From the NCBI GenBank assembly GCA_016704485.1, contig JADJAA010000001.1, forward strand, positions 1,554,824 through 1,618,823: a stretch of 64,000 nt of DNA, written 5' to 3'. The DNA is from Flavobacteriales bacterium. Lineage in GTDB: Bacteria; Bacteroidota; Bacteroidia; Flavobacteriales_F; PHOS-HE28. How positions within the stretch are numbered: the first letter of the stretch is position 1; the number at the start of each line of letters is the position of its first letter. Below, one piece after another: positions 1 through 64,000 of the stretch. Under the pieces are notes generated by a model, which searched no databases, was not told the DNA's origin, and saw nothing but the letters and a program-made list of their open reading frames with translations. Both the position numbers and the translations under genes were made by a program.

Positions 1-1266
1 TACTGCAAACGCATAGTCGGTGCCATCGTTCGCGTATCCGGCCACAATGATGTTGCCGTCCGGTTGAAGCGCACTCGAATTGGCCATGTCATCGAAACCG
101 TTAAAGTCGGTGATCACGATACCGACCGAGCCAAGATCTGGATCAGGCGTTCCATCCGCGTTGTATCGGACCAATGCAAAATCGGTACTTGCAGCATTAT
201 AGGAAGTCCCTGCCAACAACACTTTCCCGTCCGGCTGCAAGATGACAGAATTGCCCGTATCATCGAATCCGCCCGCGATGTCAGTTGTAATATGGCCGTC
301 CGTTCCGAAATCCGTGTCAGGCGTGCCATCGGTGTTATAGCGGATCAAAACAAAATCACTTGCTGAACCAGAACCGATGCTTCCGGCCAACAGGATCTTC
401 CCGTCCGGCTGGATCACTACTGAATTGCCGTTTCCCTGATCATAACCCAGATCGGTGGTCAATTTTCCATCATCACTAAAGCTGTTGTCCAAGCTGCCAT
501 CAACGTTGTATCTGGCCAGTGCGATGTCAAAGGTCGGAGACCAGTGTGAAACGCCCACCGCTACGATCTTCCCGTCCGGCTGAATGGCGACTGATCGAAT
601 GCGGGCAAAATTATAACCGAACTCCGTTGTCGATCTACCGTCAACACCGAAGTCGGTATCGAGCGTTCCATCCGGGTTGTAACGTACCAGGGCGAAAACC
701 CCGCTTACAATTTGTGACACATCTTCGTACGCACCCCCTGCAGCTATGATCTTCCCATCCGACTGGATCGCCAGTGATCCGACCTCAGCAGGCCCTCCAC
801 TTCCAACGGCAGTTGTCACTTTACCGTCCGTACCAAAACTGGTGTCAAGGGTGCCATCCGGGTTATACCGTGCCAACGCAAAGACGTACGTAGAGCCAAT
901 GTAAGCACCTCCGGCCATGATGATCTTTCCATCCGATTGTACCGCTACTGCATATACGGAGGCATTATTCAGTCCCATGTTGGTAGCCACCTTCCCATTG
1001 GTCCCAAAATCAGTGTCGAGGCTACCATCAACGTTGTAACCGACCGCACCGAAAGCGAAAAGCGAATTGTTCGTTACTGTTCCGACTACGACCAGCTTTC
1101 CGTCCGGCCTAATTGCAACAGATGCTCCTTGAGCATTCATGGATCCAAAATCGGTAGTCACCTTTCCATCTCCATCAAAACTGGCATCCAAGCTACCGGG
1201 TTGTGCGAATGTTGTTGGGCCAAGTGCGAGGAACAATGCGCAAAGGGTTGTTGCTGCGTAGTTCAT
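1..1266 (-). CDS. Secreted delta-60 / beta-propeller-type repeat protein (3' end outside window)
   Basis: Reverse strand from ATG at 1266 reads MNYAATTLCALFLALGPTTFAQ (signal peptide). It then shows repeated ~50-aa units of the form (SLDxSFGxDGKVTTxxG...SVAIQSDGKIIxAG), typical of the delta-60 repeat family found on Bacteroidota surface/T9SS proteins. The ORF is open to the window edge. Confidence 0.65.
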   Translation of the reverse strand, partial: MNYAATTLCALFLALGPTTFAQPGSLDASFDGDGKVTTDFGSMNAQGASVAIRPDGKLVVVGTVTNNSLFAFGAVGYNVDGSLDTDFGTNGKVATNMGLNNASVYAVAVQSDGKIIMAGGAYIGSTYVFALARYNPDGTLDTSFGTDGKVTTAVGSGGPAEVGSLAIQSDGKIIAAGGAYEDVSQIVSGVFALVRYNPDGTLDTDFGVDGRSTTEFGYNFARIRSVAIQPDGKIVAVGVSHWSPTFDIALARYNVDGSLDNSFSDDGKLTTDLGYDQGNGNSVVIQPDGKILLAGSIGSGSASDFVLIRYNTDGTPDTDFGTDGHITTDIAGGFDDTGNSVILQPDGKVLLAGTSYNAASTDFALVRYNADGTPDPDLGSVGIVITDFNGFDDMANSSALQPDGNIIVAGYANDGTDYAFAV

Positions 1267-1398
1267 GGTGTGTGGGTTTTGCTTGGGAATATAAAAAGCT
1301 TTCGTAAGTAAATTGGTAACAGTTCGGCTCTATGCGCGAGTATGGGCTGCATCGGATGTGTTCATGGGAACATTCGATCTGCTAACGGGTTTTCCTCA

Positions 1399-1692
1399 AT
1401 GCCAATATCGTTTAGCGTTATAACAGATATTCGTTCCGGGATCTTCTTTTACAATGATAGCATTTACTGCTGGCTCTTGGTTCGTAACAAAGTACATCTC
1501 CATTTCACCCTTGCCCTTCGCTTGAACTTTGCCTCTTGGAGTGAAGGTAAGTCCAGGCTCGCTCTTTACCAACGCATAGGTCGCCTCACTGATGTTGACT
1601 TGGCCAACCTCACCGCTGCTCTCCATACGACTTGCCGTGTTCACCGTATCGCCCCAGATGTCGTACTGGAATTTCTTCACGCCTACGAGCCC
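1399..1692 (-). pseudogene. Orphan 3' fragment of a class III adenylate/guanylate cyclase (remnant)
   Basis: Translation GLVGVKKFQYDIWGDTVNTASRMESSGEVGQVNISEATYALVKSEPGLTFTPRGKVQAKGKGEMEMYFV is ~80% identical to the C-terminus of the cyclase at 21999..23375. The residues upstream (MMIQFFYVRHSSSAGNCAW...) are not cyclase-like, so the N-terminal half of the catalytic domain is missing. Confidence 0.55.
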
Positions 1693-1819
1693 GCAGTGGG
1701 CGGCTGCCGCGCGGATACCGGATCGCCACGCACAGTTGCCTGCCGAGCTGCTGTGACGCACATAAAAGAACTGGATCATCACTGCACCGCTACCTGCCTA
1801 ACTGCTGCGCCGCGAAGAA

Positions 1820-3292
1820 TTAAAGCACTACTTGCTGAAGAACCCCTAACACCTCCACCATCGCAAGCGTATCCATCTTGCAATAGGCCAACAGGTCGGT
1901 CCGCAGTTGGGGTACGTTGCCGGTGTAGGTGCCGCTGGCGAGTTGCGTGAAGCGCAGACTGGCGGTGCCGCCTTCCTGCACGTTGAGGGTCTTGTAACTG
2001 AGTGTTGGCACTAAGGCAGGGAGTACCGTCTTGATGCCGTACTTGCCGTTCATTTGCGGGGCGTAGTACCAACCGTGTCTGAAGGCATCCATCAGGTCCT
2101 TGATGCGCGGTAGTAGTTGCTGGATGGCTGGTGCATGGTGTGGAAGGTCGCGCGCTAGATCGCGCAGCACCATGCGTTCGAAGGTTGCGTTGTACGCGAG
2201 GATGTCGCCCGTTGGACCAATGTCCTTGAGCAATTGCTGCACGAGTGCTTCGCGTGGATCGCTGGTGCCATCCGCTAGGAACTCATGGTGCGTTGCCGGT
2301 GCACTTGGTGCGGACTGCACATGCAAGCTGTATTGGAAGGGCATCTGCTGGAACGGACGTGTGCCGTCATAGAGCGGTATGCTCGGCATCATTGTCTCGA
2401 AATCGAAATGATGCACCGGGTATTCCAGCGCCGCCAACCACTGGTGTAGCGGTTCGTGCTGGATGTGTCCTTCGCCACTTTTCCATGCATTCACTTGCCG
2501 ACGTTGTGCAGCGCTGAGCTTTTCATTTTCCGGAATGTCCACCAGCTTCAGGATGCCCCGTTGGTACAACGACCATTTCTGTTCAGTAGCACCTGTTAGC
2601 TCGAATACCGACCGCTCCGGAATGTGCAACCAACAGTGTGGTTTGAAGTCGCACGGGTAGGGTGCATCGCATTGCGGACCAATGTCGACAACGGGTGCTT
2701 GCTCTTGTTGCACCACCTGTTTCAGCGCTTCGATGCGCGCGGGTATCGCCGCTTGCTCACGCAGTACCTCCGCAAGTACGGAGGTGCGGTTGAAGAGCTG
2801 CTGCACATCCACCGCGCCCTGTTTCACATAGCTGTTGTTCAAGTACACAATGCTGACATCCGCCAACGCGATGCTGCCCGAGATGACATAGTACTGCAAC
2901 GCAGCATCCTGCACATACACATCCTTCACGCCTGTGCTGCCTTTCACTTCAAATGCTTTCCATCCCTCGGCCGTATGCACCAGCAGGTCCAACGCGGCCA
3001 ACACACCGTCGCGCATGAACGCCGCTTCGTAGATCACCCGCTCACCGCGCGCAATGGCCGCTGCGGTATCCACCACGCTCTGCGCGAACTCGAACGGCGA
3101 AGGCGGCGCACAGTCCACTCCTCCTGGAAAAAGCTGCTGCGCCATCAACCCTACCGACGTGCCCGAATCAAAGATGGCCTGCTGCTGCGCACCGATGGGT
3201 GGCAACAGATCGCGCCGGTGCTTGTACAACCACAACGCCTTGGGACATTGCTTGCCCCGCATGTACGTGCTTTTGGAGAGTAGGTGGGACAT
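1820..3292 (-). CDS. DUF2779-family protein (predicted nuclease-like)
   Basis: 490-aa ORF with the family-typical N-terminus MSHLLSKSTYMRGKQCPKALWL. The length and motif architecture resemble DUF2779 proteins. This assignment rests on recall of the family consensus. Confidence 0.6.
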   Translation of the reverse strand: MSHLLSKSTYMRGKQCPKALWLYKHRRDLLPPIGAQQQAIFDSGTSVGLMAQQLFPGGVDCAPPSPFEFAQSVVDTAAAIARGERVIYEAAFMRDGVLAALDLLVHTAEGWKAFEVKGSTGVKDVYVQDAALQYYVISGSIALADVSIVYLNNSYVKQGAVDVQQLFNRTSVLAEVLREQAAIPARIEALKQVVQQEQAPVVDIGPQCDAPYPCDFKPHCWLHIPERSVFELTGATEQKWSLYQRGILKLVDIPENEKLSAAQRRQVNAWKSGEGHIQHEPLHQWLAALEYPVHHFDFETMMPSIPLYDGTRPFQQMPFQYSLHVQSAPSAPATHHEFLADGTSDPREALVQQLLKDIGPTGDILAYNATFERMVLRDLARDLPHHAPAIQQLLPRIKDLMDAFRHGWYYAPQMNGKYGIKTVLPALVPTLSYKTLNVQEGGTASLRFTQLASGTYTGNVPQLRTDLLAYCKMDTLAMVEVLGVLQQVVL

Positions 3293-3469
3293 GGGGGAGA
3301 ACTGATAGCACGCTCTCCGGGTCGGGGCCCGGAGTGACAGAGTTTAAAGGTGGGATAAACGCAGATAGAAATAGTGAAGGAGAGACCGCGTTCGCTGTCT
3401 TTTGCGAGGCAAGGAGGCTAGGCTCGAAAGCACGTTGTGAATGGTGAACGCACTTGTAGTCCCTCTGCG

Positions 3470-3814
3470 CTACTCGGTATCGATCTTCTTTGGTTCCTTC
3501 ACCGGTTCAGCGGTGCCGGTACCGGTCTCCTTATGCTCGAAGATGAAGTTCAACGGACTCAGTTGCTCTGCTGCAACTGCCACTTCCTTTTGTTGCACCA
3601 CAGCTTTTTCGCCGGTGCCATAGGTTACGTGTACCATGTGATCGCCAACGGGTGCATTGTGCATGAAGGGCGTGCCGGCCACTACTTCACCAACGGCGGT
3701 GCTGTCCACCATCACCTGGGCGTTCACGTTGGACATGACCAGGATCTTGCCGGTGGTCTGCGCTTGGATGAGCGAAGAAAGGAAAACGGTAATGATGATA
3801 ATGGAAGTGCGCAT
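3470..3814 (-). CDS. Small secreted hypothetical protein
   Basis: ORF with a probable start at MRTSIIIITVFLSSLIQAQ (signal peptide). No recognisable domain. Confidence 0.35.
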   Translation of the reverse strand: MRTSIIIITVFLSSLIQAQTTGKILVMSNVNAQVMVDSTAVGEVVAGTPFMHNAPVGDHMVHVTYGTGEKAVVQQKEVAVAAEQLSPLNFIFEHKETGTGTAEPVKEPKKIDTE

Positions 3815-3928
3815 CGGTTGAAATTTTGCGTGGTTTGGTTCCGGTATTTCGGTTGGCATGTCCGAACTTATCGGAATGCGGAGGTGAAGGTATAGTGTAT
3901 GATCACCATCTGCGGTTGGGAGATCGTG

Positions 3929-5674
3929 TTACTGCACCACCACGCTCAAGGTCCGCACGCGTTCACCTGCACGCACCACCACTAGGTAGCGACCTGCTGC
4001 GGCATCGGGCAACTGGATGGCTTGGCTCGGCGTGTTGCGCTGCTGTCCGCTCCAACACACCTTGCCACTTGCATCGAATACGTTGATGCTCGCTTGGTGC
4101 ATGTCCGATGGAAGCACCAAGTTGAAGCGCCCGGTGTTCGGATTCGGAAAGGCGATGATCATCTCCGCATCGACTTCCTCGTTGAGTGCAGTGATGACCA
4201 ACATGTAATCAGTAGTGAGCGTGCAGCCCGTTGCGGTGGTGACGGTAACACTGTATTGCCCACCTGTTGCAGCCACCACGAAAGGGGCGTCCGAGCCGGG
4301 CAAGGGTACGCCGTTCAGGCTCCACGCGTAGCTCTCGAAATCGCCTTGAACCAACAGCACTTGTCCGCTTGCTTCAATGGTGACCGATGGACACACCACG
4401 ATGGTATCGCTGTTAGCAGTACAGCCGAATGCATTCGTTGCAACACCCCACCACAAGCCGGTGCTATCCGTGGGAACGCAAGGGCCGTTCACGTTGGGCA
4501 CCGTGTCGCCGTTGTTGTACCAGACGTAGGTCAACGGAATGGTATCCGTGGCGCAGAGCAATGCTGCGGCGGTGTCATAGCTCGTGGAAAGTTGGGGTAC
4601 AGGGAACACACGGACCGTATCCGTATCGGTGAAGACCAATTGCGGTACCACGGAAATGGTGAGGCTGCCGAAGGTGCCGTTGCCCAACGCGAAAGGTACT
4701 ACGCCATTGCTGCCGGTCGGGATGTTGAACGTGCCGAGGTCATCGTCCTGGCTCACGGGATCTTCATCGAAGAAGGCGATCGAATACGGTGGGTTCGCTA
4801 AGAGGTGGCCCACATCGTTCCAGGTCATGCTCGTGCTGTTGTCTCCAGTGCCACTCGTGGTGCTGTTGCCGTTGCCATCGGTGAGCACGTAGTACAGATC
4901 CGGATCGCCCGTGCACGCACCGAAGAGCGATGGTTCCTCTACATCGCCGCACCAATTGTCGCTCACGCCGCCCAGCACTACATCGTTAAGTACGAAGCCG
5001 CCGATCGTTGTGGTGAGCGCTACCACATGATCGCCCGGCGTATCAAAACTTGCGCTCGGCGTGGCACTGTTGCTCGTGTTCCCGTTGCCAAGGTCCCACG
5101 CATAACTTGTGGGTGCCGGAGCGCCATCGAGCAACGCGGTGAACTGCACATCGGCACTTCCGCATCCGCTGCTGGGTGTGAATGTGAAACTTGCATTTCC
5201 ACCACTGCCCGCTTGCACTACCAACGTGACACCAAACGTCTGCGACACGTTCAACGTGAAACCGCTCGCTTCCACCTGTGCAATGATGTTGATCGCGATG
5301 GTGTACGTGCCACTTCCAATGGGTGTGCCGCACAGCCGCGCGCAACCATACTGGTTCACCTGCGGATAGTAGATGCCCAACGGTTCGTTCGACGTAAGCT
5401 CCATGCCGAAGGGCACCCCCGTGACACTGGTGATCGTCATCTGCAAAAAGTTGACGTTCATTCCCGTTCCCGGATCGGTGAAGTTGGCCGGTAACCAAAA
5501 GGTGATGTCGCTTGCATACGCTTCACCTGCCGTAGCATCGGGTGGTTGCAACGGACACAGGGTAGGGTAGGCCGGCGTGGCAAAACAAGTGGCATCGATC
5601 GCGCAGCTGATGCATTGCGCGTGTACGCTGCCCAACGCGAGCAGCGCAATAGTGAGGAGGAGTGTTCGGATCAT
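3929..5674 (-). CDS. Secreted protein with T9SS C-terminal sorting domain
   Basis: Likely start at MIRTLLLTIALLALGSVHAQ. The protein is Thr/Gly/Asn-rich with Ig/PKD-like character. The C-terminus ...AIQLPDAAAGRYLVVVRAGERVRTLSVVVQ is typical of the Por/T9SS secretion tail. Confidence 0.6.
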   Translation of the reverse strand: MIRTLLLTIALLALGSVHAQCISCAIDATCFATPAYPTLCPLQPPDATAGEAYASDITFWLPANFTDPGTGMNVNFLQMTITSVTGVPFGMELTSNEPLGIYYPQVNQYGCARLCGTPIGSGTYTIAINIIAQVEASGFTLNVSQTFGVTLVVQAGSGGNASFTFTPSSGCGSADVQFTALLDGAPAPTSYAWDLGNGNTSNSATPSASFDTPGDHVVALTTTIGGFVLNDVVLGGVSDNWCGDVEEPSLFGACTGDPDLYYVLTDGNGNSTTSGTGDNSTSMTWNDVGHLLANPPYSIAFFDEDPVSQDDDLGTFNIPTGSNGVVPFALGNGTFGSLTISVVPQLVFTDTDTVRVFPVPQLSTSYDTAAALLCATDTIPLTYVWYNNGDTVPNVNGPCVPTDSTGLWWGVATNAFGCTANSDTIVVCPSVTIEASGQVLLVQGDFESYAWSLNGVPLPGSDAPFVVAATGGQYSVTVTTATGCTLTTDYMLVITALNEEVDAEMIIAFPNPNTGRFNLVLPSDMHQASINVFDASGKVCWSGQQRNTPSQAIQLPDAAAGRYLVVVRAGERVRTLSVVVQ

Positions 5675-5739
5675 GGTGCAATGGCCTGCCCGAAGATCGG
5701 GTTCGGCGGGGGAAGATACTAGGATACAGCGCCCTTCGT

Positions 5740-6642
5740 TCATCGTGTTCTCCGGAGCCGAGAAGGCTCTTCAGACGTTGGCTCTTCGCCCCCGCGCAGA
5801 CCGTGCGCATCGCGCTCATCCAGAGTCCATTTGGGTTTGGCGGTCTTCAATCGCTTTTCCACTTTCTTAATGTGTTCGGCAGGTGGAATGTTCTCCGGTA
5901 GTGTGCCACCAATACGACGGATGGCATCACGCACCTCCTTGCCTACTGACTCGTGTGTGCGTATTGCCTGCTGATCCCCATGCACACCTTCCCGGGCCAA
6001 TTTGTCACGGGTCTGCGTCATGCGGAATTGGTTCGCAGCGAGTTCGGTTGCGTTCATGCGGTCCAGCAATTGCTCTTTGCCAGGGATGCCCTTGCGCTGT
6101 TTGATCTGTGCGTTACCAATACCTCCGTAGAGCCCTTTGTAACCAGCATCGTGGAATACACCGAACATGCGCCCGTTCACCCCAGCCTGTTGTGCAGCAC
6201 CGCTCAATGCTTTGAATTCTTCGGCTGTTTGCTTGCGAATTTGCAGCCGTTCTTTGTCTGCGGCCAATTGGTCATTCACTTCTTGGCGTCTCGCTTGCAC
6301 AACAAAATACTGCTGCGCTAAGGCGATCTCCGGCTTGCGAGGGTCGCCGTTGATGGCGATTAGATAGCAGGCGAATCGGGAGAGGTGGAAATCGGCCAAC
6401 TGGCGCTCACTGCCCGATCCAAGAGGGACCATTTTGCCGGCGCCGGCAAAATGGTCGGTCGGCTCATTCCCTGACTCTCTACACGCATCTTGTGCCCGTT
6501 TGATGGCCTGTTCAAATCGCCGCCATTGGTCATAACCTAACAACGGTTGCAGCGCTCTGGCACTCCAGAACTCGGCACCATGTGAATTGACCTGCTTCAG
6601 TTCTTCGAAGCTGGGCGGGGTAGGGTTCGGTAACTCACTCAT
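5740..6642 (-). CDS. BRO-N domain / DNA-damage-inducible protein D (DinD)-like protein
   Basis: N-terminus has FWSARALQPLLGYDQWRRFEQAIKRA (BRO-N-like). The ~300-aa length and C-terminal region are consistent with DinD-family annotations. Divergent from the RecQ-PRTase gene. Confidence 0.5.
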   Translation of the reverse strand: MSELPNPTPPSFEELKQVNSHGAEFWSARALQPLLGYDQWRRFEQAIKRAQDACRESGNEPTDHFAGAGKMVPLGSGSERQLADFHLSRFACYLIAINGDPRKPEIALAQQYFVVQARRQEVNDQLAADKERLQIRKQTAEEFKALSGAAQQAGVNGRMFGVFHDAGYKGLYGGIGNAQIKQRKGIPGKEQLLDRMNATELAANQFRMTQTRDKLAREGVHGDQQAIRTHESVGKEVRDAIRRIGGTLPENIPPAEHIKKVEKRLKTAKPKWTLDERDAHGLRGGEEPTSEEPSRLRRTR

Positions 6643-6849
6643 TCTGCTGACCGCTTTCTCGTCAACGCGGTTTGCACAATATACAGGCTTTGGACCAACA
6701 AATGAAGCTAACTACAATCCTCTAAAACCTTAATTCAGGAGCCGACCGCTTCGGCGTCTCCACAATCACAATGATCTCACAAATTGCCTACCTTTCATAG
6801 CGGTGTATTTGTAGATGAGGGTGGCATGGTGCAACCAAGATGAGGGAAC

Positions 6850-9003
6850 TTGAACGATCTTCGACCCGAACTAGCGCCCAATGTTACTAGCGCCCCACAA
6901 ACCCATGGATCCTGTCCTATGCGCACCTTAGAGGAAGATGCCTTGCGCTTGTTGCGGAGTTCGGTAGGGGATACCAAGGCCACCTTCAGGGAAGGTCAAC
7001 TGGAAGCCATCGTCGCCCTGGTCCGTGAGCGAAAGCGCTTGCTGGTGGTGCAATGTACCGGCTGGGGCAAGAGCAATGTGTATTTCATCAGTGCGAAGTT
7101 GCTGCGCGAAAAAGGGCATGGACCCACCGTTATCGTTAGTCCGCTATTGGCTTTGATGCGCAACCAATTGCAGGCCGCAGCGCGCATGGAGCTGAAGGCT
7201 ATCACCATCAACAGTGCCAACACGGATGAATGGGAGACGCTGCAAGAGCAGGTGGTATCCGGTGAAGCCGATGTGCTCCTGATCAGTCCGGAACGACTGG
7301 CCAACGAACGTTTTATCGCCGAGGTGCTGTTGCCCATCGCTGGACGCATCGGCATGCTCGTGGTGGACGAAGCGCATTGCATCAGCGATTGGGGGCACGA
7401 TTTCCGGCCCGACTATCGGCGCATCATCGCGATCCTGAAACAACTGCCTGCCAACCTACCGGTACTGGGTACAACCGCCACTGCCAACCAACGCGTGGTG
7501 GACGATCTGAAGGTGCAACTTGGCGACCTCACCATACAACGTGGGACCTTAGTGCGTGACAGTTTGATGCTCGATGCTGTGCAACTCCCCGACCAAGCCG
7601 CACGCCTCGCTTGGCGGACGCACTACCTGCCCCTGCTCCCCGGATCCGGTATCGTGTACACCCTTACCGTGCGCGATGCGGAGCGCGTTGCCGAATGGTT
7701 GCAACAGAACGGGATCGAAGCAAGGGCCTACCATGCCTCCGTCGTTGATACCGAAGATGGCGATCTGCGCGAGCGCTTGGAGCAGCAACTGCTCGATGGA
7801 AGCATCAAGGCCTTAGTTGCCACCACGGCACTCGGCATGGGCTACGACAAGCCCGACCTGGGTTTCGTGATCCACTTCCAAGCTCCCGGCTCCATCATCG
7901 GCTACTACCAACAAGTGGGGCGCGCCGGAAGGGCGATCGAGAAGGCCTACGGGATACTCCTACATGGCGAAGAAGATGCTGAGATCCATGCCTACTTTCA
8001 AGAGAACGCTTTCCCGAACGAGTCGAATGTGCTGCAGATACTGAAGACTTTAGAAGGTGGCAACGGTCTTTCCATCCGGCAACTGGAGCCGACCATGAAC
8101 CTGCGCTACGGGCAGTTGGAACAGGCCTTGAAATTCCTGAGCATGGAGGACCCTGCGCCGGTGGTGTTGCAGGACCATCTGTGGAAGCGCACACCGGTGG
8201 CCTACACCTTGGACCATGCGCACATCCAGCGCCTCATGGAACTACGAGAGCGCGAACGTGAGCAAGTTGTGGCCTACGTGCAACACACTGGCTGCCGCAT
8301 GGAATTCCTTCAACAGGCCTTGGATGATGTCGTGCATGCACCCTGTGGACATTGCGCCAATTGCTTGGACAAGCACTTCAAGGCGGACATGCCCCCAGCG
8401 GAAGTGGCCCGCGCGGCTACCTTTCTGCGCAGCGCGGAGATGGTACTCACCTGTCCGAAGGCACTACCCGCAGGTGGCTTGGATGCGCTCGACATTAAGG
8501 GCAACATACCGCTGGAGTTGCGCCCGCAGCCCGGAAGGATCCTCTGCCGTTGGGGCGACTCCGGTTGGGGCAAGTTGGTGGCGCAACAGAAGCACGACGG
8601 ACACTTCAAAGACGAACTCGTCCACGCCCTTGCCGAAATGGTGAACGAGCGCTGGTGTCCGGATCCGCCCCCAATGTGGGTGACCTGTGTGCCCTCCCTT
8701 CGCCATCCGGAATTGGTTCCCGATCTTGCACGCCGATTGGCCGCCAAGTTGGAACTTCCGTTCCACAACGTGGTGGAAAAGACCCGCCAGAACGAGGCGC
8801 AGAAAGCCATGCAGAACCGCTACCACCAGTGCCATAACCTCGATGGCGCCTTCGCCATCGGTACGGTGCCCGAAGGGCCTGTGCTATTGGTGGACGATGT
8901 GGTGGATTCCGGCTGGACCATTGCCATTCTTTCGGCACAACTGCTACAGGCCGGTTGTACCTTGGTGTACCCTATCGCACTAGCAAGCACCTCCCATACC
9001 TGA
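6850..9003 (+). CDS. RecQ-family SF2 helicase fused to a C-terminal ComF/GntX-type phosphoribosyltransferase (PRTase) module
   Basis: Walker A CTGWGKSNVYF and DEAHCISDWGHDFRPDYRRI (RecQ DEAH box). Helicase C motifs are present (ALGMGYDKPDLGFVIHFQAPGSIIGYYQQVGRAGR). A Cys-cluster HAPCGHCANC is followed by a ComF-like stretch KTRQNEAQKAMQNRYHQCHNLDGAFAI and the PRPP-binding motif VLLVDDVVDSGWTIAI. The alternative start at MRTLEED is near 6916. Confidence 0.8.
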   Translation: MNDLRPELAPNVTSAPQTHGSCPMRTLEEDALRLLRSSVGDTKATFREGQLEAIVALVRERKRLLVVQCTGWGKSNVYFISAKLLREKGHGPTVIVSPLLALMRNQLQAAARMELKAITINSANTDEWETLQEQVVSGEADVLLISPERLANERFIAEVLLPIAGRIGMLVVDEAHCISDWGHDFRPDYRRIIAILKQLPANLPVLGTTATANQRVVDDLKVQLGDLTIQRGTLVRDSLMLDAVQLPDQAARLAWRTHYLPLLPGSGIVYTLTVRDAERVAEWLQQNGIEARAYHASVVDTEDGDLRERLEQQLLDGSIKALVATTALGMGYDKPDLGFVIHFQAPGSIIGYYQQVGRAGRAIEKAYGILLHGEEDAEIHAYFQENAFPNESNVLQILKTLEGGNGLSIRQLEPTMNLRYGQLEQALKFLSMEDPAPVVLQDHLWKRTPVAYTLDHAHIQRLMELREREREQVVAYVQHTGCRMEFLQQALDDVVHAPCGHCANCLDKHFKADMPPAEVARAATFLRSAEMVLTCPKALPAGGLDALDIKGNIPLELRPQPGRILCRWGDSGWGKLVAQQKHDGHFKDELVHALAEMVNERWCPDPPPMWVTCVPSLRHPELVPDLARRLAAKLELPFHNVVEKTRQNEAQKAMQNRYHQCHNLDGAFAIGTVPEGPVLLVDDVVDSGWTIAILSAQLLQAGCTLVYPIALASTSHT

Positions 9004-10223
9004 TGGACCTAAGACCGGACGACCAAGCCACCTTGCTGCTTACCGCGCACCTGCCCGGAGGCAACGCCGTGCAGCCGCTCTCCACCGGCGAATGGTCACG
9101 GTTCAGTGCGTGGTTGCTTGCACATGAGCACACACCGGGCGACCTGTTCATTGGCGATCCGAAGCACACGCTGGCCACCTTTCAGGACAAGACCATCACC
9201 CTGGAGCGTATCGCACCGTTGCTGGATCGCGGTTTCCAAGTTGCCTTGTTGCTGGAGAAGTGGCAACGTGCAGGGCTCTGGGTGATCACGCGCTCCTCGC
9301 CGGATTATCCGCAACGGCTCACCACCATGCTCGGCGACCAAGCGCCGCCCTTGTTCCATGGTGCAGGCGACCGCCGCAAGCTGGAGACCAAGGCACTTGC
9401 TGTGATCGGATCGCGCAACGCCGCCGAGGCCGATCTGCACTTCGCCCGCCAACTGGGCCACGCCGCCGCACAACAGGGCTGGTCCATCGTAAGCGGTGGT
9501 GCGCGCGGTGTGGACGAAGCCTCCATGCGCGGTGCCATCGAAGCCAGTGGTACCGTGATCGGGGTGGTGGCCGATAGCCTGCTGAAGATGGCCACCAGTC
9601 ACAAGTACCGCGATGCCATCCAACGCAGTGACATCGTCCTGCTCTGTGCCTCGCACCCCGAAGTGGGTTTCTCCGGGGCCAATGCCATGGCGCGCAACAA
9701 GTATGTGTACTGCCTAAGCCGTGCGGCCGTGGTGGTGTGCTCCGATGCCAACAAGGGAGGTACCTGGGCCGGCGCCACTGAGGACCTGAAGAAGAAGTGG
9801 GTGCCCGTGTGGGTGAAGCACCATCCCGATCCACGCAGCGGCAACCGCGCACTGGTGGATCGTGGCGCACAGCCTTTGCCCGATTCCGATCCGCATGCCT
9901 TGGACATGGAGGACCTCGCCAAGGGTAAACTCTCCAGCGCTCAACTCTTCGAACTGCCCATTGCCTCCGACGTTGCCGCCGTATACCAAGCCTCCGGAAC
10001 CACGGCCCCGAAAGAGCTCACCGAAGCGGATGAGATGGAAGCCATCCTCAAGGCACTTGCCACTCCCATGACCGTGAAGGCCCTTGCCAAACATATCGCC
10101 ATGGACGAGGCCCGCATCAGCCACCTGCTGGACCAATTGGTACACCTGCACAAAGTGGAACCACCAACTGGCCGATCACGCAGCTACGCCCTAGCGGGTC
10201 CGGATCTTTTTAGTGGGGAGTGA
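9003..10223 (+). CDS. DprA/Smf-family (SLOG Rossmann) DNA-processing protein paralog, translationally coupled to the upstream helicase-PRTase
   Basis: ATG at 9003 overlaps the upstream TGA (TGATG). The DprA core is present: LAVIGSRNAAEADLHFARQLGHAAAQQGWSIVSGGARGVDEASMRGAIEASGTVIGVVADSL...ARNKYVYCLSRAAVVVCSDANKGGTWAGA. The C-terminal region is winged-helix-like (MTVKALAKHIAMDEARISHLLDQL). Confidence 0.8.
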   Translation: MDLRPDDQATLLLTAHLPGGNAVQPLSTGEWSRFSAWLLAHEHTPGDLFIGDPKHTLATFQDKTITLERIAPLLDRGFQVALLLEKWQRAGLWVITRSSPDYPQRLTTMLGDQAPPLFHGAGDRRKLETKALAVIGSRNAAEADLHFARQLGHAAAQQGWSIVSGGARGVDEASMRGAIEASGTVIGVVADSLLKMATSHKYRDAIQRSDIVLLCASHPEVGFSGANAMARNKYVYCLSRAAVVVCSDANKGGTWAGATEDLKKKWVPVWVKHHPDPRSGNRALVDRGAQPLPDSDPHALDMEDLAKGKLSSAQLFELPIASDVAAVYQASGTTAPKELTEADEMEAILKALATPMTVKALAKHIAMDEARISHLLDQLVHLHKVEPPTGRSRSYALAGPDLFSGE

Positions 10224-10435
10224 GTCGTGTCGCTCAGTACAGCTGGATCATGCTCTTCCCGGTTGAATTGGTAGTACGGTGTTTCTGGCATCGTGGCGTT
10301 CGTTCAAGTATGAACTTGCCGTATCTCGAATGATCGTTCCGGCCACGCGGCCTTTGATAGTGTTCTTTGAGAAAGTTAGCTAAGAGCTCTACTGCGTCGT
10401 TTTTCTATTGGTAGTGTTCAGCTCTCACCCCGCCA

Positions 10436-10633
10436 TCAATAGTCATTATGTTCCAAGATCACCTCCGGCGATAGATCCCATACCATGCTCCCCACGTGGT
10501 AACTGAACCATGCGTTAAAGACTTTCCAGCTCCGGTCCACAGGCCAAGTATCCTCATCCGGGCAAGTGCCGAACAGTTCCATCTCGAAAATGAACGGAGC
10601 ATACGGCTTCACCACATCGGCAATGTCCTTCAC
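10436..10633 (-). CDS. Small hypothetical ORF immediately downstream of the 1610-aa helicase gene
   Basis: 65-aa ORF on the same strand, 30 nt after the giant gene's stop. No recognisable domain. Confidence 0.2.
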   Translation of the reverse strand: MKDIADVVKPYAPFIFEMELFGTCPDEDTWPVDRSWKVFNAWFSYHVGSMVWDLSPEVILEHNDY

Positions 10634-10663
10634 GGTATTTGATGTTGACCAGCCTTTACCCTG

Positions 10664-13600
10664 TCAACCCAACGTGAACTGCACGCGAGGCAATACCACT
10701 TCATAGCTCTTATCCTTCTCCTTATCGTACCAATGCACAATGTATTCTGCCGTAGCGCCTGAAACACGATATCCCTCATTTGCGAAACGGGGTAGTGTCG
10801 AGTCAATGAACTTGCGCGCGTAGAGCAGCACATTGCCGTTCCCGGTGCCAAGACCAAGTGCACTTCCGTTCGTGAATTGTTTCTCATCCGGCACCATATT
10901 GGAGCCCGCAGAAAGGGATGTGATCCGGTCGGAGTTATATGAACACGATCCCAGGTTCACCTCCTTCATACCAAGCACGTATTCAAGTTTATTGGGCCGA
11001 GGGTATACCACCTCATTCGTTTCTCTGATCAACGAGGCATGTTTGTAGGTGGGAAGGAACTGATCATTCGTGTGGATCACTAATTGGTCCATTGATCTTG
11101 TGCAGGCCACATAGAGTAGGCGGAGGTCTTTGTCCTCCTCCATCGGGTAGTTCTTCTGGTATACGAACACGTTATTGAACTCCTTGCCCTTGCTCTTGTG
11201 CATGGTAGATACATGCACCACTCCTTTCTGTGGTTTCACGGCGTCGCTGATCCTGATCTCACGCACGAAAGCATCCCATTCTGATAGGTCATGTCGCCCT
11301 TGGTTCCCTTTCTTGAAGAGCGCAAGTAGGTCTTTCATGTCCGCCCGCAATGGATTCCCCTTGAGCCCTTCTATATATTCCTTAACGGCATTGTCCCAGA
11401 CCTCCTTGGGAATAACACCAATTCCTGGATGGCGTTCACGAACGAATTGGCCGAACGCTCGGACCTCGCGCAAGCGACCTACGGGGAAGTCATCCGAGCC
11501 ACCGATGTAGCGCGCCTTGACGCCATGTTGCTCCAGCATGGCCGTTGCCATGATCGCCTCATTGTTCGTGCGGGTCAATACACTTGTCGTGCCGGTGAGC
11601 GTCGACCGTGCGACGTCCTTTACCAGTCCTGTCAAATGATAGCCGCCGGAATATCGGACCACACGTTGCACTCCCGGCCGATCGTCATTTGCTACAAGTT
11701 CCTCACCATCTTTTATCCGGACTTTGATCTTGGAGGCAATATGATTCGTCAATCGAACGATCGTCTCCTTGCTCCGGTAATTCACAAGTAGGCTATGCGA
11801 TCGCGCCTTGAAGCGGGTTCGGAATTCCGACATGAATCTTGGCGATGCACCGCGCCATTCATAGATGTTCTGGTCGTCATCACCCACTGCGATGATGCGT
11901 GGTTTCTCTGCGGTCTCAGCAAGCATCTGGATCAGTTGCCATTGCTCCTGATCAACATCTTGGAATTCATCCAATACGATCACGCTTTTGTTCGCAATGG
12001 AGGTGACATCCACTTCGCCGGCATGGATAGCCGCCATGGTGCGGCTGATCACAGTTTCCGACCGGTCCAGATCGCCGAGCTGACCCATCAGTTCAAAACA
12101 CAAGCCATGGAATGTCGTGATCCGGATAAGGCCTCGATACTCCGGAACCATGGCATGGACGCGGTCGCGGAACTCCATTGCCGCAGCCTTCGAGAACGTG
12201 AGCATAAGGAATTGCTCAGGCTTCACATCCTCAATGAGCAGAAGGCTCGCCACCTTATGGACAAGGACCCGGGTCTTACCGCTCCCCGGACCCGCAGCAA
12301 CAAGGATCTGGTCCGTACTATCATTGACCACTCCCAATTGCTTCGTATCCAGATCCCCGAAAAGCTCAGTGAATCTGCTTCGGGTGATAGGCCGTGTGAT
12401 ATCGGTGCTGCGCTTCGGAAAGTATTTCTGCACGAAGACATCGTGCTCGAAGCGGAAATAGTCATCTACGAAAGATAACGCGGCCTGAACGCTTTCCATA
12501 CGGCGTGCTGCATACTCTCCCACCATATGGATCTGTTCCACCCTGTTCTGGTAATGATGCCTCAGGTTACCGTAATCCTCTTGGGTGTATTGCTTCCGTA
12601 CGTTCTGCTCCACGCGCTCCACATTCATCCGTTGGTACATGACCATGAACCCGTCCTGCAGGCTCAGTACATTCATGCCGTGTAGGAACAGCAATGCATC
12701 GGCAATGGCTTTCAGGTCATGCTCTTTGCCGAACATCCCTTCGGCCATTGCCGCTCTCAGCCCCAACAAGGAGAATTTCACACGCAATTCCTGCTTGGCA
12801 TCGTCAGCGAGCTTCGACGTATCGGGTACTAGTTTCTCAAGTTGTTCGAAACAAGCCAAGGCAAGTGCTTGGCGCGCTTCCACCTCCTTCCGTAGTTCTT
12901 CCGGGTCCTTCAATAGTGTTATCCTGTAGCTATCTGCTTGCCGGTCCAGGCGCTTGATCCCTACCAGTCTTCGTTTCTTCCAGATCAGGAACAGTGGCTT
13001 CAGATCCTCTATCCTGCTGTCCACCCCCTGGTCAAGAATGCCTTGGTTCAGCGCGCGATAGGTCACGGTCATTTCCTGTTCGGCCAGGAGCCCTACCAAT
13101 GCCTTTTCGGTATTCAGGATGCGTTGCAACCGTGCTTTGGAACCCGCACGTGGTCGACCATCCACATAGGCGGTCAGGTCCTGCTCATCGTTCAAGACCG
13201 CGATGTTCCGCAACAGTTGTACGGTCTCGATCACATCACGCAACTTCATTCCGAGATGACCCGCGACCACATCGACTTGCGATACACCCACTCCATCCTC
13301 ATCCGGTTTCACTAGTCGCTGCAATACCCGTATGCAATTCTCCTTCTGTTTTTCTGTTAATCCGGTATTGTCCCGTACTATCCGTAAGGCATCCTCCAGT
13401 CCTTTGACCATTAGACCGGTAGCGAAAACCTGCGGGGAGTTCAGCGTGCGCTTTATGTAGCCTCGGTCCTCTAGGGCTGCAAGGGATGCGGCCACGCGGT
13501 TCTGGATATCACGCATCTCTTCATCCCATCCCGCGGCTTTGGCAAGCTCCGAAGCCGAACGACTGATCTTGTCCCGGATCTTGGTCATGCCTTTTACCGC

Positions 13601-15496
13601 ACGCCATACCTGCTGTATCTCCTTTTGATTGAGCTTGGTCCGTTGAAGCAAGTGGAAATGGCCGCCCAGGTCATTCTCATTGTATAGGATGTAGCACTTG
13701 GCATCAATGTCTTTGTTGCGGCCAGCGCGACCGGCTTCCTGTACGTAGCTCTCCAGCGAACTGGAGATGTTGTAGTGGATGACGGATCGCACATCCTCCT
13801 TGTCCACACCCATACCGAAAGCCGAGGTTGCCACCATGACATCCACCTCACCATCCATGAAGCTCTCCTGATTGAGCTGCTTCTCTTCGCGCTCCATCTT
13901 GCCATGAAATCCGCGGACCGATATCCCGATCGCCTTGATGCGATCTACAAGCTCATCAACGCGTTTGGTCCGGCTTGCATACACGATCGCGGGTTTCTCA
14001 CAGGTGTTCAGCAGGCCCAATAACACACGTTGACGGGCTTCGGCAGTGGTGTCCTCCACAGGAAGGACCTCGTACTCCAGGTTCTCCCGCCGCGCTTGGC
14101 TTATATAGGGAATAAGGTCCAGACCAAGGCCATTCTTGAAATAGTTCCGGATGTCTTCCACCACTTGCGGCTTGGCGGTGGCAGTAAAACAGGATACGGG
14201 TATGGGCTTCTCGCGCCCAAGGTCGATCTGAAGCTGTTTCAGATAGGGCGCGATGTACAAGTAGTCCACCCTGAAATCATGCCCCCAACTGGAAAAGCAA
14301 TGGGCCTCATCTATAACGAACCGCGAGATCTGTCTCTTCTGCAGCAGACGGGAAAGCGTGGGAGAACGAAGCGTTTCCGGAGCGATATACAACAGGTGGA
14401 TCCCGCCATCCTCTACTTGCTTCAGGACTTCTTGCCGCTCCAATGGGGAAAGTAGTCCGCTCAGATGGGCCGCACGCACTATCTGGTGCCGATGTTCCAG
14501 CACCTCCACCTGATCTTTCATCAGCGAAACCAACGGCGAGATGACCACGGTGAGCGAACGGGTAAGCGCACCTTCCATTAGAGCAGGCAGCTGGAACGTG
14601 AGCGACTTGCCTCCGCCAGTGGGGAAGACGGTCAGGACCGACTCTCCGGCCAACGCTGAACCGACGGCCTTTTCCTGCACTCCAGCCTGGCTTTCACCGT
14701 CGAACAATCGGAAGTGATCATACCCGAAATACTCCTTCAGTCCGCGCTTTGCATCCATCCAGGTCGCACAGTACTCGCAGCCCGCATCATTACACTGTGC
14801 GAACCGCAGGTTATGCAGTACCTGTTGGGTAAAAGGCAAGCTATGTACGACCCAAGGGGGTAGGATGGATGCTTCATCGGTCGTGTCGATCAGGGCCAGC
14901 GCATGCGCGAGCTCTACAGGTCTATCAGTAGTAAAGCGTTGCAGCGGAGCAGAAGCGCAAATGAGGCCTGAGTAACGCGAGGTGATCAAGTCGGCTACGT
15001 CTGTCTTGTCCTGCTCATGTGCCGCAAGCTCGATCATGCCATCGTACCCTTCCTGTCCGGAAAGCAAACCGGCATAGACCGAACGCATGACAACAGGCAA
15101 ACAATTGAATGTACCTAAAAGTTCTTCCAATAGTTCGCGACACAGTTTTGCGTCACTGAGCGGATCGTTGTCGCCGTCCTCGTTGCGGATCTTGTAGCCC
15201 TTCACCAACTTGTGATAGGGCTTATTGGCGTACAGCAATGCACTCCAACACAAAGTATCCAAGAGCACCTTACCCTTTAATACATTCTGCCCCATGTGCT
15301 TCCGAAGCACAGGCGCATCATGGCCAACAAGGTTGTGCCCGGCGACAATGGTTGCCCTGTCTATCAGCTTCTTAAGTCCATCCAGCTTACGCTTGTGGAA
15401 TTCGCTGCTCCCGAGCACAGCTCCTACGTCCAGGAGTTTTTTACTCCGCTGATCTAACTCGAGATCCAGAATGAGGACCTTGTCCAGTGCGTTCAT
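10664..15496 (-). CDS. 1610-aa multidomain protein with DnaQ-like 3'-5' exonuclease, RecQ-like SF2 helicase and UvrD-like SF1 helicase domains
   Basis: N-terminal exonuclease-like LILDLELD...AGHNLVGHD. RecQ core: FPTGGGKSLTFQLPAL, VIDEAHCFSSWGHDFRVDY, AFGMGVDKEDVRSVIHYNISSSLESYVQEAGRAGR. UvrD core: VAAGPGSGKTRVLVHKVA, ITTFHGLCFEL, VLDEFQDVDQEQWQLIQ, AVGDDDQNIYEWRGASP, VSTMHKSKGKEFNNVFV...LLYVACTRSMDQLVIH. Confidence 0.85.
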   Translation of the reverse strand: MNALDKVLILDLELDQRSKKLLDVGAVLGSSEFHKRKLDGLKKLIDRATIVAGHNLVGHDAPVLRKHMGQNVLKGKVLLDTLCWSALLYANKPYHKLVKGYKIRNEDGDNDPLSDAKLCRELLEELLGTFNCLPVVMRSVYAGLLSGQEGYDGMIELAAHEQDKTDVADLITSRYSGLICASAPLQRFTTDRPVELAHALALIDTTDEASILPPWVVHSLPFTQQVLHNLRFAQCNDAGCEYCATWMDAKRGLKEYFGYDHFRLFDGESQAGVQEKAVGSALAGESVLTVFPTGGGKSLTFQLPALMEGALTRSLTVVISPLVSLMKDQVEVLEHRHQIVRAAHLSGLLSPLERQEVLKQVEDGGIHLLYIAPETLRSPTLSRLLQKRQISRFVIDEAHCFSSWGHDFRVDYLYIAPYLKQLQIDLGREKPIPVSCFTATAKPQVVEDIRNYFKNGLGLDLIPYISQARRENLEYEVLPVEDTTAEARQRVLLGLLNTCEKPAIVYASRTKRVDELVDRIKAIGISVRGFHGKMEREEKQLNQESFMDGEVDVMVATSAFGMGVDKEDVRSVIHYNISSSLESYVQEAGRAGRNKDIDAKCYILYNENDLGGHFHLLQRTKLNQKEIQQVWRAVKGMTKIRDKISRSASELAKAAGWDEEMRDIQNRVAASLAALEDRGYIKRTLNSPQVFATGLMVKGLEDALRIVRDNTGLTEKQKENCIRVLQRLVKPDEDGVGVSQVDVVAGHLGMKLRDVIETVQLLRNIAVLNDEQDLTAYVDGRPRAGSKARLQRILNTEKALVGLLAEQEMTVTYRALNQGILDQGVDSRIEDLKPLFLIWKKRRLVGIKRLDRQADSYRITLLKDPEELRKEVEARQALALACFEQLEKLVPDTSKLADDAKQELRVKFSLLGLRAAMAEGMFGKEHDLKAIADALLFLHGMNVLSLQDGFMVMYQRMNVERVEQNVRKQYTQEDYGNLRHHYQNRVEQIHMVGEYAARRMESVQAALSFVDDYFRFEHDVFVQKYFPKRSTDITRPITRSRFTELFGDLDTKQLGVVNDSTDQILVAAGPGSGKTRVLVHKVASLLLIEDVKPEQFLMLTFSKAAAMEFRDRVHAMVPEYRGLIRITTFHGLCFELMGQLGDLDRSETVISRTMAAIHAGEVDVTSIANKSVIVLDEFQDVDQEQWQLIQMLAETAEKPRIIAVGDDDQNIYEWRGASPRFMSEFRTRFKARSHSLLVNYRSKETIVRLTNHIASKIKVRIKDGEELVANDDRPGVQRVVRYSGGYHLTGLVKDVARSTLTGTTSVLTRTNNEAIMATAMLEQHGVKARYIGGSDDFPVGRLREVRAFGQFVRERHPGIGVIPKEVWDNAVKEYIEGLKGNPLRADMKDLLALFKKGNQGRHDLSEWDAFVREIRISDAVKPQKGVVHVSTMHKSKGKEFNNVFVYQKNYPMEEDKDLRLLYVACTRSMDQLVIHTNDQFLPTYKHASLIRETNEVVYPRPNKLEYVLGMKEVNLGSCSYNSDRITSLSAGSNMVPDEKQFTNGSALGLGTGNGNVLLYARKFIDSTLPRFANEGYRVSGATAEYIVHWYDKEKDKSYEVVLPRVQFTLG

Positions 15497-15553
15497 TAGC
15501 TGGGCGCAATGGCGTGGTGGATGAAACGGGCTGCGGAAGAGCTATGCATGGAT

Positions 15554-15697
15554 CACAAATTCAACACTCCTTCAATAACCCGAAAACTCTCCAACCCACT
15601 TTCTAGATCTTCCACGACCTCGGTGGTGCATTCCGTGGTCTGCGCTTGAACCAGCGTAGAAAGAATTACAGTTAGGAAGAGTAGGAGAGTTCGCATG
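15554..15697 (-). CDS. Possible 47-aa secreted peptide between the GmrSD and giant helicase genes
   Basis: MRTLLLFLTVILSTLVQAQTTECTTEVVEDLESGLESFRVIEGVLNL, a signal-peptide-like N-terminus. It falls below the ORF-track length cutoff and could be spurious. Confidence 0.2.
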
Positions 15698-15719
15698 GGG
15701 TGGTGCTGGTTGTTGAAAT

Positions 15720-17534
15720 TTACAAGCCTTCGTAATAGCCCTTGATCTTTTGTGCCATCAGGTGTTTGCGTTCCTCCAAAAAGGTCTGGTAGCTTTTTAC
15801 ATCATAGTCGAAGATAGCTGTTGGGATGCAGTTCTCGCGCATGTTCTTGCGCAGGTCGGCCATGTTACGCAGACCACCGATGTCACCTTTGCCTTGCTCA
15901 AGCTTGTCCGCAACGGTCGTAAAGTATACCGCTGGCGTTTTGTCACCGATCTTGATGTTTCCGGGTTGGTCCATGTACACCAGATTGCTCACGCGATTGT
16001 ACAGACTGCGACCCAAGCCATTCTTCTTCAACAAGCTGCGGGGGAAGATGTGGTGTACATCTCCGCGTGTAAGCAACATGTCGTTCACGGTGAGGTGCCG
16101 ACTGAACAGACCATGGTCGTTCGCGTTGGCTTGGGCAGCTAGGAATACGCCGAAGAACGGACTGCTCATCACTGGGCTTTCCAAATGCCCTGGAAGTACA
16201 GAATTCCAGAACGCATCACTCAGGTCACCTGCTTCGATCTCGGCTAAGTAGTCGGAAGCATTGCGTTCGTTCAGCCGTTTGATGTCAAAGTCGAATTGGC
16301 TTTCGAAGCTGCCCGTTGCACGTTCGGTCAAGATGCTCATAACGTACCAACGGCGCACCAAGCTTTGTAATTCATTGCCTCGGTCCATTCCTTGACGACG
16401 CAAATGCAGGTACAAGAAATAGGCGAAGTTGATCGCGTTCTTACTGCGCATCAACTTGCTGCGCACGAAGCCTGCCGACCGAAGGATCAACGTGAAGAAC
16501 TTGAAGTCAGTCTCATTCATGAAGCGGGCCACACCAGCGTCCAACTGCTTGAAAGAATTTTCCATAATGGTCTCCTCGAACGTGCGGTTCACGAAATCGC
16601 GTCCACTAAGTAGGCTGACCAGGTCGCTCATTTTACCACGACCGAATTCCACACCGCTGGCAACACGCAACATATCCGTGTAGGCCGGGTCATAGAGATC
16701 TTCGGTTTCGCTGCGTAGCCACTTCATGTTCTTGAAGTGCTCCGTGGCTGCGAACTCGGGGTCGTTCTCCTTGATGTGCTCGTAGTACTGCGGCTCTTTG
16801 CTCAGGTGGCAGAAGTAATCGATGGCCTTGCGCAGAACCGGACCACCATGGTGCTCGTTGCTGGCGATCTTGCTCATGGCAAAGTCCGCTTGGCTCAATA
16901 CGACTCCTTTGCTGTTGATGCGGATGAAGATCTCCGTTACCGTCTCTATGTCCAGTTCGTGGTTCAGTTCGATCACGCCGATCTGCCGCTTGGCTAAATT
17001 GGCCAATTGCCCAAGGCTGCTCTCCACAAGCTCGGCATCTGCATCCGGGTTTGCTGCGGTGTATGCTTTGTTCAATTTGATCAAGCTGAAACCACTCCCA
17101 AAGAACACCGCGATATCCGGCAACCACGCCTTGTCCTTTTGGATGATGGGCGTTTGCACCTCGAACTTCTGGGTGATGGGATGGAACGCGATCTTGATCT
17201 TGATCCGCGCATAATCCTTGTCCACCACGTATTCATCCATTAAAGCAGCACGCAATGCTGTTATGCGTTGTTGCCCATCGATCAAGATCTTCTTGCCGCT
17301 GCCAATGCTGCCATCTTTCAAGCGCACATCCGGGTTCTTCCATGTAATAATGTAGCCCACTGGAAAACCTTGGTAGATGCTATCCATCAGATCGCGGACT
17401 TTGCTCTTATCCCAAACGAATGGGCGCTGGATCTCGGGTATCGCGATCTCTTTCTCTTTCACCCACGACAATAAACTTTCGATAAGCGGCTGTTGGATAC
17501 TGTATTTCTGTGTTTGCATGATCGTGTTGAACAA
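15720..17534 (-). CDS. GmrSD-family type IV (modification-dependent) restriction endonuclease, DUF262 + DUF1524 fusion
   Basis: N-terminal DUF262/ParB-like motif IPEIQRPFVWDKSKVRDLMDSIYQGFPVGYII...LIDGQQRITAL. C-terminal His-Me finger of DUF1524 (DVHHIFPRSLLKKNG). Confidence 0.8.
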   Translation of the reverse strand: MFNTIMQTQKYSIQQPLIESLLSWVKEKEIAIPEIQRPFVWDKSKVRDLMDSIYQGFPVGYIITWKNPDVRLKDGSIGSGKKILIDGQQRITALRAALMDEYVVDKDYARIKIKIAFHPITQKFEVQTPIIQKDKAWLPDIAVFFGSGFSLIKLNKAYTAANPDADAELVESSLGQLANLAKRQIGVIELNHELDIETVTEIFIRINSKGVVLSQADFAMSKIASNEHHGGPVLRKAIDYFCHLSKEPQYYEHIKENDPEFAATEHFKNMKWLRSETEDLYDPAYTDMLRVASGVEFGRGKMSDLVSLLSGRDFVNRTFEETIMENSFKQLDAGVARFMNETDFKFFTLILRSAGFVRSKLMRSKNAINFAYFLYLHLRRQGMDRGNELQSLVRRWYVMSILTERATGSFESQFDFDIKRLNERNASDYLAEIEAGDLSDAFWNSVLPGHLESPVMSSPFFGVFLAAQANANDHGLFSRHLTVNDMLLTRGDVHHIFPRSLLKKNGLGRSLYNRVSNLVYMDQPGNIKIGDKTPAVYFTTVADKLEQGKGDIGGLRNMADLRKNMRENCIPTAIFDYDVKSYQTFLEERKHLMAQKIKGYYEGL

Positions 17535-17620
17535 CCTATGTATTGTCCTTCGTGTGATTATTGTTCAGCGCTGTATCAGTTAGCTGCGTGGCGAAGATGC
17601 GCCTAAAGTATTTGTTCAGA

Positions 17621-20600
17621 TCAAGCACTGCGCTCACCCGGCTGTGCGTTCCCTTGCACCCACTCCACTACCGAGATGATCTTATCCTGATCATTCTCAT
17701 TCGGGAATAGGCCGAAGATCCCTTCTTGGTGTAGGTCCGTGAACGTTGAACCCGGCTCTGCGAGCATGCGTTTGTCGATCACGCCGTTCACCGTGAGGTG
17801 CCGAATGATGGAATCGATGAAGTGGATCTGCGTAGCACTGAAGATGGAGCCGGACAAGAATTCGCCGAAGGCTGCTTTTGCTGCGCCTTCATCAAGGCCG
17901 ATGATGCTGCGAATGAAATAGCCTAGTGGCCGTTCCTCGCCAAGTTCCTTCATCAAAGCCTCCTTCGTGCCGCGTTCGTCTCCATCGAACAGGATGCGTT
18001 CCAGTTCCACTAGCTCAGCGGTCGTGATCGGCTCATTGGTGTATAGTTTGTGAATGGTAAGCTGGTGTTTGTGCGAGCGGATGAACTCCTCTACACGCAT
18101 CCGATAGCTACGCATGGTGTAGCTACCTGGCATGGAGATGATATCCTCACCCTCGCTCACCAACTCATCTCTCAGGTCCGAGTATACCACTTTGCGTTCC
18201 TCGCGCGGTATCAAGCGCACTAGATCGCGCAATTGTTTTCGTGTGAATTCCAAGGCTTCCAGACCGAACACAGCGGCTCGTTGTTGTTGATCATTTGCGA
18301 CATCAAGAACTGCTTTGATCGCTGGATACCGCTCCTGCACTACGGGAATGTTGGAGAGCCGGGCAAGCTGTGTGGCGGTTGAGGCCAACGTGCGGAACAG
18401 GCGATCTACTGACGGCGCCTCTTGGGCCACAGCAATTTCCAGATCGAGCATAAGTAGGTCAAATCGTTTGGCCAGCTCGTCCTTGTCCGGTAGTTCGATC
18501 AAGTGACCAACGGTCTCGAACAGATCACTGATCCCGCTTTTTGATAACGCATTCCATGCGGTACGTTCACGGTAGTGATCGAGCACACGTTGCGCAGGAC
18601 GAATGCGCACGGTGTGCCGCAATTCCCAAAGTGCCTGGACCCAACTATGCGCACTATTCAAAAGCTCAACGCGTAGTGCTTGATCTTTTGGTACCTGATG
18701 GGCTGGTTCACGCAGTTGTTCACTAAGTAGGATAGTTGCTTCAAAGATCCGTTGCGATAGGCTGGGGGAGCGCACAGGTTCAATGCCTTCCGGCCGCAGG
18801 TTGAAGAAGCTGTAGTTGCCACAGAGATCGAAGATCCTGAAGTTCTCCTTGTGCTGGCCGGGACCGAACAGATCCGGGCATAAGCGTGTGCCGCGGCCAA
18901 CCATTTGCCAGAACTTGGACTTGCTATAGACCGGTTTAAAGAACACCAAGTTCACGATCTCAGGAATATCAATACCCGTATCCAACATATCCACACTCAC
19001 GGCGATCTGTGGATACCGGTCCTTATCACTGAAATTATCTATGATGCTCTGGGAGTATTGCTCCTTACTGTGTACCACCGACATGAAATGCCCACCGTAC
19101 TGCGGGAACTGATCTTCAAAACGGTTCTGTATGGCCCGGGCATGGTCTATGTTCCTTGCAAAGACAACGGTCTTGCCCAGCTTCTCACCACCTTCCACTT
19201 TGATCCCGTTCTCCATCACATAGGCCAACACCTGATCGATGGTGTTCGAGTTGAAGAGCCAGTTATTGATCGCGGGCGCTCCGATCTCTTCGGGTATATT
19301 CCCTTGGTCGTCCCGGAAGGTCTCTTCGTAATGTGTCCTATCGCTCTCACTCAGGTCATCGTAGCGGATACCGCGTTGCAGAAAGCCGAAGTCCACTGCT
19401 TTGCCAATGGGCGGCACCAGAAAACGATCGGCTACGGCCTGCCCTAATTCATAGAACGATGTCGGGTTATGCTCTTCGCAATCGAACAAGGCATAGGTAT
19501 CCCGATCCCCTTGGTCGTGTGGTGTTGCAGTAAGGCCGACCAACAAGGAATCGAAATAGGTGAAAATAGCACCGTACCGATCGTACACTGAGCGATGCGC
19601 CTCATCCACAATGATCAGATCGAAGTGACCGACACCGAAGGTCTTCACATCATCACTCCGCACTTGGTCCACGCGGTTCATTACCGTGGGGTAGGTGCTG
19701 AAGACCACCCGTGCGCTTTCATCATAGCGCTGTTTGGTGAGATCCAATGTGGTAACATTCGGCAGGTTCTTCTCAAAGGCCCGTTTTGCCTGTGTGACCA
19801 AGGCATTGCGATCAGCGAGAAAGAGCACACGCTTCGCCCAATTCGCTTTCAGTAGAAGGTCCACTAACGCGGCAACGGTACGCGTCTTGCCAGCCCCAGT
19901 GGCCATTACGATCAATGCTTTTCGCTTAAGACCGCGCATGCCATCTTCATCCACCCAACTTTCTGCAACCCGCTTGATCGCTTGATGTTGGTAATAGCGT
20001 TCCACGATCTGCTCATCGATCGGCACATGCCGAATGTTCACACGACCGATACGCCGATCAACGACCCGTTGCAATTCGTCCCGCGTGTAAATGCCCTGTA
20101 CAGCGCGTGGACCATAAAAGGTGTCATCCCAGATCCACGTATCGAAACCGTTGCTATAGAATATCACCGGGCGCTGTCCGGTCATGCGTTCCAGGCAATC
20201 AGCGTAAAGGCTTGCTTGCACACGGCCTTGTTGGGCATCGTGGGTGGTGCGCTTGGCCTCTACTACGGCCAGCGGTTTACCATCTGCACCCCAGAGCACG
20301 TAATCTACCTTGCCGTTGCCGTTGGGATTGGTGCTCAATGGCATCCCTGTTACCGGGTATTCGATCACGTTGGATGCGGCAGGGTCCCAGCCTGCTTCGC
20401 GCAACAGTTCATCAATGAAGAGTAACCGTGTATCCGCCTCCGAATATTCAGAAGCAGGTATGGGTATGTTCTCATGGCGCTCCTTGCGCTCCTGGATCGC
20501 TGCCAGGCGTTCTGCCAATATCTGCTTTTCTCCTTCTAATTTCAACCGTTGCTCGCGCTCGGTCTCCATCGCTACACGTTGCGCTTCATAACGCTCCTGT

Positions 20601-21079
20601 AACTGTTGAAGCTCCGCGCTGTTCGGAACTTCCTTCACTTTCACTTGTACTATGAGTGCCTCCTCTTGGAATGTTCCTACCTCGATGTCGAATGCGCTGT
20701 ACGTACGACCCATCCATTTCAAGAACCGGAACAAGAGGCGCAATGAGGCTACGCTCTGGCTCTCCACCACCTTCTTATCATGCGCAGCGGCATTGCCGGT
20801 ACGCCGGATGTACTGCAGGTCGATGTAGATGGGTGGTGGTATCAGTACCCGGAAGGACCGTTCATCCATCAACGCGCTCAACTGGCTGTTGTAAGGGCGC
20901 TGTAGGTCACTGTCGTTATCATACAGCCAGTGCACGGTACGTTCCAACGCACGGCGGGCATACACGGCAGAGGCGATCGGTGCGGCCAAGGCATACCGCT
21001 CCGCGTCCATGGCCTCCTTCGCAATGGAGGGCCACTCTTCAACGAGGAAGCGGAAGTTGCTCGGGGTGCTCAACGACAT
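17621..21079 (-). CDS. hsdR: Type I restriction enzyme R subunit (HsdR) with N-terminal DUF4145-like extension
   Basis: HsdR_N nuclease region SEADTRLLFIDELLREAGWD...KVDYVLWGADGKPLAVVEAKR. SF2 motors: MATGAGKTRTVAAL and DLIIVDEAHRS. The 1152-aa length fits HsdR. Confidence 0.85.
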   Translation of the reverse strand: MSLSTPSNFRFLVEEWPSIAKEAMDAERYALAAPIASAVYARRALERTVHWLYDNDSDLQRPYNSQLSALMDERSFRVLIPPPIYIDLQYIRRTGNAAAHDKKVVESQSVASLRLLFRFLKWMGRTYSAFDIEVGTFQEEALIVQVKVKEVPNSAELQQLQERYEAQRVAMETEREQRLKLEGEKQILAERLAAIQERKERHENIPIPASEYSEADTRLLFIDELLREAGWDPAASNVIEYPVTGMPLSTNPNGNGKVDYVLWGADGKPLAVVEAKRTTHDAQQGRVQASLYADCLERMTGQRPVIFYSNGFDTWIWDDTFYGPRAVQGIYTRDELQRVVDRRIGRVNIRHVPIDEQIVERYYQHQAIKRVAESWVDEDGMRGLKRKALIVMATGAGKTRTVAALVDLLLKANWAKRVLFLADRNALVTQAKRAFEKNLPNVTTLDLTKQRYDESARVVFSTYPTVMNRVDQVRSDDVKTFGVGHFDLIIVDEAHRSVYDRYGAIFTYFDSLLVGLTATPHDQGDRDTYALFDCEEHNPTSFYELGQAVADRFLVPPIGKAVDFGFLQRGIRYDDLSESDRTHYEETFRDDQGNIPEEIGAPAINNWLFNSNTIDQVLAYVMENGIKVEGGEKLGKTVVFARNIDHARAIQNRFEDQFPQYGGHFMSVVHSKEQYSQSIIDNFSDKDRYPQIAVSVDMLDTGIDIPEIVNLVFFKPVYSKSKFWQMVGRGTRLCPDLFGPGQHKENFRIFDLCGNYSFFNLRPEGIEPVRSPSLSQRIFEATILLSEQLREPAHQVPKDQALRVELLNSAHSWVQALWELRHTVRIRPAQRVLDHYRERTAWNALSKSGISDLFETVGHLIELPDKDELAKRFDLLMLDLEIAVAQEAPSVDRLFRTLASTATQLARLSNIPVVQERYPAIKAVLDVANDQQQRAAVFGLEALEFTRKQLRDLVRLIPREERKVVYSDLRDELVSEGEDIISMPGSYTMRSYRMRVEEFIRSHKHQLTIHKLYTNEPITTAELVELERILFDGDERGTKEALMKELGEERPLGYFIRSIIGLDEGAAKAAFGEFLSGSIFSATQIHFIDSIIRHLTVNGVIDKRMLAEPGSTFTDLHQEGIFGLFPNENDQDKIISVVEWVQGNAQPGERSA

Positions 21080-21301
21080 GGAGGCGCAATTGACGATATT
21101 CTAAGCACTTGTACAATTACAAGATGCGAATAAGTCGAGCCTATGATGTGCGGCTTGTGATGGTAACTGCCGCGTGTGGCCCTTTACGGCTCTAAAATAC
21201 ATGTGGATACTTCAGAACCGGTCTTCTTGCTGCTAAGAGAATGCTAATTCCTCTGAAGCACTACATTGCGGACATGTGCACCCACACACGCCTGCTATTA
21301 G

Positions 21302-23375
21302 TTGCGATCGCCATTTTTGGTCGTAGGGCTATGCACGGCGCAACAAGATGGACCAACCGAGGAGGAGCAGCCAACAATTATCACGGCGGAACAACTGCAG
21401 GACTTTAATTCGGTAGTGCCCGGCATGGGTCGACAGATCCCGGGAATATACTTGTCCAACTACGGGCTTCTGTGTTACCACTTTGGGGATGATGGCACAT
21501 TCGCATCGCGCGACTTGAATGATTCCGGTTGGGTCGCAGCCGGTTCATGGTATGCGCCCATCACGTTGCCAAAGGAACAATTGGACACTGCGCAAGCCCT
21601 GTGGGTGCGGTACCATCTTCTCTGCGACAGTTCCCTGCGCGGTAGCCCATTGACACTAAGTTTGGGATCCATTGCCGGTATTGAGATCTTTTTGAACGGC
21701 CATCGGTTGGTGCACGTCCGGGAATTGCCGCCGGTTGTTCATGATCTTGATCAACCAATTTGGGACACGCTGCGGCGCTTTACCCTACCGATCACATTCG
21801 CGTGCCAAGGCGAACCAGAAGTGCTCGCTATTCGGATAGATCCGGCAAGGAATGGAATTCCCTACCCCACTTTGCACTATACGAACTTCGCCTACAACGT
21901 ACAGCTGTCCGCGATGCACTATGGTGTCTTCATCGGGGTCAACGCCATCATCTTTTGCTCGCCTTGGTCCTCTGGTCTTTGGACCGGAATGATAAGCAGT
22001 GGTGGCTACTGGCCCTGCTGGCCTTCGTTACAGGATCAGGGTATGCGCCAAGTTGACCAGTGAGATGGGCTTGTTGGGTTTGCCGTGGCCCACCATCCAG
22101 GTCATTGGCATTATTGACAAGATCCTCCTTCTATGGCCTATGTATGTGCTTATCATGGTCTTGTGGCGCATGCTAGGTGGGTTATCAAGTCGGCGCGCCT
22201 TTTGGCTCACCTTCGGTGTCTTGTTCGTTTCGGCAACCAGCGCTGGCCGCTTGTACTTTTTCGGGAAGATCTCCTGGTCATTTTCGGAGATCACGGGGGA
22301 ATACAGCATAGATGCAGGTTTGTCCGATGATCAGTGGCCACTTTTGGTCGCACTGGTGGTTGGTGCGGTACTGCGCTATTCCATAGCGCTCTGGTTCGCG
22401 ATCGAATTGATCCGACTTGGCATTCGCCTGGTGCGTAAGAAGGGTTTCGGACGTTGGATCGGGGCAGGGGCGCTTGTGTCCAGTCTGTTGAGTTTCCTCT
22501 TGACGTGCTTCGGCCTGGTCACTGAAATACCATCTACGACATGGCTCACACTTTCCGATTATCTCGCCTATGTTGCTGTGCCGGTTTCAGTCGTCATTTA
22601 TCTGGCCGTCACTGCCGCTCAAAACAACAAGCTGGTAGCGCGTCAACGGGATGATCTTGATCGCGAGGTGGACGACCGTACCGCCGAACTTGTAGCGGAG
22701 AAACAAGCGGTGTTGCGCGAGAAAGAACGCAGCGATGAACTACTCCTCAACATCCTGCCATCCGAAGTGGCGGAAGAACTAAAAGCCAACGGTTCGGCAA
22801 AGGCGCGGGACTTCGATCCCGCCACCATCCTGTTCACCGACTTCAAAGGCTTCACGGAGCTATCCGTGCAATTAAGTGCTCAGGATCTGGTGGCCGAGAT
22901 CAATACGTGTTTCGAGGCGTTCGATGGGATAATTTCCCGGTACGGTGTGGAGAAGATCAAGACCATTGGCGATGCTTACATGGCGGCAGGTGGCGTGCCT
23001 GATCCTCTGCGCGGATCACCGGCAGGTGTTGTAGAGGCCGCGTTGGAGATGCAGGAATTCATGGTCAGGTACAAAGCGCAACGAACAGCCTTGAACAAAC
23101 CGGCCTTCGAGATGCGTCTCGGTGTTCACACCGGCCCAGTGGTGGCGGGCATCGTGGGTGTGAAGAAGTTCCAGTACGATATCTGGGGCGACACCGTGAA
23201 CACGGCCAGCCGCATGGAGAGCAATAGCGAAGTGGGCCAAGTAAACATCTCGCAGAGCACCTATGAACTGGTGAAGAACGTGCCGGGACTTGCCTTCACA
23301 TCGCGAGGCAAAATACCAGTGAAAGGGAAAGGAGAGCTGGAAATGTACTTCGTAAAGAGAGGGCCGGTCGCATAG
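21302..23375 (+). pseudogene. 7TMR-DISM-type membrane adenylate/guanylate cyclase, apparently disrupted by frameshift(s)
   Basis: ORF 21302..22063 (frame 2) encodes a 7TMR-DISMED2-like extracellular domain and ends in a TM helix. ORF 21999..23375 (frame 0) encodes the remaining TM helices plus a class III cyclase domain (FTDFKGFTELS...IKTIGDAYMAAGG...GDTVNTASRMES). TM-like peptide also reads through in frame 1 (HHLLLALVLWSLDRNDKQWWLLALLAFVTG) between them. This suggests at least one and probably two frameshifts near 21930-22060. Confidence 0.55.
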
Positions 23376-23390
23376 CCATTTCCGATCCCT

Positions 23391-23460
23391 ACTCCCCCCA
23401 AAACGCCCCCTGCAGCAAAAGCCCGAACAAGTCCTCGCTCCGGCGTAGGTTCGCAGTGGA
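23391..23460. repeat. Orphan copy of the hsdS 3' terminus (direct repeat copy A, ~85% identical to 24314-24385)
   Basis: On the minus strand this short open frame encodes ...RSEDLFGLLLQGAFWGE*, homologous to the real HsdS C-terminus QSEGLFGSLLQGAFRGELGN*. It lies just 3' of the 324-aa gene. Confidence 0.7.
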
Positions 23461-23476
23461 ACACCGGTAGTGCTGT

Positions 23477-24274
23477 CTATCCACTCCACTTCACGATATC
23501 CGCCACTACCGTCTTGTAGCTCAAGCCACGCAGCCGTTTCACCACCACGATGCGGGTATCTCCGTACTGCTCTGCGCGTTCGACCGACGAGTCAGTTGGT
23601 CTACTTTCCTTGATCCCCAGCCCCGTGCGAAAATGCGACCACCACGTATCGTTGGTGAGCACCACACAGAGTTTCGGCTGTAATTCCTCCAGTTCCATGC
23701 GCACCAGATCCACGCATTCGGGTCGTTGCAGGATGCGCTCGTCCACATCCGGATTGGCCACTTCGCCACGGTTCTGCGGTGCGATCTTGTAGAGGTTGGA
23801 CCATACCAGTTGACGGTTCCATTCCCACGCGTCCTCATTTGTGATGCCGTGCCGAACCTGCATCAGCTTGACCGTGGCCTGCCAGAAGAACGATGACCAA
23901 GCGCGGTAGTTCTTCTCCCGTTCGGTATACCAGGCTTGTTCTTCCGGGCTACACTTGTTCAAGGTAGTGTTCGTCCACAACACGTTCACCCAATCCAACG
24001 GGGAGTGGTCTTTGAAGGGTTCGTTGGAGTAGCGCTTGCTCTCTTCTATGCGGCCCCTCGGTACTGCCTTCGTGAAGTCCCACTCCGGGTGCCAACCACC
24101 CACGGCCTGGCCGTAGACCAGCACATCAACCGGTTCATTCGTTCGCGTACCGATGCTCGGATAGAAGTCTGTGAAGTGGGTGCGTTGCGGAAAGGTGCGC
24201 GCCAGTCGACGTTGAAAGGCTTCCAAGTGTTGCTGGTAGGCGGCGTTATAGGTTGGTGAGAGGGTGCGATACAT
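23477..24274 (-). CDS. Hypothetical protein (cassette flanked by hsdS-terminus repeats)
   Basis: ORF 23477..24451 has its likely start at MYRTLSPTYNAAYQQ (24274), because the region upstream is occupied by repeat B/hsdS. No domain recognised. Confidence 0.45.
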   Translation of the reverse strand: MYRTLSPTYNAAYQQHLEAFQRRLARTFPQRTHFTDFYPSIGTRTNEPVDVLVYGQAVGGWHPEWDFTKAVPRGRIEESKRYSNEPFKDHSPLDWVNVLWTNTTLNKCSPEEQAWYTEREKNYRAWSSFFWQATVKLMQVRHGITNEDAWEWNRQLVWSNLYKIAPQNRGEVANPDVDERILQRPECVDLVRMELEELQPKLCVVLTNDTWWSHFRTGLGIKESRPTDSSVERAEQYGDTRIVVVKRLRGLSYKTVVADIVKWSG

Positions 24275-24302
24275 TATGTCCGTGCTGCGTGATCCTCTTC
24301 CG

Positions 24303-25448
24303 TTAGTTCCCCAACTCCCCCCGGAACGCCCCCTGCAACAAACTCCCGAACAAGCCCTCGCTCTGGTGTAAGCTTGCTGCAATGCAGGTGCGCTGCTTTT
24401 GGATGTTATGGAGTAATGTTCCGAACCGTTCCTGCGCTTTGAGTGGAACAAGTGGAATACGCATTCTTCGGATCTCTTCTGTTGTGATATTCTTGAAGAT
24501 GGCTCCCACCGACTTATCGCTGACCCCTACGGCGAGCATATTCAGATAATGGTAAATGAACCTCAGGTCAAAGCCTTTGTCAAAGTCACGAAATCCTGCA
24601 AATCCATCGTGTATGCAACAGTCGACCATCAGGATCGCTGGCAGGCCTGGCTTCCCACTTACAGCCATCACCAAGTCACCACGTTTCATTGGACGACTGC
24701 GCTGTGAGCCTTCAATCGTGAGTGAATCGATCTGAGGTGTCACATACATCCCATCACGGGTCAAGTCTGCAACCATTAGGCGAGGCACGGGACCTCCAAA
24801 GTATCGCGCATCACCCTGTGGTCTTGGACTGCTCCCACGGACGACCTCACACAACGAACCCAAGTCTACAGTTTCCCACCCCCTCTCATTCCGCACCGGA
24901 TCCCCGAACAGCTCCAAGAACAGGCTCTTGGCAAGTTGGTCGTAAACCGCCAAGGTTCGCCGGTCGTTGGCCACCAGCGCCTGCGCCTTGTCCAAGATCG
25001 CCGCGATGCGACGCTGCGTGGGGAGGGCGGGCGGAGCAAAAGGTAAGCTGCGGATATCTTCTATCTTGAAGCCTTTCACCGTCGCTCCGTTTCCACGCGA
25101 AATGAAGTAATTCTCTTTCGCAAATAGAAAGTAATAGAGATAGGTCTGGTCAACCTTGCCATTTATAACAAGCGCCTTCAGATCCTGATTGAATGCCATC
25201 GGCACGTTCGTGATCGACATGCGCCCAAGAGCCATGCGTGTTGCAATCAATAACGTTCCGGCTGGAACTATCTGTGTCGCACAATTATCTACACCGCGTT
25301 CAGTGATCGACTCGTACGTCTCCGAAATATGCTTTGATGTAAGATCCTTCACCGTAGCCCATGGGACATCACCTTCCCAATAGCCCTCGATATCGCGATT
25401 AGGAGTACCACCACCAAGTATCTGGATATAATTGCCCAGCACGCTCAT
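24303..25448 (-). CDS. hsdS: Type I restriction-modification specificity subunit (HsdS)
   Basis: 381 aa with two TRD-like halves and the conserved terminal ...LLQGAFRGELGN. It overlaps the hsdM stop by 4 nt (25445-25448). Confidence 0.8.
   Translation of the reverse strand: MSVLGNYIQILGGGTPNRDIEGYWEGDVPWATVKDLTSKHISETYESITERGVDNCATQIVPAGTLLIATRMALGRMSITNVPMAFNQDLKALVINGKVDQTYLYYFLFAKENYFISRGNGATVKGFKIEDIRSLPFAPPALPTQRRIAAILDKAQALVANDRRTLAVYDQLAKSLFLELFGDPVRNERGWETVDLGSLCEVVRGSSPRPQGDARYFGGPVPRLMVADLTRDGMYVTPQIDSLTIEGSQRSRPMKRGDLVMAVSGKPGLPAILMVDCCIHDGFAGFRDFDKGFDLRFIYHYLNMLAVGVSDKSVGAIFKNITTEEIRRMRIPLVPLKAQERFGTLLHNIQKQRTCIAASLHQSEGLFGSLLQGAFRGELGN
24314..24385. repeat. Direct repeat copy B; this is the genuine 3' end of hsdS
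   Basis: Sequence actcccccc(gg)aacgccccctgca(a)caaa(ct)cccgaacaag(c)cctcgctc(t)gg(t)gta(a)g... matches 23391-23460. The matching copy A is the orphan fragment above. Confidence 0.7.
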
Positions 25449-27004
25449 TTCAACAACGCCTCCAATTCGTCCAACAATTTCACACGGTCGGCGGCCAATT
25501 GGCGCAGGCCGGGTTCTCCCTTTTTGCCGTTGATCAGCTCGGCGGGCGTGGCATACTTCACTTGCTCGTACACCACCTCCTTGTAGCGGTTTATGCTGAG
25601 GTCCCAGTTGTTGGCCTTCAAGTCCGCAAAGGGCACCAGAAAGCTCTGGTCGGTTCGTGCACGTTTGCTTTCACCTTTCGCACCGAAGCGCGCTAGGATG
25701 TCGGCGATGTTGCTTTTCTCGTGCAGCGTTTTCGCTCCCTTGGTGGGCTCGGTGTATTGGAGTTCAAGCTGTTCTTCGGTGAGTTGCGGTGTGCGCTTAT
25801 CATCCAACGAGAAACCGTCGGCACGCATGTCGTAGAACCACACGTTGTCGGTACCGCCGCTATCGGTCTTGGTAAAGATCAGCACCGCGGTGCTCACCCC
25901 TGCATAGGGTTTGAATACGCCGCCGGGCATGCTGATCACCGCTTGCAATTGCTGGCGTTCGATCAGTTCCTGCCGCAGTTGCTTGTGCGCCTTGCTGCTG
26001 CCGAAGAGCACACCATCGGGCACGATCACAGCTGCGCGGCCACCTGTGCGGAGCATGCGCAGGATCAGACCTAGGAAGAGCAACTCGGTCTTCTTGCTGC
26101 TCACTGTGCGCAAGATCGCAGGGTCCACAGCGTCGTGGTCCAAGCTGCCTTTGAACGGCGGGTTCGCTAACACCAGCGAGAAGCGCTCACTGATGTGGCC
26201 TTGCTCTTTGCTAAGCGCATCCTGCCCGATCAGTTGCGGGTGCTCAATGCCGTGCAACATCATGTTCATGGCACCAATGCGCAACATGCTGGAGTCGAAC
26301 TCGACCCCGGTGAAGAGGTTGGTGTTGTAATGCTCGCGGAACTTCTTCTCGTGGAAGCTGTCCGGGTGCGTGCGCCGTATCTCTTCGCTTGCCGCCACCA
26401 AGAAACCGCACGTGCCGGCACTGGGATCGCAGATGGTATCGGTGGGTTGCGGAACCATCAGTTGCACCATCATGCGGATGATGTGGCGCGGTGTGCGGAA
26501 CTGGCCGTTGCGTCCTGCCGTAGCGATCTTGCCCAGCAGGTATTCATAGAGGTCGCCCTTGGTGTCGCGGTCGGCCATGTCCAGCGCGGCGATCATTTGC
26601 ACGGCGCGGTCCAGCAACCGCGCGGAGGGGATCATGAACGTAGCACCCTTCATGTGCTCACTGAACACGCTGCCCTCGCGCCCCATCTGCTTCATGAAAT
26701 CGAAGACCGTGAGGTTATCGTTCTTCGCATCAGGCCGCGTAAAGAGCGCGAACAATGTATCCGGGTCCTTGTCCTTGAAACTGCTCCACCGCAACGCCTT
26801 GTACTTGGGCGGGTAAATGGGATCCTTGATGGGCCCACCGAGCTTGGCGCTCTGCTTCTCTTTGGTGGTCTGGATCTCATCCATCCGGCGCAAAAAGAGC
26901 AAGTAGGTGATCTGTTCGATAACCGTGAGCGGATTGGCGATGCCGCCAGTCCAGAAGGCCTCCCAGAGGCGGTCGACGTCGGAGCGGAGTGTTCCGTTTA
27001 TCAT
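25445..27004 (-). CDS. hsdM: Type I restriction-modification N6-adenine DNA methyltransferase (HsdM)
   Basis: HsdM_N region present. Motif I ICDPSAGTCGFLVAA and motif IV LANPPFKGS are both intact. Confidence 0.9.
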   Translation of the reverse strand: MINGTLRSDVDRLWEAFWTGGIANPLTVIEQITYLLFLRRMDEIQTTKEKQSAKLGGPIKDPIYPPKYKALRWSSFKDKDPDTLFALFTRPDAKNDNLTVFDFMKQMGREGSVFSEHMKGATFMIPSARLLDRAVQMIAALDMADRDTKGDLYEYLLGKIATAGRNGQFRTPRHIIRMMVQLMVPQPTDTICDPSAGTCGFLVAASEEIRRTHPDSFHEKKFREHYNTNLFTGVEFDSSMLRIGAMNMMLHGIEHPQLIGQDALSKEQGHISERFSLVLANPPFKGSLDHDAVDPAILRTVSSKKTELLFLGLILRMLRTGGRAAVIVPDGVLFGSSKAHKQLRQELIERQQLQAVISMPGGVFKPYAGVSTAVLIFTKTDSGGTDNVWFYDMRADGFSLDDKRTPQLTEEQLELQYTEPTKGAKTLHEKSNIADILARFGAKGESKRARTDQSFLVPFADLKANNWDLSINRYKEVVYEQVKYATPAELINGKKGEPGLRQLAADRVKLLDELEALLK

Positions 27005-27017
27005 GGGGTGAAGATGG

Positions 27018-28226
27018 TCAATGTTTGGTGATGGTGGTAAATTCCCATTTAGACTGTCCGTTCAGTTCGACTTGTTTGACTTGGCCGGAAACGAGGTCGC
27101 CATCCACAAGGCTGTGTAGTTTTATCAGATCCTTGTTGATGTAGGCATCGCCAGCATGGGCGTAGGTGTTATCGTTGCGTTTCTTGACCACGACGCGGCC
27201 CAGTTCTTTGGTATCACCGTCGAGTAGGGGAACTCCGTCGCTGCCTACCGCTTCCTCGTGTAGCCAGGTTCGGTTCGCCTTGGGGTCTGGATACTTTGCT
27301 GCGAACTTCTTGAACCAGACCAACACGTCCATGAGCTGGAACACGATGGTGCTCAAGAGGTAAGGCGTTACACCATGCTCGTGTAGTGCTTCGAGATTGT
27401 CCAAGCTGTAATTGGAATCCTCAGCGGTCTCGTCCGCATGCGAGCTTTCGCTGGTTACCCGCAGAATATTGTCCAGTGCATCGGCAACGATCCGGGGCAT
27501 CATCGGGCGGTCACACTTCAAGGCCACCGTGGCCGAAGAACGGCTCGGATAAAGCACGCGCTCGCCCCGCAGGAACAGTGCTGACAAGCGTTGGTTGACC
27601 CTCGGCTTTACAAGGACATCGGGTAGTAACCCGTGCCGATGCGCGGCATAGAAGAAGTGCTCCACTACCTGACGCAAAGGATTCATGAATAAGCGATCAC
27701 TACCGGACTTGTCCCCGCGATCCACAAAGCGCAATGCGTCCATGAACATAGGGTCGGCAACGGCATCCAAATAAGGAACTTGGAGCACTGCGAACACATC
27801 GGCATACCTATCACGAAGCGCTTGCTCGTTGCTTCGATCAACAAGGCTCTGTAGTTCCGCGTATAGGTCCTTCTCGTTCCCTTTCAAGTACCGCCGCTCA
27901 TCACGACGGTTCTTTGTTGCACCTTCGTCAAAGCCGGTATTGATCACATACGGAATATGAATGTTCGCTCCTTTCCATTGGTCCAGATCCCTGCGGGCTT
28001 CATGCAGGTGGTCGATGTCCTCGGTGGGTGAATGTTCATCCACCTGCCCTCTGGCATCGAGGATCAAGGCTTTGAAACGCTTTTCTCGGATCGGTTCCTT
28101 AGCCTCGGCCCAGGTCTTGAACCAAGTCACTTCGAAACCGTGCGCGACCGCCTTAGCAATTTGGGCTTTGGCGTATGCTTCATCGTCATCTACTAAGGCG
28201 ATCGGAACCAGGTCAAACAGTGTCAT
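27018..28226 (-). CDS. Receiver (REC)-like domain protein with uncharacterised C-terminal output domain
   Basis: Likely start MTLFDLVPIALVDDDEAYAKA (acidic pair after beta-1). Putative phospho-acceptor Asp in KALILDARG. Thr in IPYVINTGF. The C-terminal ~300 aa are unknown and contain an Rx4H motif (RQVVEH). The start overlaps the stop of the upstream kinase gene by ~14 nt, and the gene ends 13 nt before the hsdM start. Confidence 0.55.
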   Translation of the reverse strand: MTLFDLVPIALVDDDEAYAKAQIAKAVAHGFEVTWFKTWAEAKEPIREKRFKALILDARGQVDEHSPTEDIDHLHEARRDLDQWKGANIHIPYVINTGFDEGATKNRRDERRYLKGNEKDLYAELQSLVDRSNEQALRDRYADVFAVLQVPYLDAVADPMFMDALRFVDRGDKSGSDRLFMNPLRQVVEHFFYAAHRHGLLPDVLVKPRVNQRLSALFLRGERVLYPSRSSATVALKCDRPMMPRIVADALDNILRVTSESSHADETAEDSNYSLDNLEALHEHGVTPYLLSTIVFQLMDVLVWFKKFAAKYPDPKANRTWLHEEAVGSDGVPLLDGDTKELGRVVVKKRNDNTYAHAGDAYINKDLIKLHSLVDGDLVSGQVKQVELNGQSKWEFTTITKH

Positions 28227-30909
28227 GCGAAATGGGAAGGTCAATGGTGAAGTGGACAAACATTTGAGTGGATACAGCTTCCCGGTCAAATGGTATCCAA
28301 TGATTCTCGTCTATACGTTGATCGCGTTCAAAACTCGATCGGTACTTGTCATCGCTCACTGGCAGGTTACCCGACACGAACTTTCCGCCGTGGTTGGCAA
28401 TGATCCGATCGATCAGATAGCCGCCTATGCCATTGCCCTTTTTCATGTCCAGACGCTTGCCAAAGGTGATGAAGTGCTCATGGGTAAAACCTTCCGGAAA
28501 GGGTTTGCCGTTGTTCTCGATGGTGATAACCAATCGCGTTCGTTGAGGTTCAATACGCGTTGATACCCTCACCCGTACGACCAATTGTTCCTGATCCGAT
28601 CGAAGGCCGTGTTTGGCCATATTGATGAACAAGTTCTGGATGACAAGTGCGAACTGTTGTTGATCGACATGTGCGATCACTCCTTCAGTGGTTTCTAGTC
28701 CAGCTTCACATTCGAAAATGACCATAAGCGCTTTCACCTGGTCGGCAAGTCCGCGCAATTCCGTTCGGAACAGTCGACGAAGGTCGATGGGCACTGGTCT
28801 TAGACTCTCCTTATCTGATCGGATCACCGCATTGATCAATTGAAAGAGACCGCGCATGCGATCCAATCCACTATTCATTGTATCTAGGGCGGTGGTGATC
28901 GTAGACTTTTCAACTGGGCCCAAACTGTTGAGTACTGCATGGATCTCGGCCATGGGTTGCTCCAGAAGCGCCACCACCGGGCGGAAGCTGTGCTCCACTG
29001 CACCAAGGATCTGCCACTCATCAGTGGAGAGGCCATGCTGTTTTTCCTGCCTAGCGATCTCCTCCTTCTTCGCCAATAGAATGGATTCCTTCCGTTCGCG
29101 AACAATGCGCAGTTGATCCTTGAGTTCGGGTAAGCGAACCCGAATTCTCAGAACGTCTGCTTTGGCTATGAAAGCGATCGTACTTCCTTGGTGGTATGCG
29201 TCGAGCTGATCTTGGATCGTGGGCGTTCTTAGTTCTGTTGCGAGGTATTCGGTATTAGCACGAGCCGCATCCACACGGAACATGAATACATTGCTTCCCA
29301 CGGCGATCGGTCCATCTACCGGGTCGAATAAGGTCGGCTTCAACTTTCCGCCCACCCGTGCAAGTAGCAGTGCTGGCACATCCAATCTCTTCAGTCCCTT
29401 CTTGACAGAACCGGTTTCATGTTGCCCATCACGCGCCGTGCGCCTCATGTCGAGGACATCCGTTGAAAGCTCGGAGACCTGGAAGAGCGGCAGACCGGCG
29501 AGGTCGCCCATGGAGAGGATATCGTCCGAAAGCACGGTGCCGAGTTCAACCACGTCCACACCATCCGCTTCGGCCACGATATGGGCTTGTTGAAGCAGGC
29601 TGGCAAACCGACTCATGCTCCAAGACACATGCTCGTCGGAACGGATGTCAGAAACCTTCACGTCCAAAACACCTTGTAAGGTATAAGTGCTATCCAACGC
29701 CTGCAGCACGCTGCTAACATCGAGTGTTATTTCGGATCGCGTCTTGTATGTGACATGCAAACCCGCATCCACGAATCGGACAGGCGCATTCGTTGGCCGT
29801 GATCCATTCAAAACAATGATCGAGGTCTTTATCCCTGAGTAGGGTGTGAAGGATCCTGCTGGCAACGAGATCACTGCTTCGAGCAACCCTAGGTCAAGAA
29901 TCTGTTTGCGTAGATGCGCTCTGTTGATGCCGAACAACATACTCTCGGGCACAAGGATCACCGCCTTCCCCTCGGGTGCAAGCCGCTTGAGGATCTGGTT
30001 GATCGCTATCTCATAGGGTTCTATCGCGCGTAGCCTTCCTTCCTCTTTCACTCGACCACCGAAAGGTGGTGCACTAATGCAATGCGTATACTTCTTGTTG
30101 GAAGCACCGGGTGCTGATGGTTCGTTCAAGGCGGCGTTCAGGTCTGCCCCGAGAATACGTGCTTGCAGCGTATTGAAGAAGAATGCGAATTGGTTGAAGA
30201 ATACCGCGTCGAGCTTTACAGAATGTGGCGCACGCGCTGCGAGCACTGCTGGCAATACGCTCGCATCCGCAGCTGGGTCGAATACCTCTTCCACGTCTCC
30301 GAGCAGCCGCGCCATAAGCATTGCAACGGACCATGGCGTACAGAACTGGCCCATGTGACTATCGCGCAAGAGGAGGCTACGCATTTCTTCCACATACTCG
30401 ATCGGTTCCAAACCCGCTGATGCCATGAGAAAAAGCTCAGTTTGTACTGGGCTTGTTGCCAGTGCGCCGCCATTTTTAAGAAGATACGAATGCTGCTCCC
30501 CAAAGTCCTTAAACTCCTCTGCCAATTCATTCAAGGTGGACCATAATCCTTCTCCTCTTTGAGCGATCGTAGGCAACACTCCTGCTGGGCGCACGGCCAA
30601 GGCATAAATGAGTGCCAGCTCCAAGCCAACGGTCTGCGCGAAGGGCATGGATCGTAGCGCATTGCGCAATTCCCATGCGTGGGCCTGAAAAAAACGGACC
30701 CGGTTCAACATACGTTCTGGATCCAACTGTAAACTACCGTCATCGGATATACTAACACGCCCACCAGACAACTCCACCTCAGCAAGCAAGCTCGATGGCT
30801 CAACGTCCTTCTGGCTCAATAAGACCTTGACGATATTACAGACACCCTCCAAAGTATCCGAGCCGTTCTTCAGGCGAAGGGCACATATTATGGCGTCTAT
30901 CAGTTTCAT
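28213..30909 (-). CDS. Fusion protein: degenerate N6-adenine MTase-like domain + HsdS-like TRD + histidine kinase (HisKA + HATPase_c)
   Basis: MTase fold present: GQFCTPWSVAMLMARLLG...VFDPAADASVL (the glycine-rich SAM loop is degenerate) and ISAPPFGG (motif IV with Asn/Asp replaced by Ala). TRD-like stretch: VGSNVFMFRVD...STIAFIAKADVLRIRVRLP. H-box: AVEHSFRPVVALL. N box: VIQNLFINMAKHG. G boxes: IENNGKPFP and GNGIGGYLIDRIIANHGG. Confidence 0.75.
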   Translation of the reverse strand: MKLIDAIICALRLKNGSDTLEGVCNIVKVLLSQKDVEPSSLLAEVELSGGRVSISDDGSLQLDPERMLNRVRFFQAHAWELRNALRSMPFAQTVGLELALIYALAVRPAGVLPTIAQRGEGLWSTLNELAEEFKDFGEQHSYLLKNGGALATSPVQTELFLMASAGLEPIEYVEEMRSLLLRDSHMGQFCTPWSVAMLMARLLGDVEEVFDPAADASVLPAVLAARAPHSVKLDAVFFNQFAFFFNTLQARILGADLNAALNEPSAPGASNKKYTHCISAPPFGGRVKEEGRLRAIEPYEIAINQILKRLAPEGKAVILVPESMLFGINRAHLRKQILDLGLLEAVISLPAGSFTPYSGIKTSIIVLNGSRPTNAPVRFVDAGLHVTYKTRSEITLDVSSVLQALDSTYTLQGVLDVKVSDIRSDEHVSWSMSRFASLLQQAHIVAEADGVDVVELGTVLSDDILSMGDLAGLPLFQVSELSTDVLDMRRTARDGQHETGSVKKGLKRLDVPALLLARVGGKLKPTLFDPVDGPIAVGSNVFMFRVDAARANTEYLATELRTPTIQDQLDAYHQGSTIAFIAKADVLRIRVRLPELKDQLRIVRERKESILLAKKEEIARQEKQHGLSTDEWQILGAVEHSFRPVVALLEQPMAEIHAVLNSLGPVEKSTITTALDTMNSGLDRMRGLFQLINAVIRSDKESLRPVPIDLRRLFRTELRGLADQVKALMVIFECEAGLETTEGVIAHVDQQQFALVIQNLFINMAKHGLRSDQEQLVVRVRVSTRIEPQRTRLVITIENNGKPFPEGFTHEHFITFGKRLDMKKGNGIGGYLIDRIIANHGGKFVSGNLPVSDDKYRSSFERDQRIDENHWIPFDREAVSTQMFVHFTIDLPISHDTV

Positions 30910-30971
30910 GCAACGGGGGTCAAAGTAAGCGGTGGAGGGTTATGGTGTAGATGTGTTTGCAGGTTATGATC

Positions 30972-32234
30972 TCAAGCGACTTTCTCCAGTCGGTTTGTCG
31001 GCAGAAGTTGGGCAGCCATACGATCCATGACCTCCCATTCCGGACGTGTGTACGAGTTGCTCTCCGTGACCACCGGGATCCTGAATTCGCCCATGGCATC
31101 CTCGCGCATAGCCCATTGATCCTTCTGGTCGTAGAGCTTTGTTCCGGGCAAAAGCATCAGCGGCCAAGCCTTAACGTCCCTGCAGCCTTTGGATAAGAGG
31201 TGGTCGATACTACGCTGGAAACTTTCCAAGGTCTGTCCGGGCAACCCGTAGATCAAACTCACTTCGAAAGGAATCTCGCGCTCCACAAGCTGTTCAATAG
31301 CAGCATCGACAAGATCCATCCGATTGGCGCGGTCAATTTTCTTGGACACTGCATGGTCCGTGGTCTGCAACCCGAACTCCAAGTGGAAGTTGGCTTGCGT
31401 ACAAAGGTCCAGGAATGCATTAACCTGTTGGCCTCGGATATTCTCAAAGCGCGATTGCAGGGTGAAGGTGGAGCGCGTACGGAGTTGAACGATCTCTTGC
31501 ATTATATCCAGGCACTCCTTCCCAGCGTTGAAGATGGGGTCGAGTATGTTCACGCGTTGCACACGATGTTCAGTGAGAAATGCTAACTCTTTAAAGACTT
31601 TATCCAGTGGGTGCTTATGCACGCGGTGAGTGGCGAGGTCGCGGTGTGCGCAAAATGAACACCGGTAGGGGCAGCCGCGTTTGGTCTCCAACCGTACCAT
31701 ACCGGCTCCCATTGGTACAGGCAATTCGCCAGTGAGATACGGTGAGGCCAGTTGTGTGAAGTCCACTGGTACGTTCACGAACACGGGTTCGTCGGCATCG
31801 AGATGGTCCGTCAATTCGGCAAAGGCTTGTTCGGCTTGTCCGGAGATGAAGACCTGGCAATCCGGATACCGACGCAGCAATTCTGCTCGGTTCCCGTAGG
31901 TGACTTGATACCCTCCGAGGACCACCTTGCCAAGGAACCCAAGACGACGAAGCAATGCGATGATGCCATTGGTGAGGTACTCGTTCCAGATGTAAGCCGA
32001 GAGCGCGATGGCGTTAAAGCGGCTCACATCAAGCGCCGCGAGTTGCACTTCGAATTGCTCGGGTGTGGCCGTGCCGCCGTGTTCGAGCATGTTGATCGAG
32101 AGGTGTTCCACGTGCATCTGTCCACGCAGCCGTTCATTACTCCGTTGGTGTGCCAAGAGAGATGCGATCGCCAAGGGCTTGGTGATCTCACCGTGCCGGA
32201 TCAGGTCGAAGGATATGATGAGCGTGTTCGTCAT
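30972..32234 (-). CDS. B12-binding-domain radical SAM protein
   Basis: N-terminal cobalamin-binding-like Rossmann region followed by a radical SAM cluster motif (MVRLETKRGCPYRCSFCAHR). The ~420 aa are counted from the probable start MTNTLIISFDL. Confidence 0.8.
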   Translation of the reverse strand: MTNTLIISFDLIRHGEITKPLAIASLLAHQRSNERLRGQMHVEHLSINMLEHGGTATPEQFEVQLAALDVSRFNAIALSAYIWNEYLTNGIIALLRRLGFLGKVVLGGYQVTYGNRAELLRRYPDCQVFISGQAEQAFAELTDHLDADEPVFVNVPVDFTQLASPYLTGELPVPMGAGMVRLETKRGCPYRCSFCAHRDLATHRVHKHPLDKVFKELAFLTEHRVQRVNILDPIFNAGKECLDIMQEIVQLRTRSTFTLQSRFENIRGQQVNAFLDLCTQANFHLEFGLQTTDHAVSKKIDRANRMDLVDAAIEQLVEREIPFEVSLIYGLPGQTLESFQRSIDHLLSKGCRDVKAWPLMLLPGTKLYDQKDQWAMREDAMGEFRIPVVTESNSYTRPEWEVMDRMAAQLLPTNRLEKVA

Positions 32235-32343
32235 TGGTCCTCGCCACCAAGGGTCTATATGGTTGGATAATCGCTCAACCAACGAACTTCCCTATGGCAA
32301 CGGACCAAAAGTCCCGGTCACCTGTGCAGTCTATCTGCACAGT

Positions 32344-33354
32344 TCATTTCGCGTAGTTCTTCTTCATTTCCATCACCCGCAAAAGCAGCGCTTGGCGTAG
32401 TTCTTCCGGCGCAATAACCTGTAGCCCTTCTCCATAAGATAACAACAAGGCTTGTAGCTCGTAGTTCAGCTTCACTTCTAAACGAATAGTCGCGCCGCCG
32501 TCTTTTCTCTTCACTACTTTCTGCGAACCGTGTATAGGCTTTGACTCCAAATAAGGCCAAAGTCTATCCGTGACTTGGATCTTGACAACAACAGCTTCTT
32601 GATCCGCAGGTACACTTACACCAACAACATCCTCAAAATACTCCGTGAAATCCACCTCATCGTTCGGTATGTATTTCACCTTACTGGGTACAATATCCCG
32701 GATCCGGTCCAAGGCCATATTGACAATACGCCCCTCTTCCTCAAGACCAAAAACAAACCAACGGTTGTTATACTGTTTCAAGTAATACGGATGGAGCAAC
32801 ACAATGCTAGGCGCATTTTGCTTGAAGCCTTGGTAAGATATTTCCAAGGCTTGCTCATTGATGATCGAATGAAATAATGTGGTAATGTGCTCGGCACCTT
32901 TCAAATACGGGTTCTGCTCAAACTCGATGACCTGAGCAGCCCCTTGTTTCAGCCCGAAACCAGCTTCCAACCGAGCAACTAATTCATCTACCCATTCAAA
33001 CTGCGGCATGCCCTTAAATCGGCTCAGCGTTAAGAGCGCCTCCTTCAATTGTTCCGCTTCGCTCTCGTTCAGCGGTCGCTTGTTGATAGAGAATTCAAGG
33101 TCACTGTACCGGTAAAAAGTACGCTTTCCGTCTTTGTGTTTCTCCAGCGGGATAGCCCATCCTTGTTCGCTCTCCATGTACTTGATGTCCTCGAAAACTT
33201 GGCGGCGGCTGATGCTTGCACCTGCTCCGGTGAACTCCTCCAACGCCATGTTGCAAGCTTCCATCAGGTCTTCGATGAAATACTCGCGCCCACGGTTCGC
33301 AAAGCAACGGTCCATTGTCTGATAGCGAATAAGGGCATTCTTATTTACGGGCAT
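32344..33354 (-). CDS. WYL-domain transcriptional regulator (wHTH-WYL; BrxR/CapW-like)
   Basis: The ~336-aa size and architecture match BrxR/CapW regulators. The WYL-like core is LLHPYYLKQYNNRWFVFG, with an N-terminal HTH region. It sits at the head of a same-strand defence gene block. Confidence 0.65.
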   Translation of the reverse strand: MPVNKNALIRYQTMDRCFANRGREYFIEDLMEACNMALEEFTGAGASISRRQVFEDIKYMESEQGWAIPLEKHKDGKRTFYRYSDLEFSINKRPLNESEAEQLKEALLTLSRFKGMPQFEWVDELVARLEAGFGLKQGAAQVIEFEQNPYLKGAEHITTLFHSIINEQALEISYQGFKQNAPSIVLLHPYYLKQYNNRWFVFGLEEEGRIVNMALDRIRDIVPSKVKYIPNDEVDFTEYFEDVVGVSVPADQEAVVVKIQVTDRLWPYLESKPIHGSQKVVKRKDGGATIRLEVKLNYELQALLLSYGEGLQVIAPEELRQALLLRVMEMKKNYAK

Positions 33355-33493
33355 CTCGGGTGGCTGAAATTAGGGCTGAACGGTGTTACCAGCCTCGTCT
33401 TTTATGGTCCTTCAGAAATACAAAAAACGGACTAATGCTTCTGCGCTCACTTTTCAAAAATCAATTGCATAGAGCAAATTAATCTTCCGCTGC

Positions 33494-33895
33494 CAGCTGG
33501 GTGGTAACCTGCACCAAGCTTGATGGTACCACACACCAAGCTTAGTGGTACCCTGTGCCAAGCTTAGTGGTACCTTGCACTAAGCTTGATGGTACCCTGC
33601 ACTAAGCTTAGTGGTACCCTGCACTAAGCTTAGTGGTACTCTGCACTAAGCTTAATGGTACCCTGCACCCAGTTGGGTGGTACCCTCCACCCAGCAGGGT
33701 GGTACCCTGCACCCAGTTGGGTGGTACCCTGCACTAAGCTTAGTGGTACCCTGCACTAAGCTTAGTGGTACTCTGCACTAAGCTTAATGGTACCCTGCAC
33801 CCAGTTGGGTGGTACCCTGCACCCAGTTGGGTGGTACCCTGCACCCAGTTGGGTGGTACCCCGCACTAAACTTAATGGTACCCGACACCAAGCTC
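33494..33895. repeat. 22-bp tandem repeat array (~18 units) with two unit types and a 6-unit higher-order repeat
   Basis: Unit T1 is ctgcactaagcttagtggtacc and contains palindromes ACTAAGCTTAGT and GGTACC. Unit T2 is ctgcacccagttgggtggtacc. The pattern (T1 T1 T1' T2 T2' T2) occurs twice. No ORF is present. Confidence 0.9.
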
Positions 33896-33983
33896 AATAG
33901 TGCATTCCATTGATCTTGAGGGAGTTCACCTGAACCAGCATTGCGCTTGTGCCTCGGGAACTTGAGGAAGTAAAAGGTGAAAT

Positions 33984-34206
33984 GGTCCGCTATCTATACC
34001 ATACTACTATAGGGCACATTGAACCTTAGTCTGGACTTCCGCCTTCGGAACTGCATTCGCTGCCAGATGATCATTGGGGTGCAATTATCCCAAACCTATA
34101 CCATATTACTATAGGGGGCATAAGCCTCCATCTCCGGCTCGTGAACTTTGGAGGTAAAGATGGTGTGATTTGACCTACTACCTATACCATATTACTATAT
34201 GGTGCT
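33984..34206. promoter_or_regulatory. Three dispersed copies of a ~21-bp dyad-symmetric site (cCTATAccatattacTATAGGg) spaced ~90-110 bp apart
   Basis: Copies at ~33986-34008, ~34094-34116 and ~34182-34204. The 6-bp inverted arms CCTATA/TATAGG are operator-like. Confidence 0.5.
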
Positions 34207-34287
34207 TTGCACCGTGCGCCTCGTGGTGCACACTTGTGGTTCAGAACTGCTTCATGTAGGCCTGGTGCAAGAGGCTGTATTTGTTCC

Positions 34288-34750
34288 ATTGGTACATGGC
34301 CTTGTCCCGTAAGTACATGTACTTGTGCCTTTGGTACATGTACTTGTCCCGTGAGTACATGTACTTGTCCCGTAAGTGCATGTACTTGTCCCGTGAGTAC
34401 ATGTACTTGTCCCGTGAGTACATGTACTTGTCCCGTAAGTACATGTACTTGTCCCGTAAGTACATGTACTTGTGCCGTTGGTACATGTACTTGTCCCGTA
34501 AGTACATGTACTTGTGCCGTTGGTACATGTACTTGTGCCGTTGGTACATGTACTTGTGCCGTGAGTACATGTACTTGTGCCGTGAGTACATGTACTTGTC
34601 CCGTAAGTACATGTACTTGTGCCGTTGGTACATGTACTTGTCCCGTAAGTACATGTACTTGTCCCGTAAGTACATGTACTTGTCCCGTAAGTACATGTAC
34701 TTGTCCCGTAAGTACATGTACTTGTGCCGTGAGTATGTGTACCTGTACCA
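34288..34750. repeat. 21-bp tandem repeat array (~22 units) built around the perfect palindrome GTACATGTAC
   Basis: Units are cccgt(a/g)agtacatgtacttgt and gccgttggtacatgtacttgt. All six frames are open across the array because the period is 21. Confidence 0.9.
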
Positions 34751-35352
34751 TGTGTAACGATACTTCAAGTTACAGTACACTTACTTGATACAGAGGTGCT
34801 TATGCCATTGCGTGGGGTATGCCTGCTTGTAACACGGGGACTGATAACCCACTCAGCGTCAGGCGTAAAGAGTGATCCGAACGTTGCCCGTGCTGCATAA
34901 CCCATCCTCGAGCGGCCGCGTGCGGGCTACAGTAAATGAAAAGAACCCCGGCCAGTTGTGCTAGGATTCTTCCGTTCGGGGATGGTGTATGAGTGGCAGG
35001 GTCGTCTGCTATGCGGCAGACTGACCCTGAGCGGGTTTAAAAATGCGCCGCTGCACTACGCAATGGGTAGCGGATGCGCAGTTCGCTTACCTGGTGGACC
35101 CCGCATCGCCCGAAGCGGAACTTCCGCACAAAGCAACCCTCTTGGTGCACTGCCCGGAACGCGGCGAGATCCGGCTGAATATATTGTCCAACGGTTCCAT
35201 CGCCGAACTACAGTTCACGGACTGCTATGAACCGATGTCCAGAACCACCAGCATAGCAGAAGAATCCGATCCGATGTCTCCTTTTACCGTGGTACATCGG
35301 CATTGGGATCACGGCAGTGAGGTGTAGGTGTGCCCCTCATTTGAATGGAACG

Positions 35353-35392
35353 ACCCCGCTGTTTTTGCTGGGTCGTTTTTTTTGCTGGGGGG
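35353..35392 (+). terminator. Rho-independent terminator (plus strand)
   Basis: acgaccc-cgctgtttttgct-gggtcgt stem-loop followed by T8. Confidence 0.5.
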
Positions 35393-35457
35393 CGCGAGAG
35401 ACGAGCTTCCATTCTTGCAGACCATGGATCAATGGGCATTGGATGGAATGTAAATTG

Positions 35458-36426
35458 TCAAGCCTTTATGAACTCGTTCACAAAAGCTTGTACAAATTGC
35501 TTGGCTAAAGCAGAGTAAGGCTTGGTCGGCTCTGTCAGTTGCATCAGCAATTCCACCTCTTGCTCGATCATCGCCTCAATTGTTCCTGTGGTCTTTTTTA
35601 CAAGTTTGTTCAATGTACGTGTTGGTACTTTATCCTTGAATGATCTGATATCCTTACCGATCTCGTTCGATAGGTCGATCAATTTCAAGATCATCTCAAA
35701 ACGCATTTTTAATCGCAGAATGTATTCTCTGCGCATATCGACCAACCCCTTTCTATTCAAGCCGTAGATCTCAATGGAACGGATCGCTTTTTGCCAATGG
35801 ATCTCCCTTTTTATCACGTTCTCTGATGAGGGCAAAGCAATGGCCTTCATTACTCCTGAGTCATCGTATTCCAAGTATTTGCTAGGTTCGTCCGTACAAG
35901 GGTTCAACAACAAACATTGTTCGCCTGAAATATCGAACAGCGGCGCACTCGCACGCATTGTTTCATCAAACAATGGAAAAGAGTTTGCCTTTCCTTGTTT
36001 TAGCTTTTTCCATTGATAGGACCCATCTATGGGGTTCTTTCGATACACATATTGATAGCGCGCTCTATTGCAGTCTATGCATGAAGGGAGTAGATTATCC
36101 CATTCCATTGCGAGCTTAGCATATACACCTACTTTAGTTTCGGTCTTGTTCGTCAATTCTACGAGCACTTCGGATTTGGGTCTGAAATGCTCAATATCCA
36201 GCGGTTGTGTGCGCGTGTAAGGTGATTCGCAATATGCACATTTACCATGGAACATAAGCTCCAACAACTCAGGCACTTTTTCGTGCTTGTAAAGCTTGAA
36301 ATCGGGCTTTAGGTCCTTGTGGAAATCGCTTCGAAGCCATGCTTCCACCTCTTCCTTTTCTTTGTTGAAGGCATCCGAGGTTATGGTAAGTGCCTGCGGG
36401 GCATTTACGCGTTTTCGTTTGATCAT
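35458..36426 (-). CDS. HNH endonuclease of the TIGR02646/PtuB type (Septu-like nuclease component)
   Basis: HNH motifs GKCAYCESPYTRTQPLDIEHFRPKS...WDNLLPSCIDCNRARYQ. 322 aa. Lies immediately downstream of the ATPase gene. Confidence 0.7.
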   Translation of the reverse strand: MIKRKRVNAPQALTITSDAFNKEKEEVEAWLRSDFHKDLKPDFKLYKHEKVPELLELMFHGKCAYCESPYTRTQPLDIEHFRPKSEVLVELTNKTETKVGVYAKLAMEWDNLLPSCIDCNRARYQYVYRKNPIDGSYQWKKLKQGKANSFPLFDETMRASAPLFDISGEQCLLLNPCTDEPSKYLEYDDSGVMKAIALPSSENVIKREIHWQKAIRSIEIYGLNRKGLVDMRREYILRLKMRFEMILKLIDLSNEIGKDIRSFKDKVPTRTLNKLVKKTTGTIEAMIEQEVELLMQLTEPTKPYSALAKQFVQAFVNEFIKA

Positions 36427-36434
36427 TGAAGAGC

Positions 36435-38822
36435 TCAGTTGTTCAGGCGCCAGGAAGCATCCGTTAAAGCCTCTATTATCTTCTTAGTGGGTTTGGGAAA
36501 TCGTACGTTGGTCGGTGACTTCATCAAGTGCTCATCGATCAGCCTCAACAAGTACATATCACGCCGACTACTACCGAGAATGCTCTTTCTGTTGAGTCGT
36601 TCATGTAGATCCTTCAGTTGTGCCTTACCCGAATCATCTAACGCCGATGCCTTCGCTATGAGGTTGTAATAGCGGTCAAAGAATTCAGCTGTGCGCGGGT
36701 CCAGGGTTGTACTTAATCCGAATAATTCTGAGGTAAGGAGCTGGTCGGAACGTAAGCCAGCCGGCGAATCCATGTCGTCGTGTACTGTAGCCATGGAAGG
36801 GTCGTCCACATTTCTCTTGACCAATGCTACTTCACCAGCACCCAGCCCATGCAGGCATAGTGGCTCATGGGTGCTCGCGATGAATTGGATAAGCGGAAAT
36901 GTCTGTTCCAATCTTCTTAAGATGCTCATGCGCCAACTCGGGTGCAGATGTGCACCGATCTCATCAATTAGTACCACGCCTCTAATTTGATGCGTATCCG
37001 TTGGATTGCCTGCCATTATATCACAGGCTAGACCAACCATGGTCTTGTAACCCGCACTAAAATGCTTTAAGCGGGTGAATGACCCGTTCACGAAAAGCCC
37101 GAATTGTGTTGGCTTGTTGTTTTCAAATTGAAAGTCGAGACGTGTAGAATTATCTGTAAGATCCAGCAGGTCCTTCAAGGCCACACAAACATCGAAGAAC
37201 TGCTGTTGATTCTTTACCACTATGGTACGTAACCACTCTTCGGCATCTACCATGGGATAGAACGGGTCAAAGAGGTTCTGGATGTTCTTATTCACTCCCC
37301 TTTTCTCTAACAGATCAGAACTCTTGCCTTTTTGCGGCAGCAATCGAACAGGCCCGTATGCACGAAGAAATATATTCGGGACCTCACCTTGCTCCCATTT
37401 TAATCCGCTATTCGTGATGTTCACTACGATAGGATCTGTTCGCTGATGAAAGTAGACTTCAATTCTACCTGACGTAGCTCCACGCCTCAAGCTAGTGCTG
37501 AAATGCTCCTTCATCTTACTCAAGGCTTTCTTGCCGCTGAGTATCAATGCAAGTGCTTCGAGCAGCGAACTTTTTCCTGACCCGTTCTCACCCAGCAGCA
37601 TTTTCCAACCGCTGTGTCGAAAGGTTTCCTGTTGTGGAGATTCGGAGCCGTTTTCGTCGATCGTCTTCCGGCGTTCCTCTTGATTGCCTCCCGCTGTTTC
37701 CGTGTTCAAGTCTAAGTTCAGTTCACGTTCTGTGTCTACTAGGTCTTTCGGGCGTTCTTGGGGGATCAAGAATACAGCCTTCTCGAAGATCCTGTAATTC
37801 TCAACTATTAATTTGCTAATGGTCAGCGCTTGATGCGCGACTTTCTCCTTGGACGGCGCATTCTCTGTGGCGGTTTTCGGAGGAGTTCTTTGCGCCTCGG
37901 AACTCGTCTTCTTTGGAGACTCCTTATTAGCGCGTGTTGATCCCGGTTTCGTACGCGCTCCGGTCTCAGCTTCTAATAAGGACCCAGGCTTATTGAGCCC
38001 TTTGCTTATTGTTTCGACGTGCAGGCCGTCGCCTTGAATGAGGATTTTTAGTCCGAAGTCCTCCTTAAGAACATGGTTACTCAGATTCCGCATTGGACTT
38101 TGCGGGTCTATCAGTCCTTTCAAGAAGTGATCTTCTTCTACGGTTCGAGGTAGTTTCTCACCCTTTTTTTTAAGAACCAGAGACTTTGTCAAGTCGCGAA
38201 CTCGGTGAACCATATCACTCCTTCTATTGATGGCGGATTTCCGGTTCAGGTCCAGAGTTTCAATGGTCACCTCGGCTCGTCGCTTCTGCATGTGCCCTAA
38301 AGTGGAACGAGGCTTTATCATTCCATTAGATGAATAGTCGAAGTACTCCTCCGGATCGTCTTCATAAGGATTCAGCAAATACGGTTCTTCTTTCTCGAGC
38401 GCACTCCCCCGAGGCTGGTCATCAGCATGCTTGATAGGAACACGTTTTCCGGCGATGGGAAACTGTGCTCCCTTTGCAAAACTGCACTCATTGCATATGG
38501 GTAGCATGTTCTGCCAATCAAACAATAGCCACCAATAGTGGTCGCCAACCTGCTCATTTGGTTCCACTTTTACCGGTCGGTACAGGTCGATGTGTACCGT
38601 CTTTTCATTCAAGGGTGCTTCGCAATACGCACATGCATTATTGGAGGTTTCCAGAAGATCTCGGTTTACATCACGAGAATACTGTGGAGCCTTGTGTCTT
38701 ATCTGGCTTCGCTTCTCTAAAGGTTGCGCATAAAACTTCCGAAGTTCATTGAACGTCTTCTCTCCTTCCGTACTGTACTGTAGGTCTGGTGGAGATACTT
38801 TACTTCGGTTCAGTTTTCTCAT
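36435..38822 (-). CDS. AAA_21/ABC-type ATPase (PtuA-like) with an additional N-terminal HNH-like domain
   Basis: N-terminal HNH-like region NACAYCEAPLNEKTVHIDLYRPVK...WQNMLPICNECSFAKG. A low-complexity linker is followed by Walker A MLLGENGSGKSSLLEAL, Walker B VVLIDEIGAHLHP and FIASTHEP. Confidence 0.7.
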   Translation of the reverse strand: MRKLNRSKVSPPDLQYSTEGEKTFNELRKFYAQPLEKRSQIRHKAPQYSRDVNRDLLETSNNACAYCEAPLNEKTVHIDLYRPVKVEPNEQVGDHYWWLLFDWQNMLPICNECSFAKGAQFPIAGKRVPIKHADDQPRGSALEKEEPYLLNPYEDDPEEYFDYSSNGMIKPRSTLGHMQKRRAEVTIETLDLNRKSAINRRSDMVHRVRDLTKSLVLKKKGEKLPRTVEEDHFLKGLIDPQSPMRNLSNHVLKEDFGLKILIQGDGLHVETISKGLNKPGSLLEAETGARTKPGSTRANKESPKKTSSEAQRTPPKTATENAPSKEKVAHQALTISKLIVENYRIFEKAVFLIPQERPKDLVDTERELNLDLNTETAGGNQEERRKTIDENGSESPQQETFRHSGWKMLLGENGSGKSSLLEALALILSGKKALSKMKEHFSTSLRRGATSGRIEVYFHQRTDPIVVNITNSGLKWEQGEVPNIFLRAYGPVRLLPQKGKSSDLLEKRGVNKNIQNLFDPFYPMVDAEEWLRTIVVKNQQQFFDVCVALKDLLDLTDNSTRLDFQFENNKPTQFGLFVNGSFTRLKHFSAGYKTMVGLACDIMAGNPTDTHQIRGVVLIDEIGAHLHPSWRMSILRRLEQTFPLIQFIASTHEPLCLHGLGAGEVALVKRNVDDPSMATVHDDMDSPAGLRSDQLLTSELFGLSTTLDPRTAEFFDRYYNLIAKASALDDSGKAQLKDLHERLNRKSILGSSRRDMYLLRLIDEHLMKSPTNVRFPKPTKKIIEALTDASWRLNN

Positions 38823-38823
38823 C

Positions 38824-40638
38824 TTAACTATGTGCTATTCTGTGGAACGTGTTCGCCAAATAGTGCTTCGGGTTAGTCCTGGCGATCAGGTCGAATTGTG
38901 CTTCGCTCAGGCCGGCCAGCATATTGGCATAGAGCTCCTTTTCTGATAGGTGGTTCCTCACGACAAAAAAGTCTGTACCGAACAGGACCCGTTCACCGAG
39001 TTTCTTCACTGAATGGTCGATCGTCTTTTTCAGTAACGGTTGTATCCACGGATCGTGCAATATGTAACTGATATCTGCATAAACGTTCTCATAGCGCAAC
39101 ATCATACTGCAAATGATCGTGTACCAGTCAGCTTCCATCCAGTGAGCGTAGACACGTGTCCATTGGATGCGCTTGTGTTCGTTGTCATAATACGATCGAT
39201 GAAATAATCCGCTTTCAGCATGCAGGTTCAGATCTTGGTTGTACTGGTCATTATCGGCTTCTAAATGTCGTTTCCATTCATCAACACCACCAAAATGTGC
39301 CAAGCAGATCTTCAATTGAGAAAGTGATCGGAATTTTTCATCGGGACCTTTTTCGAACAACGTTTGAATTCGGGGTTGGCAGCTCACGAGGTGCTCCCTC
39401 AAGAGGTCATCATCCAGCAGGCAGAGGTAGTTCAATGGATGTGTGTAGTTCTTTTGAAAGTCGATTCCGCGAAGTTCCAACAGGTCAATGGGTGCGATCA
39501 CCGTATCGTCATGTGCGTCCTCTATTCCGGTTGAACGCTTGAAGACAGGATGCTTTGCCATTTCATCAGTGATCTTGTCTCGGGAATATATTGTGCCATG
39601 CACGCAATGGGTCATGATCGGTAAACCTTCCTGAGCTGCATACGCCCACACGGGCAATAGGTCTTCATCGAAAGGATAATAACCTAAAGCCGGGTAGATC
39701 TTGAATCCGCAGCAACCATTGCTTAGATACTTCTGGACTTTACATTCAAGCAAGACTACTTTACCGTATTCTACTTTCCACTTGAAGAAGTCATCCTCTT
39801 CACGAATTCGGCGTGGATCAATGAAGATGAAAGGCAGTATTTGATGTCCATGATCTTCACCTTTGGTAAGTTTTACAAGCCCTTCCATTTGTTTGTGGAA
39901 ATCACCTAATCGGTGGACCTTCCCCGCACCCATGTATTTCATATCCATTGGTAGAACAATGAATTTGGTTTCGGCTGGGTACTGGGCCCGGAGTTTTTGA
40001 AAGAGTAGACTTAGTCGCCTTTGGTCATCACCGGTTTTCGCACTTTTCGTCTCGTAACCATAAGAGCTGAAGCGTGCGATAAGTACGTATCGCTCCAAAA
40101 GGTCCATGTACTCCGTAGCAGGAAAGCTCTTGATCATTGGAACAAACTTTTGTAGAAGGAACCAGATCTGTCTTCGAACGGCTGGGATGAATGCAATAAT
40201 TGCTGCTACGAATATGGTCTTGATCGCCCAGTGTAATTCATGAAAGTATAATTTATACTTTACAAGTAACGCCAAGAACGCCGCGATATATTTCGACCCG
40301 CCATAGAAGGTGCTTTCAACCAAAACTTCATAAAGGAATAATAACACATAGATCGTAACGATCAAATTAAACGCACCTCGTACAAACTTCAAGAAGCTGT
40401 TTCGTTGGATCCTGTTCTGCGCCTTTACCTTGTTTATGCGTATGGTTTCTTGTGCCGGTTCATACCGCTCGGCATACTTCCGTCGGTTGCACTTCACGTA
40501 AAGTTTCATGAAGTAATCCATTCGCGCCCACTTGTACAACGGCCACGGAAGAATACCCTTTGCATGCTCTGGAGGCACGTGATAGTTGTTGAACAAGTGC
40601 ACGTGGCAGTTCACTATGGGGTCCTTCACTTTACTCAT
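38824..40638 (-). CDS. Amidohydrolase-family (TIM-barrel metal-dependent hydrolase) protein with inserted hydrophobic membrane-like segments
   Basis: N-terminal metal-binding motif HxH (CHVHLF). A hydrophobic insertion follows (FNLIVTIYVLLFLYEVL, IAAFLALLV...IFVAAIIAFIPAV). The C-terminal region is ...LFGTDFFV. Its stop lies 1 nt upstream of the PtuA-like start. Confidence 0.6.
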   Translation of the reverse strand: MSKVKDPIVNCHVHLFNNYHVPPEHAKGILPWPLYKWARMDYFMKLYVKCNRRKYAERYEPAQETIRINKVKAQNRIQRNSFLKFVRGAFNLIVTIYVLLFLYEVLVESTFYGGSKYIAAFLALLVKYKLYFHELHWAIKTIFVAAIIAFIPAVRRQIWFLLQKFVPMIKSFPATEYMDLLERYVLIARFSSYGYETKSAKTGDDQRRLSLLFQKLRAQYPAETKFIVLPMDMKYMGAGKVHRLGDFHKQMEGLVKLTKGEDHGHQILPFIFIDPRRIREEDDFFKWKVEYGKVVLLECKVQKYLSNGCCGFKIYPALGYYPFDEDLLPVWAYAAQEGLPIMTHCVHGTIYSRDKITDEMAKHPVFKRSTGIEDAHDDTVIAPIDLLELRGIDFQKNYTHPLNYLCLLDDDLLREHLVSCQPRIQTLFEKGPDEKFRSLSQLKICLAHFGGVDEWKRHLEADNDQYNQDLNLHAESGLFHRSYYDNEHKRIQWTRVYAHWMEADWYTIICSMMLRYENVYADISYILHDPWIQPLLKKTIDHSVKKLGERVLFGTDFFVVRNHLSEKELYANMLAGLSEAQFDLIARTNPKHYLANTFHRIAHS

Positions 40639-40766
40639 TTTTGATCCAGTGCGTACTGATCACTTATAGAGATCTTATGATGCCAGTACTATCGGTCAGA
40701 AATGCATTGACTTGCCACCACATTATTGTGATGGCTCATGGTCGAATGGAACGTAAATCTGTGGAG

Positions 40767-41864
40767 TTAAGAATTAGGTACTATCTGCACACCAAACCGG
40801 AACTGGAAATTCTTCTTCACGAAATCATCTCCGGAATACCAATTAGCCACTATTCGAACGACGCTATTCAATGCTAAACCTGCGCTGAATTGCCAAAGAT
40901 CGATACCTCCCTCTGACGTACGATCAAGATTATGCCAAAAAACAGCATTTCCACTTATGTGAGAATAGCGCACTTGACCAAAAAGAGCCATGCGATCCTT
41001 AATCCCAGTAAGTGAAAATACCATTTCTGCACCATTATCAAAGTTTTGGCCAACGACATTTGTGTCTACCCCGATCTTAGGAAGATCGAAGGATAATCGA
41101 GGTGCATAATGCAAGCGAATGGACAATCGACGGTTCAGTGAGGTAAATCCGACAATTGGCACACCGAAATTCAAAACCCCGTTTCCGCCACCGCCAAGAA
41201 TACGTTGCACCTGATCTTGGAAAGTGGCGCTGGAGTCTGAAACTGGCACTGTATCTGGCTCACTCGTCTTGTTGCTGATCAGCGCACCAAAACCCATTCG
41301 CACTGGTCCGAAATAATCATAAACAACCTCCGAGTATAGAGATGCTTTCTGTGCTTGCCCACTATACGTGAGGAGATTATTCTTTAGGAGTTTTCCCCGT
41401 TCCTCTTCAGAACTGAAACCATCGTAGAAATATTCCGTCGCAATTCGCCGGACCGCCAAGCCATAAAGCCCTTCTGTTACATCCGGATCGAACCGGATGC
41501 GCAACAATTCTTCTCTGTACGACTGGAAATCCTGCCTTCGCTGTCGATATGCGGCTTTCAGTGAATCGATCAGTTCTTTTGAATCGGCGGAGCGGTCATT
41601 ATCCAGTGCTTGGAACGAAGCTCTTCGGAATGCTTGTTTGTGTTTCTTGTTTTCGGCTCGATCGTCTTTCAAAAATGCATATACACTCTTTACTTGTATT
41701 GACGAATCAGACGGTTCAAGGAATTTATTCAGTTCAACTTTTGTTAAGTCTATGTTGCTTTTCCGAGACTCACTGTTTGGAAAAACAAATGGCCCCGTTT
41801 GTGCGAACATTGTGCATGAGGTTGAAAGCAGGAATATCGCAATTGTTGTTCGTCTCATTGTCAT
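40767..41864 (-). CDS. Secreted hypothetical protein (signal peptide; possible outer-membrane protein)
   Basis: N-terminus MTMRRTTIAIFLLSTSCTMFAQ. No domain recognised. Confidence 0.45.
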   Translation of the reverse strand: MTMRRTTIAIFLLSTSCTMFAQTGPFVFPNSESRKSNIDLTKVELNKFLEPSDSSIQVKSVYAFLKDDRAENKKHKQAFRRASFQALDNDRSADSKELIDSLKAAYRQRRQDFQSYREELLRIRFDPDVTEGLYGLAVRRIATEYFYDGFSSEEERGKLLKNNLLTYSGQAQKASLYSEVVYDYFGPVRMGFGALISNKTSEPDTVPVSDSSATFQDQVQRILGGGGNGVLNFGVPIVGFTSLNRRLSIRLHYAPRLSFDLPKIGVDTNVVGQNFDNGAEMVFSLTGIKDRMALFGQVRYSHISGNAVFWHNLDRTSEGGIDLWQFSAGLALNSVVRIVANWYSGDDFVKKNFQFRFGVQIVPNS

Positions 41865-41884
41865 ATACTTTTCAGTTCAATTAT

Positions 41885-42676
41885 TTAGACTTCTACACCA
41901 TAAGATTCCGTGAACGCCGCTTCAGCGTATGATTTGCTGGCGTAAGCAAACCCTTTGTCTCCCCACAGAGTGGTTCCCCAACTGTTTCGCACGATGAAAT
42001 GATCAGGCGTGTATCCGACAATAGAGACAGCGTGGCCACCTAGGTTGTCGCTGGCACGGTAGCGCGCTAGTTTGCCCCGTGTCTCTTTCGCATCCATAAA
42101 GGCGTTGTCACAGTTCAGCCGGGTGAGAATGGGGCCTTTGTTGGCGATCCAGCGCCGCCATTCATTCAGGTCTTGGCCTAATGAGAAGTAGCGCATCACC
42201 TTCAACTGCGCAGCAATCGCGTAGAACACATCGGTCTCATCCGGATAGAGTATTCCGCGACCGAAAGGCAACACGCTATCCAGCACTGCGCCGTATTTGC
42301 GCGATACATCGAGTGCTGCTTTCAGACTGGTTCCATCGCTTTCAATGAATGAGGTTGGTTTGTCGGTGAATTCATCGATCTCCTTTGCGGCCATCCATGT
42401 AAAGCGCGTGCTAAGCCTACGGTTGGTGGCGATCCTTCCGGCTTTTGCGAAATGCCAACGCAGCACACCTTCGGCGCAAGCCCAGCCAACGCACGAGCCG
42501 GTACTTCCTTGGTCGCCAATGGTCCACCAATCTTCTCGCAAGTCTTTTTTAGGCGGAGGTGGTGCTGGTGCGCGTAGTGCGCCAGCGGCACGTGCTGTGT
42601 GCAAGTTCCAATCGTTTGCGGTGTTCAATGAAGGAAGGCAATTGAGGACGCGGGGAGGTGATTTCTTTGTTGCCAT
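41885..42676 (-). CDS. C1 (papain-like) cysteine peptidase family protein
   Basis: Motif QGSTGSCVGWACAEG around the catalytic Cys. A His-containing region lies near the C-terminus (GGHAVSIVGY). Confidence 0.55.
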   Translation of the reverse strand: MATKKSPPRVLNCLPSLNTANDWNLHTARAAGALRAPAPPPPKKDLREDWWTIGDQGSTGSCVGWACAEGVLRWHFAKAGRIATNRRLSTRFTWMAAKEIDEFTDKPTSFIESDGTSLKAALDVSRKYGAVLDSVLPFGRGILYPDETDVFYAIAAQLKVMRYFSLGQDLNEWRRWIANKGPILTRLNCDNAFMDAKETRGKLARYRASDNLGGHAVSIVGYTPDHFIVRNSWGTTLWGDKGFAYASKSYAEAAFTESYGVEV

Positions 42677-42708
42677 TTTTTTGAGGAATTTGTTGACTTA
42701 AGCTTCGT

Positions 42709-43362
42709 TCATGCGCTCCACCGCCACCCCAACACATCACTCGCCGGGTAACTACTTACACAAACACTATTACTCTGATTACCGCCTAACACCATGATGC
42801 CGGTACCGCGCGTTTCGAGGTAGAAGGCCACATGGCCACTGGTGGTGCTGTTGCCGCGTTTGAAGACTGCGATGCATCCGGGAACGGGCTCGTTAATTTT
42901 TTTGCCCCATTGCAACCAGCTGCGAGCGGCGGCGGAGTTGGTGCCGCGCAAGTTTGCTTTGGTGATGCACCAGTTAACGAATGACGAGCACCATGCCACC
43001 TCATCGGTGGTTGCTTTGAGACCTGTAGTACTGTGGTATTCAATTATGCGCTGGTTATGCTCAGGACCTGGATATTCCTTAACACCGATCTCTGCACGGG
43101 CGATCTTCAACCAAGCAGGCTCATCTATCGGTGGAGCGGTGGCAACCGGTTCGATGTAGGTGGTGCTTACCCAACCGGTAAGTGTGCCATCGCGCAATTT
43201 TGCGCTCACTTGCGCCCAACCATTCCGCGGTCCTTGCAAGAGGTCCAATGCGGTATGCTGCGGTAGGCGACCGATGATGGATCGATTGGTACTTGGGCCT
43301 TCGCGAAGGCGAAGTACAGAGGCGGTGGTGCGGTGAGTTGGCATGGTGTTTCGTTCGAACAA
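42709..43362 (-). CDS. SH3-like + CHAP/NlpC-P60-type amidase domain protein (TIGR02594-like)
   Basis: Conserved Cys in WCSSFVNWC and His in GHVAFY. The N-terminal region is SH3b-like. Confidence 0.5.
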   Translation of the reverse strand: MFERNTMPTHRTTASVLRLREGPSTNRSIIGRLPQHTALDLLQGPRNGWAQVSAKLRDGTLTGWVSTTYIEPVATAPPIDEPAWLKIARAEIGVKEYPGPEHNQRIIEYHSTTGLKATTDEVAWCSSFVNWCITKANLRGTNSAAARSWLQWGKKINEPVPGCIAVFKRGNSTTSGHVAFYLETRGTGIMVLGGNQSNSVCVSSYPASDVLGWRWSA

Positions 43363-44064
43363 AAGTCACGAGAGGATGATCTGCTCACAATACCCAGTTA
43401 CAGGTATTCTGATATTACAGCTGGATATGTTTATAGTAGAAACCAAGTTGAAGCCGACGTTAAGCAGTGCAAATGGTACGCATGCGCATTCGGGCTTTAA
43501 TACCTCCCGCCCATTCCCATCCAAGAAACTTCTATCGATCCATTGTGCATTCATGTGGTACTTCTTGTTGGTGTTACACAAGTACTTCTTCCACCACGTC
43601 GCAGGATCATGTGCGGGTTCTTCTGTCAGCAGGCCAGGAACCCATGATCGGTGTGATCAACTTCTTTGCAAAGGCGAAATAAGCGCATTGTTGAATGCGC
43701 CTACTCCCGAAAAACCCTAGGGTACTACTCCCGAAAAATCATAGGGGTGGAGACCTATACTAACAGTGCGGATTGTCGCGGAAAATGTGTATTGCGTTCT
43801 GCGCGTTGCGATGAATTCGTTGTGCTTTTGTGCAGGATACGATCAGGTACATAGAGGGGAATATCCAAGTACAGCAATGGTTATCGGTGGTCGGTCGGTT
43901 ACGGCTTGGCGTTGTGCAGGAGGTTGCATGGTGCATTACGCGCTTTCGTTGGGTTGCATTTTGTCGGGAGATCCGTAACATAATTTCTGGAATAGCACTG
44001 CGTGTTTTTCGGGAGTACCCCCCTATGAAAAACACGCAGTGCCACCTCGAACGGGGCCGGTACT

Positions 44065-44865
44065 TTGGCCGCCAGAATAGAACCACATTCCATGACCCAG
44101 TTCCGGTACGTCCCCAAGAAAGAATTCACGTGTATCTCGCGTGATTTTTCCCTTCATATTCAACGCGGTCCGGTTGCTTCTCCCCAACCGATCGTGGTGC
44201 CCCAGCTGCGCTTTTCGGTCGACGATGTCAGTAGAGCGCTGGATTCGTTGGCTACTTGCGCGGCTGGGCAAGGGAACCTGCGCGGCATCACCGTTCACTT
44301 CGGGTTGGATAGGAATGGCGCGCTGGATCTGGTATTGCAGTTCGTCTGCATGTACCCGGTAAACGGCACGGCCGATACCTACACCTATACGCCTACCGCT
44401 ACCTACTATGTTATTGTTGGTGGTCATTTGGTGCGTGCACCTGATGCCATAACGAATTGGTTGGCGGATAGCGGCGACCGGTATACGAAGGAGGTGGTGA
44501 AACGCCGCACGGACGGCCCAACGTGGGAGCCTTTCCGGTCGGGTGTGGATGTTACGAGCATCACGTTCCTCTACGAGGGTGAGTTGGATCTGTTGATCGC
44601 CGAGAACGGATTGACCGGGAGCGACCTGCTGGAACTGGTGCCTGCTGCGGAGCCGGCAACATGGAAAGAGGATGGTCACGGTGGCATTGAGGAGAAGGAC
44701 TTTTACCAGAGCCTCTGTTGGGTTGGTGTAGGGGTGGAATTGGATGATGTGGATCACACTGAGAAGTTCAAGAACAAGGGGGCGGATCTGGGTTCGCTCT
44801 GCCCGCCGAATTGTGCATTGCTTTATTTACCGGAAAGAGGGCAACCCCGCAGGCCTGGCTGTTGA
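44065..44865 (+). CDS. Hypothetical protein
   Basis: 266-aa ORF with coding-like composition. No recognisable domain. Confidence 0.35.
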   Translation: MAARIEPHSMTQFRYVPKKEFTCISRDFSLHIQRGPVASPQPIVVPQLRFSVDDVSRALDSLATCAAGQGNLRGITVHFGLDRNGALDLVLQFVCMYPVNGTADTYTYTPTATYYVIVGGHLVRAPDAITNWLADSGDRYTKEVVKRRTDGPTWEPFRSGVDVTSITFLYEGELDLLIAENGLTGSDLLELVPAAEPATWKEDGHGGIEEKDFYQSLCWVGVGVELDDVDHTEKFKNKGADLGSLCPPNCALLYLPERGQPRRPGC

Positions 44866-44886
44866 ACGCATGCGGTTCCTGCACAT

Positions 44887-45546
44887 GTGGTATACTTGGG
44901 CATGGGCGCAGCCGATATCAATAGGATACTCCTCTTAGTGAGCATGAGCATAGCGCTGGGTTTTTGGTTACGGATACCGGTACCTCGCCAACCGGCGTTC
45001 CGGGTGGTGGGTCTGCTGATCGGTGCCGGGCTGCTCATGGAACTAATGGGTGCTGCACTGGCATGGCGAAGCGTGAATAACACCGCGTTCTACAATGGTT
45101 ACGCATTGGTCGATTGCTTGATCGCGCTATGGATCTGCTACCTGATGGTGCCTGCACGGATCCTGGTGGTAGCGATCGGTGCAGCACTCGTGGTCAGTGC
45201 AATGGCATGGGATTTTATGGACCGGGACGCTGACCCGAACGTATTTCTTGGTCGCGGTATCGTGCTTAGCGCGGTAGTACTTACTCTGGTGCTTATGGCC
45301 GTGCTGTGGCAGTTGGCGCAGACCAGTGCTGTGCCGTTGCAGCTCGTGCCAGGGTTCTGGCTCTTCATGGGGCTATTGGTCTACTTCGGTTGCATGTCGC
45401 CGATCCTCACCATCATCGATCGCGTGTACGCGCAGGACCATGCGCTTGCCCAACGGCTCTACCAGATCATGCCGATGCTGTGTGTAACGCGTTATGCCAT
45501 CACTGCATTTGCCTGTAAATTGGAAAGCAGTACCGCACATGGATGA
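44887..45546 (+). CDS. Polytopic membrane protein (possible sensor partner of the downstream kinase)
   Basis: About six hydrophobic helices. Overlaps the kinase start. Confidence 0.45.
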   Translation: MVYLGMGAADINRILLLVSMSIALGFWLRIPVPRQPAFRVVGLLIGAGLLMELMGAALAWRSVNNTAFYNGYALVDCLIALWICYLMVPARILVVAIGAALVVSAMAWDFMDRDADPNVFLGRGIVLSAVVLTLVLMAVLWQLAQTSAVPLQLVPGFWLFMGLLVYFGCMSPILTIIDRVYAQDHALAQRLYQIMPMLCVTRYAITAFACKLESSTAHG

Positions 45547-46321
45547 TCCTTCGCTCATATTCGCTATGCTGATCGGCACGTTGCTGCTGGTGATCATGAT
45601 CAGCATCACGGGACTCTTGCTTGTGGTGAATGCGAACAAGCGCCATAAGCACCGTGCTGAAATGGCCGAGGCGGACCTTCGGCGCAAGCAGGAAGTAGTA
45701 AGTGCGGATCGCGATTCGCGCGAACAGACTTTGAGCATCATCGGTCGCGAGCTGCATGACAGTGTGGGGCAGTTGCTCACCGCTGCGCGCATGGGCTTTT
45801 CCACCGTACCGGAATATACGGATGAGCCACGCATCATGGCCATGGGGGCCTTGAAGGAAGCCATTGACGAAGTGCGGTTGTTGGGGAGGACCTTGAACAA
45901 TGATAAGTGGAAGACCCGCACCTTGGCGATGGCGATCACCGATGAGGCCAACCGCATCATGCGCATCCGTACGGTGCACGTGGAGGTGGAGATAGAAGAT
46001 GATCCGTTGGATCCACCTACGGATACGAAGATCATTCTTTATCGCTCGTTCCAAGAGGCGCTGAACAATGCACTGAAACATGCGGATGCCCAACACATCC
46101 GTGTACGCATGAGCGGCGTTGTACAGCACACGCTATCCATTACGGATGATGGGTGCGGGTTCGATCCGCTCGCGGTAACGGAGGGCACCGGTTTGCTGAA
46201 TATCCGCAACCGCTGCGCACTGATCGGTTACGATGCTACCTTGGTGACCGCCATGGGCACTGGTTGCTCCTGGACATTTAGCCCTCTCCCCAATGGAAAC
46301 ATCCGTAGCGCTGATCGATGA
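45539..46321 (+). CDS. Sensor histidine kinase, HisKA_3/NarX-DesK type
   Basis: One TM helix (LIFAMLIGTLLLVIMISITGLLLVV). H-box GRELHDSVGQLL. HATPase region NNALKHADAQHIRVRM...ITDDGCGFD...GTGLLNIRNRCALIGY. Confidence 0.75.
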   Translation: MDDPSLIFAMLIGTLLLVIMISITGLLLVVNANKRHKHRAEMAEADLRRKQEVVSADRDSREQTLSIIGRELHDSVGQLLTAARMGFSTVPEYTDEPRIMAMGALKEAIDEVRLLGRTLNNDKWKTRTLAMAITDEANRIMRIRTVHVEVEIEDDPLDPPTDTKIILYRSFQEALNNALKHADAQHIRVRMSGVVQHTLSITDDGCGFDPLAVTEGTGLLNIRNRCALIGYDATLVTAMGTGCSWTFSPLPNGNIRSADR

Positions 46322-46961
46322 CCACCACATGGTGCGCAAAGGCCTGGCCAGCATCGTGAACAGTATGGAAGGGTACCGGGTTACCATGGATTTCCCGAAC
46401 GGCAAGGAATTCGTGGACGCGTTGAATGTTACCAACTTGCCGCAGATCGCGATCGTGGACCTGAGCATGCCCGTCATGAACGGGTTCGAGACCATGGATT
46501 GGCTCCGGAAAAATGCGCCTTCGGTGCGTGCGTTGGCCTTGACCTTCGATGCGGCGGAAGATGCCATGGTGCGTGCGATACGCTCCGGTGCACGCGGGTT
46601 CCTATTGAAGGAAGCGCCGCCATCGGAACTAAAGCTCGCACTGGATAGTTTGATGTTGACGGGCTACTACCACACCGAGGATGTGCTGCAGGGCATGATG
46701 AATTCCAATGAAGAGAAGACCGTGTACGAACGCCAAAGCGAAGAACTGGGTGGACTACTGACGGCACGCGAAATGGAGTTCCTGCTATTGGTATGTGCAG
46801 CGGAAGAACATACCTACGAACACGTGGCGGAATTAATGGGCATCCAAGGCCGCACCGTGGATTACTACCGCAAAAGCCTCTTCGAGAAACTCAACGTAAA
46901 GAGTAAGGTGGGCATGGTGCTCTTCGCCGCGCGGCACGGGCTTTTGCCGTTGGACGCGTGA
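46293..46961 (+). CDS. NarL/FixJ (LuxR-type HTH) response regulator
   Basis: REC domain: VALIDDHHMVRKGL...IAIVDLSMPVMNG. LuxR HTH: LTAREMEFLLLVCAEEHTYEHVAELMGIQGRTVDYYRKSLFEKL. Confidence 0.85.
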   Translation: METSVALIDDHHMVRKGLASIVNSMEGYRVTMDFPNGKEFVDALNVTNLPQIAIVDLSMPVMNGFETMDWLRKNAPSVRALALTFDAAEDAMVRAIRSGARGFLLKEAPPSELKLALDSLMLTGYYHTEDVLQGMMNSNEEKTVYERQSEELGGLLTAREMEFLLLVCAAEEHTYEHVAELMGIQGRTVDYYRKSLFEKLNVKSKVGMVLFAARHGLLPLDA

Positions 46962-47054
46962 ATGGAGTTAGTGTTTCTGACTGCTGTTCACGTGTGAAGA
47001 GCAATTGGATAGCGATGCGGCTCGATGTTTATATTTACATATCCCTTTCGAACA

Positions 47055-47822
47055 ATGAAGACCTCCAGCATCCTTATTCTCTGTACATTCCTACTCAGCA
47101 CCTCCTGTCGGAAGGATATCGCGATCGAAGATGATCCGGGGATCGATCCATCGCCGATGACAAGTATTGCCAACATCGGTGATACGATCGAATTCGGGCT
47201 GGTGGACAATATGCTGATCGATAGCGATTCGATCGTGCTTCAGCCTGGCATAAACCAGTCGCTTACGCATAACATGGATGTGGATGCGGATGGGGTCACG
47301 GACTTTCAGATCTTTATGCAAACCTCTGTTTCCTTGGGTGCCGGTTTCCAGGCTTATTCGTTTATGCGGAGCGTGCATCCGAATGCCACAGTGCGCGGTC
47401 TGCTGCGGCCCGATACGACGTTCGTTCATGATGATACGGTAAGTGTCGATAACATCATCCACCGGGTCTACTCGTGCAGACGGGTGGGACCATTGGATCC
47501 GATCAGTTCCATCGTGCCGGACGTTACGAAGATCCTTCCGTTCCAAAGTGGTGACGAGCTCACCGTAATGGATGCGTTCTACGCGGATACGATCGCTTTG
47601 CGTCGCACGAACTATTCATCGCCCGTTCCGAACTATGAACCACCTTACCAAATACAGACTACAGGCGATAGTGATTGCTTCCTGCTTCCACTTGGCGAGG
47701 TGGTGTACATCGGCTTCGCGATGATGGATGGAAGCGGCAGTGAACGCTTGGGCTGGTGGAAGCTGAACCATGTTACCGCTTCCAGGATCGTGATCTACGA
47801 ACAGGCGATACAAGCGCCGTAG
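47055..47822 (+). CDS. Lipoprotein, paralog A of a tandem pair
   Basis: MKTSSILILCTFLLSTSCRKD lipobox. High identity to the next gene (e.g. GDTIEFGLVDNMLIDSDS vs GDTITFGLVDNMLINGDS, and C-terminal ERLGWWKLNHVTASRIVIYEQAIQ in both). Confidence 0.55.
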   Translation: MKTSSILILCTFLLSTSCRKDIAIEDDPGIDPSPMTSIANIGDTIEFGLVDNMLIDSDSIVLQPGINQSLTHNMDVDADGVTDFQIFMQTSVSLGAGFQAYSFMRSVHPNATVRGLLRPDTTFVHDDTVSVDNIIHRVYSCRRVGPLDPISSIVPDVTKILPFQSGDELTVMDAFYADTIALRRTNYSSPVPNYEPPYQIQTTGDSDCFLLPLGEVVYIGFAMMDGSGSERLGWWKLNHVTASRIVIYEQAIQAP

Positions 47823-48013
47823 GGTAGTGTGAACACGATCGTGTGTGCGTACATCGAAACGTTGGGTATCAGCGGCACCGATGAATATGTCGCAGGGTCC
47901 TGAAGGGGAGAGCCGACGAAGGTTTGGTGCGACGGCGAAGGTTGAATTGATCGTGTAGTTCAACAACGCATTCACAATGCATCAGTGCATACATTTACAT
48001 ATTCTCCCATGCC

Positions 48014-48778
48014 ATGAAGAACTCCAGCATTCTAATTTTCTGTGCGATCATTCTCAGCACTTCATGCCGAAAGGAACATGGAATTGAGGATCCTGCGGGT
48101 AGCGGTCCCTCGCCGGTGCAGACAACGATCAACGTGGGTGATACGATCACCTTCGGGTTGGTGGACAATATGCTGATCAACGGAGATTCCGTCGTTCTGG
48201 AACCGATGATCAACCAATCGGTCACGCATGACATGGACGTGGATGCGGATGGGATCACGGACTTTCAGATCTTTCTGCAAACGAACTTTTCCATGGGTGG
48301 CGGTTTCCAGGCCTATTCCGTCCTGACGAGCCAACATGCGAATGCTACCCTGCGCAGTTTTCAACGTTCTGATACGTCATTCGTTCATGACGATACGGTC
48401 AGTGTATCCATGATCCACCGTGTCTATTCCTGTCGGCGCTTGGCACTGGTTGATCAGATCAGCTCCATAGTACCGAACGTTACGAAGATCCTGTGGTTCC
48501 ACACTGACTACATGCTCACCAGTGAGGATGCATTCTACGCGGATGCAATACAATTAAGGCGCACCAATTCAGGAGTATCAACTCCGAACTATGAACCTCC
48601 TTATCAGATCGTGTCGGAAACAATTAATGATTGCTTCCTGTTACCACTTGGTGAGGTGCTGTATATAGGCTTCGCGATGGTGGATGGTAACGGCAGTGAG
48701 CGCTTGGGCTGGTGGAAGCTGAACCATGTGACTGCTTCCAGGATCGTCATCTACGAACAGGCGATACAAGTACCTTAG
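48014..48778 (+). CDS. Lipoprotein, paralog B of a tandem pair
   Basis: MKNSSILIFCAIILSTSCRKE. See paralog A. Confidence 0.55.
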   Translation: MKNSSILIFCAIILSTSCRKEHGIEDPAGSGPSPVQTTINVGDTITFGLVDNMLINGDSVVLEPMINQSVTHDMDVDADGITDFQIFLQTNFSMGGGFQAYSVLTSQHANATLRSFQRSDTSFVHDDTVSVSMIHRVYSCRRLALVDQISSIVPNVTKILWFHTDYMLTSEDAFYADAIQLRRTNSGVSTPNYEPPYQIVSETINDCFLLPLGEVLYIGFAMVDGNGSERLGWWKLNHVTASRIVIYEQAIQVP

Positions 48779-49019
48779 ATAGGGAGTTGGAGGTCAGTTC
48801 GCGTGCGACCTCAAACCGCTGCTTCAAGCTTTTGCTGGGTATCTCAAAGAGGACCCCGCAGTTGCTGTTCATTGCGCCAATGAGAAACTGGGTCGCTGCC
48901 GGAAGGAAGAAGCCCAGGCAAAGGTTTGATGAGTCGCAGGGTCCTGAAGCGGAGACCAGGCGAAGGTATGAGATCCGGTGAAGGTTTGATGCGAACGTGA
49001 CGATCCAGCGATAGCAGAT

Positions 49020-49253
49020 TCACCCCTTTTTCGGTGGGAAGGGCTTGATCCGCTCCGATATGTATTCGGAGGTCTCTTCCAAGTTGCCGGGTTGTTCGCC
49101 GGTGCCGGAATCCACTCGTCCTAATTCCACTTCATCGTCATCCATTTTCATGCTCGCCATGTAGTAGCCGCCGGGCCCTTTTACGTGGTGGAATCCTGGT
49201 ACACCTTCCGCAGCAACGTTCGGATTAACGGGTGTGTGCTTCTGCTTTTTCAT
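49020..49253 (-). CDS. Small hypothetical protein
   Basis: 77-aa ORF with no recognisable domain. Confidence 0.3.
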   Translation of the reverse strand: MKKQKHTPVNPNVAAEGVPGFHHVKGPGGYYMASMKMDDDEVELGRVDSGTGEQPGNLEETSEYISERIKPFPPKKG

Positions 49254-49437
49254 GGTGATGGTGGTTGGTATTATTTACACGGCATATTCAAAGGTACTAC
49301 TCGCGTGCCATGTTCTTGTGCATAGCTACTGCAAGATCTGTTCCTTTCATTGATTGATCGCTTCTTGACGATCCATTCCTGTTTTAGTTTTTATTTTGTT
49401 CGTTGTGTTTCGCGGGATCATGATGGTGTTGAATGAG

Positions 49438-49482
49438 AATAGGCGGTCTGCTCCCGCAGACCGCCTATTCCTATTTCTTGCT
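49438..49482 (-). terminator. Stem-loop terminator candidate downstream of the CsbD-like gene
   Basis: aggcggtctgc-tccc-gcagaccgcct hairpin with flanking T-rich tracts on both strands. Confidence 0.4.
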
Positions 49483-49525
49483 ACTTGCTTTGTAGCAAGT
49501 TCATGTACTGAGGTGATCGGCACGA

Positions 49526-49753
49526 TCAGTGCGCCTGTTTTTCTTTGTTGAATGCAGACCGCATATCTTCTACGATATCGCGCACTTGATCTTTGGTCTT
49601 GCCCAACTTCTGCTGCATCTTACCATATAGCTCATCCTCTTTTCCTTCAGCGTAGGTCAGATCATCATCGGTCAACTCGCCGTACTTCTGCTTTAGTTTA
49701 CCTTTCAGTTCGTTCCAGTTGCCTTTCAACTTGTCTTCGGTTGGTGTGCTCAT
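49526..49753 (-). CDS. CsbD-family stress-response protein
   Basis: 75 aa: [50 protein letters not shown], the typical CsbD pattern. Confidence 0.7.
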
Positions 49754-50082
49754 CTTTATTGGGGTTTTAGTTAATGATTCGTGTTAACACTTTAATGGGT
49801 GCACGTGCCATGCCATGGAGTTCGTAAGGGTGGTCATGCCCACTGTACGCGGGGCTTACGAGGCATTCGGCACCTTGCTCTGGCGTTCCTGAATTGTGGA
49901 ACCAAGCCACACGTTGGGGTGTAGGTTCCACATGATGCGTTCATTCCGGCACGGACCTCGTGATCTTCTTGTTCGTGCTACACGCTTACGTAGATAGGGT
50001 GTGTATGCCGCCGACGCCTATTCGTAAAGGATCGGTACGCGAATGGTAATGAACCCAGCGAACCCTTAAAAACACCAACCAA

Positions 50083-50574
50083 ATGAAAATGTTGAAGAGC
50101 AATTTGATAATGGCCTCGCTAGTAGCCGGGTCTTTTCTTGTAGTGAGCTGCAACAACACGCCAGCAGAGCAGCGCGACGAGATGAATGATAAAGTGGAAA
50201 AGATCGAGGACAAAGCGATCGACGCGACGACCGCACGGGATTGGCAAGCCGAACGCACGGAGATCATGAACGACCTACGCGACCTGCGCACGAAGGTTGA
50301 CAACAAGCTCGCGGAGGTGAATGAGGACCTTGCGAATACGGATATCAAGCCAAGTGTGAAAGCGGACAAGGAGGCAATGAAAGCTGAATTGACCAAGGAG
50401 CTGAACATGTTGGACGAGAAGATCGGTAACGTTGAGAATGCGACCGCCGATGCTTGGGATATGACCAAGTCCGATGCCGAGAACACCTCGAAAGAAGTGA
50501 AGTCCTGGTGGGAGACCCAAAAGGAAAAGGTGGATGCGGAGACCGATGCCGACCATGACAAGGACGGACATTAA
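50083..50574 (+). CDS. Lipoprotein, hypothetical (coiled-coil/acidic)
   Basis: Signal peptide + Cys (LVVSCNNT). Followed by a GAAGGGGC...GCCCCTTC hairpin. Confidence 0.45.
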   Translation: MKMLKSNLIMASLVAGSFLVVSCNNTPAEQRDEMNDKVEKIEDKAIDATTARDWQAERTEIMNDLRDLRTKVDNKLAEVNEDLANTDIKPSVKADKEAMKAELTKELNMLDEKIGNVENATADAWDMTKSDAENTSKEVKSWWETQKEKVDAETDADHDKDGH

Positions 50575-50638
50575 TTCGAATATGATGTTGAGGTGAAAGT
50601 TGACATCATCACTCCCGTTGAACGTTCGGGAGAAGATC

Positions 50639-52447
50639 AGAAGGGGCTGTCTCGAAAGGGATGGCCCCTTCTTGTTTTGATGGGGATTGGATGTGGTGCT
50701 GATTCAGAGACCTACCAGATCGGGATTATTTGCGGCCTTGCCCGTGTAAAGGACAGGACCGAACCCAAGGCACTTTTTAGACGTTCCTCAGCCCTTTTTT
50801 GAAGGATCCTGACCAACTTCTTCAGGTTGATCGCAGTTGCAAGTAGTCCGGTTTCCAAGGCGACTTTATCGAGTCCCCTTAGCATGAACCGGGTGAAGCC
50901 TTTGTTCTGCTTGAGGTTACCGAAGGCCGATTCCACTTCCACCGGTCTAGCGCTTCGGTGCATTAGACCTTCTTCGCTGGTGAGCTTTTCTCGGGCTTGG
51001 GCTTTAAGTTCGTTAAGCCGATGGTTCACTTCGATGATCCGGTTACCCTTGGCCTTGTGGCAAACACCATTCATGGGGCATGTGGCGCAGTTGCTTGCTT
51101 GGTAGCGCGATACGGTTTGCACATACCCGGCCTTTGTTGTTGAGCGCTGGTCACCGATATGCCGCATGGGCTGGCCTATGGGGCAGGTATACTCGTTCCT
51201 TGCAGCGTTGTAGTGGAGTCTGTTTTGTACAAAGGGGTGTTTTTCCCAGTAGCTCTTTTGTTGTTCACGGTGGAAGTAGTTGTACTTCACAAAAGCCTCC
51301 ACGCCCTCGCCTTCCAAGTATTCGTAATTCTGCTCCGAGCCATAGCTCCGCCATGCGGCGGACCACAGCCGCTTGGGGCAGTTTGCCCAACTGGGCTTGT
51401 AGTTCCTTGTAGTGGGGATCAGTGTCTTGGTGTCGGTGGTGTCCTGATGTAGGCTGTAGTGTATGATGAACTGGTTCTGGGTGCTCCATTGCACGTTGTA
51501 GCCGGCCTTGAGTTGTCCGTTGCCCATGTGGTCGTCCTTCATGCGCATGAAGGTGGCTCCGCGATCGGTCTTCGAGTAGCTACCGCGCTCGCCCAAGATG
51601 GACTCTTGCATCTTGTACTTGCGCACGTTGTCCGGCCAGTTCCTCTTGGCGTAAGAGAGCTTTTGCTTGGTCTTCGGATCGATCTTCTTGTCCTTGAGCG
51701 CGGCGTTGATCGCATCAATGGTCTGGGCCACTTTCTTCGGGTCGAGTTCTTCCATCTCACCGGGGTCATCGCCCTGTAGTTCTTCAGCGGCTACTCCTTG
51801 GGTGTAGTTCCAGAGCTCCTCCAACTGGGCTTTCATTTTCTTCTTGTTGGTGGCAATGCTCTTGGCCCAAACGAAGGTGTACTTATTGGCATTGGCCTCG
51901 ATCTTGGTGCCATCGGTGTACACTGCTTTGAGATCCACATGACCCGCTTCCATCAACAACAGAACCACTTGGCTGAACACTTCTTTGATGTGGTTCTTGA
52001 GCCGCTGGGCACGGAACCGATTGACCGTGTGGTGATCCGGACGCTTCATCCCGGCAAGCCACATGAAATGGATGTTCTCCTGGATCGCTGCCTCGATCTT
52101 ACGCGAGGAGTAGATGTTGTTCAGGTAAGCATAGACCAATACCTTGAGCAACATACGCGGGTGGTAACTAGAGGTGCCGCCACCCTTGTACGTGTCGGCC
52201 AGCGAACCGATGTCGATCTGGTCGATAACCGAACCAACTACACGTACGGCATGTGTCTTTGAGATGAGTTCTTCCAACGATGGTGGCAAGAGCATCGCTT
52301 GACTCGGGTCGTAGTCCTTGAACACGACTTTTCTTTGTGAAGCCATGCCCGAAGGTCGATCACCCAAAACGAGTTGTCAAGATCAACTTCCAACGGCTTT
52401 TCAACAAAATGAAAAGGGCTGCCTCTTTTGAGACAGCCCCTTCTTTT
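50639..52447. mobile_element. IS1182-family insertion sequence (~1.8 kb) with ~30-bp hairpin-containing terminal inverted repeats
   Basis: The left end is agaaggggctgtctcgaaagggatggcccc (50639-50670). The right end in reverse complement is agaaggggctgtctcaaaagaggcagccc (52417-52447). A single DDE transposase ORF lies inside. Confidence 0.7.
50712..52367 (-). CDS. IS1182-family DDE transposase
   Basis: N-terminal FKDYDPSQAMLLPPSLEELISKTHAVRVV, which is IS1182-family typical. ~550 aa, with C-terminal Cys-rich region TCPIGQ...CATCP. Confidence 0.8.
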   Translation of the reverse strand: MGDRPSGMASQRKVVFKDYDPSQAMLLPPSLEELISKTHAVRVVGSVIDQIDIGSLADTYKGGGTSSYHPRMLLKVLVYAYLNNIYSSRKIEAAIQENIHFMWLAGMKRPDHHTVNRFRAQRLKNHIKEVFSQVVLLLMEAGHVDLKAVYTDGTKIEANANKYTFVWAKSIATNKKKMKAQLEELWNYTQGVAAEELQGDDPGEMEELDPKKVAQTIDAINAALKDKKIDPKTKQKLSYAKRNWPDNVRKYKMQESILGERGSYSKTDRGATFMRMKDDHMGNGQLKAGYNVQWSTQNQFIIHYSLHQDTTDTKTLIPTTRNYKPSWANCPKRLWSAAWRSYGSEQNYEYLEGEGVEAFVKYNYFHREQQKSYWEKHPFVQNRLHYNAARNEYTCPIGQPMRHIGDQRSTTKAGYVQTVSRYQASNCATCPMNGVCHKAKGNRIIEVNHRLNELKAQAREKLTSEEGLMHRSARPVEVESAFGNLKQNKGFTRFMLRGLDKVALETGLLATAINLKKLVRILQKRAEERLKSALGSVLSFTRARPQIIPIW

Positions 52448-52754
52448 TGGTTGAAGGTGTTGCCGGTGTTGCGCATGATCGGGGAATTCTCGCACAGGGT
52501 ATTTTTAAGGAAGTGCCTATGCATGCGGCTTCCACCCTTCGGCATGAACTATGTTCCAGTATAGGCATCATGGAAAAGCCATCAATGAAACCCCAAGAAC
52601 GTGGTGATCGAACGGTTCCGAAGAAAGAGCACACGCCACCAATTAAACCCAGAAAGCAGCCGCGCGCACCACGACCGGACCGCGGCGTTGCACCCGGAAT
52701 TACAGGGTGACGTGAACACGATCAACATACACGAACAGTTAAAGAACACATACA

Positions 52755-53318
52755 ATGAACAACGAATTGAAAGGAAAGAAAGTAGCCATACTGGCAACGA
52801 ACGGATTTGAGGACAGTGAACTACGCAGCCCAAAGGAAGCATTGGAAAAAGCCGGTGCAACCACCCACATCGTATCACTGGAAAGTGGTTCCATCAAAGG
52901 ATGGAAAGATGGTGATTGGCACGGGTCGATCGAAGTGGATACGACCGTGAAAGAGACGACGAGCGATGCGTACGATGCCCTGGTTCTTCCCGGCGGAGTG
53001 ATAAACCCGGACCTATTGCGCGCCAACGCCGATGCCGTGAACTTCGTGAAGGCATTCTTCAAACAGAAAAAGCCCGTGGCCGCAATTTGTCATGGTCCGT
53101 GGATGCTTGCAGAAGCAGGCGTACTGGAAGGTAGAGGCATAACCAGTTACAAGAGCATAAAAACCGATATGGTAAATGCCGGCGCGATCTGGGTGGATGA
53201 TGAAGTAGTGGTGGATGAAGGTCTTGTGACCAGCCGCTCGCCCAAGGATCTCCCTGCATTCAATGCCAGATTGGTAGAAGAAGTTGCAGAAGGCAAGCAC
53301 GCGAAACAAACGGCGTAG
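52755..53318 (+). CDS. DJ-1/PfpI-family protein
   Basis: Nucleophile elbow VAAICHGPWML. 187 aa. Confidence 0.85.
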   Translation: MNNELKGKKVAILATNGFEDSELRSPKEALEKAGATTHIVSLESGSIKGWKDGDWHGSIEVDTTVKETTSDAYDALVLPGGVINPDLLRANADAVNFVKAFFKQKKPVAAICHGPWMLAEAGVLEGRGITSYKSIKTDMVNAGAIWVDDEVVVDEGLVTSRSPKDLPAFNARLVEEVAEGKHAKQTA

Positions 53319-53339
53319 TGCTGGGATATTAAAAAGATA

Positions 53340-53372
53340 AAGGCGCCATTCGGATCCGGGTGGCGCCTTTTT
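53340..53372 (+). terminator. Rho-independent terminator after the DJ-1/PfpI gene
   Basis: aggcgcca-ttcggatccgggt-ggcgcct followed by ttttt. Confidence 0.5.
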
Positions 53373-53539
53373 GTGATCTCGTAATGGAGTGATTTCCGCG
53401 TAAATCGTATGGCTAACACTGTTCTAGTTGAGCGCGTGTTGAAAACGGGTAAAGCAAGAAGCACAATGGGGAACATTTGCCGCGTTGATAGAGCATCCGA
53501 ACAGGGCATACTAAGAAATATGCGGGGCATAGCATTTGC

Positions 53540-54169
53540 TTGAGTACCATGAATAAAATTCCTCACATGCGCTATTCCATTAAACTTCTCGCTTTTGCTT
53601 CGTTTCTCATGGGTACTTCCGCCGCTGCACAGAATTGGGGCATCGGTTTCCGGCTAGGCGATCCGAGCGGATTGACCTTGAAACACTACTGGAACAACAA
53701 AGCCCTTGAAGTGAGCGTCGGACGCGCCCAGTTCTTTACAGGGAACAGTTTCTACAACAGGCAATATCAGCGGTGGTATGATCGCCGTGGCTATAACTAC
53801 GATAAGCACGAGTTCCTGGGGTACGGTACTTCGGTGCCGATCGGGGTGCAGGTCCATTACCTTATTCAGAACCCTATTGGTAATGTAAATGGTCTGAGTT
53901 GGTATTTCGGTTTCGGAGGGCAAGCACATGTTGCGAGCTATCGGTTCAGCTACCGCTACAAATTACCGAACGACAATGACTGGATCTATGTGAGCGATGA
54001 GCGTGTGAGCAGTGTCGACTTGGGAATTGATGCCGTTCTTGGTATAGAATACACCTTCCCGAAAGCGCCGGTATCCCTCTTTGCGGATGGAACAGTGTAC
54101 ATGGAACTGTTCGATGATCCGTTCGTTTTCTTTTTGCAACCGGGTACTGGGGTGCGGTTCCGGTTCTGA
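53540..54169 (+). CDS. Small outer-membrane beta-barrel family protein
   Basis: Signal peptide, alternating aromatic/hydrophilic strands and a C-terminal ...VRFRF. Confidence 0.5.
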   Translation: MSTMNKIPHMRYSIKLLAFASFLMGTSAAAQNWGIGFRLGDPSGLTLKHYWNNKALEVSVGRAQFFTGNSFYNRQYQRWYDRRGYNYDKHEFLGYGTSVPIGVQVHYLIQNPIGNVNGLSWYFGFGGQAHVASYRFSYRYKLPNDNDWIYVSDERVSSVDLGIDAVLGIEYTFPKAPVSLFADGTVYMELFDDPFVFFLQPGTGVRFRF

Positions 54170-54239
54170 GGATATGTGATACTATTGACTACAGCGAAAC
54201 GTATATCGTGTAAAACGTGAGAATAGTAATTGGTTGGTT

Positions 54240-55724
54240 CTAATGCGCTACGACCAAACGGCCAACAAGCAGCTCCTTAACGGTTCTCACTATCACTGTA
54301 TAATTTCCGTTTGAAAGGTCGCTAACATACAGCACGTGTTCACGCGCACCGGACATTATCTGCTCTTGGTGTGACATTTTCCCAGTGGCATCGATCACCT
54401 CTATGTGAATTGGACCTGCAAGTGGTGGTATTTGTACGCGCACCTGTTGGTCAGCGGGTACCGGGTAGATTAGAAGTAATTCGTTGTTCAGTTGGTACTC
54501 GGCAATTCCGACGGTGCTGCTTAATGTGTCCCATGTCAAGAATAGACGGGGCGGTACAGAACCCGAATACATATCCTTCGTCCCGAACGCCACGAAACCA
54601 TCATTGGTCACCAGCATGCTCGTTCCCCGGTCACGGAGCGAGTCGCCATAAACCCGTGACCAAATGGAATCGCCATTGGCCGCTACAGCAGTAACACAGA
54701 GTTGATTCATGTCCGGTGTCACAAAGCTTCCGCTTGTTCCAACGAGCAAGTACGTACCGTCCGACAAGGACAGCGCTTGTTGAAACCGGGTGGCATACTG
54801 GCGATCCCATAAGGTGGCACCAAGTGTATCCGTATGGATCAGTCGACTAGTTGAGTATTCGTTGCTCAGCGTCATCAACAGACCATTATCCACCGTAGTT
54901 ATAATGTCCACGACCGTTCTGATCGAGGAATCGGTTACCGTTACAAAACCCAGCGGAACTCCATCATCGTCCAGCTTTCCAAGTCTTACGTAGCTGTTAT
55001 TCTGGCCCACCGTGTCCAACGCTGTGGCCAGTAAATAACGCCCTGCCCGGTGACCCGCACTACCTATGCAGGCCCCAAAGAAAGGATCGGACTCCTGGAT
55101 CATAGCCATGTTAATGGTATTACCCTGTGTATCCAACGTGTAATTCTCGAACCACGTCGGTTGAATATAACCGACCACGATGTTCGGCTCTTGGGTATCC
55201 AGAGCAAGCAGGTGTATTTCCTGATCGTCCGTTTCCCATGCGTCGGCCAATATTCTGGCGCAGGGTAGGTCGTACACATGCCTCCAGAGAATAGTTCCTT
55301 GCTGATCGATCTTCATGGCGAAAACTTGGGGCATAGGGATGGTCGAGTACGCAAAACCACAATAGGTCCAATTCATGCTTGCCGTTCCGGCGATCAGGGT
55401 ATTCCCATCGAATAGATCAACAACATGTGAAATAGTGTAGGGCACCAACGAATCGATCCGTTGGGTCCACAGGGTATCGCCATTGGGCTGTGTTTTCAGT
55501 AAGTACGTAGCGAGGGGTGGGTCCTCGAAAGGAATCCCGCTTCCGGTTGTCCAACCACCATGAATACTGGCGCATAGCAATAAGTTCCCATCGCTGGTAC
55601 GGTGCATGGTATGCGCATAGACACGTCTTCCCGCGTATGGGTATTGATTACTCCAGTCGACCCATTGCGTGCTGGCTGAAATGAACAAAAGGCAACCCAG
55701 TCCAGCTAATACGATCCGTACCAT
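54240..55724 (-). CDS. Secreted protein with T9SS C-terminal sorting domain
   Basis: N-terminal signal peptide MVRIVLAGLGCLLFISAS. C-terminus ...GNYTVIVRTVKELLVGRLVVAH. Confidence 0.55.
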   Translation of the reverse strand: MVRIVLAGLGCLLFISASTQWVDWSNQYPYAGRRVYAHTMHRTSDGNLLLCASIHGGWTTGSGIPFEDPPLATYLLKTQPNGDTLWTQRIDSLVPYTISHVVDLFDGNTLIAGTASMNWTYCGFAYSTIPMPQVFAMKIDQQGTILWRHVYDLPCARILADAWETDDQEIHLLALDTQEPNIVVGYIQPTWFENYTLDTQGNTINMAMIQESDPFFGACIGSAGHRAGRYLLATALDTVGQNNSYVRLGKLDDDGVPLGFVTVTDSSIRTVVDIITTVDNGLLMTLSNEYSTSRLIHTDTLGATLWDRQYATRFQQALSLSDGTYLLVGTSGSFVTPDMNQLCVTAVAANGDSIWSRVYGDSLRDRGTSMLVTNDGFVAFGTKDMYSGSVPPRLFLTWDTLSSTVGIAEYQLNNELLLIYPVPADQQVRVQIPPLAGPIHIEVIDATGKMSHQEQIMSGAREHVLYVSDLSNGNYTVIVRTVKELLVGRLVVAH

Positions 55725-55899
55725 GTATTGTGTCCTTTACACGAATGTAGTCGCTTTATTGTAGTGCAAGATCACCGCGGCTATATTAACTCTATGCTAA
55801 GATCATGCACCCGGTTATTAAGGCTGGCGGCAACCCACCCCGTTGCAACGATACTCCTTGGTATCATAATCTCCAAATAATATCAACAGCAACAATCTC

Positions 55900-56727
55900 C
55901 TACCCACCCAACTCCAACACCTCATCCCCATCTCCCCAAACAGCCCCGCGAACTTCCATCTGCTCCAACCCAAGTAGTGGCAACAACGCCGTGAACTGTT
56001 CCGTAGCGCCACTTGTGTAAGCAACCAAGCCACCAACTTGCTTCGCGGGTGCGTTCAGGTCGCGCTGTTCAAGGATCCGGTCGACCTGTTTTGCAACGGC
56101 AGGTGCCGGGTCGATGATGCGGACACTAGGGCCAAGGATGCGTTCGATCAACGGGCGTACGAACGGGTAGTGCGTGCAGCCCAATACCAATGCGTCGATG
56201 TTCTTGGCCAGCATCGGTTCCAGCCAACCGCGCAGCATTTTTTCTGTATGATCGGTCTCTAACTCGCCGGCTTCTATTTGTTGCACCAGGCCGGGGCAAG
56301 GTTGGTGGATCACTTCAACATCCTTCGCAAAGCGACCGACCACACTGGCATAGACAGCGCTTTGGAAAGTGGCCGTGGTGGCGATAACGCCCACGACACC
56401 GCTGAGCGTTTGTTCCACGGCCGGTTTTACTGCTGGCTCCATGCCGACGAACGCGACGGTAGGGAAGTGTGCGCGCAAGTGGGCGAGTGCTGCGGCAGAA
56501 GCGGTGTTGCACGCTATCACAATGAGTTTGCAATCCGCTGCGATCAATACCCGGGTTATGGCGGTGCTGAATTGACGTACTTCCTCCAACGAACGCTGTC
56601 CGTAGGGAATGTGTACCGTATCCGCGAAATAGAGCAGGCGCTCCGTAGGGAGCGCCTGCTGCATTGCATTGGTCACTGTTAACCCACCGATCCCGCTGTC
56701 GAAGATACCGATGGGACGTGGGTCCAT
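55900..56727 (-). CDS. murI: Glutamate racemase
   Basis: IGIFDSGIGGLTV...VIACNTAS...LGCTHYP. Confidence 0.85.
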   Translation of the reverse strand: MDPRPIGIFDSGIGGLTVTNAMQQALPTERLLYFADTVHIPYGQRSLEEVRQFSTAITRVLIAADCKLIVIACNTASAAALAHLRAHFPTVAFVGMEPAVKPAVEQTLSGVVGVIATTATFQSAVYASVVGRFAKDVEVIHQPCPGLVQQIEAGELETDHTEKMLRGWLEPMLAKNIDALVLGCTHYPFVRPLIERILGPSVRIIDPAPAVAKQVDRILEQRDLNAPAKQVGGLVAYTSGATEQFTALLPLLGLEQMEVRGAVWGDGDEVLELGG

Positions 56728-56731
56728 CTGA

Positions 56732-57247
56732 TCAAGGGATCTTCAATTCGGCTTTTACCAACGGTAGAATGTCCTCACCTTTATCGTAGTACAGGACAAA
56801 GCCCGTGCTTACATCGAAGATGTAGACGAAGTTGTTCGCTTCAGCTACTTTCTTGATCGCCGCGTTGGTCTCCGTTACCATAGGACGCAACAATTCCTCT
56901 TCCTGCTTGGCTAGGTCCTCCTGTGCTTTTTCCTGCGCTGCTTGGATGCGTTGCTCCAGATCTTGGATCTCCGTCACAACCATATCTTTTTGTGTCTGGG
57001 TCATGTCCGGGGCATCTTTTTGTGCATCGGCAACTTTTTGCTGGTACTCGGCACCCATCGCTTTCAAGCGATCATCCAAGGTCTTGGCAAAGTCCTGCAT
57101 TTTCGTTTCAGCTGCTTTGCGGCCAGGTAGCAAGAGCATCAATTGCTGGCGATCGATGTGACCGAGCTTCTGTGCGGTGGCCATCGGTACGGTGCTCAGC
57201 AATAAGCCGAGTGCGAGAAATACAGTTTTCATTGTTCGTTTGTTCAT
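56732..57247 (-). CDS. OmpH/Skp-family periplasmic chaperone
   Basis: Signal peptide followed by a coiled-coil protein of Gln/Lys/Glu-rich OmpH type. Canonical position between murI and bamA. Confidence 0.7.
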   Translation of the reverse strand: MNKRTMKTVFLALGLLLSTVPMATAQKLGHIDRQQLMLLLPGRKAAETKMQDFAKTLDDRLKAMGAEYQQKVADAQKDAPDMTQTQKDMVVTEIQDLEQRIQAAQEKAQEDLAKQEEELLRPMVTETNAAIKKVAEANNFVYIFDVSTGFVLYYDKGEDILPLVKAELKIP

Positions 57248-57897
57248 CGTGGTTTTACTTCGTCCTTGCCGCCTCTAGGGTCAATTCCGCCCTTTCCGGG
57301 ATCAGGCTTTTCTTCTTCCGGCGGGTCTTCGCCGAATTTCTCATCGTCGTTCGCGCCATCGGTCCCTTCCTTTCCCGGACGGATACCAAGCTTGCGCAGA
57401 ACAGTATCGCTCTTATCGTATTTCTCACTGGCGAACAACAGATTGCTGCTGCTTCCGCCCAGGTCGAACACAGCGATATAGCTGGTTCCTGCTATTTCCT
57501 TGATCGCATCGTATACGCGGTCCTGGATCGGCTTGATGAGTTCTTCGCGCTTCTTGAAGAGATCACCACCAGGGCCGAATCTGCGTTTCTGCAGGTCACG
57601 TGCTTCGCGTTCGCGACGATCGATCTCCTCCATGCGACTGCGCTTCATCTCTTCCGTAAGGAGGATCGCTTCCGCATTGTACGACTCACGCATCCGTTTG
57701 ATCCCCAGATGCCGTTCATCGATCTCCTCCTGCCACTGCGCACTCGAGCGATCGAGCTCTTTCTGTGCCGTACTGTATTCCGGCATATTATCCATGATGT
57801 ACTTGGTGTTCACGAATGCGATCCGTTGTGCATCCATCTTTGGGGCGAATGCAAAAGCAGCTAGCAGAGCGATCGTATATATGAGGTTGTTCTTCAT
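57244..57897 (-). CDS. OmpH/Skp-family periplasmic chaperone (second copy)
   Basis: Signal peptide. IAFVNTKYIMDNMPEYSTAQKELDRSSAQWQEEI, typical OmpH. Confidence 0.7.
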   Translation of the reverse strand: MKNNLIYTIALLAAFAFAPKMDAQRIAFVNTKYIMDNMPEYSTAQKELDRSSAQWQEEIDERHLGIKRMRESYNAEAILLTEEMKRSRMEEIDRREREARDLQKRRFGPGGDLFKKREELIKPIQDRVYDAIKEIAGTSYIAVFDLGGSSSNLLFASEKYDKSDTVLRKLGIRPGKEGTDGANDDEKFGEDPPEEEKPDPGKGGIDPRGGKDEVKPR

Positions 57898-57926
57898 GCG
57901 GAGCCGTCGAAAATAGGTGATCCGGT

Positions 57927-60467
57927 CTATAACTCGCCAAGATCTATGCCGATCGTGAAATGGAACTGACTTTTGGCCATGCTCGGAAGATTCGGTACAT
58001 CATCCAAACGCCACCCGTAATCCAAGCCCATGGGGCCGAACATCGGGAGGTTCAATCGCAATCCTATACCAGCTGAACGGTATAGTTTGAAGGGGTCGAA
58101 ATCATTGAAACTGCCGTAGCTGTTACCGGCTTCCAGGAACGCAAGGGTGAAAATGGTGGCCGATGGGTTCAAGGAGATCGGGTAGCGCAATTCCGCGGTG
58201 TATTTGGCCACTACGAAATTCCCGGTGTTCGGTGCGAGCGAGAAATCATCATAGCCGCGTAAGCCCAATATCTCACGACCATCCAACTGGAAGCCCGTTA
58301 ACGCACTTCCACCCAAATAGAACCGCTCGAACGGCGAATCGCCCAACGAACTGTTGTACCTTCCCAAGAAGCCGAATCCGGCACGGGTCATCAACACCAA
58401 ACTGCGACCGCTTTTCGGGTTGGTGAGCTTATTGAACCACTGCGTACTGAATTTCCATTTGTGGAACTCCGCCCATTCGTAACGCTGCTCCGGTTCCAGA
58501 TCCGCCCAATCGCGCTCCGGTTGGAAGAGCGAATAGGGTGGGGTGGCCTTCACGGATATCGTGGTGTTCGATCCTGTTCTGGAGAAGAACGGTTGGTCGA
58601 TGGAGCTACGCGATAACTGGAGCGTGTAGGAAAGCACATTGCTGACACCGTTCGTGAACGAGAAGACCACGGCTCCGCTCGAATAGTTCTTCAGATCGTA
58701 CAATTGATAGCCCAAGGTCTGGCGGAGGATGAAATAGTTGTCCGGCCACTGCAGACGCTTGCCGATGCCTAGGGTTACACCTGTAATGATCAAGGATTGG
58801 CGCAATGGGTTTGCTATGCGGCCATCTTCGGTGTCTATGAACCTGTTCTCGCCATTGGTCTGTACACTGCGATACGCGGATATGCTGAGCGCATTCGGTT
58901 TCCGGCCACCCAACCAAGGTTCCACGAAGGATAAGCTGTACGATTGGAAGAACCGTCCGTTGGTCTGTGCTCTAAGGTTCAACGTCTGGCCATCTCCGCT
59001 AGGCAAAGGTGTCCATGCCGAACCTTTGAACAGATTCCGCATGCTGAAGTTGGTGAACGATAGGCCCAATGAGAGCACTACGCGCCCTGCGCCCCAACCA
59101 CCGCTCAATTCCAATCGGTCACTTGGTTTTTCCTCTACGGTGTACTCCAGATCCACGGTGCCGGTACGTGCATCCTGGATCGGATTCACACCCATAGATT
59201 CCGGATTGAAGTAACCCAAGGTGGAGAGCTCCCGCTGTGTACGGATCACATCACTGCGGTTGAACAATTGTCCCGGCTTTGTGTAGATCTCTCTGCGGAT
59301 CACATGTTCCGTGGTCTTCGTATTGCCTTTTATGATCACGTTCCGGATGCGGTATTGTTTGCCCTCGCGGATCCGGATATCGATATCGATGCTATCGCCA
59401 GGTACAAGTAGCTCAATGGGGTCCGGATAGAACGCCAGGTAACCATCATCCATGTACAACGAGCTGATGTCGCGGCCTGCTTGGTTCATGTACAATCTGC
59501 TGTCCAGCAATTTCTTGTTGTAGATATCGCCTTTGTTGATGTTCATGATCTCCGCCAACTGCGCATCCGAGTGCTTGCTGTTGCCGGTGTAGGTGATGTT
59601 GCGGAAACGGAATTCAGGACCTTCATCCATGGCGATCTCCACCCTTACCCGTTTCTCCCTCACGAAATACATGGTATCCGACACGATGGCCGCGTTGCGA
59701 TAGCCTTTTTCATTGTACAGGTCCAACACGCTGTTCTTGTCGTTCCTGTACTCGCTCCATAGGAATTTGCTGCTGCCGAAGAAATTCCACCAGCGCTTCT
59801 GGCGGGTCTTCTTCATCGCCTTGCGCAGCTTTCTCGATTTGATATTGTTGTTCCCGGTGAACACCACATCCTTGATCTTCACTTTCTTGTTCTTCTCCAC
59901 CTCAAGGATCAACAGTACACTATTCTCCGGTGCGGTCTTTACCGTGTCATTGATCTGGATGATGTTCACGCTGGCCTTCAGGAATCCTTTATCGATGTAA
60001 TAGCGTTCGATCGCATTCGAGGCATTGGCGATCAGGGCATCATTCACTTGTTGCCCGCGGACCAATTGGATCTCTTCGCGCAATTTATCAGCTTCGCTCT
60101 TGTTCGGGCCCTTGAACTTGAAACGCGATAGGCGAGGCTTTTCGACCACAATGATGTTCAGGAAGATGACTCGCCCACGGATCTCCGCTGCATCGATGCG
60201 GACATCGCTGAACAACTGCTGGTCCCACAATTGGCGGATCGCGTTGGTGATCCGTTCGCCGGGCACCGTGACCTTATCACCTACTTGCAGCCCTGTGAAC
60301 AGTTTTACGGCGTTAGGATCCGTAGTAACGGTGCCGCTAACGGTGATCCCACCGATCTCATATTCCGATGCATGCGCCGGATCCATGGTAGGCCCGCTGG
60401 TCTGTGCGAAAGCTGAACCGCCGATGAACACTAGAAGAAGTACGATATACCAACGCATTGCTTTCAA
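57927..60467 (-). CDS. bamA: Outer membrane protein assembly factor BamA
   Basis: 846 aa. POTRA repeats followed by an Omp85 barrel. C-terminal ...FHFTIGIDL. Confidence 0.85.
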   Translation of the reverse strand: MKAMRWYIVLLLVFIGGSAFAQTSGPTMDPAHASEYEIGGITVSGTVTTDPNAVKLFTGLQVGDKVTVPGERITNAIRQLWDQQLFSDVRIDAAEIRGRVIFLNIIVVEKPRLSRFKFKGPNKSEADKLREEIQLVRGQQVNDALIANASNAIERYYIDKGFLKASVNIIQINDTVKTAPENSVLLILEVEKNKKVKIKDVVFTGNNNIKSRKLRKAMKKTRQKRWWNFFGSSKFLWSEYRNDKNSVLDLYNEKGYRNAAIVSDTMYFVREKRVRVEIAMDEGPEFRFRNITYTGNSKHSDAQLAEIMNINKGDIYNKKLLDSRLYMNQAGRDISSLYMDDGYLAFYPDPIELLVPGDSIDIDIRIREGKQYRIRNVIIKGNTKTTEHVIRREIYTKPGQLFNRSDVIRTQRELSTLGYFNPESMGVNPIQDARTGTVDLEYTVEEKPSDRLELSGGWGAGRVVLSLGLSFTNFSMRNLFKGSAWTPLPSGDGQTLNLRAQTNGRFFQSYSLSFVEPWLGGRKPNALSISAYRSVQTNGENRFIDTEDGRIANPLRQSLIITGVTLGIGKRLQWPDNYFILRQTLGYQLYDLKNYSSGAVVFSFTNGVSNVLSYTLQLSRSSIDQPFFSRTGSNTTISVKATPPYSLFQPERDWADLEPEQRYEWAEFHKWKFSTQWFNKLTNPKSGRSLVLMTRAGFGFLGRYNSSLGDSPFERFYLGGSALTGFQLDGREILGLRGYDDFSLAPNTGNFVVAKYTAELRYPISLNPSATIFTLAFLEAGNSYGSFNDFDPFKLYRSAGIGLRLNLPMFGPMGLDYGWRLDDVPNLPSMAKSQFHFTIGIDLGEL

Positions 60468-61219
60468 CCCGGGGTCACTTGTTCACTGATAAGGCCGAAG
60501 CGACGCTCACGGTTCTGATAATCGAGTATGGCACTGTAGAGATGCTCTTTCTTGAAATCCGGCCACAGTACAGGCGTGAACCAGAGTTCCGCATAGGCGA
60601 TCTGCCACAGCAGGAAATTGCTGATCCGTTGCTCTCCACTGGTGCGGATCAATAGTTCCGGATCGGGGATACCGGCGGTGGTGAGTTCGTTGCCGATCAT
60701 TTGCTCATCGATCTCTTCCGGATCGATCTCGCCGTTCTTGGCAGCCCTTGCAAGGTTGCGGGCCATGCGCAGGATCTCCCAACGTGAACTGTAGCTCAGG
60801 GCCAGTACCAAGGTTATCCGATCGTTCTTGGCGGTATTGTCGATCGCATTGCGCAGGGTATCCCGGCATGTAGCAGGAAGGCTTTCAACATCGCCGATCG
60901 CTTGCAGCCGAACGCCGTTCTTGTTCAATTCCTCCAGCTCACCCGCTATGGTCTGCACCAAGAGGTCCATCAATGCAGCGACTTCATTCGCTGGTCGGTT
61001 CCAGTTCTCCGTGCTGAATGCGTAGAGCGTTAAGTATTCCACGCCCACCTCCGTAGCAGCAACCAAGGCTTCGCGTACACTGCGTACACCGGTGGCGTGG
61101 CCCACTACGCGGTGCTCGCCGTTCGCCTTGGCCCAACGCCCATTGCCATCCATAATGATAGCAATATGCTTCGGCACCTTGGTGGTGTCGATGCGGCCAA
61201 GTATTTCTTCGGTGGTCAA
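60464..61219 (-). CDS. uppS: Isoprenyl transferase (undecaprenyl diphosphate synthase)
   Basis: HIAIIMDGNGRWAK...LTLYAFSTENWNRP. Confidence 0.9.
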   Translation of the reverse strand: MTTEEILGRIDTTKVPKHIAIIMDGNGRWAKANGEHRVVGHATGVRSVREALVAATEVGVEYLTLYAFSTENWNRPANEVAALMDLLVQTIAGELEELNKNGVRLQAIGDVESLPATCRDTLRNAIDNTAKNDRITLVLALSYSSRWEILRMARNLARAAKNGEIDPEEIDEQMIGNELTTAGIPDPELLIRTSGEQRISNFLLWQIAYAELWFTPVLWPDFKKEHLYSAILDYQNRERRFGLISEQVTPG

Positions 61220-61262
61220 GGGCGTATTAAAATGGGGTGCAAAGGTCGCGAAATTCGCGGTA

Positions 61263-62105
61263 TCAATTTCTTCGACGCATCCAGTTGTACTGTTCGTCGC
61301 AATCGGAGAATCTGCTCAGGATGTAAGTGATCGAAAATCCGGTGTACTGGTACCAATCGCGTGTGTTCGTATCGCCCCGTGCACGGCCTGCATTGGAGAT
61401 GCCCGCCTGGGGCAGTCCACTGCGGTCCGCGTAGATCGCAGCGATGGGTCCGTTCTCGAACTCTAGCAATCCATTATCCACGTATTTCCCGCTCACATCG
61501 TCGATATAATCCGTCCAGGTGCGACGTAGTCCCCATTCCAACTGGAAGTCGAACCGGCCCACATTGGCCTTCAACCCGGCACCGAACGGAATGGCGATCT
61601 GATCGATCTTGTAGATGTCCCTATCTGCTACCGTTGTGCCTTGGCCCTCTGTTCCTAATGGTTGTAACCGGATCCAGGTATCACCCAGTTGCGCTTGCGG
61701 GTCGGCCCTGAAATAAGCAAGCCCACCAAAAATGAACGGTGTCCAGAATTTGCCTTCTTTGCCTTTGTCGCGGTATTTGAAGAAATTGATCTCAAATAGA
61801 ACGGCAGCCTCGAACAAGCGGGAACGGAAGCTCAGGTTGCGTAGCTGTTGTAGGCTATCCGGACTATTGCTGTCCGAAGCCTGTAAAGTTCCGTAAAGCC
61901 CTTGAAGGCGAATGGCATAGCGATCGTTGATGTTATGCCGGAACACAATGCCGACCGCTGGTTTAGTGCCTTTTGGATAGTGCCGCGTAGGATTCAGGTC
62001 ACCGATGTAGTACATAAGGCCACCGGTGATGCCGATCTCATTCACTTGGGCGTGAACCTGTATCAGCGAGCCGATCACAATGAGTAGGCAGATCTTGCGT
62101 AGCAT
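61263..62105 (-). CDS. Outer-membrane beta-barrel hypothetical protein (DUF6089-like position between nadK and uppS)
   Basis: Signal peptide MLRKICLLIVIGSLIQVHAQ. Beta-strand-rich sequence. Confidence 0.45.
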   Translation of the reverse strand: MLRKICLLIVIGSLIQVHAQVNEIGITGGLMYYIGDLNPTRHYPKGTKPAVGIVFRHNINDRYAIRLQGLYGTLQASDSNSPDSLQQLRNLSFRSRLFEAAVLFEINFFKYRDKGKEGKFWTPFIFGGLAYFRADPQAQLGDTWIRLQPLGTEGQGTTVADRDIYKIDQIAIPFGAGLKANVGRFDFQLEWGLRRTWTDYIDDVSGKYVDNGLLEFENGPIAAIYADRSGLPQAGISNAGRARGDTNTRDWYQYTGFSITYILSRFSDCDEQYNWMRRRN

Positions 62106-62206
62106 CCCGGTACCAACGTTCGTAGCCCGGAATTGGTATGTCCTAGCTAGCGAGCGCGAAGGTAATCTGGATCCGCAACCTCTGAGTCCTTCTACTGACC
62201 TACATA

Positions 62207-63109
62207 TCAACGTTTAGCGTTCTTTTCCACTTTCGGACTCCGGATATCCAAGCCCCAATTGAGCTTTGCCCGTAACGTGGGTAGGAATTCCCCTTCTTCG
62301 ATCTGGATCATCTTTACCACAAAATCGGCCTTGCGCACGGTGACCATGCTTTGTCCGTGGATCGCATGGCTGCGCGAATCGAGATTCAATAGGCACTTGG
62401 CCGAACGCGCCTCCAGTTGAAGGTGGAGCGTTAAATGATTGGGGACCACAAAGGGCCGCACATTGAGGTTATGCGGACTGATGGGTGTGATGATCAGCGC
62501 ATTGTTCGATGGGTCCAGCACAGGGCCGCCACAACTGAGTGAATAGGCGGTGGATCCAGTGGGTGTGGCAATGATCAATCCATCGGCCCAATACGTGTTC
62601 AGGTAGGTCTCGCCCAAGTGTACATGCACGGCAAGCATGCTCGCACTGTCCCGTTTGTGAAGGGTTACCTCGTTCAGCGCGAAATTCTGCGTGCTCAGTA
62701 TATCCGCATGGTTCGTAACTTCTACCAACGAGCGGTCCAATATGGTGTGCTTGCCTTGTTTGATCACCGCGAGTGCTTCGTCCACTTCCTCTAAGCGAAC
62801 ATTGGATAAGAAGCCCAACCGGCCCAAGTTGATCCCTACTACGGGTACTTCGGATCGGCCTACCATGGCCACGGTATCCAGCAAGCTGCCATCGCCACCA
62901 AGGCTGATCATCATATCCAACCCCTGTGCCTCGAGCGGCGCTTCAGTGAGGACCTTCCACGGAATTGATCCCGCAGTCTCATTGAGCCAAGTGGCCATAT
63001 CGGGAGTCAATGCCAACTCAAGCCCAGCTGCATGGATCTGTTCCAATACACGGATAACAGCAGGTGTGCCGCTAATATCCTTTGCTCTACCATTTACACC
63101 TACGCGCAT
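62207..63109 (-). CDS. nadK: NAD(+) kinase
   Basis: GGDGSLL motif. NADK fold motifs (DGLIIATPTGSTAYSLSCGGPV). Confidence 0.85.
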   Translation of the reverse strand: MRVGVNGRAKDISGTPAVIRVLEQIHAAGLELALTPDMATWLNETAGSIPWKVLTEAPLEAQGLDMMISLGGDGSLLDTVAMVGRSEVPVVGINLGRLGFLSNVRLEEVDEALAVIKQGKHTILDRSLVEVTNHADILSTQNFALNEVTLHKRDSASMLAVHVHLGETYLNTYWADGLIIATPTGSTAYSLSCGGPVLDPSNNALIITPISPHNLNVRPFVVPNHLTLHLQLEARSAKCLLNLDSRSHAIHGQSMVTVRKADFVVKMIQIEEGEFLPTLRAKLNWGLDIRSPKVEKNAKR

Positions 63110-63211
63110 CCGTTGGTCGTTGGGTTCCGTCCAAAGATATTGCAGTTGGGTGTATTCCCATTTCGCGTGTTGCGAACATGCTTACATCCAAGAATAAGTT
63201 CAAGGTGCGTG

Positions 63212-64000
63212 CTAGAATGGATGCGTAAAATGCAAAAAGAAACCGCTCTCGCCCAAGGCATTGAAGGTGTATTCCAACCGTGCTACCTGATCATAACTGG
63301 TAACTAGGTCCAGACCAAGGCCATAGCCGGACATGGGTGAATTCGCCAGAAAGTTCTGATCGGCATAGCGGCTATCCCATACGTAACCCGCATCCACGAA
63401 TGCATCCAAGTACAACGCGAAATACACGGTGCGGAAACTCTCAATGGGAATGAACTCCACCCGGAAGGTCTTCGGTTTGAACAACGCGAACAGGAAGTTG
63501 GCCTTGCCCAATGCATAATGATCACCGTCGATCACATAGTACTCATAGCCTCGCACTGAATTGCGGTATCCCAATCCTTGTTGCACATAATAAGGCTGCC
63601 TACCGAAGGTGCGTTTGCCGCGTGCGCCCAGAGCGAAGGTGAAGCGTTCGTTCAATTTGAACCAACGGGTAGCTTCCAGGTAGGCCGTGGTAACTTCCGG
63701 TGCATTCTTGTCCAATAGCCCTAATCCGTAACGGTCCAGTCTTAGCTCAGCAAAATGACCTTTCGTCGGGAACGATCGGAGGTTCCGTTTATCCCAGGTC
63801 ACGGAATAAGTGAGGCTCAGGTAACGGGTGGTGTTGGAGTTGCCGTTGAAATAATCCTCAGCCACGTGTACGATCGTATCCGCCACTTCGGCCTGTGTGA
63901 AGCCCAATCGCCAGCTATGTCGGAAATCATGGGTCTTGCGCAAGGTTGCGCCGATGTCGGCGCTCCACACATCCCTGTTGCTCCCATCCGGGTTCCGGAT
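63212..64000 (-). CDS. Outer-membrane beta-barrel family protein (5' end outside window)
   Basis: C-terminal ...GFFLHFTHPF with alternating aromatic strands. The ORF is open to the window edge. Confidence 0.4.
   Translation of the reverse strand: MRNPDGSNRDVWSADIGATLRKTHDFRHSWRLGFTQAEVADTIVHVAEDYFNGNSNTTRYLSLTYSVTWDKRNLRSFPTKGHFAELRLDRYGLGLLDKNAPEVTTAYLEATRWFKLNERFTFALGARGKRTFGRQPYYVQQGLGYRNSVRGYEYYVIDGDHYALGKANFLFALFKPKTFRVEFIPIESFRTVYFALYLDAFVDAGYVWDSRYADQNFLANSPMSGYGLGLDLVTSYDQVARLEYTFNALGESGFFLHFTHPF

Follow-up and report, generated by a model that had tools for sequence, protein, structure and literature searches.

The window analyzed here, a stretch of 64,000 nucleotides (64 kb) from a Flavobacteriales bacterium, contains a block of genes that are all encoded on the minus strand, in the order WYL regulator, radical SAM enzyme (rSAM), methyltransferase (MTase)/histidine kinase (HK) fusion, response regulator (RR), hsdM and hsdS. 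The genes are tightly packed: from the WYL gene to hsdS, gaps of 109 and 62 bp are followed by an overlap of 14 bp, a gap of 13 bp and an overlap of 4 bp. A preliminary description of the two leading open reading frames (ORFs) and of the same-strand block is borne out. The window is 99.95% identical to the JGI contig Ga0073899_10000029.

The first gene (32344-33354, minus strand) encodes a 336-aa protein with significant matches to the Pfam WYL (3.3e-10, 40.3 bits; cut-off 21.8) and WCX (1.7e-11, 44.7 bits; cut-off 23.9) models. No Pfam HTH model matched this protein in the Pfam scan; in the AF2 model (pLDDT 77), an N-terminal winged HTH (wHTH) consisting of three helices and a beta-hairpin spans residues 5-83 (helices 5-17, 27-42 and 50-61, strands 70-75 and 78-83). 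In full-length Foldseek comparisons, the model was most similar to DriD (8tp8, 1e-14) and PafBC (9fnd, 5e-13), followed by BrxR (7qfz, 1e-7) and CapW (7tb6, 1.4e-7), with alignments of ~340 columns to both DriD and BrxR, and with TM of 0.69 and rmsd of 3.5 A to the DriD C-domain. The protein is thus a full-length wHTH-WYL-WCX regulator with the architecture of BrxR, CapW, DriD and PafBC and, by comparison, a dimeric-type transcription factor at the head of the cassette. We identified 5976 homologs, for the most part in Bacteroidota.

The preliminary description had assigned this protein to the BrxR/CapW type and considered it BrxR-sized. The shared domain architecture stood, whereas the nearest solved structures are those of DriD and PafBC, and at 336 residues the protein is DriD-sized (about 326 residues) and about 40 residues longer than BrxR and CapW. 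The structural comparison with BrxR and CapW that it had proposed likewise found the decisive part, the wHTH common to all four known regulators, in place, with PafBC and DriD nearer. Sequence similarity is marginal even to the DriD/PafBC group: in a phmmer search against all PDB sequences (BrxR 7qfz and 7t8k included), only DriD-type chains were returned, with E about 0.06, and no BrxR was found at E<=1. The BrxR family has been delimited at BLASTP E<1e-5 to BrxR(Efer) and is 97% proteobacterial (Picton et al. 2022, PMC9122601); by phmmer against the PDB, the window protein, which belongs to a clade from Bacteroidota, falls outside it. DriD and PafBC control DNA-damage regulons, whereas the window protein adjoins a defense operon and, like BrxR and CapW, is encoded at its 5' end. 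Members of the BrxR family act as repressors, bind to inverted repeats and co-localize with defense systems (PMC9122601). The boxes R-BOX1 and R-BOX2 of BrxR (PMC9122601) are comparable to an inverted-repeat box beside the window WYL gene, which, however, is located 3' of the regulator gene rather than upstream alone.

This operator-like palindrome, CTGTGCAGATAGACTGCACAG (32322-32342; TGCA-N7-TGCA core at 32325-32339), starts 2 nt past the WYL stop codon and keeps a constant spacing to GACTTTTG (nAnnTTTG; 32306-32313, minus strand), a promoter-like element of the Bacteroidetes -7 type. The exact sequence GTGCAG-N5-CTGCAC occurs only once in the 64 kb, at this site, and even with one mismatch allowed 0.19 sites would be expected. 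The same palindromic box was found 3' of the WYL stop codon in four related loci (L001, L012, L088 and L116) and beside divergent WYL genes in three others (L032, L036 and L037). When 30 loci are aligned, neither the GC and GCA cores of the palindrome nor the TTTG of the -7-like element varies, and the A of the latter is nearly invariant. We therefore predict that GACTTTTG is the promoter of the rSAM gene and the genes downstream; the -7 assignment builds on TAnnTTTG, the consensus of Bacteroides promoters, and the palindrome lies where the -33/-35 element would be, as does the binding site in PafBC-type promoters. A scan for sigma-70 promoters and terminators, which does not model Bacteroidetes promoters, detected no enrichment, and an Rfam scan of the whole window returned no matches.

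Alternatively, the palindrome could act as a hairpin that terminates or attenuates transcription of the WYL gene rather than as a protein-binding operator, given that the window copy can fold into a stem of 8 bp with a loop of 5 nt and that a consensus scan marks it as terminator-like on the plus strand. We consider this improbable. Across the 30 loci, 74% of the cells pair, the same as in shuffled controls, with no covariation beyond that level and no compensatory changes, so that what is conserved is the sequence TGCA...TGCA and not a hairpin. Furthermore, the arms match at just 6/8 positions in most loci, the coding strand has no T-run directly after the stem, and the motif is also present upstream of divergently oriented WYL genes.

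The kinase gene (28213-30909, minus strand) encodes an 898-aa fusion in which Pfam, PADLOC and alignments delineate an HsdM-like MTase domain with degenerate motifs, an HsdS-like TRD, and HisKA-like and HATPase_c domains. The Pfam matches are N6_Mtase and HATPase_c (35.3 bits), and residues 472-640 are matched by type I S-subunit models. The fusion shares 26% identity with the neighboring HsdM, and where DPSAGTCG and NPPF would stand it reads DPAADAS and APPF; with FDPAADASVL and SAPPF, it deviates from both N6-MTase motif I, (D/N)PxxGxGxF, and motif IV, (N/D)PP(F/Y/W). The same loss was observed in all close relatives, whereas most distant homologs retain NPFAGLASF and NPP(F/Y). In the kinase portion, the H-box His, the N-box and the G2-box are conserved in 47 homologs, with the motifs ..(K/E)H(T/S)..(R)P.., ..NLxxNAxK(Y/H).. 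and G.G(L/I)GG. A TRD shared with the neighboring HsdS, which would imply a shared target half-site, was considered and rejected, as the TRD of the fusion shows no similarity to the TRDs of HsdS.

The response regulator gene (27018-28226, minus strand) is located directly downstream of the kinase fusion gene in 54/54 loci. According to the AF2 model (pLDDT 80), Foldseek and Pfam, the 402-aa protein consists of a REC domain, a helical domain of unassigned fold family and a C-terminal S1/CSD-like domain. Foldseek matched the REC domains of PmrA, KdpE and PorX, with TM of about 0.7 and rmsd of about 3.7 A to those of PmrA, KdpE and RstA, and the residues D13, D14, D57, T97 and K115 are invariant. 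Among 22 family members, 16 match Pfam Response_reg and 19 match S1CSD-TOTE-2, and the family comprises 875 clusters (50% identity) at E<=1e-10. Foldseek and a comparison with HEPN/DUF4145 revealed no recognizable catalytic fold in the output domain; HEPN/DUF4145 identity of the helical domain was rejected, as its alignments with the HsdR N-terminus and a HEPN-like neighbor, although they coincide with the motif region, are not significant (probability 0.2%). Their strict adjacency suggests phosphotransfer between the kinase fusion and the response regulator. Thus, the HK and RR assignments in the preliminary description hold, on the strength of the H, N and G2 boxes and of the REC fold with its conserved residues, and so does the presence of an MTase-like domain in the fusion, the motifs I and IV of which, however, are degenerate in the window lineage. 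The fusion resembles type I restriction-modification (RM) and MADS components in its HsdM-like and HsdS-like modules, with weak matches to the MAD2 and MAD5 models, but these matches are far below cut-off, and the combination of an M/S-histidine kinase fusion with a REC-S1/CSD protein is not included in the PADLOC and NCBIfam models, with none of the PADLOC models matching the response regulator.

Downstream, Pfam and PADLOC identify the type I RM genes hsdM (25445-27004) and hsdS (24303-25448), together occupying 24303-27004 on the minus strand, as well as hsdR (17621-21079, minus strand), whose product carries an N-terminal DUF4145; two genes, one of 265 aa and one for a cyclase on the opposite strand, lie between hsdS and hsdR. 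All three subunits are thus encoded in the window (PADLOC MTase_I 1.7e-168, Specificity_I 1.9e-66 and REase_I 2.7e-160), and hsdR follows hsdMS in the related cassettes L103, L109, L122 and L125.

Comparison of related loci delineates the parts of this block that are conserved. In 30/35 informative loci, the gene immediately 5' of the MTase/HK gene, in the same orientation, encodes a close WYL homolog; the WYL gene does head the block. In 29/35 loci, the WYL-to-kinase gap is <=79 bp and contains no rSAM gene. Downstream of the response regulator gene, 34/43 loci contain hsdM at some distance, and in 27/43 that distance is no more than 1.5 kb. Judging from gene content and order, this is a conserved cassette, present in about 40 loci, mostly from Bacteroidota, and composed of WYL, box, MTase-like/TRD/HK fusion, REC-helical-S1/CSD protein and hsdM-hsdS(-hsdR). 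The full arrangement WYL-rSAM-MTase/HK-protein of ~400 aa-hsdM-hsdS recurs in a Flavobacteriales MAG, with 76% identity of the rSAM. Only the closest relatives of the window have an rSAM gene in the slot between WYL and kinase (L001, L095, L096 and L116, and also L012, with DUF2130), so that its position there is indeed unusual, as had been noted previously. In L116 and L012, a DUF2130 nuclease-like gene shares the slot with the rSAM gene; in L088, the slot is occupied by four other small genes. The rSAM gene is therefore, by comparison of these loci, accessory cargo in the WYL-kinase junction of the window lineage and not a core part of the cassette, and its location in this junction makes it the first gene behind the predicted WYL-controlled promoter.

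The rSAM ORF spans 30972-32282 (436 aa) when opened at a TTG; the homologs all start at the ATG at 32234, which gives a 420-aa protein (30972-32234, minus strand). It matches Pfam Radical_SAM (3.3e-13, 50.6 bits), and the CxxxCxxC cysteines C188, C192 and C195 do not vary among 12 diverse homologs. The closest solved structures are the cobalamin-dependent methylases CysS (1.8e-31) and TokK (4.7e-22), with the best matches over residues 59-402 and the CysS profile match opening at residue 59. The match to the KedN5 family (1.2e-32) scores 113 bits against a family cut-off of 700. The B12-binding domain (PF02310) scores 19.9 bits, under the 32.1-bit cut-off, and several rSAM homologs carry a precomputed PF02310 match. 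The homology with CysS and TokK and the sub-threshold B12-binding match suggest a class-B-like (cobalamin-type) enzyme. Thus, of the B12-radical SAM assignment in the preliminary description, the radical SAM domain and the CysS/TokK homology hold firm, whereas the B12 domain itself remains below the Pfam threshold. Not all class-B-like radical SAM enzymes are methylases. As in CysS, TokK and KedN5, the CxxxCxxC motif is preceded by a putative Rossmann-like domain at the N-terminus; however, those proteins are 620-680 aa long compared with 420 aa here, have a C-terminal domain that the rSAM lacks and are encoded in antibiotic biosynthetic clusters, unlike the window rSAM. Among the PADLOC models, the rSAM matched that of the candidate defense family PDC-M51A and no other, viperin models included. 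PDC-M51A matches the protein end to end (6.6e-117, 388.9 bits; residues 19-428 of the 436-aa ORF, profile positions 6-413 of 420). With its putative class-B-like N-terminal Rossmann domain and CysS/TokK homology, the rSAM belongs to a subfamily other than that of viperins (pVips), and its expected chemistry, by analogy, would be methyl transfer, as opposed to the dehydration catalyzed by viperin.

The usual partner of PDC-M51A is PDC-M51B, a Thymidylate_kin-like (dTMP-kinase-like) protein that also matches the PADLOC VakA model. This type of kinase is the only recurrent neighbor family of the rSAM family (16/136 nearest neighbors). In the window, an HMM built from 26 partner proteins matched no ORF, and the PADLOC PDC-M51B model matched none of the genes neighboring the rSAM. 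Hence the window differs from PDC-M51 in lacking the partner and in the embedding of the rSAM in a WYL/two-component/type I RM operon. The partner is also missing from most Bacteroidota members of the rSAM family, and in a neighbor-joining tree the kinase-linked clades are basal, with the window clade nested among kinase-less Bacteroidota members. As to the co-occurrence of this rSAM clade with RM systems that had been suggested for examination, about 70/82 family loci have no RM, MTase or kinase close by, and most family members have neither WYL nor kinase nearby. No recurrent biosynthetic neighborhood emerged from 76 loci; the neighbors include ParE-like, TPR-CHAT, NYN, DUF2130 and WYL proteins and AriA/PtuA-like ATPases. 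Genes of ~260 aa upstream of solo Bacteroidota rSAMs were rejected as a partner family, being non-homologous to one another, and a third rSAM-kinase-RR arrangement, in Desulfobacterales clusters c15/c14, was rejected as well (hhalign probability 1.6%, only TPR matches in NCBIfam and Pfam). In the phage and plasmid collections searched, we found no close rSAM homologs.

An rSAM gene joined this kinase/RR pair twice independently, once in the window clade and once in L066 and L067, two Chitinophagales MAGs whose rSAM members are distant (32% identity). In addition, the catalytic Asn of motif IV is lost in 7/7 rSAM-linked kinase fusions compared with 11/40 others (Fisher p=5e-4), and motif I is also degenerate in 6/7 rSAM-linked fusions. 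Together, the motif IV loss and the independent capture in L066/L067 hint at a functional tie, which an rSAM acting as independent cargo would leave unexplained.

Taken as a whole, we slightly favor a WYL-gated cassette in which the rSAM is nucleotide-altering cargo and the kinase and response regulator form an independent relay. The WYL protein would bind the palindrome, at the position of the -33 element, and would repress or activate all downstream genes upon binding of a ligand to its WYL domain; this ligand could be ssDNA or resemble a nucleotide, in line with DriD, PafBC and CapW. With the help of SAM, a [4Fe-4S] cluster and, probably, cobalamin, the rSAM would alter a nucleotide, C-methylation being the most plausible reaction; this is the weakest step of the scheme. 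With the kinase partner missing, the substrate of the rSAM here would be the cellular nucleotide pool. Its product would be expected to interfere with phage nucleic-acid synthesis, by analogy with viperin/CMPK2. Viperins have been linked to NMP kinases (bioRxiv 10.1101/2023.09.13.557418), and both pVips and human viperin/CMPK2 combine a radical SAM enzyme with a thymidylate/CMP-kinase-family kinase in a defense context. The pairing of PDC-M51A with a dTMP-kinase-like protein resembles that of viperin with CMPK2, which makes a nucleotide-modifying antiviral role our best guess for the rSAM. Ophion was rejected as the same system, given that its rSAM is viperin-related and has PHP and PRTase partners. 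Independently of the rSAM, the degenerate M/S-like module of the kinase fusion might read DNA, and the kinase would then phosphorylate D57 of the response regulator, with the helical and S1/CSD output acting on nucleic acid.

Several other roles for the rSAM have to be weighed against nucleotide modification. It might modify DNA together with the cassette, with the dead M/S-like module recognizing, and perhaps flipping, the target base; we consider this unlikely. Its non-canonical mark, for instance C-methyl, could label self DNA or replace the lost N6-methylation, an extension that we regard with similar doubt. The absence of the motif IV Asn from all seven rSAM-linked fusions, compared with 11/40 of those without rSAM, speaks for this reading, and the two independent associations with the same kinase/RR pair, the methylase nature of the closest solved relatives and the type I RM basis of the cassette all point the same way. 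However, the motif IV correlation comes from two independent lineages only, and a degenerate motif IV is common without rSAM too. Moreover, the great majority of family loci, as given above, lack MTase, kinase and RM genes, the sole recurrent partner is a nucleotide kinase, and the phage collection searched contains no close homolog, although pathways of DNA hypermodification are common in phages.

That the rSAM produces a small-molecule or nucleotide signal for the WYL domain or the histidine kinase, and thus belongs to a sensing circuit rather than being an effector, is a considerably weaker proposition. It would fit the location of the gene first behind the WYL box and directly upstream of the kinase, as well as the role of WYL domains as ligand sensors (PMC9122601). 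Yet in 29/35 cassettes the WYL gene abuts the kinase gene without rSAM, so that neither sensor needs it, and most family members have no WYL or kinase nearby. Given that the rSAM is accessory and that its family usually comes with a dTMP-kinase-like gene and no kinase/RR pair, a signal for the kinase is the least likely of the three options considered in the preliminary description. Equally remote, in our estimate, is a metabolic or biosynthetic gene that landed in a defense island and has no defense role. The public annotation of the rSAM is generic (YgiQ/UPF0313-type COG), the literature provides no demonstrated defense function for the family, and the gene is often solo, with non-homologous neighbors. 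Against this stand the lack of a recurrent biosynthetic neighborhood, the neighbors listed above, and the placement in an operon-like block with the kinase gene 62 bp downstream and a predicted regulator-controlled promoter in front, an arrangement conserved at 76% identity; in addition, the authors of PADLOC independently marked the family as a defense candidate.

We found no description of the cassette, the regulatory box or the rSAM cargo in the papers and model libraries searched, nor of the rSAM family in the literature on PDC-M51, VakA and radical SAM plus thymidylate kinase defense, PDC-M51 being a prediction only. WYL regulators at the head of defense islands are already known. We tentatively suggest, although we doubt that both parts will hold, that the operon combines two undescribed things: a WYL-gated defense phosphorelay built on type I RM, with a DNA-reading M/S-histidine kinase and a REC-S1/CSD protein, and a cobalamin-type rSAM that would provide either a viperin-independent antiviral route to nucleotide analogs (for example, C-methylated) or a DNA mark replacing the lost N6-methylation of the sensor. 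If correct, the WYL-gated phosphorelay module would be new and widespread, with hundreds of protein clusters. A kinase that reads DNA via a restriction-enzyme-like module would tie restriction-type recognition to phosphorelay signaling, which is rare in phage defense. If the rSAM makes modified nucleotides, antiviral chemistry of the radical SAM type would be of two kinds, with viperin as the first, and the enzyme would supply new nucleoside analogs. The conserved box, in turn, offers a testable handle on WYL gating of defense in Bacteroidota.

Upstream of the WYL gene, TRF and a repeat finder detected a tandem array of 18 copies of a 22-nt unit (33501-33894). Each unit combines GTGCAG, a half-site of the operator-like box, with GGTACC and a palindrome of 14 nt, and the array possibly belongs to the system, perhaps as a set of binding sites for a regulator. 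In the related locus L088, the WYL gene is preceded by another palindromic array, with a unit of 21 nt and a different sequence.

The product of the WYL gene (32344-33354, minus strand) is 336 aa long and matches Pfam WYL and WCX, both above their cut-offs. The gene is followed on the same strand by a radical SAM (rSAM) ORF at 30972-32282, the true start of which is the ATG at 32234, as shown by homologues, giving a 420-aa enzyme. Further downstream lie genes for an 898-aa fusion of N6_Mtase and HATPase_c domains (MTase/HK), a 402-aa protein, HsdM and HsdS; hsdR is reached past hsdS, after a gene for a 265-aa protein and a cyclase gene on the opposite strand. The ORFs, their Pfam domains and the short gaps or overlaps that separate them confirm the same-strand block of WYL, rSAM, MTase/HK, response regulator, hsdM and hsdS claimed in the preliminary description.

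We compared the genes flanking three homologues of the WYL protein (54-62% identity) and found the orders WYL, four small genes, MTase/HK, 392-aa protein, hsdM; WYL, MTase/HK, 396-aa protein, hsdM; and WYL, AAA_15/21 ATPase, 343-aa protein, hsdMSR. A metagenome scan anchored on the 402-aa protein, with neighbours scored by phmmer, yielded 62 loci, in which the MTase/HK fusion directly precedes the 402-aa family gene in 54 of 54 cases and hsdM lies downstream of it in 34 of 43. A same-strand WYL gene is located upstream in 30 of the 35 loci with enough flank, with a gap of at most 79 bp in 29 of them, in agreement with its proposed position at the head of the block. The assembly of WYL, MTase/HK, response regulator and hsdM is a widespread conserved cassette, and the profile of the 402-aa family matched 875 cluster representatives (50% identity) at E<=1e-10. 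The cassette has no model in PADLOC or NCBIfam: the 402-aa protein has no PADLOC match, and the kinase fusion is matched in these libraries by generic MTase_I and S-subunit models only. WYL-headed defence islands are already known; in the libraries searched, there is no description of a cassette of WYL, M-S-like kinase, REC-S1/CSD and type I RM genes, nor of its conserved box after the WYL stop codon, nor of the kinase-less rSAM as its first gene.

The AF2 model of the WYL protein (26 homologues as input; pLDDT 77) comprises a winged HTH of three helices and a beta-hairpin, a helical linker, a WYL beta-domain and a WCX domain. In Foldseek searches against the PDB, it was matched over the full length by DriD (8tp8, 1e-14), PafBC (9fnd, 5e-13), BrxR (7qfz, 1e-7) and CapW (7tb6, 1.4e-7), and the DriD C-domain superposes on the model with a TM score of 0.69 and an rmsd of 3.5 A. 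By sequence alone, only DriD-type chains were recovered (E about 0.06), and BrxR was absent from the matches. The BrxR family has been delineated with BLASTP at E<1e-5 and is 97% proteobacterial (Picton et al., PMC9122601). Because the structural matches are full-length, yet BrxR is missing by sequence, the WYL protein belongs to the wHTH-WYL-WCX architecture but lies outside the BrxR family sensu Picton et al.; thus, the BrxR/CapW likeness proposed earlier holds for the shared fold and not for membership of the BrxR family so defined. Its own family, with 5976 matches, is mostly made up, among named organisms, of Flavobacteriales and other Bacteroidota.

The MTase core of the fusion aligns with the adjacent HsdM at 26% identity, with motif I reading DPAADAS in the fusion versus DPSAGTCG in HsdM and motif IV reading APPF versus NPPF. 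Residues 472-640 match type I S-subunit models, and the H-box histidine, N-box and G2-box at the C-terminus are conserved in 47 homologues. Because most of the distant homologues retain both motifs, as NPFAGLASF and NPP(F/Y), the family descends from an active-looking MTase, with the catalytic residues lost in the lineage of the window, and the MTase module of this fusion is probably a reader rather than an enzyme. In the 402-aa protein, D13, D14, D57, T97 and K115 are invariant, and its AF2 model (pLDDT 80) contains a (beta-alpha)5 receiver matching those of PmrA, KdpE, RstA and PorX, then a helical domain for which no relative was detected and, at the C-terminus, a beta domain recognised by Pfam S1CSD-TOTE-2 in 19 of 22 family members. 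The kinase boxes and the receiver fold and residues bear out the reading of this pair as a histidine kinase and its response regulator; the MTase half of the name needs qualification, given that motifs I and IV are degenerate.

The rSAM enzyme matches Pfam Radical_SAM (3.3e-13) and, end to end, the PADLOC candidate defence family PDC-M51A (6.6e-117), and its CxxxCxxC cysteines are invariant across 12 diverse homologues. The B12-binding match scores 19.9 bits, below the 32.1-bit cut-off; among proteins of solved structure, it is closest to the cobalamin-dependent methylases CysS (1.8e-31) and TokK (4.7e-22), and the closest NCBIfam model, KedN5, is matched with a score far under its cut-off. 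Across 82 rSAM loci from one-per-species genomes, one neighbour alone recurs, a protein of about 200 aa that corresponds to PDC-M51B (3e-87), also matches the PADLOC VakA model and resembles thymidylate kinases (Pfam Thymidylate_kin, 6e-24; dTMP-kinase equivalog, 82.5 bits versus a cut-off of 83.25). This partner kinase is present in about 22 loci, chiefly from Vibrio, Moritella, Endozoicomonas and Planctomycetota, often along with ParE-like and TPR-CHAT genes. No partner-kinase-like ORF was found in the window, and in a neighbour-joining tree of the family the kinase-linked clades branch basally, with the clade of the window nested among kinase-less Bacteroidota members. Because the 136 nearest rSAM neighbours scanned include no recurrent biosynthetic family, and only scattered defence-type ones, the homologues do not map consistently to an unrelated biosynthetic cluster, a pattern that would have counted against the preliminary description. 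Phage and plasmid collections contained no close rSAM homologue, and no paper on the catalogued candidate PDC-M51 was found.

In loci L050, L053, L057-L060, L063 and L084, from Vibrio, Moritella, Cognaticolwellia and other hosts, the PDC-M51 pair is part of a conserved six-gene array encoding TPR-CHAT (~897 aa), proteins of ~307 aa and ~194 aa, a ParE-like protein (~106 aa), rSAM and the dTMP-kinase-like protein. In L084, this array lies between hsdR and hsdM; in Vibrio, it adjoins a CyRepA1-type replication protein, suggestive of a mobile element.

Within the cassette, rSAM is cargo. Among the cassettes compared, only the window and loci L001/L008, L095, L096 and L116 have it between the WYL and kinase genes; the same slot holds four unrelated small genes in L088 and is empty in most cassettes. 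A DUF2130 (Mrr-like) gene precedes rSAM in L116, L012 and L009, and a distant rSAM (32% identity) is found just downstream of the kinase and response regulator pair in the Chitinophagales MAGs L066 and L067.

Two nucleotides past the WYL stop codon, at 32322-32342, we identified the palindrome CTGTGCAGATAGACTGCACAG. The exact motif GTGCAG-N5-CTGCAC occurs once in the window, where 0.19 sites would be expected by chance with one mismatch, and it is found at the same position in L001, L012, L088 and L116 as well as beside WYL genes of divergent orientation (L032, L036 and L037). An alignment of 30 loci gave the consensus CT(A/G)TGCA(C/G)-N5/6-(C/T)TGCACAGAT, followed after ~11 nt by nAnnTTTG, with invariant GC, GCA and TTTG positions. 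The Bacteroidetes -7 promoter consensus is TAnnTTTG, which we take nAnnTTTG to represent, and the palindrome falls at the position expected of a -33 element. A palindrome behind a stop codon could alternatively be a terminator; however, the arms pair in only 74% of cells, the same as in shuffled controls, and the 30 loci show no covariation, so that it is the sequence that is conserved, as a site of protein binding would be, rather than a hairpin. We infer a WYL-controlled promoter, of which rSAM would be the first gene in the window. In L032, L036 and L037, a close WYL homologue is divergent from rSAM, NYN-rSAM or NYN-kinase-rSAM and heads another three-gene operon (385-, 326- and 384-aa proteins); the intergenic region holds two exact boxes in L032 and L037, and one exact box and a degenerate copy in L036.

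The reading that we consider best supported is twofold. The WYL regulator would gate the promoter of the accessory rSAM, a DNA-reading phosphorelay and the type I RM system, either by repression, as for the repressor BrxR, or by activation, as for the activators DriD and PafBC. The rSAM enzyme would be an independent module, possibly acting by nucleotide modification, given that the pairing of rSAM with an NMP kinase in its family parallels that of viperin with CMPK2; linkage between viperins and kinases has been documented (bioRxiv 10.1101/2023.09.13.557418). Alternatively, rSAM might write a DNA mark together with the dead MTase module, in favour of which the motif IV Asn is missing in 7 of 7 rSAM-linked kinase fusions versus 11 of 40 others (nominal Fisher p=5e-4; fusions from L088-L153, L001, L066 and L067), although the rSAM-linked set represents only two independent lineages. 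It might also produce a signal that is read by the WYL protein or by the kinase, or be a passenger gene; the placement of rSAM in L066 and L067 and the loss of the motif IV Asn argue for more than chance co-location.

The region upstream of the WYL gene is rich in repeats. A tandem array of 18 copies of a 22-nt unit (33501-33894), which stops some 150 bp short of the WYL start codon, is covered by no ORF and has no Rfam match. The unit reads GGTACCAC, then TAAGCTTA or CCAACTGG, then GTGCAG; it combines GGTACC, a 14-nt palindrome in two variants, both palindromic, and GTGCAG, which corresponds to one half of the operator-like box downstream of WYL, and the array could be bound by a regulator. 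Three copies of a ~49-nt repeat with CCTATACCATAyTACTATAGGG (33977-34213) separate it from a second array, 21.7 copies of the 21-nt unit GTACATGTACTTGTCCCGTAA with a 10-nt palindrome (34292-34746). The ORFs of 158-193 aa called in the latter are doubtful because the array is open in four reading frames. Arrays unrelated in sequence to these lie upstream of WYL in the related cassettes of L088 (3689-4040; 16.8 copies of the 21-nt unit ACGCGTAAGGCCTTACCGATT, with the palindromes ACGCGT and AAGGCCTT, and lacking GTGCAG) and in L105 (5480-5690; 5 copies of a 41-nt unit). Upstream of the repeats, a block of lower GC content (0.44-0.48) at 35458-40638 (minus strand) encodes a Septu-like fusion of PtuB(HNH) to PtuA(ATPase) that spans 795 aa, together with another PtuB-like HNH protein of 322 aa. 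An amidohydrolase domain is present in a further protein encoded there, of 604 aa.

The JGI metagenome contig Ga0073899_10000029 is 99.95% identical to the window and differs from it at 10 positions. The gene at window positions 21273-23375 (plus strand) is intact in this public contig, where its product is a membrane protein of 700 aa that carries a guanylate/adenylate-cyclase domain. In the window, three of the differences are 1-nt indels within the gene (21314, 21952 and 22032) that split it into ORFs of 253 and 458 aa, indicating a variant in which the gene is decaying or else an error in the sequence. Downstream of hsdR (10664-17534, minus strand) are genes for a GmrSD-like DUF262 protein (604 aa) and a 1610-aa double helicase of DEAD-box and UvrD type; giant helicases closely resembling the latter come after the cassette in L104 and after rSAM in L055, and a comparable 1827-aa helicase closes the block in L001.

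Follow-up and report, generated by a model that had tools for sequence, protein, structure and literature searches.

The window, a 64,000-nucleotide stretch of the chromosome of a Flavobacteriales bacterium (contig JADJAA010000001.1), contains a 2.1-kb gap without genes (33355-35457), and the genes neighboring this gap all lie on the minus strand. To the left of the gap is an operon headed by a WYL regulator, and further left lie HsdR, GmrSD and a 1610-aa helicase; to the right is a Septu system. An earlier note on this DNA had described a 22-bp tandem array upstream of the regulator. We find that this array (hereafter, array 1) is one element of the gap, which holds, in left-to-right order, the WYL operon's promoter region, array 1, a triplicated motif, a second array, a unique spacer, a 94-aa open reading frame (ORF) and a hairpin. 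The second array and the triplicated motif are context that was absent from the earlier note. The features are as follows.

24303-32282, minus strand: rest of the WYL operon (radical SAM, methyltransferase fusion, 423-aa protein, HsdM, HsdS), made up of the next five entries
24303-25448, minus strand: HsdS, type I restriction-modification
25445-27004, minus strand: HsdM, type I restriction-modification
27018-28289, minus strand: 423-aa protein, between the methyltransferase fusion and HsdM
28213-30909, minus strand: methyltransferase fused to a specificity-like region and a GHKL-type ATPase
30972-32282, minus strand: B12/radical SAM protein, PADLOC candidate PDC-M51A (7e-117)
32344-33354, minus strand: WYL regulator, 336 aa, with winged-helix, WYL and WCX domains
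33355-33490, minus strand: WYL operon promoter region, ~136-137 bp, containing no array unit
33491-33908, no strand: array 1, 18-19 head-to-tail 22-bp units
33601-33732 and 33733-33864, no strand: duplicated 132-bp block of array 1, six units each (A A A B B B)
33977-34213, plus strand: triplicated 49-nt repeat, copies starting at 33977, 34079 and 34165
34292-34746, no strand: array 2, 21.7 head-to-tail 21-bp units (Tandem Repeats Finder score 693)
34747-35042, no strand: unique spacer, 296 bp, between array 2 and the gene remnant
35043-35327, plus strand: 94-aa ORF, the 3' remnant of a gene whose intact form, at related loci, encodes 138-160 aa
35350-35383, plus strand: terminator-like hairpin of the remnant gene (ACGACCC, 13-nt loop, GGGTCGT, eight T), read from the sequence
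35458-38822, minus strand: Septu, with PtuB at 35458-36426 (1e-68) and PtuA at 36435-38822 (2e-157)

The gene beside array 1 is, as the earlier note had said, a genuine WYL regulator. It matches the Pfam WYL (3.3e-10) and WCX (1.7e-11) domains, and its fold model (mean pLDDT 79) matches DriD (3e-15), BrxR (2e-7) and CapW (2.3e-7), and also PafBC. The cluster of WYL regulator, PDC-M51A, methyltransferase-specificity-GHKL fusion, ~400-aa protein, HsdM and HsdS is conserved across Bacteroidota (the window, L002, L004, L006, L154, L160), and its ~400-aa protein has a weak Rho/cold-shock-like RNA-binding match. The cluster looks like an uncharacterized defence system linked to restriction-modification, and our literature search found PDC-M51 mentioned in no paper. 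Elsewhere in the window, 6850-10223 holds a RecQ-like helicase, with a weak, sub-threshold C-terminal match to phosphoribosyltransferases, overlapping a DprA/SLOG protein, and the 1610-aa protein (10664-15496) is a fusion of a DpdF-like DEAD helicase with a UvrD-like helicase. Type IX secretion sorting domains mark the host as a Bacteroidota, and core chromosomal genes (BamA, Skp, UppS, NAD kinase) make up the right end of the window.

Anatomy of the gap

Tandem Repeats Finder places array 1 at 33501-33894, with a period of 22 bp, 17.9 copies, 83% matches and a score of 417; an alternative call for this span has a period of 132 bp, 3.0 copies, 87% matches and a score of 571. Read in register from 33491, the array comprises 19 units, degenerate at both ends. 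Each unit consists of a 14-bp palindrome followed by GTACCCTG, with GGTACC spanning the junction of the two. The palindrome is CACTAAGCTTAGTG in units of type A and CACCCAGTTGGGTG in units of type B, and the units run in the order B-like, seven A, three B, three A, three B, two A. The two 132-bp blocks (units 5-10 and units 11-16) are identical at 128 of 132 positions; more generally, the interior units are homogenized and the edge units have diverged. Within the array, ACTAAGCTTAGT occurs four times exactly, GGTACC 15 times, AAGCTT 10 times and ACCCAGTTGGGT five times, while GGTACCCTGCAC with at most one mismatch has 15 occurrences, all of them inside array 1, against 0.18 expected. The unit is found nowhere else in the 64-kb window or in ~1.1 Mb from 169 fetched loci, the span over which we looked for a dispersed satellite, the refuting case of the earlier note, or for REP/BIME-type palindromes, which are scattered in many copies through intergenic DNA. 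An ORF scan found no ORF of 40 aa or more crossing the array, whose first unit lies 137 bp from the WYL start codon (33354, minus strand). The description in the earlier note, of about 18 non-coding head-to-tail units with two palindromes each, of two types, arranged as a duplicated six-unit super-repeat and starting ~140 bp upstream of the regulator, is thereby borne out, with the refinement that the palindromes are 14 bp long. It was also right that the array is not CRISPR-like: the units abut, without spacers.

Array 2 follows the same design as array 1: a 14-bp palindrome is joined to a linker of 7-8 bp, and the period is about two helical turns. Its consensus unit is the palindrome AAGTACATGTACTT followed by GTSCCGT, and it is the more regular of the two (91% matches). 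The array is open in four frames, and gene callers annotate ORFs of 158-193 aa across it; these look spurious.

Between them, the two arrays flank three strongly conserved 21-bp boxes. These boxes, CTATACCATAYTACTATAGGG, are the cores of the 49-nt repeats (33994-34014, 34096-34116 and 34182-34202), whose copies are spaced 102 and 86 bp apart. Nineteen of the 21 core columns are invariant versus 23% in the flanks (permutation p < 5e-5), and the core contains the inverted repeat CCTATA-N9-TATAGG. We found no conserved RNA structure downstream of the boxes. They are probably a binding site or a promoter, and if the gap holds anything functional, these three candidate operators are better candidates than either array. 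The core ends in ACTATAGGG, and we considered a promoter for a T7-like polymerase; this was rejected, as the window has no single-subunit polymerase. An 18-mer of the core also occurs in nine viral contigs. Four of these belong to one family, in which the match examined lies within a 781-aa ORF, and the other five share no flanking sequence; we treated these matches as chance.

Across the 14 distinct units of array 1, 85.7% of the positions in the 14-bp palindrome pair. The five differences between types A and B all fall within the central 8 bp of the palindrome, and pairs 4-11 and 5-10, which are T-A and A-T in type A, become C-G and C-G in type B. The covariation score is 0.234 versus 0.142 in shuffles, and none of 500 shuffles reached 0.234. 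Such compensatory changes look like constraint and would fit either a hairpin, in RNA or single-stranded DNA, or the binding site of a dimer. They may, though, be the product of only one or two events or of templated mutation: since the units are copies of one another, few independent events lie behind the covariation, and correction of the palindrome by template switching would give the same picture.

Related loci, independent assemblies and similar arrays

Homology to an uninterrupted locus (L027-L030) begins exactly at 35043, within a gene, ends at ~35396 and resumes at 43497/43660. Septu and its neighbors therefore belong to one inserted block (~35397-43496), and everything to the left of 35043 belongs to another. 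By the same breakpoints, the arrays sit between the edge of an inserted block and a truncated core gene. In the orthologous loci L004 and L154, the WYL island starts ~110-170 bp upstream of the regulator's start codon, and this edge is close to the position at which array 1 starts in the window. From these alignments, we take the gap to be the seam that joins two horizontally acquired defence modules, the WYL operon and Septu, in a Bacteroidota chromosome.

The locus at 35043-35396/43497-47674, compared with L027-L030, is a hotspot with differing cassettes between conserved flanks; the cassette comprises Septu, an amidohydrolase-like gene and a peptidase in the window, and a PLD nuclease elsewhere. 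At 43701-43746 of the window, a 24-bp direct repeat in 1.9 copies, CTACTCCCGAAAAACCATAGGGTA, is conserved at that position in L027-L031 too, upstream of a conserved pair of genes (257 aa and 214 aa) and of two-component-system genes, and it may be a regulatory site. An unrelated array of 17 21-bp units, with a 63-bp super-repeat in 6.5 copies, is found at L029 (4510-4917; also at L030, 1522-1928), an allelic or paralogous locus, upstream of an fn3 gene and an intact 138-aa gene. L029 comes from GCA_963852075.1, an assembly that also carries the window's allele.

Identical arrays of 18 and 22 units occur in at least six independent assemblies (L022-L024, L026, L162-L164, L166, L169), and array 1 is therefore not an assembly artefact. 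The assemblies that share the window's layout are close to clonal (0-4 differences over 8.3 kb), and two scaffolds among them have runs of N within the arrays. Two megahit assemblies from one project have 10 + 10 units between flanks that are 100% identical, which is either a real contraction or a collapse of the repeat, and short-read contigs from two further samples (L007, L008) end inside array 1.

The WYL operon recurs in five other lineages (L004/L005, L006, L154-L159, L160; regulator identity 67-70%), where the gaps upstream of the regulator measure ~60-370 bp; none of the five contains an array or a tandem repeat. Several of the orthologous operons examined share with the window a Bacteroidota -7-like box, CTAATTTCA (33365-33373, minus strand), ~10-20 nt before the WYL start codon, which argues that the WYL operon has its own proximal promoter. 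Array 1 begins beyond this box and neither overlaps nor abuts the WYL promoter, and the type A and B units, the array 2 unit and the 21-bp box show no similarity to the promoter region at 33355-33490 (p > 0.18). On this comparative evidence, nothing appears to link array 1 to the neighboring regulator, and the proposal in the earlier note that it serves as a binding array for that protein is not supported.

One contig bears a possible resemblance. L002, whose regulator is 76% identical to that of the window, has five degenerate 21-bp repeats, CGACCSCCGTGCAGGKNGTRC, at 1-105, that is, at the contig start, 640 bp upstream of the regulator gene. These repeats and the array 1 unit share GTGCAGGGT in the same orientation (p ~0.006-0.02, uncorrected). 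After the degenerate repeats, L002 also has an odd G/T-rich stretch (480-650). Arrays were considered, too, as the reason why short contigs with WYL orthologues stop just upstream of the regulator; the clpB/island boundary explains these ends instead.

The exact two-unit pattern of array 1 is absent from the genome and viral collections that we scanned, and a metagenome scan gave one match, L001, which is unrelated to the window. (At 197-230, L001 carries two GTGGTACCCGGCAC direct repeats that are 22 bp apart, and the ORF immediately downstream is, going by its N-terminal sequence, a putative IS110-family transposase.) Relaxing the pattern to four successive GGTACC hexamers at a 22-bp period gave 110 stretches from representative genomes and 8 from viral contigs. 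Most of these are true arrays, of 4 to 135 copies and with otherwise unrelated units, in more than 100 unrelated genomes (L032-L149, e.g., L080, L093, L101, L132, L133). The Bacteroidota loci examined are intergenic and occur in every gene orientation. Altogether, 119 flanking genes matched 111 Pfam families, and the only informative recurrences were Rep_3 (three genes) and ParA-type (two genes), pointing to a few true iterons among the GGTACC arrays. None of the loci shares defence genes with the window. In the viral contigs, GGTACC at periods of 20, 21, 22 and 24 gave 0, 10, 8 and 21 matches, and the control hexamer GGATCC at period 22 gave 4. We therefore rejected a special GGTACC/22-bp family, as the other hexamer and periods give similar counts and the flanking genes are unrelated to each other and to those of the window. 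Neither the hexamer nor the 22-bp period is special, and arrays of this kind are generic and heterogeneous.

Several further observations concern these arrays as a class. One unit family is present at many loci in a Latescibacterota MAG, a 'Chitinophaga pinensis' MAG, Bacteroidia HK-STAS-BACT-47 and Sorangium. GGTACC/22-bp arrays are often adjoined by a second, different array; in L132, 135 units adjoin 207 copies of GCACAC. Inverted-repeat arms of at least 5 bp are apparently commoner in the units than expected (~37% vs ~20% by chance, in a rough hand count). Target-site-like direct repeats around the arrays were considered and rejected for the window, where they are not significant (z 0.2 and 0.5). 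Direct repeats of this sort were found only at L050 and L059 and, more weakly, at L045: an imperfect 38-bp direct repeat, GAAGCTCATGCTGCGCTTG..., stands on either side of the 23-unit 22-bp array of L050 (1-680; a Flavobacteriales MAG), the bracket at L059 is similar, and most other arrays have none.

Array 1 as a candidate minisatellite

With roughly even confidence, we read array 1 as a lineage-specific, non-coding palindromic minisatellite within the filler of the seam, one that would have grown by slippage and unequal exchange and would have no dedicated role. Several results lead us to this reading. The array is not conserved with the operon, since the orthologous operons have no tandem repeat, and its position is the scar between an inserted block and a truncated core gene, outside the conserved gene cluster. 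Its degenerate edges, homogenized interior and duplicated six-unit block are the marks expected of slippage and unequal exchange. The lineage, moreover, makes such arrays (the 17-unit array of L029/L030), and GGTACC-phased arrays in general lie next to unrelated genes. The units are unlike the WYL promoter region. A known RNA family was excluded, as Rfam returned no match beyond sub-threshold microRNA noise. A restriction-site cluster or methylation sensor was likewise excluded: elsewhere in the window, the observed/expected ratios of GTAC, GGTACC, AAGCTT and ACATGT are 0.74-0.94, which shows no depletion.

The array may have started from a short palindrome-bearing seed that was duplicated, and would then have grown through slipped-strand mispairing and unequal exchange, with the duplication of the 132-bp block as the latest visible step. 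Hairpin formation by the units would favor slippage, and template switching or conversion between the arms could keep them palindromic. The WYL operon would use its own promoter near the gene, leaving the array without a dedicated part in its regulation.

Among known repeat classes, array 1 resembles the VNTR minisatellites (e.g., mycobacterial MIRU), which are also non-coding head-to-tail repeats with units of tens of bp; the likeness extends to the degenerate edges, homogenized interior, block duplications and restriction to one lineage, and a shorter allele may exist. Unlike the usual VNTR, however, it is made up of double palindromes in two compensated types, the copy numbers of the two arrays (18 and 22) are high and apparently stable, and two different arrays flank a conserved triplicated motif within a defence island. 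Four points count against the minisatellite reading. The compensatory changes in the palindromes of both unit types look like constraint; the arrangement of two arrays of the same design around three conserved boxes looks organized; the copy number is the same in at least six assemblies, although these are nearly clonal; and the L002 repeat that shares GTGCAGGGT upstream of a 76%-identical regulator is a weak counter-hint.

Alternative explanations and their significance

The alternative that survives best, possible though unlikely, is a landing pad for protein, in which the 14-bp palindromes bind a dimeric protein, the WYL regulator or another, that coats the array cooperatively. With a phasing of 21-22 bp the sites would lie on roughly one face of the helix, and the coated array could titrate the regulator or shield the WYL operon against read-through or supercoiling from Septu. 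Palindromes about two helical turns apart in both arrays, and maintained through compensatory changes, are what such a protein would call for. The three boxes between the arrays resemble operators, and in L002 a possibly related repeat lies upstream of an orthologue, a weak hint. The regulator itself has the fold of BrxR, CapW and DriD, and relatives of it bind inverted repeats near their own genes (PMC9122601). Like array 1, the BrxR/CapW operators are inverted repeats upstream of a winged-helix/WYL/WCX regulator that heads a defence operon. BrxR operators, however, are one or two sites at the promoter, with 10-11-bp arms and a 5-bp spacer (PMC9122601), and the same architecture describes the BrxR/CapW operators together, whereas array 1 offers 18 phased 7+7 palindromes without a spacer, starts 137 bp upstream, and is missing both from the orthologous operons and from the promoter-proximal region where a BrxR-type operator would lie. 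Types A and B differ, moreover, at two of the seven half-site positions and the array 2 palindrome is unrelated to either, so that two or three proteins or very loose recognition would be needed, and the gap contains no candidate small DNA-binding gene.

A broader version takes the 1.3-kb block of array 1, boxes and array 2 as a single regulatory device of the defence island, which we consider decidedly unlikely. Here the boxes would be operators or promoters and the arrays either landing pads or divergently transcribed hairpin-array RNAs; the arrays' effect would be to insulate the WYL-controlled methyltransferase/radical SAM/type I restriction-modification operon from Septu, or to tune it with respect to that system.

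It is also improbable, in our view, that the arrays act as transcribed hairpins, produced by divergent transcription from the box region or by read-through from Septu. The minus-strand RNA of array 1, with ~18 short hairpins, would then act as a leader, a decoy or a sponge for some part of the defence system that binds nucleic acids. Compensatory changes within pairs are classically taken as the mark of a stem. When G.U is allowed in the five outer pairs, a hand count gives 5 unpairable positions on the strand of the WYL operon (minus) against 13 on the plus strand; this asymmetry, however, rests on ~10 substitutions (~p = 0.05). Reading the minus strand between Septu and array 1, we found no U-tract terminator, and the structure entries of DriD and CapW have WYL domains crystallized with single-stranded DNA. 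Against this, scans of the gap for sigma-70 and Bacteroidota promoters gave nothing reliable, so no promoter can be placed there with confidence; the Rfam search was negative; and the array has no homologues for an independent covariation test. The folding z-scores of -6.6 and -5.5 are similar on both strands and are uninformative, being expected of any palindromic repeat.

The hairpin explanation invites comparison with type III toxin-antitoxin systems. The ToxI antitoxin consists of 5.5 repeats of 36 nt upstream of toxN, and array 1 is similar in that tandem repeats stand directly upstream of a defence-related gene. It differs in its shorter unit, far more copies and the lack of a terminator before the gene, and the gene downstream is the WYL regulator, not an endoribonuclease; with no ToxN/AbiQ-like toxin present, we rejected this assignment.

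Least probable of all, and very unlikely, is that array 1 is what remains of a plasmid, phage or integrative element, its origin iterons or partition centromere left behind after integration and decay. The earlier note had raised iterons or the remnant of a replication origin, and this is not supported. Iterons are direct repeats of ~17-22 bp, and the period of array 1 falls within that range; 22 bp is the classical length, as in the seven 22-bp repeats of the R6K gamma origin. Like the plasmid iterons of R6K gamma and the Rep_3 family, array 1 is a direct head-to-tail array with a 22-bp period. Iterons, however, usually number 3-8 copies and are usually not palindromic, whereas the units of array 1 are palindromic and the arrays have 18 and 22 copies. 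Nor does the gap have an initiator gene or an AT-rich unwinding region, its GC being 0.48-0.51. Partition centromeres offer another likeness, since those of F (sopC, 12 repeats of 43 bp, each with an inverted repeat), R1 and pSK41 (parC) also consist of many phased units with a dimer-compatible inverted repeat, and the arrays of R1 parC flank a central region as those of the gap do; array 1 is unlike them in being chromosomal, without parA/parB or parM/parR nearby. When the large ORFs of the 64-kb window were scanned with Pfam, none proved to be a Rep, Par, integrase or relaxase gene, and no ParA, ParB, ParM or ParR domain came up; the window has no tRNA gene; and neither a near nor a distant search matched the gap to any of 72,556 plasmid and 50,697 phage records. 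Core chromosomal genes, besides, occupy the window's right end. What speaks for such a remnant is the location of the arrays at a junction of acquired DNA, the Rep_3 and ParA-type matches (three and two of the 119 genes flanking GGTACC/22-bp arrays) and the documented occurrence of 22-bp iteron-like repeats beside rep genes (PMC10378824). On the best reading, array 1 is neither an origin nor a centromere. CRISPR- or TIGR-like arrays were ruled out as well, there being no spacers and no Cas or Tas genes.

If array 1 is only a minisatellite, as in our preferred reading, it is of limited practical use: short-read assemblies of this defence island break there, it is a possible strain marker for a common activated-sludge Bacteroidota, and it marks a hotspot of defence-cassette swapping. 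If, on the other hand, the arrays and boxes bind a regulator or are transcribed, they would constitute an unusual and large cis-regulatory architecture for a WYL-controlled defence operon, and would go some way to explaining the insulation of adjacent defence systems from each other.

Follow-up and report, generated by a model that had tools for sequence, protein, structure and literature searches.

A 21-bp tandem array in a 64-kb window of DNA from a Flavobacteriales bacterium (the window being the whole stretch analysed, 64,000 nucleotides) lies between an operon headed by a WYL regulator and the Septu genes. The question raised by this locus is what such an array is: a set of repeat-protein genes, a working part of the flanking defence systems, or a non-coding element with relatives elsewhere. 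The features concerned are listed below. Related loci are designated by L numbers, L048 being a paralogous locus in the same genome, and the X gene belongs to a cassette that is described further on.

32344-33354, minus strand: WYL/WCX regulator gene, heading the left-hand operon
33501-33894, no strand assigned: 22-bp array of 17.9 units with a 132-bp higher-order period, abutting the candidate WYL promoter
33994-34014, plus strand: motif copy 1, CTATACCATACTACTATAGGG, identical to the single copy in L048
34096-34116, plus strand: motif copy 2, CTATACCATATTACTATAGGG
34182-34202, plus strand: motif copy 3, CTATACCATATTACTATATGG; the same motif follows the regulator stop in L048, L059 and L064
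34203-34291, plus strand: leader of about 90 nt from motif copy 3 to the array, alignable with its counterpart in L048
34292-34746, no strand assigned: 21-bp tandem array of 21.7 units, consensus GTACATGTACTTGTCCCGTAA, 19 units with a perfect 10-bp palindrome
35043-35327, plus strand: 5'-truncated X gene of 94 aa, corresponding to residues 60-154 of the 155-aa X protein
35458-38822, minus strand: Septu PtuB and PtuA, to the right of the array

Tandem Repeats Finder gives the array a length of 455 bp, a period of 21, 21.7 copies, 91% matches, no indels and a score of 693, which bears out the array of about 22 units reported in a preliminary description. The perfect palindrome GTACATGTAC had been assigned to each unit; with the units laid out in register this holds for 19 of 22, but the first, the last and one internal unit are degenerate. 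In units ending in AA the palindrome grows to 14 bp, AAGTACATGTACTT. The 10-mer is absent from the rest of the 64-kb window outside the array. Variation between units is limited to columns 15 (C or G), 20 and 21 (AA, GA or TG). Instead of the two alternating halves described earlier there are four tail variants, CCCGTAA (10 units), CCCGTGA (three), GCCGTTG (four, and one GCCTTTG) and GCCGTGA (three), and their order along the array is irregular. The array is the most uniform of those examined, with 91% matches against 73-83% for L048, L055 and L056. A CRISPR array was considered and rejected, the 11-bp intervening part being the same in all units except for the three variable columns.

No gene lies in the 1.7 kb between the WYL start (33354) and the next ORF (35043). 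The features here are, in order, the WYL promoter candidate, the 22-bp array, three modules, the 21-bp array, 290 bp of unique sequence and then the 94-aa ORF. The candidate WYL promoter, of Bacteroidota type, is located near 33462. The neighbouring 22-bp array had also been reported, and it is real (17.9 copies). It may be a separate element, and an array related to it is found at the contig start of the closest WYL homologue, L147. The three modules before the 21-bp array are tandem, measure about 90-100 bp and each carry the motif CTATACCATAYTACTATAGGG (also written TACTATAGGG); a conjectured resemblance of this motif to T7-class promoters (ACTATAGGG) was set aside. A scan for sigma-70 promoters and terminators gave nothing above shuffle expectation, and the Bacteroidota promoter TAnnTTTG was not found on the plus strand before the 21-bp array, in agreement with the earlier remark that no promoter is obvious. 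On the minus strand the left-hand operon encodes the WYL/WCX regulator, a radical-SAM protein (PADLOC PDC-M51A), a methyltransferase/HATPase fusion, one unassigned protein, HsdM and HsdS. Beyond PtuB and PtuA on the right, a block of lower G+C carries another four genes.

A scan for GTACATGTAC-N11-GTACATGTAC in one genome per species gave 36 loci, about 24 of which are 21-bp arrays with the same core and differing 11-bp fillers. The hosts of these arrays are termite-gut Bacteroidales and Treponema MAGs, Flavobacteriales, Flavobacterium sp. SM2513, Taibaiella and Fimbriimonadales. Several genomes have more than one array and many arrays are found at contig ends. Eight of the GTACATGTAC arrays lie directly upstream of a gene of about 210-250 aa with an FN3-like C-terminus. 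The downstream genes form two families, the NHDFIP-type (six arrays) and the FN3 family (two arrays), between which homology was not significant with hhalign. A larger second set of GTACATGTAC arrays, from termite-gut Bacteroidales, Treponema and Flavobacterium SM2513, precedes a differing family of about 220 aa, and no adjoining regulator was seen beside the arrays of this set. The array of L024 lies between catalase and hsdM and has no FN3 gene.

The array of L048, which was reached via protein homology, consists of 20.7 units of GGTACATGTACTTGCGCCATC. It shares a 2.15-Mb contig with the window array, at a distance of about 390 kb, and is flanked by a NarL/FixJ-type response regulator and an FN3 gene. 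The regulator is encoded at positions 3532-4194 of L048, at about 1.319 Mb on JADJER010000001.1. Window positions 34182-34729 give an ungapped, colinear alignment with positions 4230-4777 of L048, with 75.7% identity over 548 bp that include motif, leader and array. The window array furthermore has 85% identity to the array of L025 and 80% to the L018 array, each of which lies upstream of an FN3 gene. Judged by these alignments, the window array is a member of the cis-element family of a gene cassette, as a paralogous, stranded copy.

This cassette has the order regulator, motif of about 20 nt, 21-bp array, two GC-rich palindromes, GCTTTTGTGGGTACAGC, FN3 gene, optional X genes and GNAT acetyltransferase gene. 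The motif is positioned 35-60 bp past the stop codon of the regulator (L048, L059 and L064, with a shortened form in L055). The arrays comprise 14-22 units (300-460 bp) and leave about 230 bp between their end and the FN3 start, and GCTTTTGTGGGTACAGC is conserved about 25 nt ahead of the FN3 start codon. One or two X genes and the GNAT acetyltransferase gene are often found downstream of the FN3 gene. The order recurs in L018, L025, L048, L055, L056, L057, L059 and L064 and in dozens of metagenome contigs; altogether the cassette was found in more than 40 Bacteroidota loci, including an intact copy in the genome of the window. A NarL/FixJ/GacA-like regulator is directly upstream in L048, L018, L056, L061, L064, L079/L090, L088, L089 and L112. 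The adjoining regulator matches the UvrY/SirA/GacA model with a score below the cutoff. The surroundings of L048 are unrelated to defence (HSP20, a T9SS protein and GNAT). With respect to its neighbours the array of L018 and L025 has the opposite orientation to that of L048 and L059, and its orientation also flips in L069 and L070. In L061 the cassette is present and the array absent; the array is therefore dispensable.

The product of the FN3 gene is a protein of about 210 aa, which an AlphaFold2 model (pLDDT 91) predicts to consist of a helical bundle and an FN3 domain. A Foldseek search with this model against the PDB and viral structures gave generic FN3 domain matches only, and so no functional lead. 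Pfam, PHROGs and NCBIfam have no family for the FN3 proteins (beyond a weak fn3 match), the X proteins or the NHDFIP-type proteins. A PDB sequence search with a profile that mixed NHDFIP-type proteins with one FN3 protein (A1) found nothing, and a literature search on GTACATGTAC and on 21-bp repeats in Bacteroidetes and Flavobacterium gave nothing relevant. The cassette and its arrays are apparently undescribed so far.

The period of the arrays is conserved to a much higher degree than their sequence. It is 21 or a multiple (42, 63, 84, 105 or 126) in 33 of the 35 arrays reached via FN3 protein homology, a count that is free of DNA-pattern bias because of the way in which the arrays were reached. 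The two remaining arrays have a period of 22 and are both found beside distant FN3 homologues (33-34% identity). Between lineages the unit sequences are nearly unrelated, apart from one oriented element, GTGAY or ATGTAC. Of 27 array types, 14 have a single GTGAY in every unit on the FN3-sense strand, against one on the antisense strand and a shuffle expectation of 1.2. L099 has GTACATGTGAC in place of the GTACATGTAC of the window and still a period of 21, so that indels must have been compensated. Dyad arms of at least 5 bp are present in 11 of 28 unit types, with individual P values mostly above 0.05. Dyad symmetry was on this count rejected as a universal property of the class; it is a property of the GTACATGTAC subfamily and a few others. 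The helix-turn-helix of the regulator differs where the unit differs, an unusual 'KYNG...RTGC' type being paired with GTAYRYRTAC units, in a pattern that is confounded with phylogeny. Conservation of length (300-460 bp), of an exact two-turn period and of position, with almost complete replacement of the sequence, is unusual for bacterial regulatory DNA.

The relatives make it possible to ask whether the array is coding. The preliminary description had it open in all six frames and stated that a 3n period leaves no stops in any frame. Both statements proved wrong: five frames are open, and one plus frame (GTA CAT GTA ... TAA/TGA) is closed by 16 stops. The four overlapping ORFs that it mentioned are in the ORF list, with lengths of 158-193 aa. 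When the period is a multiple of three, many open frames are to be expected by chance, the estimate being about 4.3 of six (about 0.71 per frame at 7 codons per unit), and the related arrays have from one to six. Among the frames anchored on the GTACATGTAC core in a subfamily of 21 arrays, VHV is open in 19, YMY in 15 and TCT in 18, and none in all. VHV is closed on both strands in L048, the paralogue in the same genome, and TCT on both strands in L016, L024 and L027. With GTGAY as the anchor, neither strand has a frame that is open in every array, and the xGT-GAY frame has 10-12 stops in L073, L079 and L093. Across about 45 related arrays no frame was found that is both anchored on a conserved core and open throughout. 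In most of 24 loci the open frames close no more than tens of bases from the ends of the array, and conserved non-repeat termini, with a start or stop outside the repeat, were not found among the related arrays.

A heptad-repeat protein, (HVLTGQV)n on the minus strand or (YMYLSRK)n or (TCTCPVS)n on the plus strand, would agree with a period of seven codons that is kept in 33 of 35 related arrays, with the five open frames and with the ORFs of 83-189 aa that gene callers predict over the array. It is nevertheless scarcely credible. Apart from the closed frames and the lack of conserved termini, the predicted heptads are unrelated between lineages whose adjoining FN3 proteins keep 60-70% identity, most of them contain Gly or Pro, unlike a coiled coil, and the gene callers choose differing strands and frames in different assemblies of the window locus. 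The 22-bp period of the distant relatives speaks against it as well. The window array is almost certainly non-coding DNA, and the preference expressed earlier for a non-coding binding-site or satellite array over four genes is upheld by the absence of a conserved open frame and the ending of open frames at the array edges. Disagreement between gene callers, flips of array orientation between lineages and the 22-bp period further back that preference. The four ORFs called on the array are artefacts, and their annotation is unwarranted.

The cassette genes that accompany such arrays elsewhere are largely missing from the window. No FN3 homologue was found there with tblastn, and no cassette regulator is left; the only related regulator (46305-46940) is part of another conserved block. 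The X remnant is 86% identical in amino acids to P0069 of L061, and in L061 and L064 the X protein is encoded downstream of the FN3 gene. DNA homology of X starts exactly at 35043/35044 and runs to about 35396 in comparison with the first X copy of L061 (4567-4918) and with L064. No homology to any cassette could be detected in positions 34750-35042. The losses thus comprise the regulator gene, the FN3 gene and the first 59 codons (the first third) of X, and the window holds a degenerate member of the cassette family.

A flank at 43.5-46.7 kb is shared with intact cassettes. Window positions 43493-45408 are 99.3% identical in nucleotides to L064, and the genes that follow (257 aa, 214 aa, histidine kinase and regulator) have 81-99% amino acid identity to L061 and L064. 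The truncated X and the match of this flank together establish orthology between the window locus and intact cassettes. L064 has, despite its near-identical flank, an intact cassette with an unrelated unit sequence, which shows that turnover at the locus is rapid. The cargo between X and the conserved block varies: Septu and four more genes in the window, a PLD nuclease and one gene in L064, and three other genes in L061. The Septu block (35396-43492) is accordingly replaced by other genes in the latter two loci. The locus illustrates the erosion of a resident cassette by a defence-island hotspot.

A tie to defence loci had been proposed, and it holds in so far as the array lies at the edge of this hotspot, but not in the sense that the array belongs to the WYL system or to Septu. 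That it works for the flanking systems, for example by offering the WYL regulator or Septu an operator or a decoy array, is suggested by its position between the WYL-led operon and PtuAB, and by the methyltransferase, helicase and nuclease genes that often adjoin cassettes or arrays (L024, L025, L055, L056, L061 and L064). The array begins 940 bp from the WYL start codon. In L145/L146 (68% identity) the same six genes form the WYL operon, and its upstream spacer is 110 bp long and free of arrays. L149, which has a differing WYL operon with an extra DUF2130 gene, lacks arrays too; the 21-bp array therefore does not belong to the WYL system. With Septu as replaceable cargo, the closest relatives of the array upstream of FN3 genes in non-defence contexts (L048) and no depletion of GTAC and CATG in the window, a defence function is very improbable. 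A WYL operator of the BrxR/CapW-like kind was rejected, no conserved site being found upstream of WYL in the homologous operons L145/L146 and L149. A restriction-site decoy was rejected likewise, as GTAC, CATG, GGTACC and AAGCTT show no notable depletion in the sequence outside the arrays.

The reading preferred here, to which we give an even chance, is that the array is a helically phased multi-site platform for protein binding. It is drawn from the combination of non-coding DNA, a homologous cis element, a two-turn period, an oriented element and the association with a LuxR-type regulator. The adjoining response regulator is the likeliest candidate, though it is put forward as the specific binder only tentatively. 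Each 21-bp unit would be one site for a DNA-binding protein, the site being the dyad GTACATGTAC in the lineage of the window and the oriented GTGAY in most others. As 21 bp corresponds to two turns of B-DNA, all sites would lie on one face of the helix, and helical phasing is what we infer to be the reason for the period. This would allow about 20 protein units to assemble cooperatively side by side along 300-460 bp, as an upstream control platform for the flanking promoter. In the genome of the window the binder would be the regulator beside the paralogous array with the same core, about 390 kb away. With the regulator, the FN3 gene and the start of X lost, the window array would be either a relic kept uniform by unequal recombination or an array bound in trans.

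Some findings speak against such a platform. Since dyads with arms of at least 5 bp are confined to 11 of 28 unit types, a dimer on a palindrome fits the GTACATGTAC subfamily and not all arrays. The covariation of helix-turn-helix and unit is confounded with phylogeny, and there are GTACATGTAC arrays of the second set beside which no regulator was seen, an array without FN3 (L024) and a cassette without an array (L061). To our knowledge, twenty tandem sites far exceed those of known response-regulator promoters. If the adjoining regulator does bind, no phased regulator-binding array known would come near this one in size, and it would offer a tractable model for the co-evolution of site and protein. 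A further elaboration, in which the roughly twenty phased sites nucleate a response-regulator filament or act as a tandem-hairpin RNA, the units co-evolve rapidly with their binder under a fixed two-turn period and the orphan array is still bound in trans by the regulator encoded 390 kb away, is decidedly unlikely. If true, the orphan would couple a two-component signal to the defence-island hotspot, or buffer it by titration, and the arrays would represent an undescribed regulatory architecture in Bacteroidota and possibly Spirochaetota.

Among known systems, dimers of BvgA, a member of the NarL family, occupy the fha and ptx promoters of Bordetella with a centre spacing of about 22 bp on one face of the helix. 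The cassette shares with this system a LuxR-type helix-turn-helix regulator encoded beside the element, a site spacing of about two turns (21-22 bp) and putative sites on one face upstream of a promoter. The known cases have 2-4 dimers on degenerate sites, whereas the cassette arrays have 14-22 near-identical units over 300-460 bp that are putative sites, and in the window the regulator gene is missing. The 22-bp iterons of R6K, incA of P1, sopC of F and parC of R1 likewise consist of tandem direct repeats, about 20 bp long and in many cases with a dyad at the core; their period is close to two turns, and one protein binds them cooperatively. Unlike these, the cassette arrays are chromosomal, upstream of one gene family, several per genome and richer in units, and have no adjoining rep or par gene. 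Contingency loci, such as the Haemophilus hmw genes with their 7-bp repeats, also have promoter-proximal tandem tracts upstream of a gene, the length of which could tune expression; the units here are 21 bp and not 1-7 bp, and unit number is equal in all assemblies that span the array. The array resembles iterons, centromere arrays and regulator promoter arrays, falls outside the first two, and is filed as a putative variant of phased binding-site arrays.

The main rival reading, that the array is transcribed and acts as RNA, either as a long structured leader or 3' UTR or as a free non-coding RNA of about 21 abutting hairpins, is unlikely, with arguments on both sides. Each 21-nt unit would form a 7-bp stem (UGUACUU/AAGUACA) with a 7-nt loop, GUSCCGU, and many copies of an RNA-binding protein would be bound, as by the CsrB/RsmZ sponges under GacA/UvrY-type regulators. 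In the window and in L048, L059 and L064 the motif and leader always precede the array on one strand; in the window, motif, leader and array persist jointly, with the motif triplicated and the flanking genes gone. The strong strand bias of GTGAY suits an RNA-level element as well as it suits the binding platform, and to that extent counts against the platform. Stem variants (A to G in columns 20/21 and 3) would be G.U pairs on the plus strand and A.C mismatches on the minus strand, GC-rich hairpins follow the array in L048 and L059, and the adjoining regulator resembles UvrY/SirA/GacA, though below the cutoff. The plus strand also folds better (-0.47 against -0.37 kcal/mol/nt; z -7.7 against -5.7), but tandem palindromes automatically fold strongly on both strands, and the better-folding strand is that of FN3 in only 11 of 19 arrays. 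The asymmetry tracks G+T richness and was rejected as an indicator of the transcribed strand. CsrB, RsmY and RsmZ are similar in having about 20 short motifs, possibly in hairpin loops, a regulator of the FixJ/NarL family and a conserved upstream box. They are, however, not strictly periodic, and a sponge needs no exact 21-nt period across fully diverged arrays; the array also has no GGA motif of the CsrA type. Many arrays are without a significant dyad and hence without hairpins, the TAnnTTTG promoter is lacking on the plus strand before the array, and the orientation relative to the neighbours flips in L018, L025, L069 and L070. Rfam 15, searched with permissive E-values, gave matches to microRNA models only, at 21-30 bits against thresholds of 76-101.

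That the window array is a functionless relic of a destroyed cassette, a satellite kept uniform by unequal crossing-over and replication slippage, is rather doubtful, and would be compatible with a function of the array family elsewhere. It agrees with the missing regulator and FN3 genes, with the exact cut in X at 35043 and the stretch without cassette homology before it, with the rapid turnover shown by L064 and with the complete loss of the array in L061. Against it stand the uniformity of the window array, the highest among those compared, a unit number close to that of the intact paralogue (21.7 and 20.7), the intact and triplicated upstream motif and the presence in the genome of a paralogous regulator that is the partner of the same core. 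That both arrays are iterons or the centromere of a plasmid or mobile element that has integrated is most improbable: periods of 21-22 bp, 18-22 copies and palindromic cores resemble iterons and centromeres of the sopC/parC type, and the region is a hotspot of gene turnover, but there is no rep, par, integrase or transfer gene adjoining. Pfam and PADLOC identify only WYL, radical SAM, methyltransferases, PtuA and PtuB among the flanking genes. The paralogue and orthologues are moreover chromosomal promoter-region elements of one gene family, with several arrays per genome, and genes of the Rep or Par type are absent across more than 40 loci.

The locus was also compared between assemblies. An identical WYL protein is found in MAGs of the wastewater 'Flavobacteriales bacterium', including GCA_016708985.1 (contig JADJER010000001.1, 2.15 Mb). 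The window array is identical, with 21.7 copies, in four sequences from this organism, three of them long-contig MAG assemblies and one a JGI metagenome contig, and no phase variation was seen among the assemblies spanning it. Arrays of the L048 type have 20.2-20.7 units. L040 has N gaps in both arrays and L044, a k141 contig, has 14.7 copies; these differences look like assembly artefacts. Short-read assemblies break at the arrays, many contigs beginning inside them and scaffolds having N gaps there, and this is probably why the element has been overlooked so far.

The 21-bp array can be lost from the cassette, since one cassette (L061) contains the regulator, the FN3 gene and two X genes and has only a non-repetitive spacer and no array. 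The cassette loci that differ in the array region are the following.

L018 6849-7178, L025 1431-1738, L069 and L070: inverted arrays, compared with L048 and L059
L061 2570-3658: 1.1 kb non-repetitive spacer, no array
L056 2811-3200: three extra tandem arrays (8 bp x24, 17 bp x7 and 16 bp x3.4)

The inverted arrays belong to one sub-lineage, in which the array is turned with respect to the regulator gene and the FN3 gene on either side of it while the gene-proximal spacer is still colinear. The extra arrays of L056 are located between the 21-bp array and the regulator gene, and related 16-bp and 8-bp repeats recur downstream of the FN3 gene. Short-read assemblies are broken by the arrays, both in other assemblies of the window locus (L040, L044) and in many of L067-L114. 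Both arrays contain N gaps in GCA_035432745.1, array copies are collapsed in a k141 contig, and many metagenome contigs start within the array, a short distance ahead of the FN3 gene.

A conserved motif, TACCATACTACTAWAGGG, is found near the 21-bp array.

Window 33994-34014, 34096-34116 and 34182-34202: three tandem copies
L048 4230-4250, L059 ~3270 and L064 ~2866: one copy in each of these intact cassettes, after the regulator stop codon

The motif may serve either as a promoter or as a regulator box. Its 3' part, ACTATAGGG, matches the core of T7/K11-class phage RNA polymerase promoters. The motif also has the dyad symmetry CTATA-N9-TATAG, and GGGTG is found about 20 nt upstream of it.

A Taibaiella MAG carries a 21-bp array outside the cassette: a type I hsdM gene lies on one side of it and a divergent catalase gene on the other, and the neighbourhood lacks an FN3 gene.

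L024 1871-2100: 21-bp array of the GTACATGTAC type

Distant FN3-domain matches at L143 and L144 adjoin ordinary CRISPR arrays (repeat GTCGCCCCCTTCGCGGGGGGCGCGGATTGAAAC), which are unrelated to the 21-bp arrays.

To the left of the 21-bp array in the window lie the 22-bp array and a conserved operon led by the WYL gene.

Window 33501-33894: 22-bp array, 17.9 units, higher-order period 132 bp
Window 24303-33354, minus strand, and L145 10001-19131: six-gene operon

The cores of the 22-bp array are GGTACC and either AAGCTT or CCAGTTGG, and the array directly adjoins the candidate WYL promoter. For the closest WYL homologue (L147/L148, 76% identity), a related array with 21/22-bp units, GTGCAGG(G)TGTACCGAC, lies some 640 bp upstream of the gene, and the contig begins within it; no array was found upstream of the more distant WYL operons L145 and L149. 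The operon encodes, in order, a WYL/WCX regulator, a B12-type radical SAM protein (PADLOC PDC-M51A), an N6-methyltransferase/HATPase fusion of ~900 aa, an unknown protein of ~405 aa, HsdM and HsdS. Another Flavobacteriales genome (L145) has these genes in an identical order, and the operon looks like a single composite restriction-modification-like defence system.

To the right of the arrays is a defence-island hotspot with sharp borders, where nucleotide identity in the flanks is 90-99% between the window and L064 and L061, whereas the cargo differs.

Window 35396-43492: Septu and four genes, G+C 44-48%
L064 5487-8503: PLD nuclease and one gene
L061 5472-7453: three small genes
Window 36435-38822, minus strand: PtuA, 795 aa

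Residues ~400-770 of PtuA match PtuA ATPase models and residues 1-240 match PtuB (HNH-like) models; PtuA therefore has a PtuB-like domain at its N-terminus, although a separate PtuB gene also lies downstream. The PtuA gene is preceded by an unannotated, amidohydrolase-like gene of 604 aa.

Follow-up and report, generated by a model that had tools for sequence, protein, structure and literature searches.

Does an amidohydrolase gene lying directly upstream of a Septu-type ATPase/nuclease pair belong to that defence system, and if so, is it a core component or an optional one? The question arises from three minus-strand genes at positions 35458–40638 of the window (the whole 64,000-nt stretch of Flavobacteriales DNA analysed here), which open reading frame calls order as amidohydrolase, PtuA and PtuB. 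Few bacterial defence systems are as common as Septu, yet its sensing and regulation are debated: inhibition by ATP and sensing of phage tail fibres are both under discussion, as is whether DNA or tRNA is the target. To our knowledge, the defence systems of Bacteroidota are poorly explored. An earlier note on this DNA had described a Septu-like pair with an HNH domain fused to PtuA and an amidohydrolase as a third gene.

The 1-nt spacing between amidohydrolase and PtuA reported in that note was read directly at the junction, and ptuA precedes ptuB with a gap of 8 nt. The amidohydrolase is predicted to be co-transcribed with PtuA and is probably translationally coupled to it. Simple scans placed a terminator-like site at neither gene junction; the promoter and terminator scans returned no more sites than the shuffled expectation, and their promoter consensus was that of sigma-70, which is unsuited to Bacteroidota. 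Coordinates of all features are collected in the Table.

Table. Genes and sequence features of the three-gene block, in window coordinates.
Feature	Position	Strand	Details
Amidohydrolase ORF, first gene of the operon	38824-40638	-	604 aa
Two-helix hydrophobic hairpin of the amidohydrolase	40153..40395	-	about aa 82-162, after barrel strand 1
Amidohydrolase/PtuA junction	38820..38826	-	AGT TAA g ATG: stop TAA, 1 nt, start ATG
PtuA ORF, HNH-fused subtype	36435-38822	-	795 aa
PtuB-like N-terminal HNH domain of PtuA	38163..38822	-	aa 1-220
PtuA linker, disordered, low-complexity	37836..37994	-	aa 277-329, pLDDT <50, no secondary structure (AlphaFold2)
PtuB ORF, HNH nuclease	35458-36426	-	322 aa

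PtuA matched the PADLOC PtuA model PDLC00292 over its full length (524 bits, E = 1.6e-157), and each of the ten best PADLOC matches listed was a PtuA model. Its PDB matches were PtuA chains (9n69, 9kjx and 8ee4; up to 58 bits), and Pfam assigned AAA_21 (53 bits), AAA_15 and SMC_N (41 bits, cutoff 40). The Walker A motif GENGSGKS (residues 411–418), the Walker B pair D620-E621 and H652 are invariant in the PtuA alignment; the protein is a PtuA-profile ATPase of the ABC/AAA_15-AAA_21 type with both Walker motifs intact. With the NCBIfam retron-PtuA equivalog the protein reached 96 bits where the cutoff is 500, placing it outside Septu type II, while AriA PDB chains reached 17 bits (E = 0.0085) versus up to 58 bits for PtuA chains and no Toprim domain appeared among the Pfam matches, which sets it apart from OLD, PARIS and Gabija ATPases. 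Identity with SMC/RecF proteins, the alternative that the note itself had raised against its reading, was ruled out by the PADLOC PtuA score (compared with 41 bits for SMC_N) and the PDB PtuA chains; the NCBIfam matches to RecF (32 bits, cutoff 172) and RecN (16 bits, cutoff 408) cover the Walker A region only. The long disordered linker described in the note is seen in the AlphaFold2 model, and the linker region differs in length and is unalignable among homologues. A second unstructured stretch of low pLDDT spans residues 371–400.

Directly downstream of ptuA, PtuB matched PADLOC PDLC00329 with 230 bits (E = 1.2e-68), and together with the PtuA score this bears out the Septu-type ATPase/HNH pair. 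The PtuB motif reads CAYCE...DIEHFRPK...WDNLLPSCIDCN, and the catalytic EH...N...CN motif is intact (DIEHFRPK...WDNLL...CIDCN). The NCBIfam PtuB model scored 58 bits, below its cutoff, and TIGR02646 scored 47.9 bits, just under its cutoff of 52.15. PtuB also bears a C-terminal helical domain.

The HNH domain attributed to the N-terminus of PtuA is present: residues 49–201 matched TIGR02646 with 63 bits (cutoff 52), residues 1–220 matched PADLOC PtuB models (E = 3e-30), and the domain matched the PDB PtuB chain 22bu_F (E = 1e-4). It retains the CxxC...CxxC zinc ligands and the Asn, but the catalytic His is replaced by Leu (IDLYRP) and the CN motif reads CS. At the position of IDLYRP, stand-alone PtuBs all read D-[IV]-E-H-[FW]-R-P. 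The catalytic His was kept in 7 of 7 stand-alone PtuBs examined and replaced in 5 of the 7 paired PtuA N-terminal domains, as well as in most of 15 aligned HNH-PtuA sequences. Judged by these residues, the fused domain is probably a non-catalytic PtuB paralogue without the catalytic histidine rather than a second nuclease. Nor is the fusion new: nearly all of 80 metagenome relatives carry it, and PDLC00292 spans it (the window PtuB matches positions 1–209 of this PtuA model), making HNH-PtuA a common and already modelled subtype.

The amidohydrolase matched Pfam Amidohydro_2 (PF04909) with 43.7 bits (gathering cutoff 26.4). The residues H12-x-H14, D232, K313, H344, H448 and D556 are invariant in the family; in the AlphaFold2 model (pLDDT 74.6), H12, H14, K313, H344, H448 and D556, which do not vary among 21 diverse family members, lie at or beside predicted strands or strand ends. 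Foldseek matched the model to the PDB TIM barrels 3ij6 and 4ifk and to phosphotriesterases with a probability of 1.0, and the protein is thus predicted to be a (beta/alpha)8 barrel with HxH, K, H, H and D ligands at strand ends. Identity to these structures is 10–14%; no close homologue is a characterised enzyme, and even the top PDB match, at 14% identity, is a hydrolase without assigned function. A specific functional assignment by fold was not obtained, since Foldseek returned generic Amidohydro_2 and phosphotriesterase barrels only; the 50 best matches listed included neither TatD-like nor adenosine-deaminase-like chains, and no PADLOC-DB v2 family matched at E<=0.1.

The membrane-like hydrophobic insertions claimed for this protein were confirmed by Kyte-Doolittle analysis with a 19-residue window, which peaked at 2.21 for residues 88–111 and 1.85 for residues 135–162. 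Both segments remain hydrophobic in the family average, and the region is helical in the AlphaFold2 model, forming an insert of ~180 aa with two transmembrane-like helices after strand 1. Each helix has basic residues next to its outer end, which suggests that the catalytic domain is cytoplasmic. Shorter relatives (~360–450 aa) match profile positions from ~170 onward only and probably lack the hairpin insert.

The three genes sit on the same strand run as a type I RM system, an MTase-HATPase gene, a radical SAM gene and a WYL regulator, which together form a defence island. The block is AT-richer than its surroundings, as the note had suspected (GC 0.461 for 35458–40638 versus 0.536 for the window outside 34–42 kb, with a standard deviation of 0.036 among 1-kb windows), but this is not specific to the three genes: the low-GC tract runs from ~34 to 42 kb over both neighbouring stretches and also takes in two tandem-repeat arrays and an upstream gene of 365 aa (40767–41864). 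A homologue of the latter (P0294, 64% identity) occupies the syntenic site in another Flavobacteriales MAG with neither the amidohydrolase nor Septu alongside, so the 365-aa gene is a conserved flank marking the island edge rather than a fourth gene of the module. In L060, L071, L081-83 and L084 the amidohydrolase is preceded by a gene for a secreted beta-rich protein, but homology of the 365-aa gene to it was rejected, as neither tblastn nor a small HMM showed any similarity.

The amidohydrolase family is sporadic: a scan of 185,579 species genomes confirmed at least 297 stretches, a lower bound because two peptide patterns only were used. Neither 50,697 phage records nor 72,556 plasmid records gave a tblastn match to the amidohydrolase, and a phage- or plasmid-borne gene was discarded as an explanation on that ground. 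Linkage to PtuAB in other genomes, whose absence would have counted against a third Septu gene, was found: PtuAB adjoins the amidohydrolase in 9 of 80 GTDB Bacteroidota loci, with further linkage in L081-83, L131 and L134. In 6 of the 9 the order is amidohydrolase, PtuA, PtuB, with the amidohydrolase immediately upstream of PtuA and a gap of −4 to 50 nt where both gene ends are callable; two linked loci are convergent. The window shares this order, with at most 10 nt between the genes, with L053, L054, L060, L076 and L131. Of 22 coupled downstream genes of the family, 5 encode PtuA, more than any other partner. PtuAB-linked amidohydrolases are 37–60% identical to one another and scattered over the family tree, and the amidohydrolase co-diverges with PtuA (Mantel r = 0.67, p = 0.006) and PtuB (r = 0.64, p = 0.009), which could partly reflect shared host phylogeny.

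The recurrent linkage to PtuAB stands, but the amidohydrolase is not part of the Septu core. It is present in only 2 of 80 HNH-PtuA/PtuB loci, so PtuAB has no need of it; two of the closest relatives of the window PtuA are without it, and in the closest relative (the P0002/P0122 contig) the amidohydrolase and PtuAB are ~6.5 kb apart with other defence genes between them. About half of its homologues are solitary: 42 of 78 loci (54%) have no same-strand neighbour within 100 nt, and the neighbours are heterogeneous housekeeping genes. The amidohydrolase is best read as a facultative add-on, not a core Septu gene. Literature searches combining Septu with amidohydrolase, Amidohydro_2/PF04909 with defence, TIGR02646, and nSTAND1 with amidohydrolase returned nothing relevant, and amidohydrolases are absent from an eLife 2020 paper about conflict systems.

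Other genes fill the position upstream of HNH-PtuA elsewhere, namely a patatin phospholipase (6 loci), HerA and NurA (4 loci) and MBL-DUF6530 (1 locus), and where sufficient upstream sequence is available, 13 of 47 HNH-PtuA loci show tight coupling to the preceding gene. The amidohydrolase in turn is found beside other bacterial immune modules and may therefore be an undescribed, reusable defence part. Caspase-x-MBL genes lie upstream of it in nine loci and downstream in L072; in L066 a subtilase gene and then an MBL gene of the same family follow it, and in five loci it adjoins genes for a ~700-aa protein and a 490-aa MBL protein. Experiments have validated protease-MBL modules as defence effectors (PMC12642450). 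Moreover, P0216 is an nSTAND1 NTPase fused to the amidohydrolase domain, and in a second STAND fusion, P0201, every metal ligand of that domain is lost, as would be expected of a binding or sensor domain rather than of an effector.

Starting from what was observed directly (which genes these are, their motifs and spacing, the recurrent linkage, the co-divergence and the fusions), we propose that the block is an HNH-PtuA-subtype Septu operon acting by abortive infection or nuclease activity, equipped with a facultative, modular hydrolase and carried as cargo in a defence-island hotspot of this Flavobacteriales genome (probability about 55%). Each biochemical step, and any physical interaction between amidohydrolase and PtuA, is here inferred. 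In characterised Septu, PtuA and PtuB form a 6:2 complex in which PtuB is held via the PtuA C-terminal extension, ATP is inhibitory, and the outcome is DNA nicking or cleavage of tRNA-Tyr (PMC12819146, PMC12640716). By analogy with this and with retron-Septu, the window PtuA would be an oligomerising ABC-type ATPase whose C-terminal extension keeps PtuB inactive until a phage cue arrives; PtuB, once freed or activated, would nick or cleave DNA or tRNA and halt the infection. The extra PtuB-fold copy of PtuA, on its disordered tether, would most likely serve as a non-catalytic nucleic-acid-binding or regulatory arm. The amidohydrolase would be a cytoplasm-facing TIM-barrel hydrolase, probably with a binuclear metal site, pinned to the inner membrane by its two-helix hairpin, and is most likely an auxiliary membrane-proximal effector.

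A rather unlikely account treats the genes as independent neighbours, with PtuAB a complete two-gene Septu and the amidohydrolase a separate, self-sufficient single-gene accessory that uses the same hotspots and shares a transcript without interplay. The solitary homologues in non-defence surroundings, the rarity of the amidohydrolase among PtuA loci, its distance from PtuAB in the P0002 contig, the two convergent loci and its many unrelated neighbouring modules all fit this account. Against it, the same order with near-abutting genes recurs in six loci, the window included, among amidohydrolases of considerable divergence; the amidohydrolase co-diverges with both Septu proteins, has PtuA as its most frequent downstream partner and, in the STAND NTPase fusions, works inside multi-domain conflict proteins. 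A housekeeping origin, with the ATPase an SMC/RecF/RecN repair protein, the amidohydrolase metabolic and no defence system present, could draw on the weak SMC_N and RecF matches at Walker A and on the many amidohydrolase homologues among metabolic genes; it is effectively refuted by the full-length PADLOC PtuA score and the PDB PtuA chains, and the adjoining PtuB, the defence-island setting and the sporadic occurrence of the amidohydrolase also oppose it.

It is improbable, in our estimate, that the amidohydrolase is a sensor or regulator which detects a membrane or small-molecule cue of infection, or restrains PtuAB as RT-msDNA does, leaving PtuB as the sole effector. Septu type II (retron I-A) offers a precedent for control of PtuAB by an upstream gene, and the effectors with which the family is paired are of several kinds (MBL nucleases, the HNH of PtuB). 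The amidohydrolase domain is C-terminal in both P0216 and P0201, a position usually taken by the sensor in well-studied STAND proteins (Avs, NLRs), and is catalytically dead in P0201. The invariance of the metal ligands across the family argues instead for catalysis; in other HNH-PtuA loci this upstream position is taken by well-known types of effector enzyme (patatin, HerA-NurA), and most PtuAB loci are without any such partner. An auxiliary effector is thus more likely than a sensor, as the facultative-hydrolase operon has it.

More broadly, and at somewhat less than even odds, the Amidohydro_2 protein with its TM hairpin may represent an undescribed, portable immune module of Bacteroidota, a membrane-anchored metal hydrolase able to act by itself or within at least three switch architectures (Septu ABC-ATPase/HNH, protease-MBL and STAND NTPases); the window would then hold a functional three-component "Septu type III", and HNH-PtuA would be a chassis for an interchangeable upstream amidohydrolase, patatin, HerA-NurA or MBL. 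Three points would carry weight should they hold: a large Septu subtype would tether a dead PtuB copy to its ATPase, which would provide handles on the control of PtuAB; the repeated recruitment of different upstream enzymes would suggest how modular defence operons assemble; and immune effectors or sensors would gain, with the amidohydrolase, an enzyme fold new among them and an activity linked to the membrane. Should the amidohydrolase be a mere neighbour, nothing would set this locus apart from other Septu systems in defence islands.

Among known systems, the closest is Septu type I (PtuA-PtuB; Doron et al. 2018; E. coli structure, PDB 8EE4/8EE7). Like the window, it has an HNH nuclease of the TIGR02646 type encoded after an ABC-type ATPase; PtuA has its C-terminal extension and PtuB its C-terminal helical domain in both, and the window proteins match the PADLOC PtuA1 and PtuB1 models. 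The window PtuA, however, is 795 aa long versus 465 aa in the solved Septu PtuA, adds the His-less N-terminal PtuB paralogue and a 53-aa disordered linker, and is preceded by a coupled amidohydrolase gene. Septu type II, equivalent to retron type I-A (Ec78/Eco7, Ec83/Eco4), consists of RT, ncRNA, PtuA and PtuB, and its upstream partner controls PtuAB (PMC8565338, PMC12640716). It resembles the window in having an extra upstream gene, which in the window is a membrane hydrolase and not an RT. No reverse transcriptase domain was found in the ORFs Pfam-scanned between 32 and 43 kb, and no retron ncRNA or other RNA family exceeded the Rfam threshold, with chance matches only, inside tandem repeats. 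ACMSD-like and phosphotriesterase-like amidohydrolases (3ij6, 4ifk, 1dpm) share the TIM barrel and the HxH...K...H...H...D pattern but differ in their low identity, and the window protein adds the helical insert and a conflict-system context. RADAR likewise pairs an ATPase (RdrA) with an amidohydrolase-superfamily effector, the adenosine deaminase RdrB; RdrB is a soluble protein of the adenosine-deaminase family, and the window amidohydrolase matched no adenosine-deaminase or RADAR model in Pfam or PADLOC, so the resemblance would be one of analogy only. The patatin-PtuA-PtuB and HerA-NurA-PtuA-PtuB loci, variants for which the papers searched gave no description, have the same HNH-PtuA/PtuB core and a coupled upstream enzyme (gaps of −4 to ~60 nt) and differ from the window in what that enzyme is. 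Finally, in the protease-MBL and STAND (Avs/nSTAND) systems the same amidohydrolase family is coupled to caspase- or subtilase-MBL genes or fused to nSTAND1/NACHT-like NTPases, whereas in the window its partner is an ABC ATPase/HNH pair, and neither a protease-MBL pair nor a STAND NTPase is coupled to it there.

The two downstream genes of the minus-strand operon encode a Septu pair. PtuA matched the PADLOC PtuA model PDLC00292 (E = 1.6e-157, 524 bits) and PtuB matched the PtuB model PDLC00329 (E = 1.2e-68), in agreement with the earlier note, which had read an ATPase and a TIGR02646-like HNH gene as Septu-like. The alternative that the ATPase is an SMC/RecF protein was rejected by PADLOC, Pfam, NCBIfam and PDB comparisons: its Pfam matches were AAA_21 and AAA_15, with SMC_N merely marginal (41 bits, cutoff 40); matches to NCBIfam RecF, RecN and Rad50 were limited to the Walker A region and fell far under the cutoffs; and the best matches among PDB sequences were retron and Septu PtuA chains (9n69, 9kjx and 8ee4). 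The block is almost certainly a Septu PtuAB module, an assignment that is in itself ordinary.

Direct reading of the sequence gave AGT TAA g ATG at the amidohydrolase–PtuA junction, a stop-to-start spacer of 1 base, as counted at first reading; PtuA and PtuB are separated by 8 nt. Simple scans placed no terminator-like sites at either gene junction and returned a regulatory-site total no higher than that of shuffled sequence; because their sigma-70 consensus is ill-suited to Bacteroidota, the absence of terminator-like sites is weak evidence. The GC content is 0.461 in the block and 0.536 in the window outside 34–42 kb (standard deviation of 1-kb windows, 0.036). The block is thus AT-richer than its surroundings, as had been claimed, but the low-GC tract spans ~34 to 42 kb and overruns the three genes at both ends. 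Identical proteins (P0001 and P0121) are recorded in a Flavobacteriales MAG.

Coordinates and arrangement of features in the window and in loci fetched from other genomes and metagenomes (L numbers)
Feature	Location	Strand	Remarks
Type I RM system	17621-27004	-	complete
HsdR	17621-21079	-	N-terminal DUF4145
HsdS	24303-25448	-	
HsdM	25445-27004	-	
N6-methyltransferase fused to GHKL/HATPase_c; B12-binding radical SAM; WYL/WCX regulator	28213-33354	-	898, 436 and 336 aa
Tandem-repeat array	33501-33894	non-coding	22 bp x 17.9 copies, unit GTGGTACCCTGCACCAAGCTTA
Tandem-repeat array	34292-34746	non-coding	21 bp x 21.7 copies, unit GTACATGTACTTGTCCCGTAA, 91% matches
PtuB	35458-36426	-	322 aa
PtuA	36435-38822	-	795 aa
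Amidohydrolase	38824-40638	-	604 aa
365-aa protein	40767-41864	-	secreted, signal-peptide-like N-terminus, no family match
365-aa protein; papain-like Peptidase_C1; SH3-CHAP	40767-43362	-	upstream of operon; 263 aa (Peptidase_C1), 217 aa (SH3-CHAP)
Caspase, 495-aa protein without known family, MBL-fold protein	upstream of amidohydrolase		9 loci
~700-aa protein without known family, 490-aa MBL protein	coupled to amidohydrolase		5 loci
Subtilase, then MBL gene of same family	coupled to amidohydrolase		L066
M19-like amidohydrolase-fold protein	coupled to amidohydrolase		L044, L067, L070
Gamma-glutamyl transpeptidase; NS endonuclease; ResIII helicase; phage-sheath-like protein	coupled to amidohydrolase		one locus each
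~270-aa beta-rich domain	L060:6983-7987, L071:47-829, L081:6978-7973, L084:837-1652		directly upstream of amidohydrolase
M19-like gene, HNH-PtuA, PtuB	L030:9729-14361	one strand	

The N-terminus of PtuA is a PtuB-like HNH domain. Residues 49–201 scored 63 bits against TIGR02646 (cutoff 52), residues 1–220 matched the PADLOC PtuB models (E = 3e-30), and the solved PtuB chain 22bu_F was matched among PDB sequences. This fusion, emphasized in the earlier note, is real but not new: the stand-alone PtuB of the window aligns to positions 1–209 of the PADLOC PtuA model, which therefore already includes the HNH domain, and a metagenome scan seeded with an alignment of HNH-fused PtuA proteins returned 80 loci, almost all with an N-terminal HNH domain, the ATPase, and PtuB downstream. 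HNH-PtuA is a known, little-discussed subtype that has already been modelled. The new detail is the degenerate active site of the fused domain. D-[IV]-E-H-[FW]-R-P-K is kept in all seven stand-alone PtuBs examined; the catalytic His is lost in five of the seven fused domains paired with them and in most of 15 aligned HNH-PtuA sequences, where L (IDLYRP in the window), N, T, P or R takes its place, and in the window a later CN motif reads CS. [quoted passage not shown] Based on the lost motif, we infer from sequence that the domain is a duplicated PtuB turned non-catalytic arm. The long disordered linker proposed for the ATPase was supported by an AlphaFold2 model, which gives residues 277–329 a pLDDT <50 and no secondary structure, and likewise residues 371–400, an insert just ahead of Walker A.

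The amidohydrolase exceeds the Pfam Amidohydro_2 cutoff and is matched by no PADLOC model. Its 838 homologues are nearly all ~570–630 aa long and ~40% identical, and the named ones are from Bacteroidota; none was found in phage and plasmid collections. Residues invariant in 21 diverse members include H12-x-H14, D232, K313, H344, H448 and D556, which we take to be the classical ligands of amidohydrolases with a binuclear metal centre. AlphaFold2 modelled a TIM barrel (pLDDT 74.6), closest among solved structures, at 10–14% identity, to the uncharacterised metal hydrolase 3ij6, ACMSD decarboxylases and phosphotriesterases, a comparison that points to no substrate. Between strand 1 and the remaining barrel lies a ~180-aa helical insert with two strongly hydrophobic helices (residues 88–111 and 135–162). 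These helices, the membrane-like insertions noticed at first reading, are hydrophobic family-wide. Basic residues at their outer ends and the lack of a signal peptide suggest a two-pass hairpin with a cytoplasmic catalytic domain. Among 1.84 billion cluster representatives, a profile search identified 344 relatives at E<1e-30, ~50 of them of the full-length, insert-bearing type; relatives of ~360–450 aa match the profile only from position ~170 onward and presumably lack the insert.

The amidohydrolase lies beside PtuA-like genes in other genomes, the association that the earlier note had proposed to search for. Scanning one genome per GTDB species with two peptide patterns yielded 297 confirmed stretches, a lower bound, of which 80 were fetched. 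Here, as in the other fetched loci, sampling followed similarity ranking rather than a census, and genes were called as simple longest ORFs. PtuA and PtuB follow the amidohydrolase directly on the same strand in six loci (L053, L054, L060, L063, L065 and L076), with gaps of -4 to 50 nt where both gene ends were callable; in L028 and L030 they are neighbours in convergent orientation, and in L033 they lie two genes away. The PtuA of L065 is of the ordinary short form, so the pairing is not confined to HNH-fused PtuA. The three-gene arrangement is present in cultured strains: Flavobacterium granuli BE124 (L054), Ferruginibacter sp. HRS2-29 (L053) and Flagellimonas sp. S3867 (L065). Of the amidohydrolases most closely related to that of the window, P0003 is followed by PtuA and PtuB 219 nt later; P0002 shares a contig with the PtuA P0122 across ~6.5 kb of other defence genes (PLD-SNF2 helicase, methyltransferase, MBL protein and GmrSD-HNH protein); and downstream of P0004 lie DUF2779 and a type I RM system. 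Counted from the PtuA side, the amidohydrolase occurs in only two of the 80 metagenome loci, L131 (10 nt from PtuA) and L134 (where the contig ends), and the loci of two of the nearest window-PtuA relatives, P0123 and P0126, are without it. Overall, the observation in the earlier note was confirmed and its interpretation partly supported: the Septu pair and the linkage stand, and the fusion is not new.

In nine linked loci, the pairwise identities of the amidohydrolase were correlated with those of both partners, PtuA (Mantel r=0.67, p=0.006) and PtuB (r=0.64, p=0.009); for PtuA against PtuB, r=0.96. The pattern agrees with the trio being inherited as one unit within lineages, and shared host phylogeny could contribute to the correlation. 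In a neighbour-joining tree built on identity distances, Septu-linked amidohydrolases are scattered across the family.

The position upstream of HNH-PtuA is a variable slot. Of 47 metagenome loci with ≥2 kb of sequence ahead of PtuA, 13 have a gene of ≥250 aa on the same strand within ~60 nt. Patatin-like phospholipases fill the slot in six loci (L092, L113, L115, L116, L121 and L147), five of them among the 47 and the sixth, L121, having less upstream sequence; a HerA-like ATPase with a NurA-like nuclease does so in four (L088, L095, L099 and L110), and the amidohydrolase in one of the 47 (L131). The remaining coupled genes have no assigned family. An MBL-DUF6530 protein lies 157 nt upstream in L159, and most other slot enzymes are tightly coupled (gaps of -4 to 43 nt). 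The amidohydrolase therefore occupies the place held elsewhere by classical effector enzymes. In L030, an M19-like gene takes this slot, and it converges together with HNH-PtuA and PtuB, without a gap, on the hairpin-amidohydrolase gene; members of this M19-like family, assigned from L044, also immediately precede the amidohydrolase in L044, L067 and L070.

We put the probability that the amidohydrolase is a facultative, co-expressed add-on contributing to defence at about 0.55. Functional independence of the gene from its PtuAB neighbours is an unlikely reading. It is consistent with the copies, 42 of 78 with a callable gene, that have no same-strand neighbour within 100 nt and whose surroundings match 130 different Pfam families, mostly housekeeping; the recurrent same-strand junctions argue for the add-on, as does the predominance of conflict-type partners among the 36 coupled copies. 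These partners include MBL proteins, a group whose protease-associated members have been shown by experiment to serve defence systems as DNase effectors activated by the protease (PMC12642450). The caspase, 495-aa and MBL genes also occur downstream of the amidohydrolase (L072), and in L068 and L069, counted as solitary by the 100-nt rule, a patatin-Omp85 gene lies ~200 nt downstream. Two proteins fuse the hairpin-amidohydrolase domain to STAND NTPases: P0216 (699 aa, cut at a contig end) joins nSTAND1 (residues 14–405) to an amidohydrolase in which the remaining N-terminal part preserves the HxH and PMDM motifs, and P0201 (1475 aa) combines a NACHT-like P-loop, a long central region unmatched in Pfam and a C-terminal copy devoid of metal ligands. 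A role as sensor or regulator, for which retron-Septu, where the upstream partner can be a sensor or antitoxin for PtuAB (PMC12640716), offers a precedent, appears improbable for a protein with invariant metal-site residues in a slot that elsewhere holds effector enzymes. If the protein is an add-on, its likeliest role is that of an auxiliary effector close to the membrane.

Four loci that otherwise differ share, just ahead of the amidohydrolase, a conserved ~270-aa beta-rich domain (28–37% identity, E down to 6e-46) that is unmatched in Pfam and PADLOC. Its copy in L060 begins with a signal-peptide-like N-terminus and that of L084 is fused to a Calx-beta domain. This protein and the amidohydrolase may form a two-gene core for part of the family.

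Beyond PtuB on the same strand follow two tandem-repeat arrays, the WYL regulator, the radical SAM/B12 protein, the N6-methyltransferase-HATPase and the complete type I RM system, which confirms a defence-island setting. The methyltransferase-HATPase, radical SAM and WYL trio may be another uncharacterised defence or modification system. Both arrays sit between the WYL gene and ptuB, and a 132-bp higher-order period was also called in the 22-bp array. They contain no spacers and are therefore not CRISPR arrays; Rfam returned only chance miRNA matches in them, and long ORFs on both strands across the 21-bp array were rejected as repeat artefacts. On the other side of the operon, no signal peptide was obvious by eye in the Peptidase_C1 and SH3-CHAP proteins. 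A second Flavobacteriales MAG (L168) encodes a homologue with 64% identity to the 365-aa protein, adjoining the same two-component system; a different gene and then a type I RM system come next, and neither amidohydrolase nor Septu is there. The 365-aa gene is therefore a conserved flank that marks the island edge, and the three-gene block is cargo on the margin of a variable defence hotspot.

By analogy with solved and tested homologues, PtuA oligomers would hold PtuB via the PtuA C-terminal extension, and ATP binding or a partner would keep the nuclease off. Infection would free PtuB, leading to DNA nicking or tRNA cleavage and aborted infection. The tethered dead-HNH arm may bind nucleic acid or regulate the complex.

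The PADLOC paper (PMC8565338) lists a single Septu variant that has an additional gene, retron-type Septu II. That system carries a reverse transcriptase and an ncRNA, whereas the ORFs scanned from 32 to 43 kb contained no reverse transcriptase domain and Rfam found no retron ncRNA at the locus; the block is not retron-type Septu II. The patatin, HerA plus NurA, and MBL-DUF6530 loci look like further multi-gene Septu variants, none of which is described in the papers searched. The amidohydrolase–Septu partnership is likewise undescribed in the papers and profile libraries searched, and it is this recurring, co-diverging and facultative association that sets the locus apart from ordinary Septu and from the known HNH-PtuA subtype.
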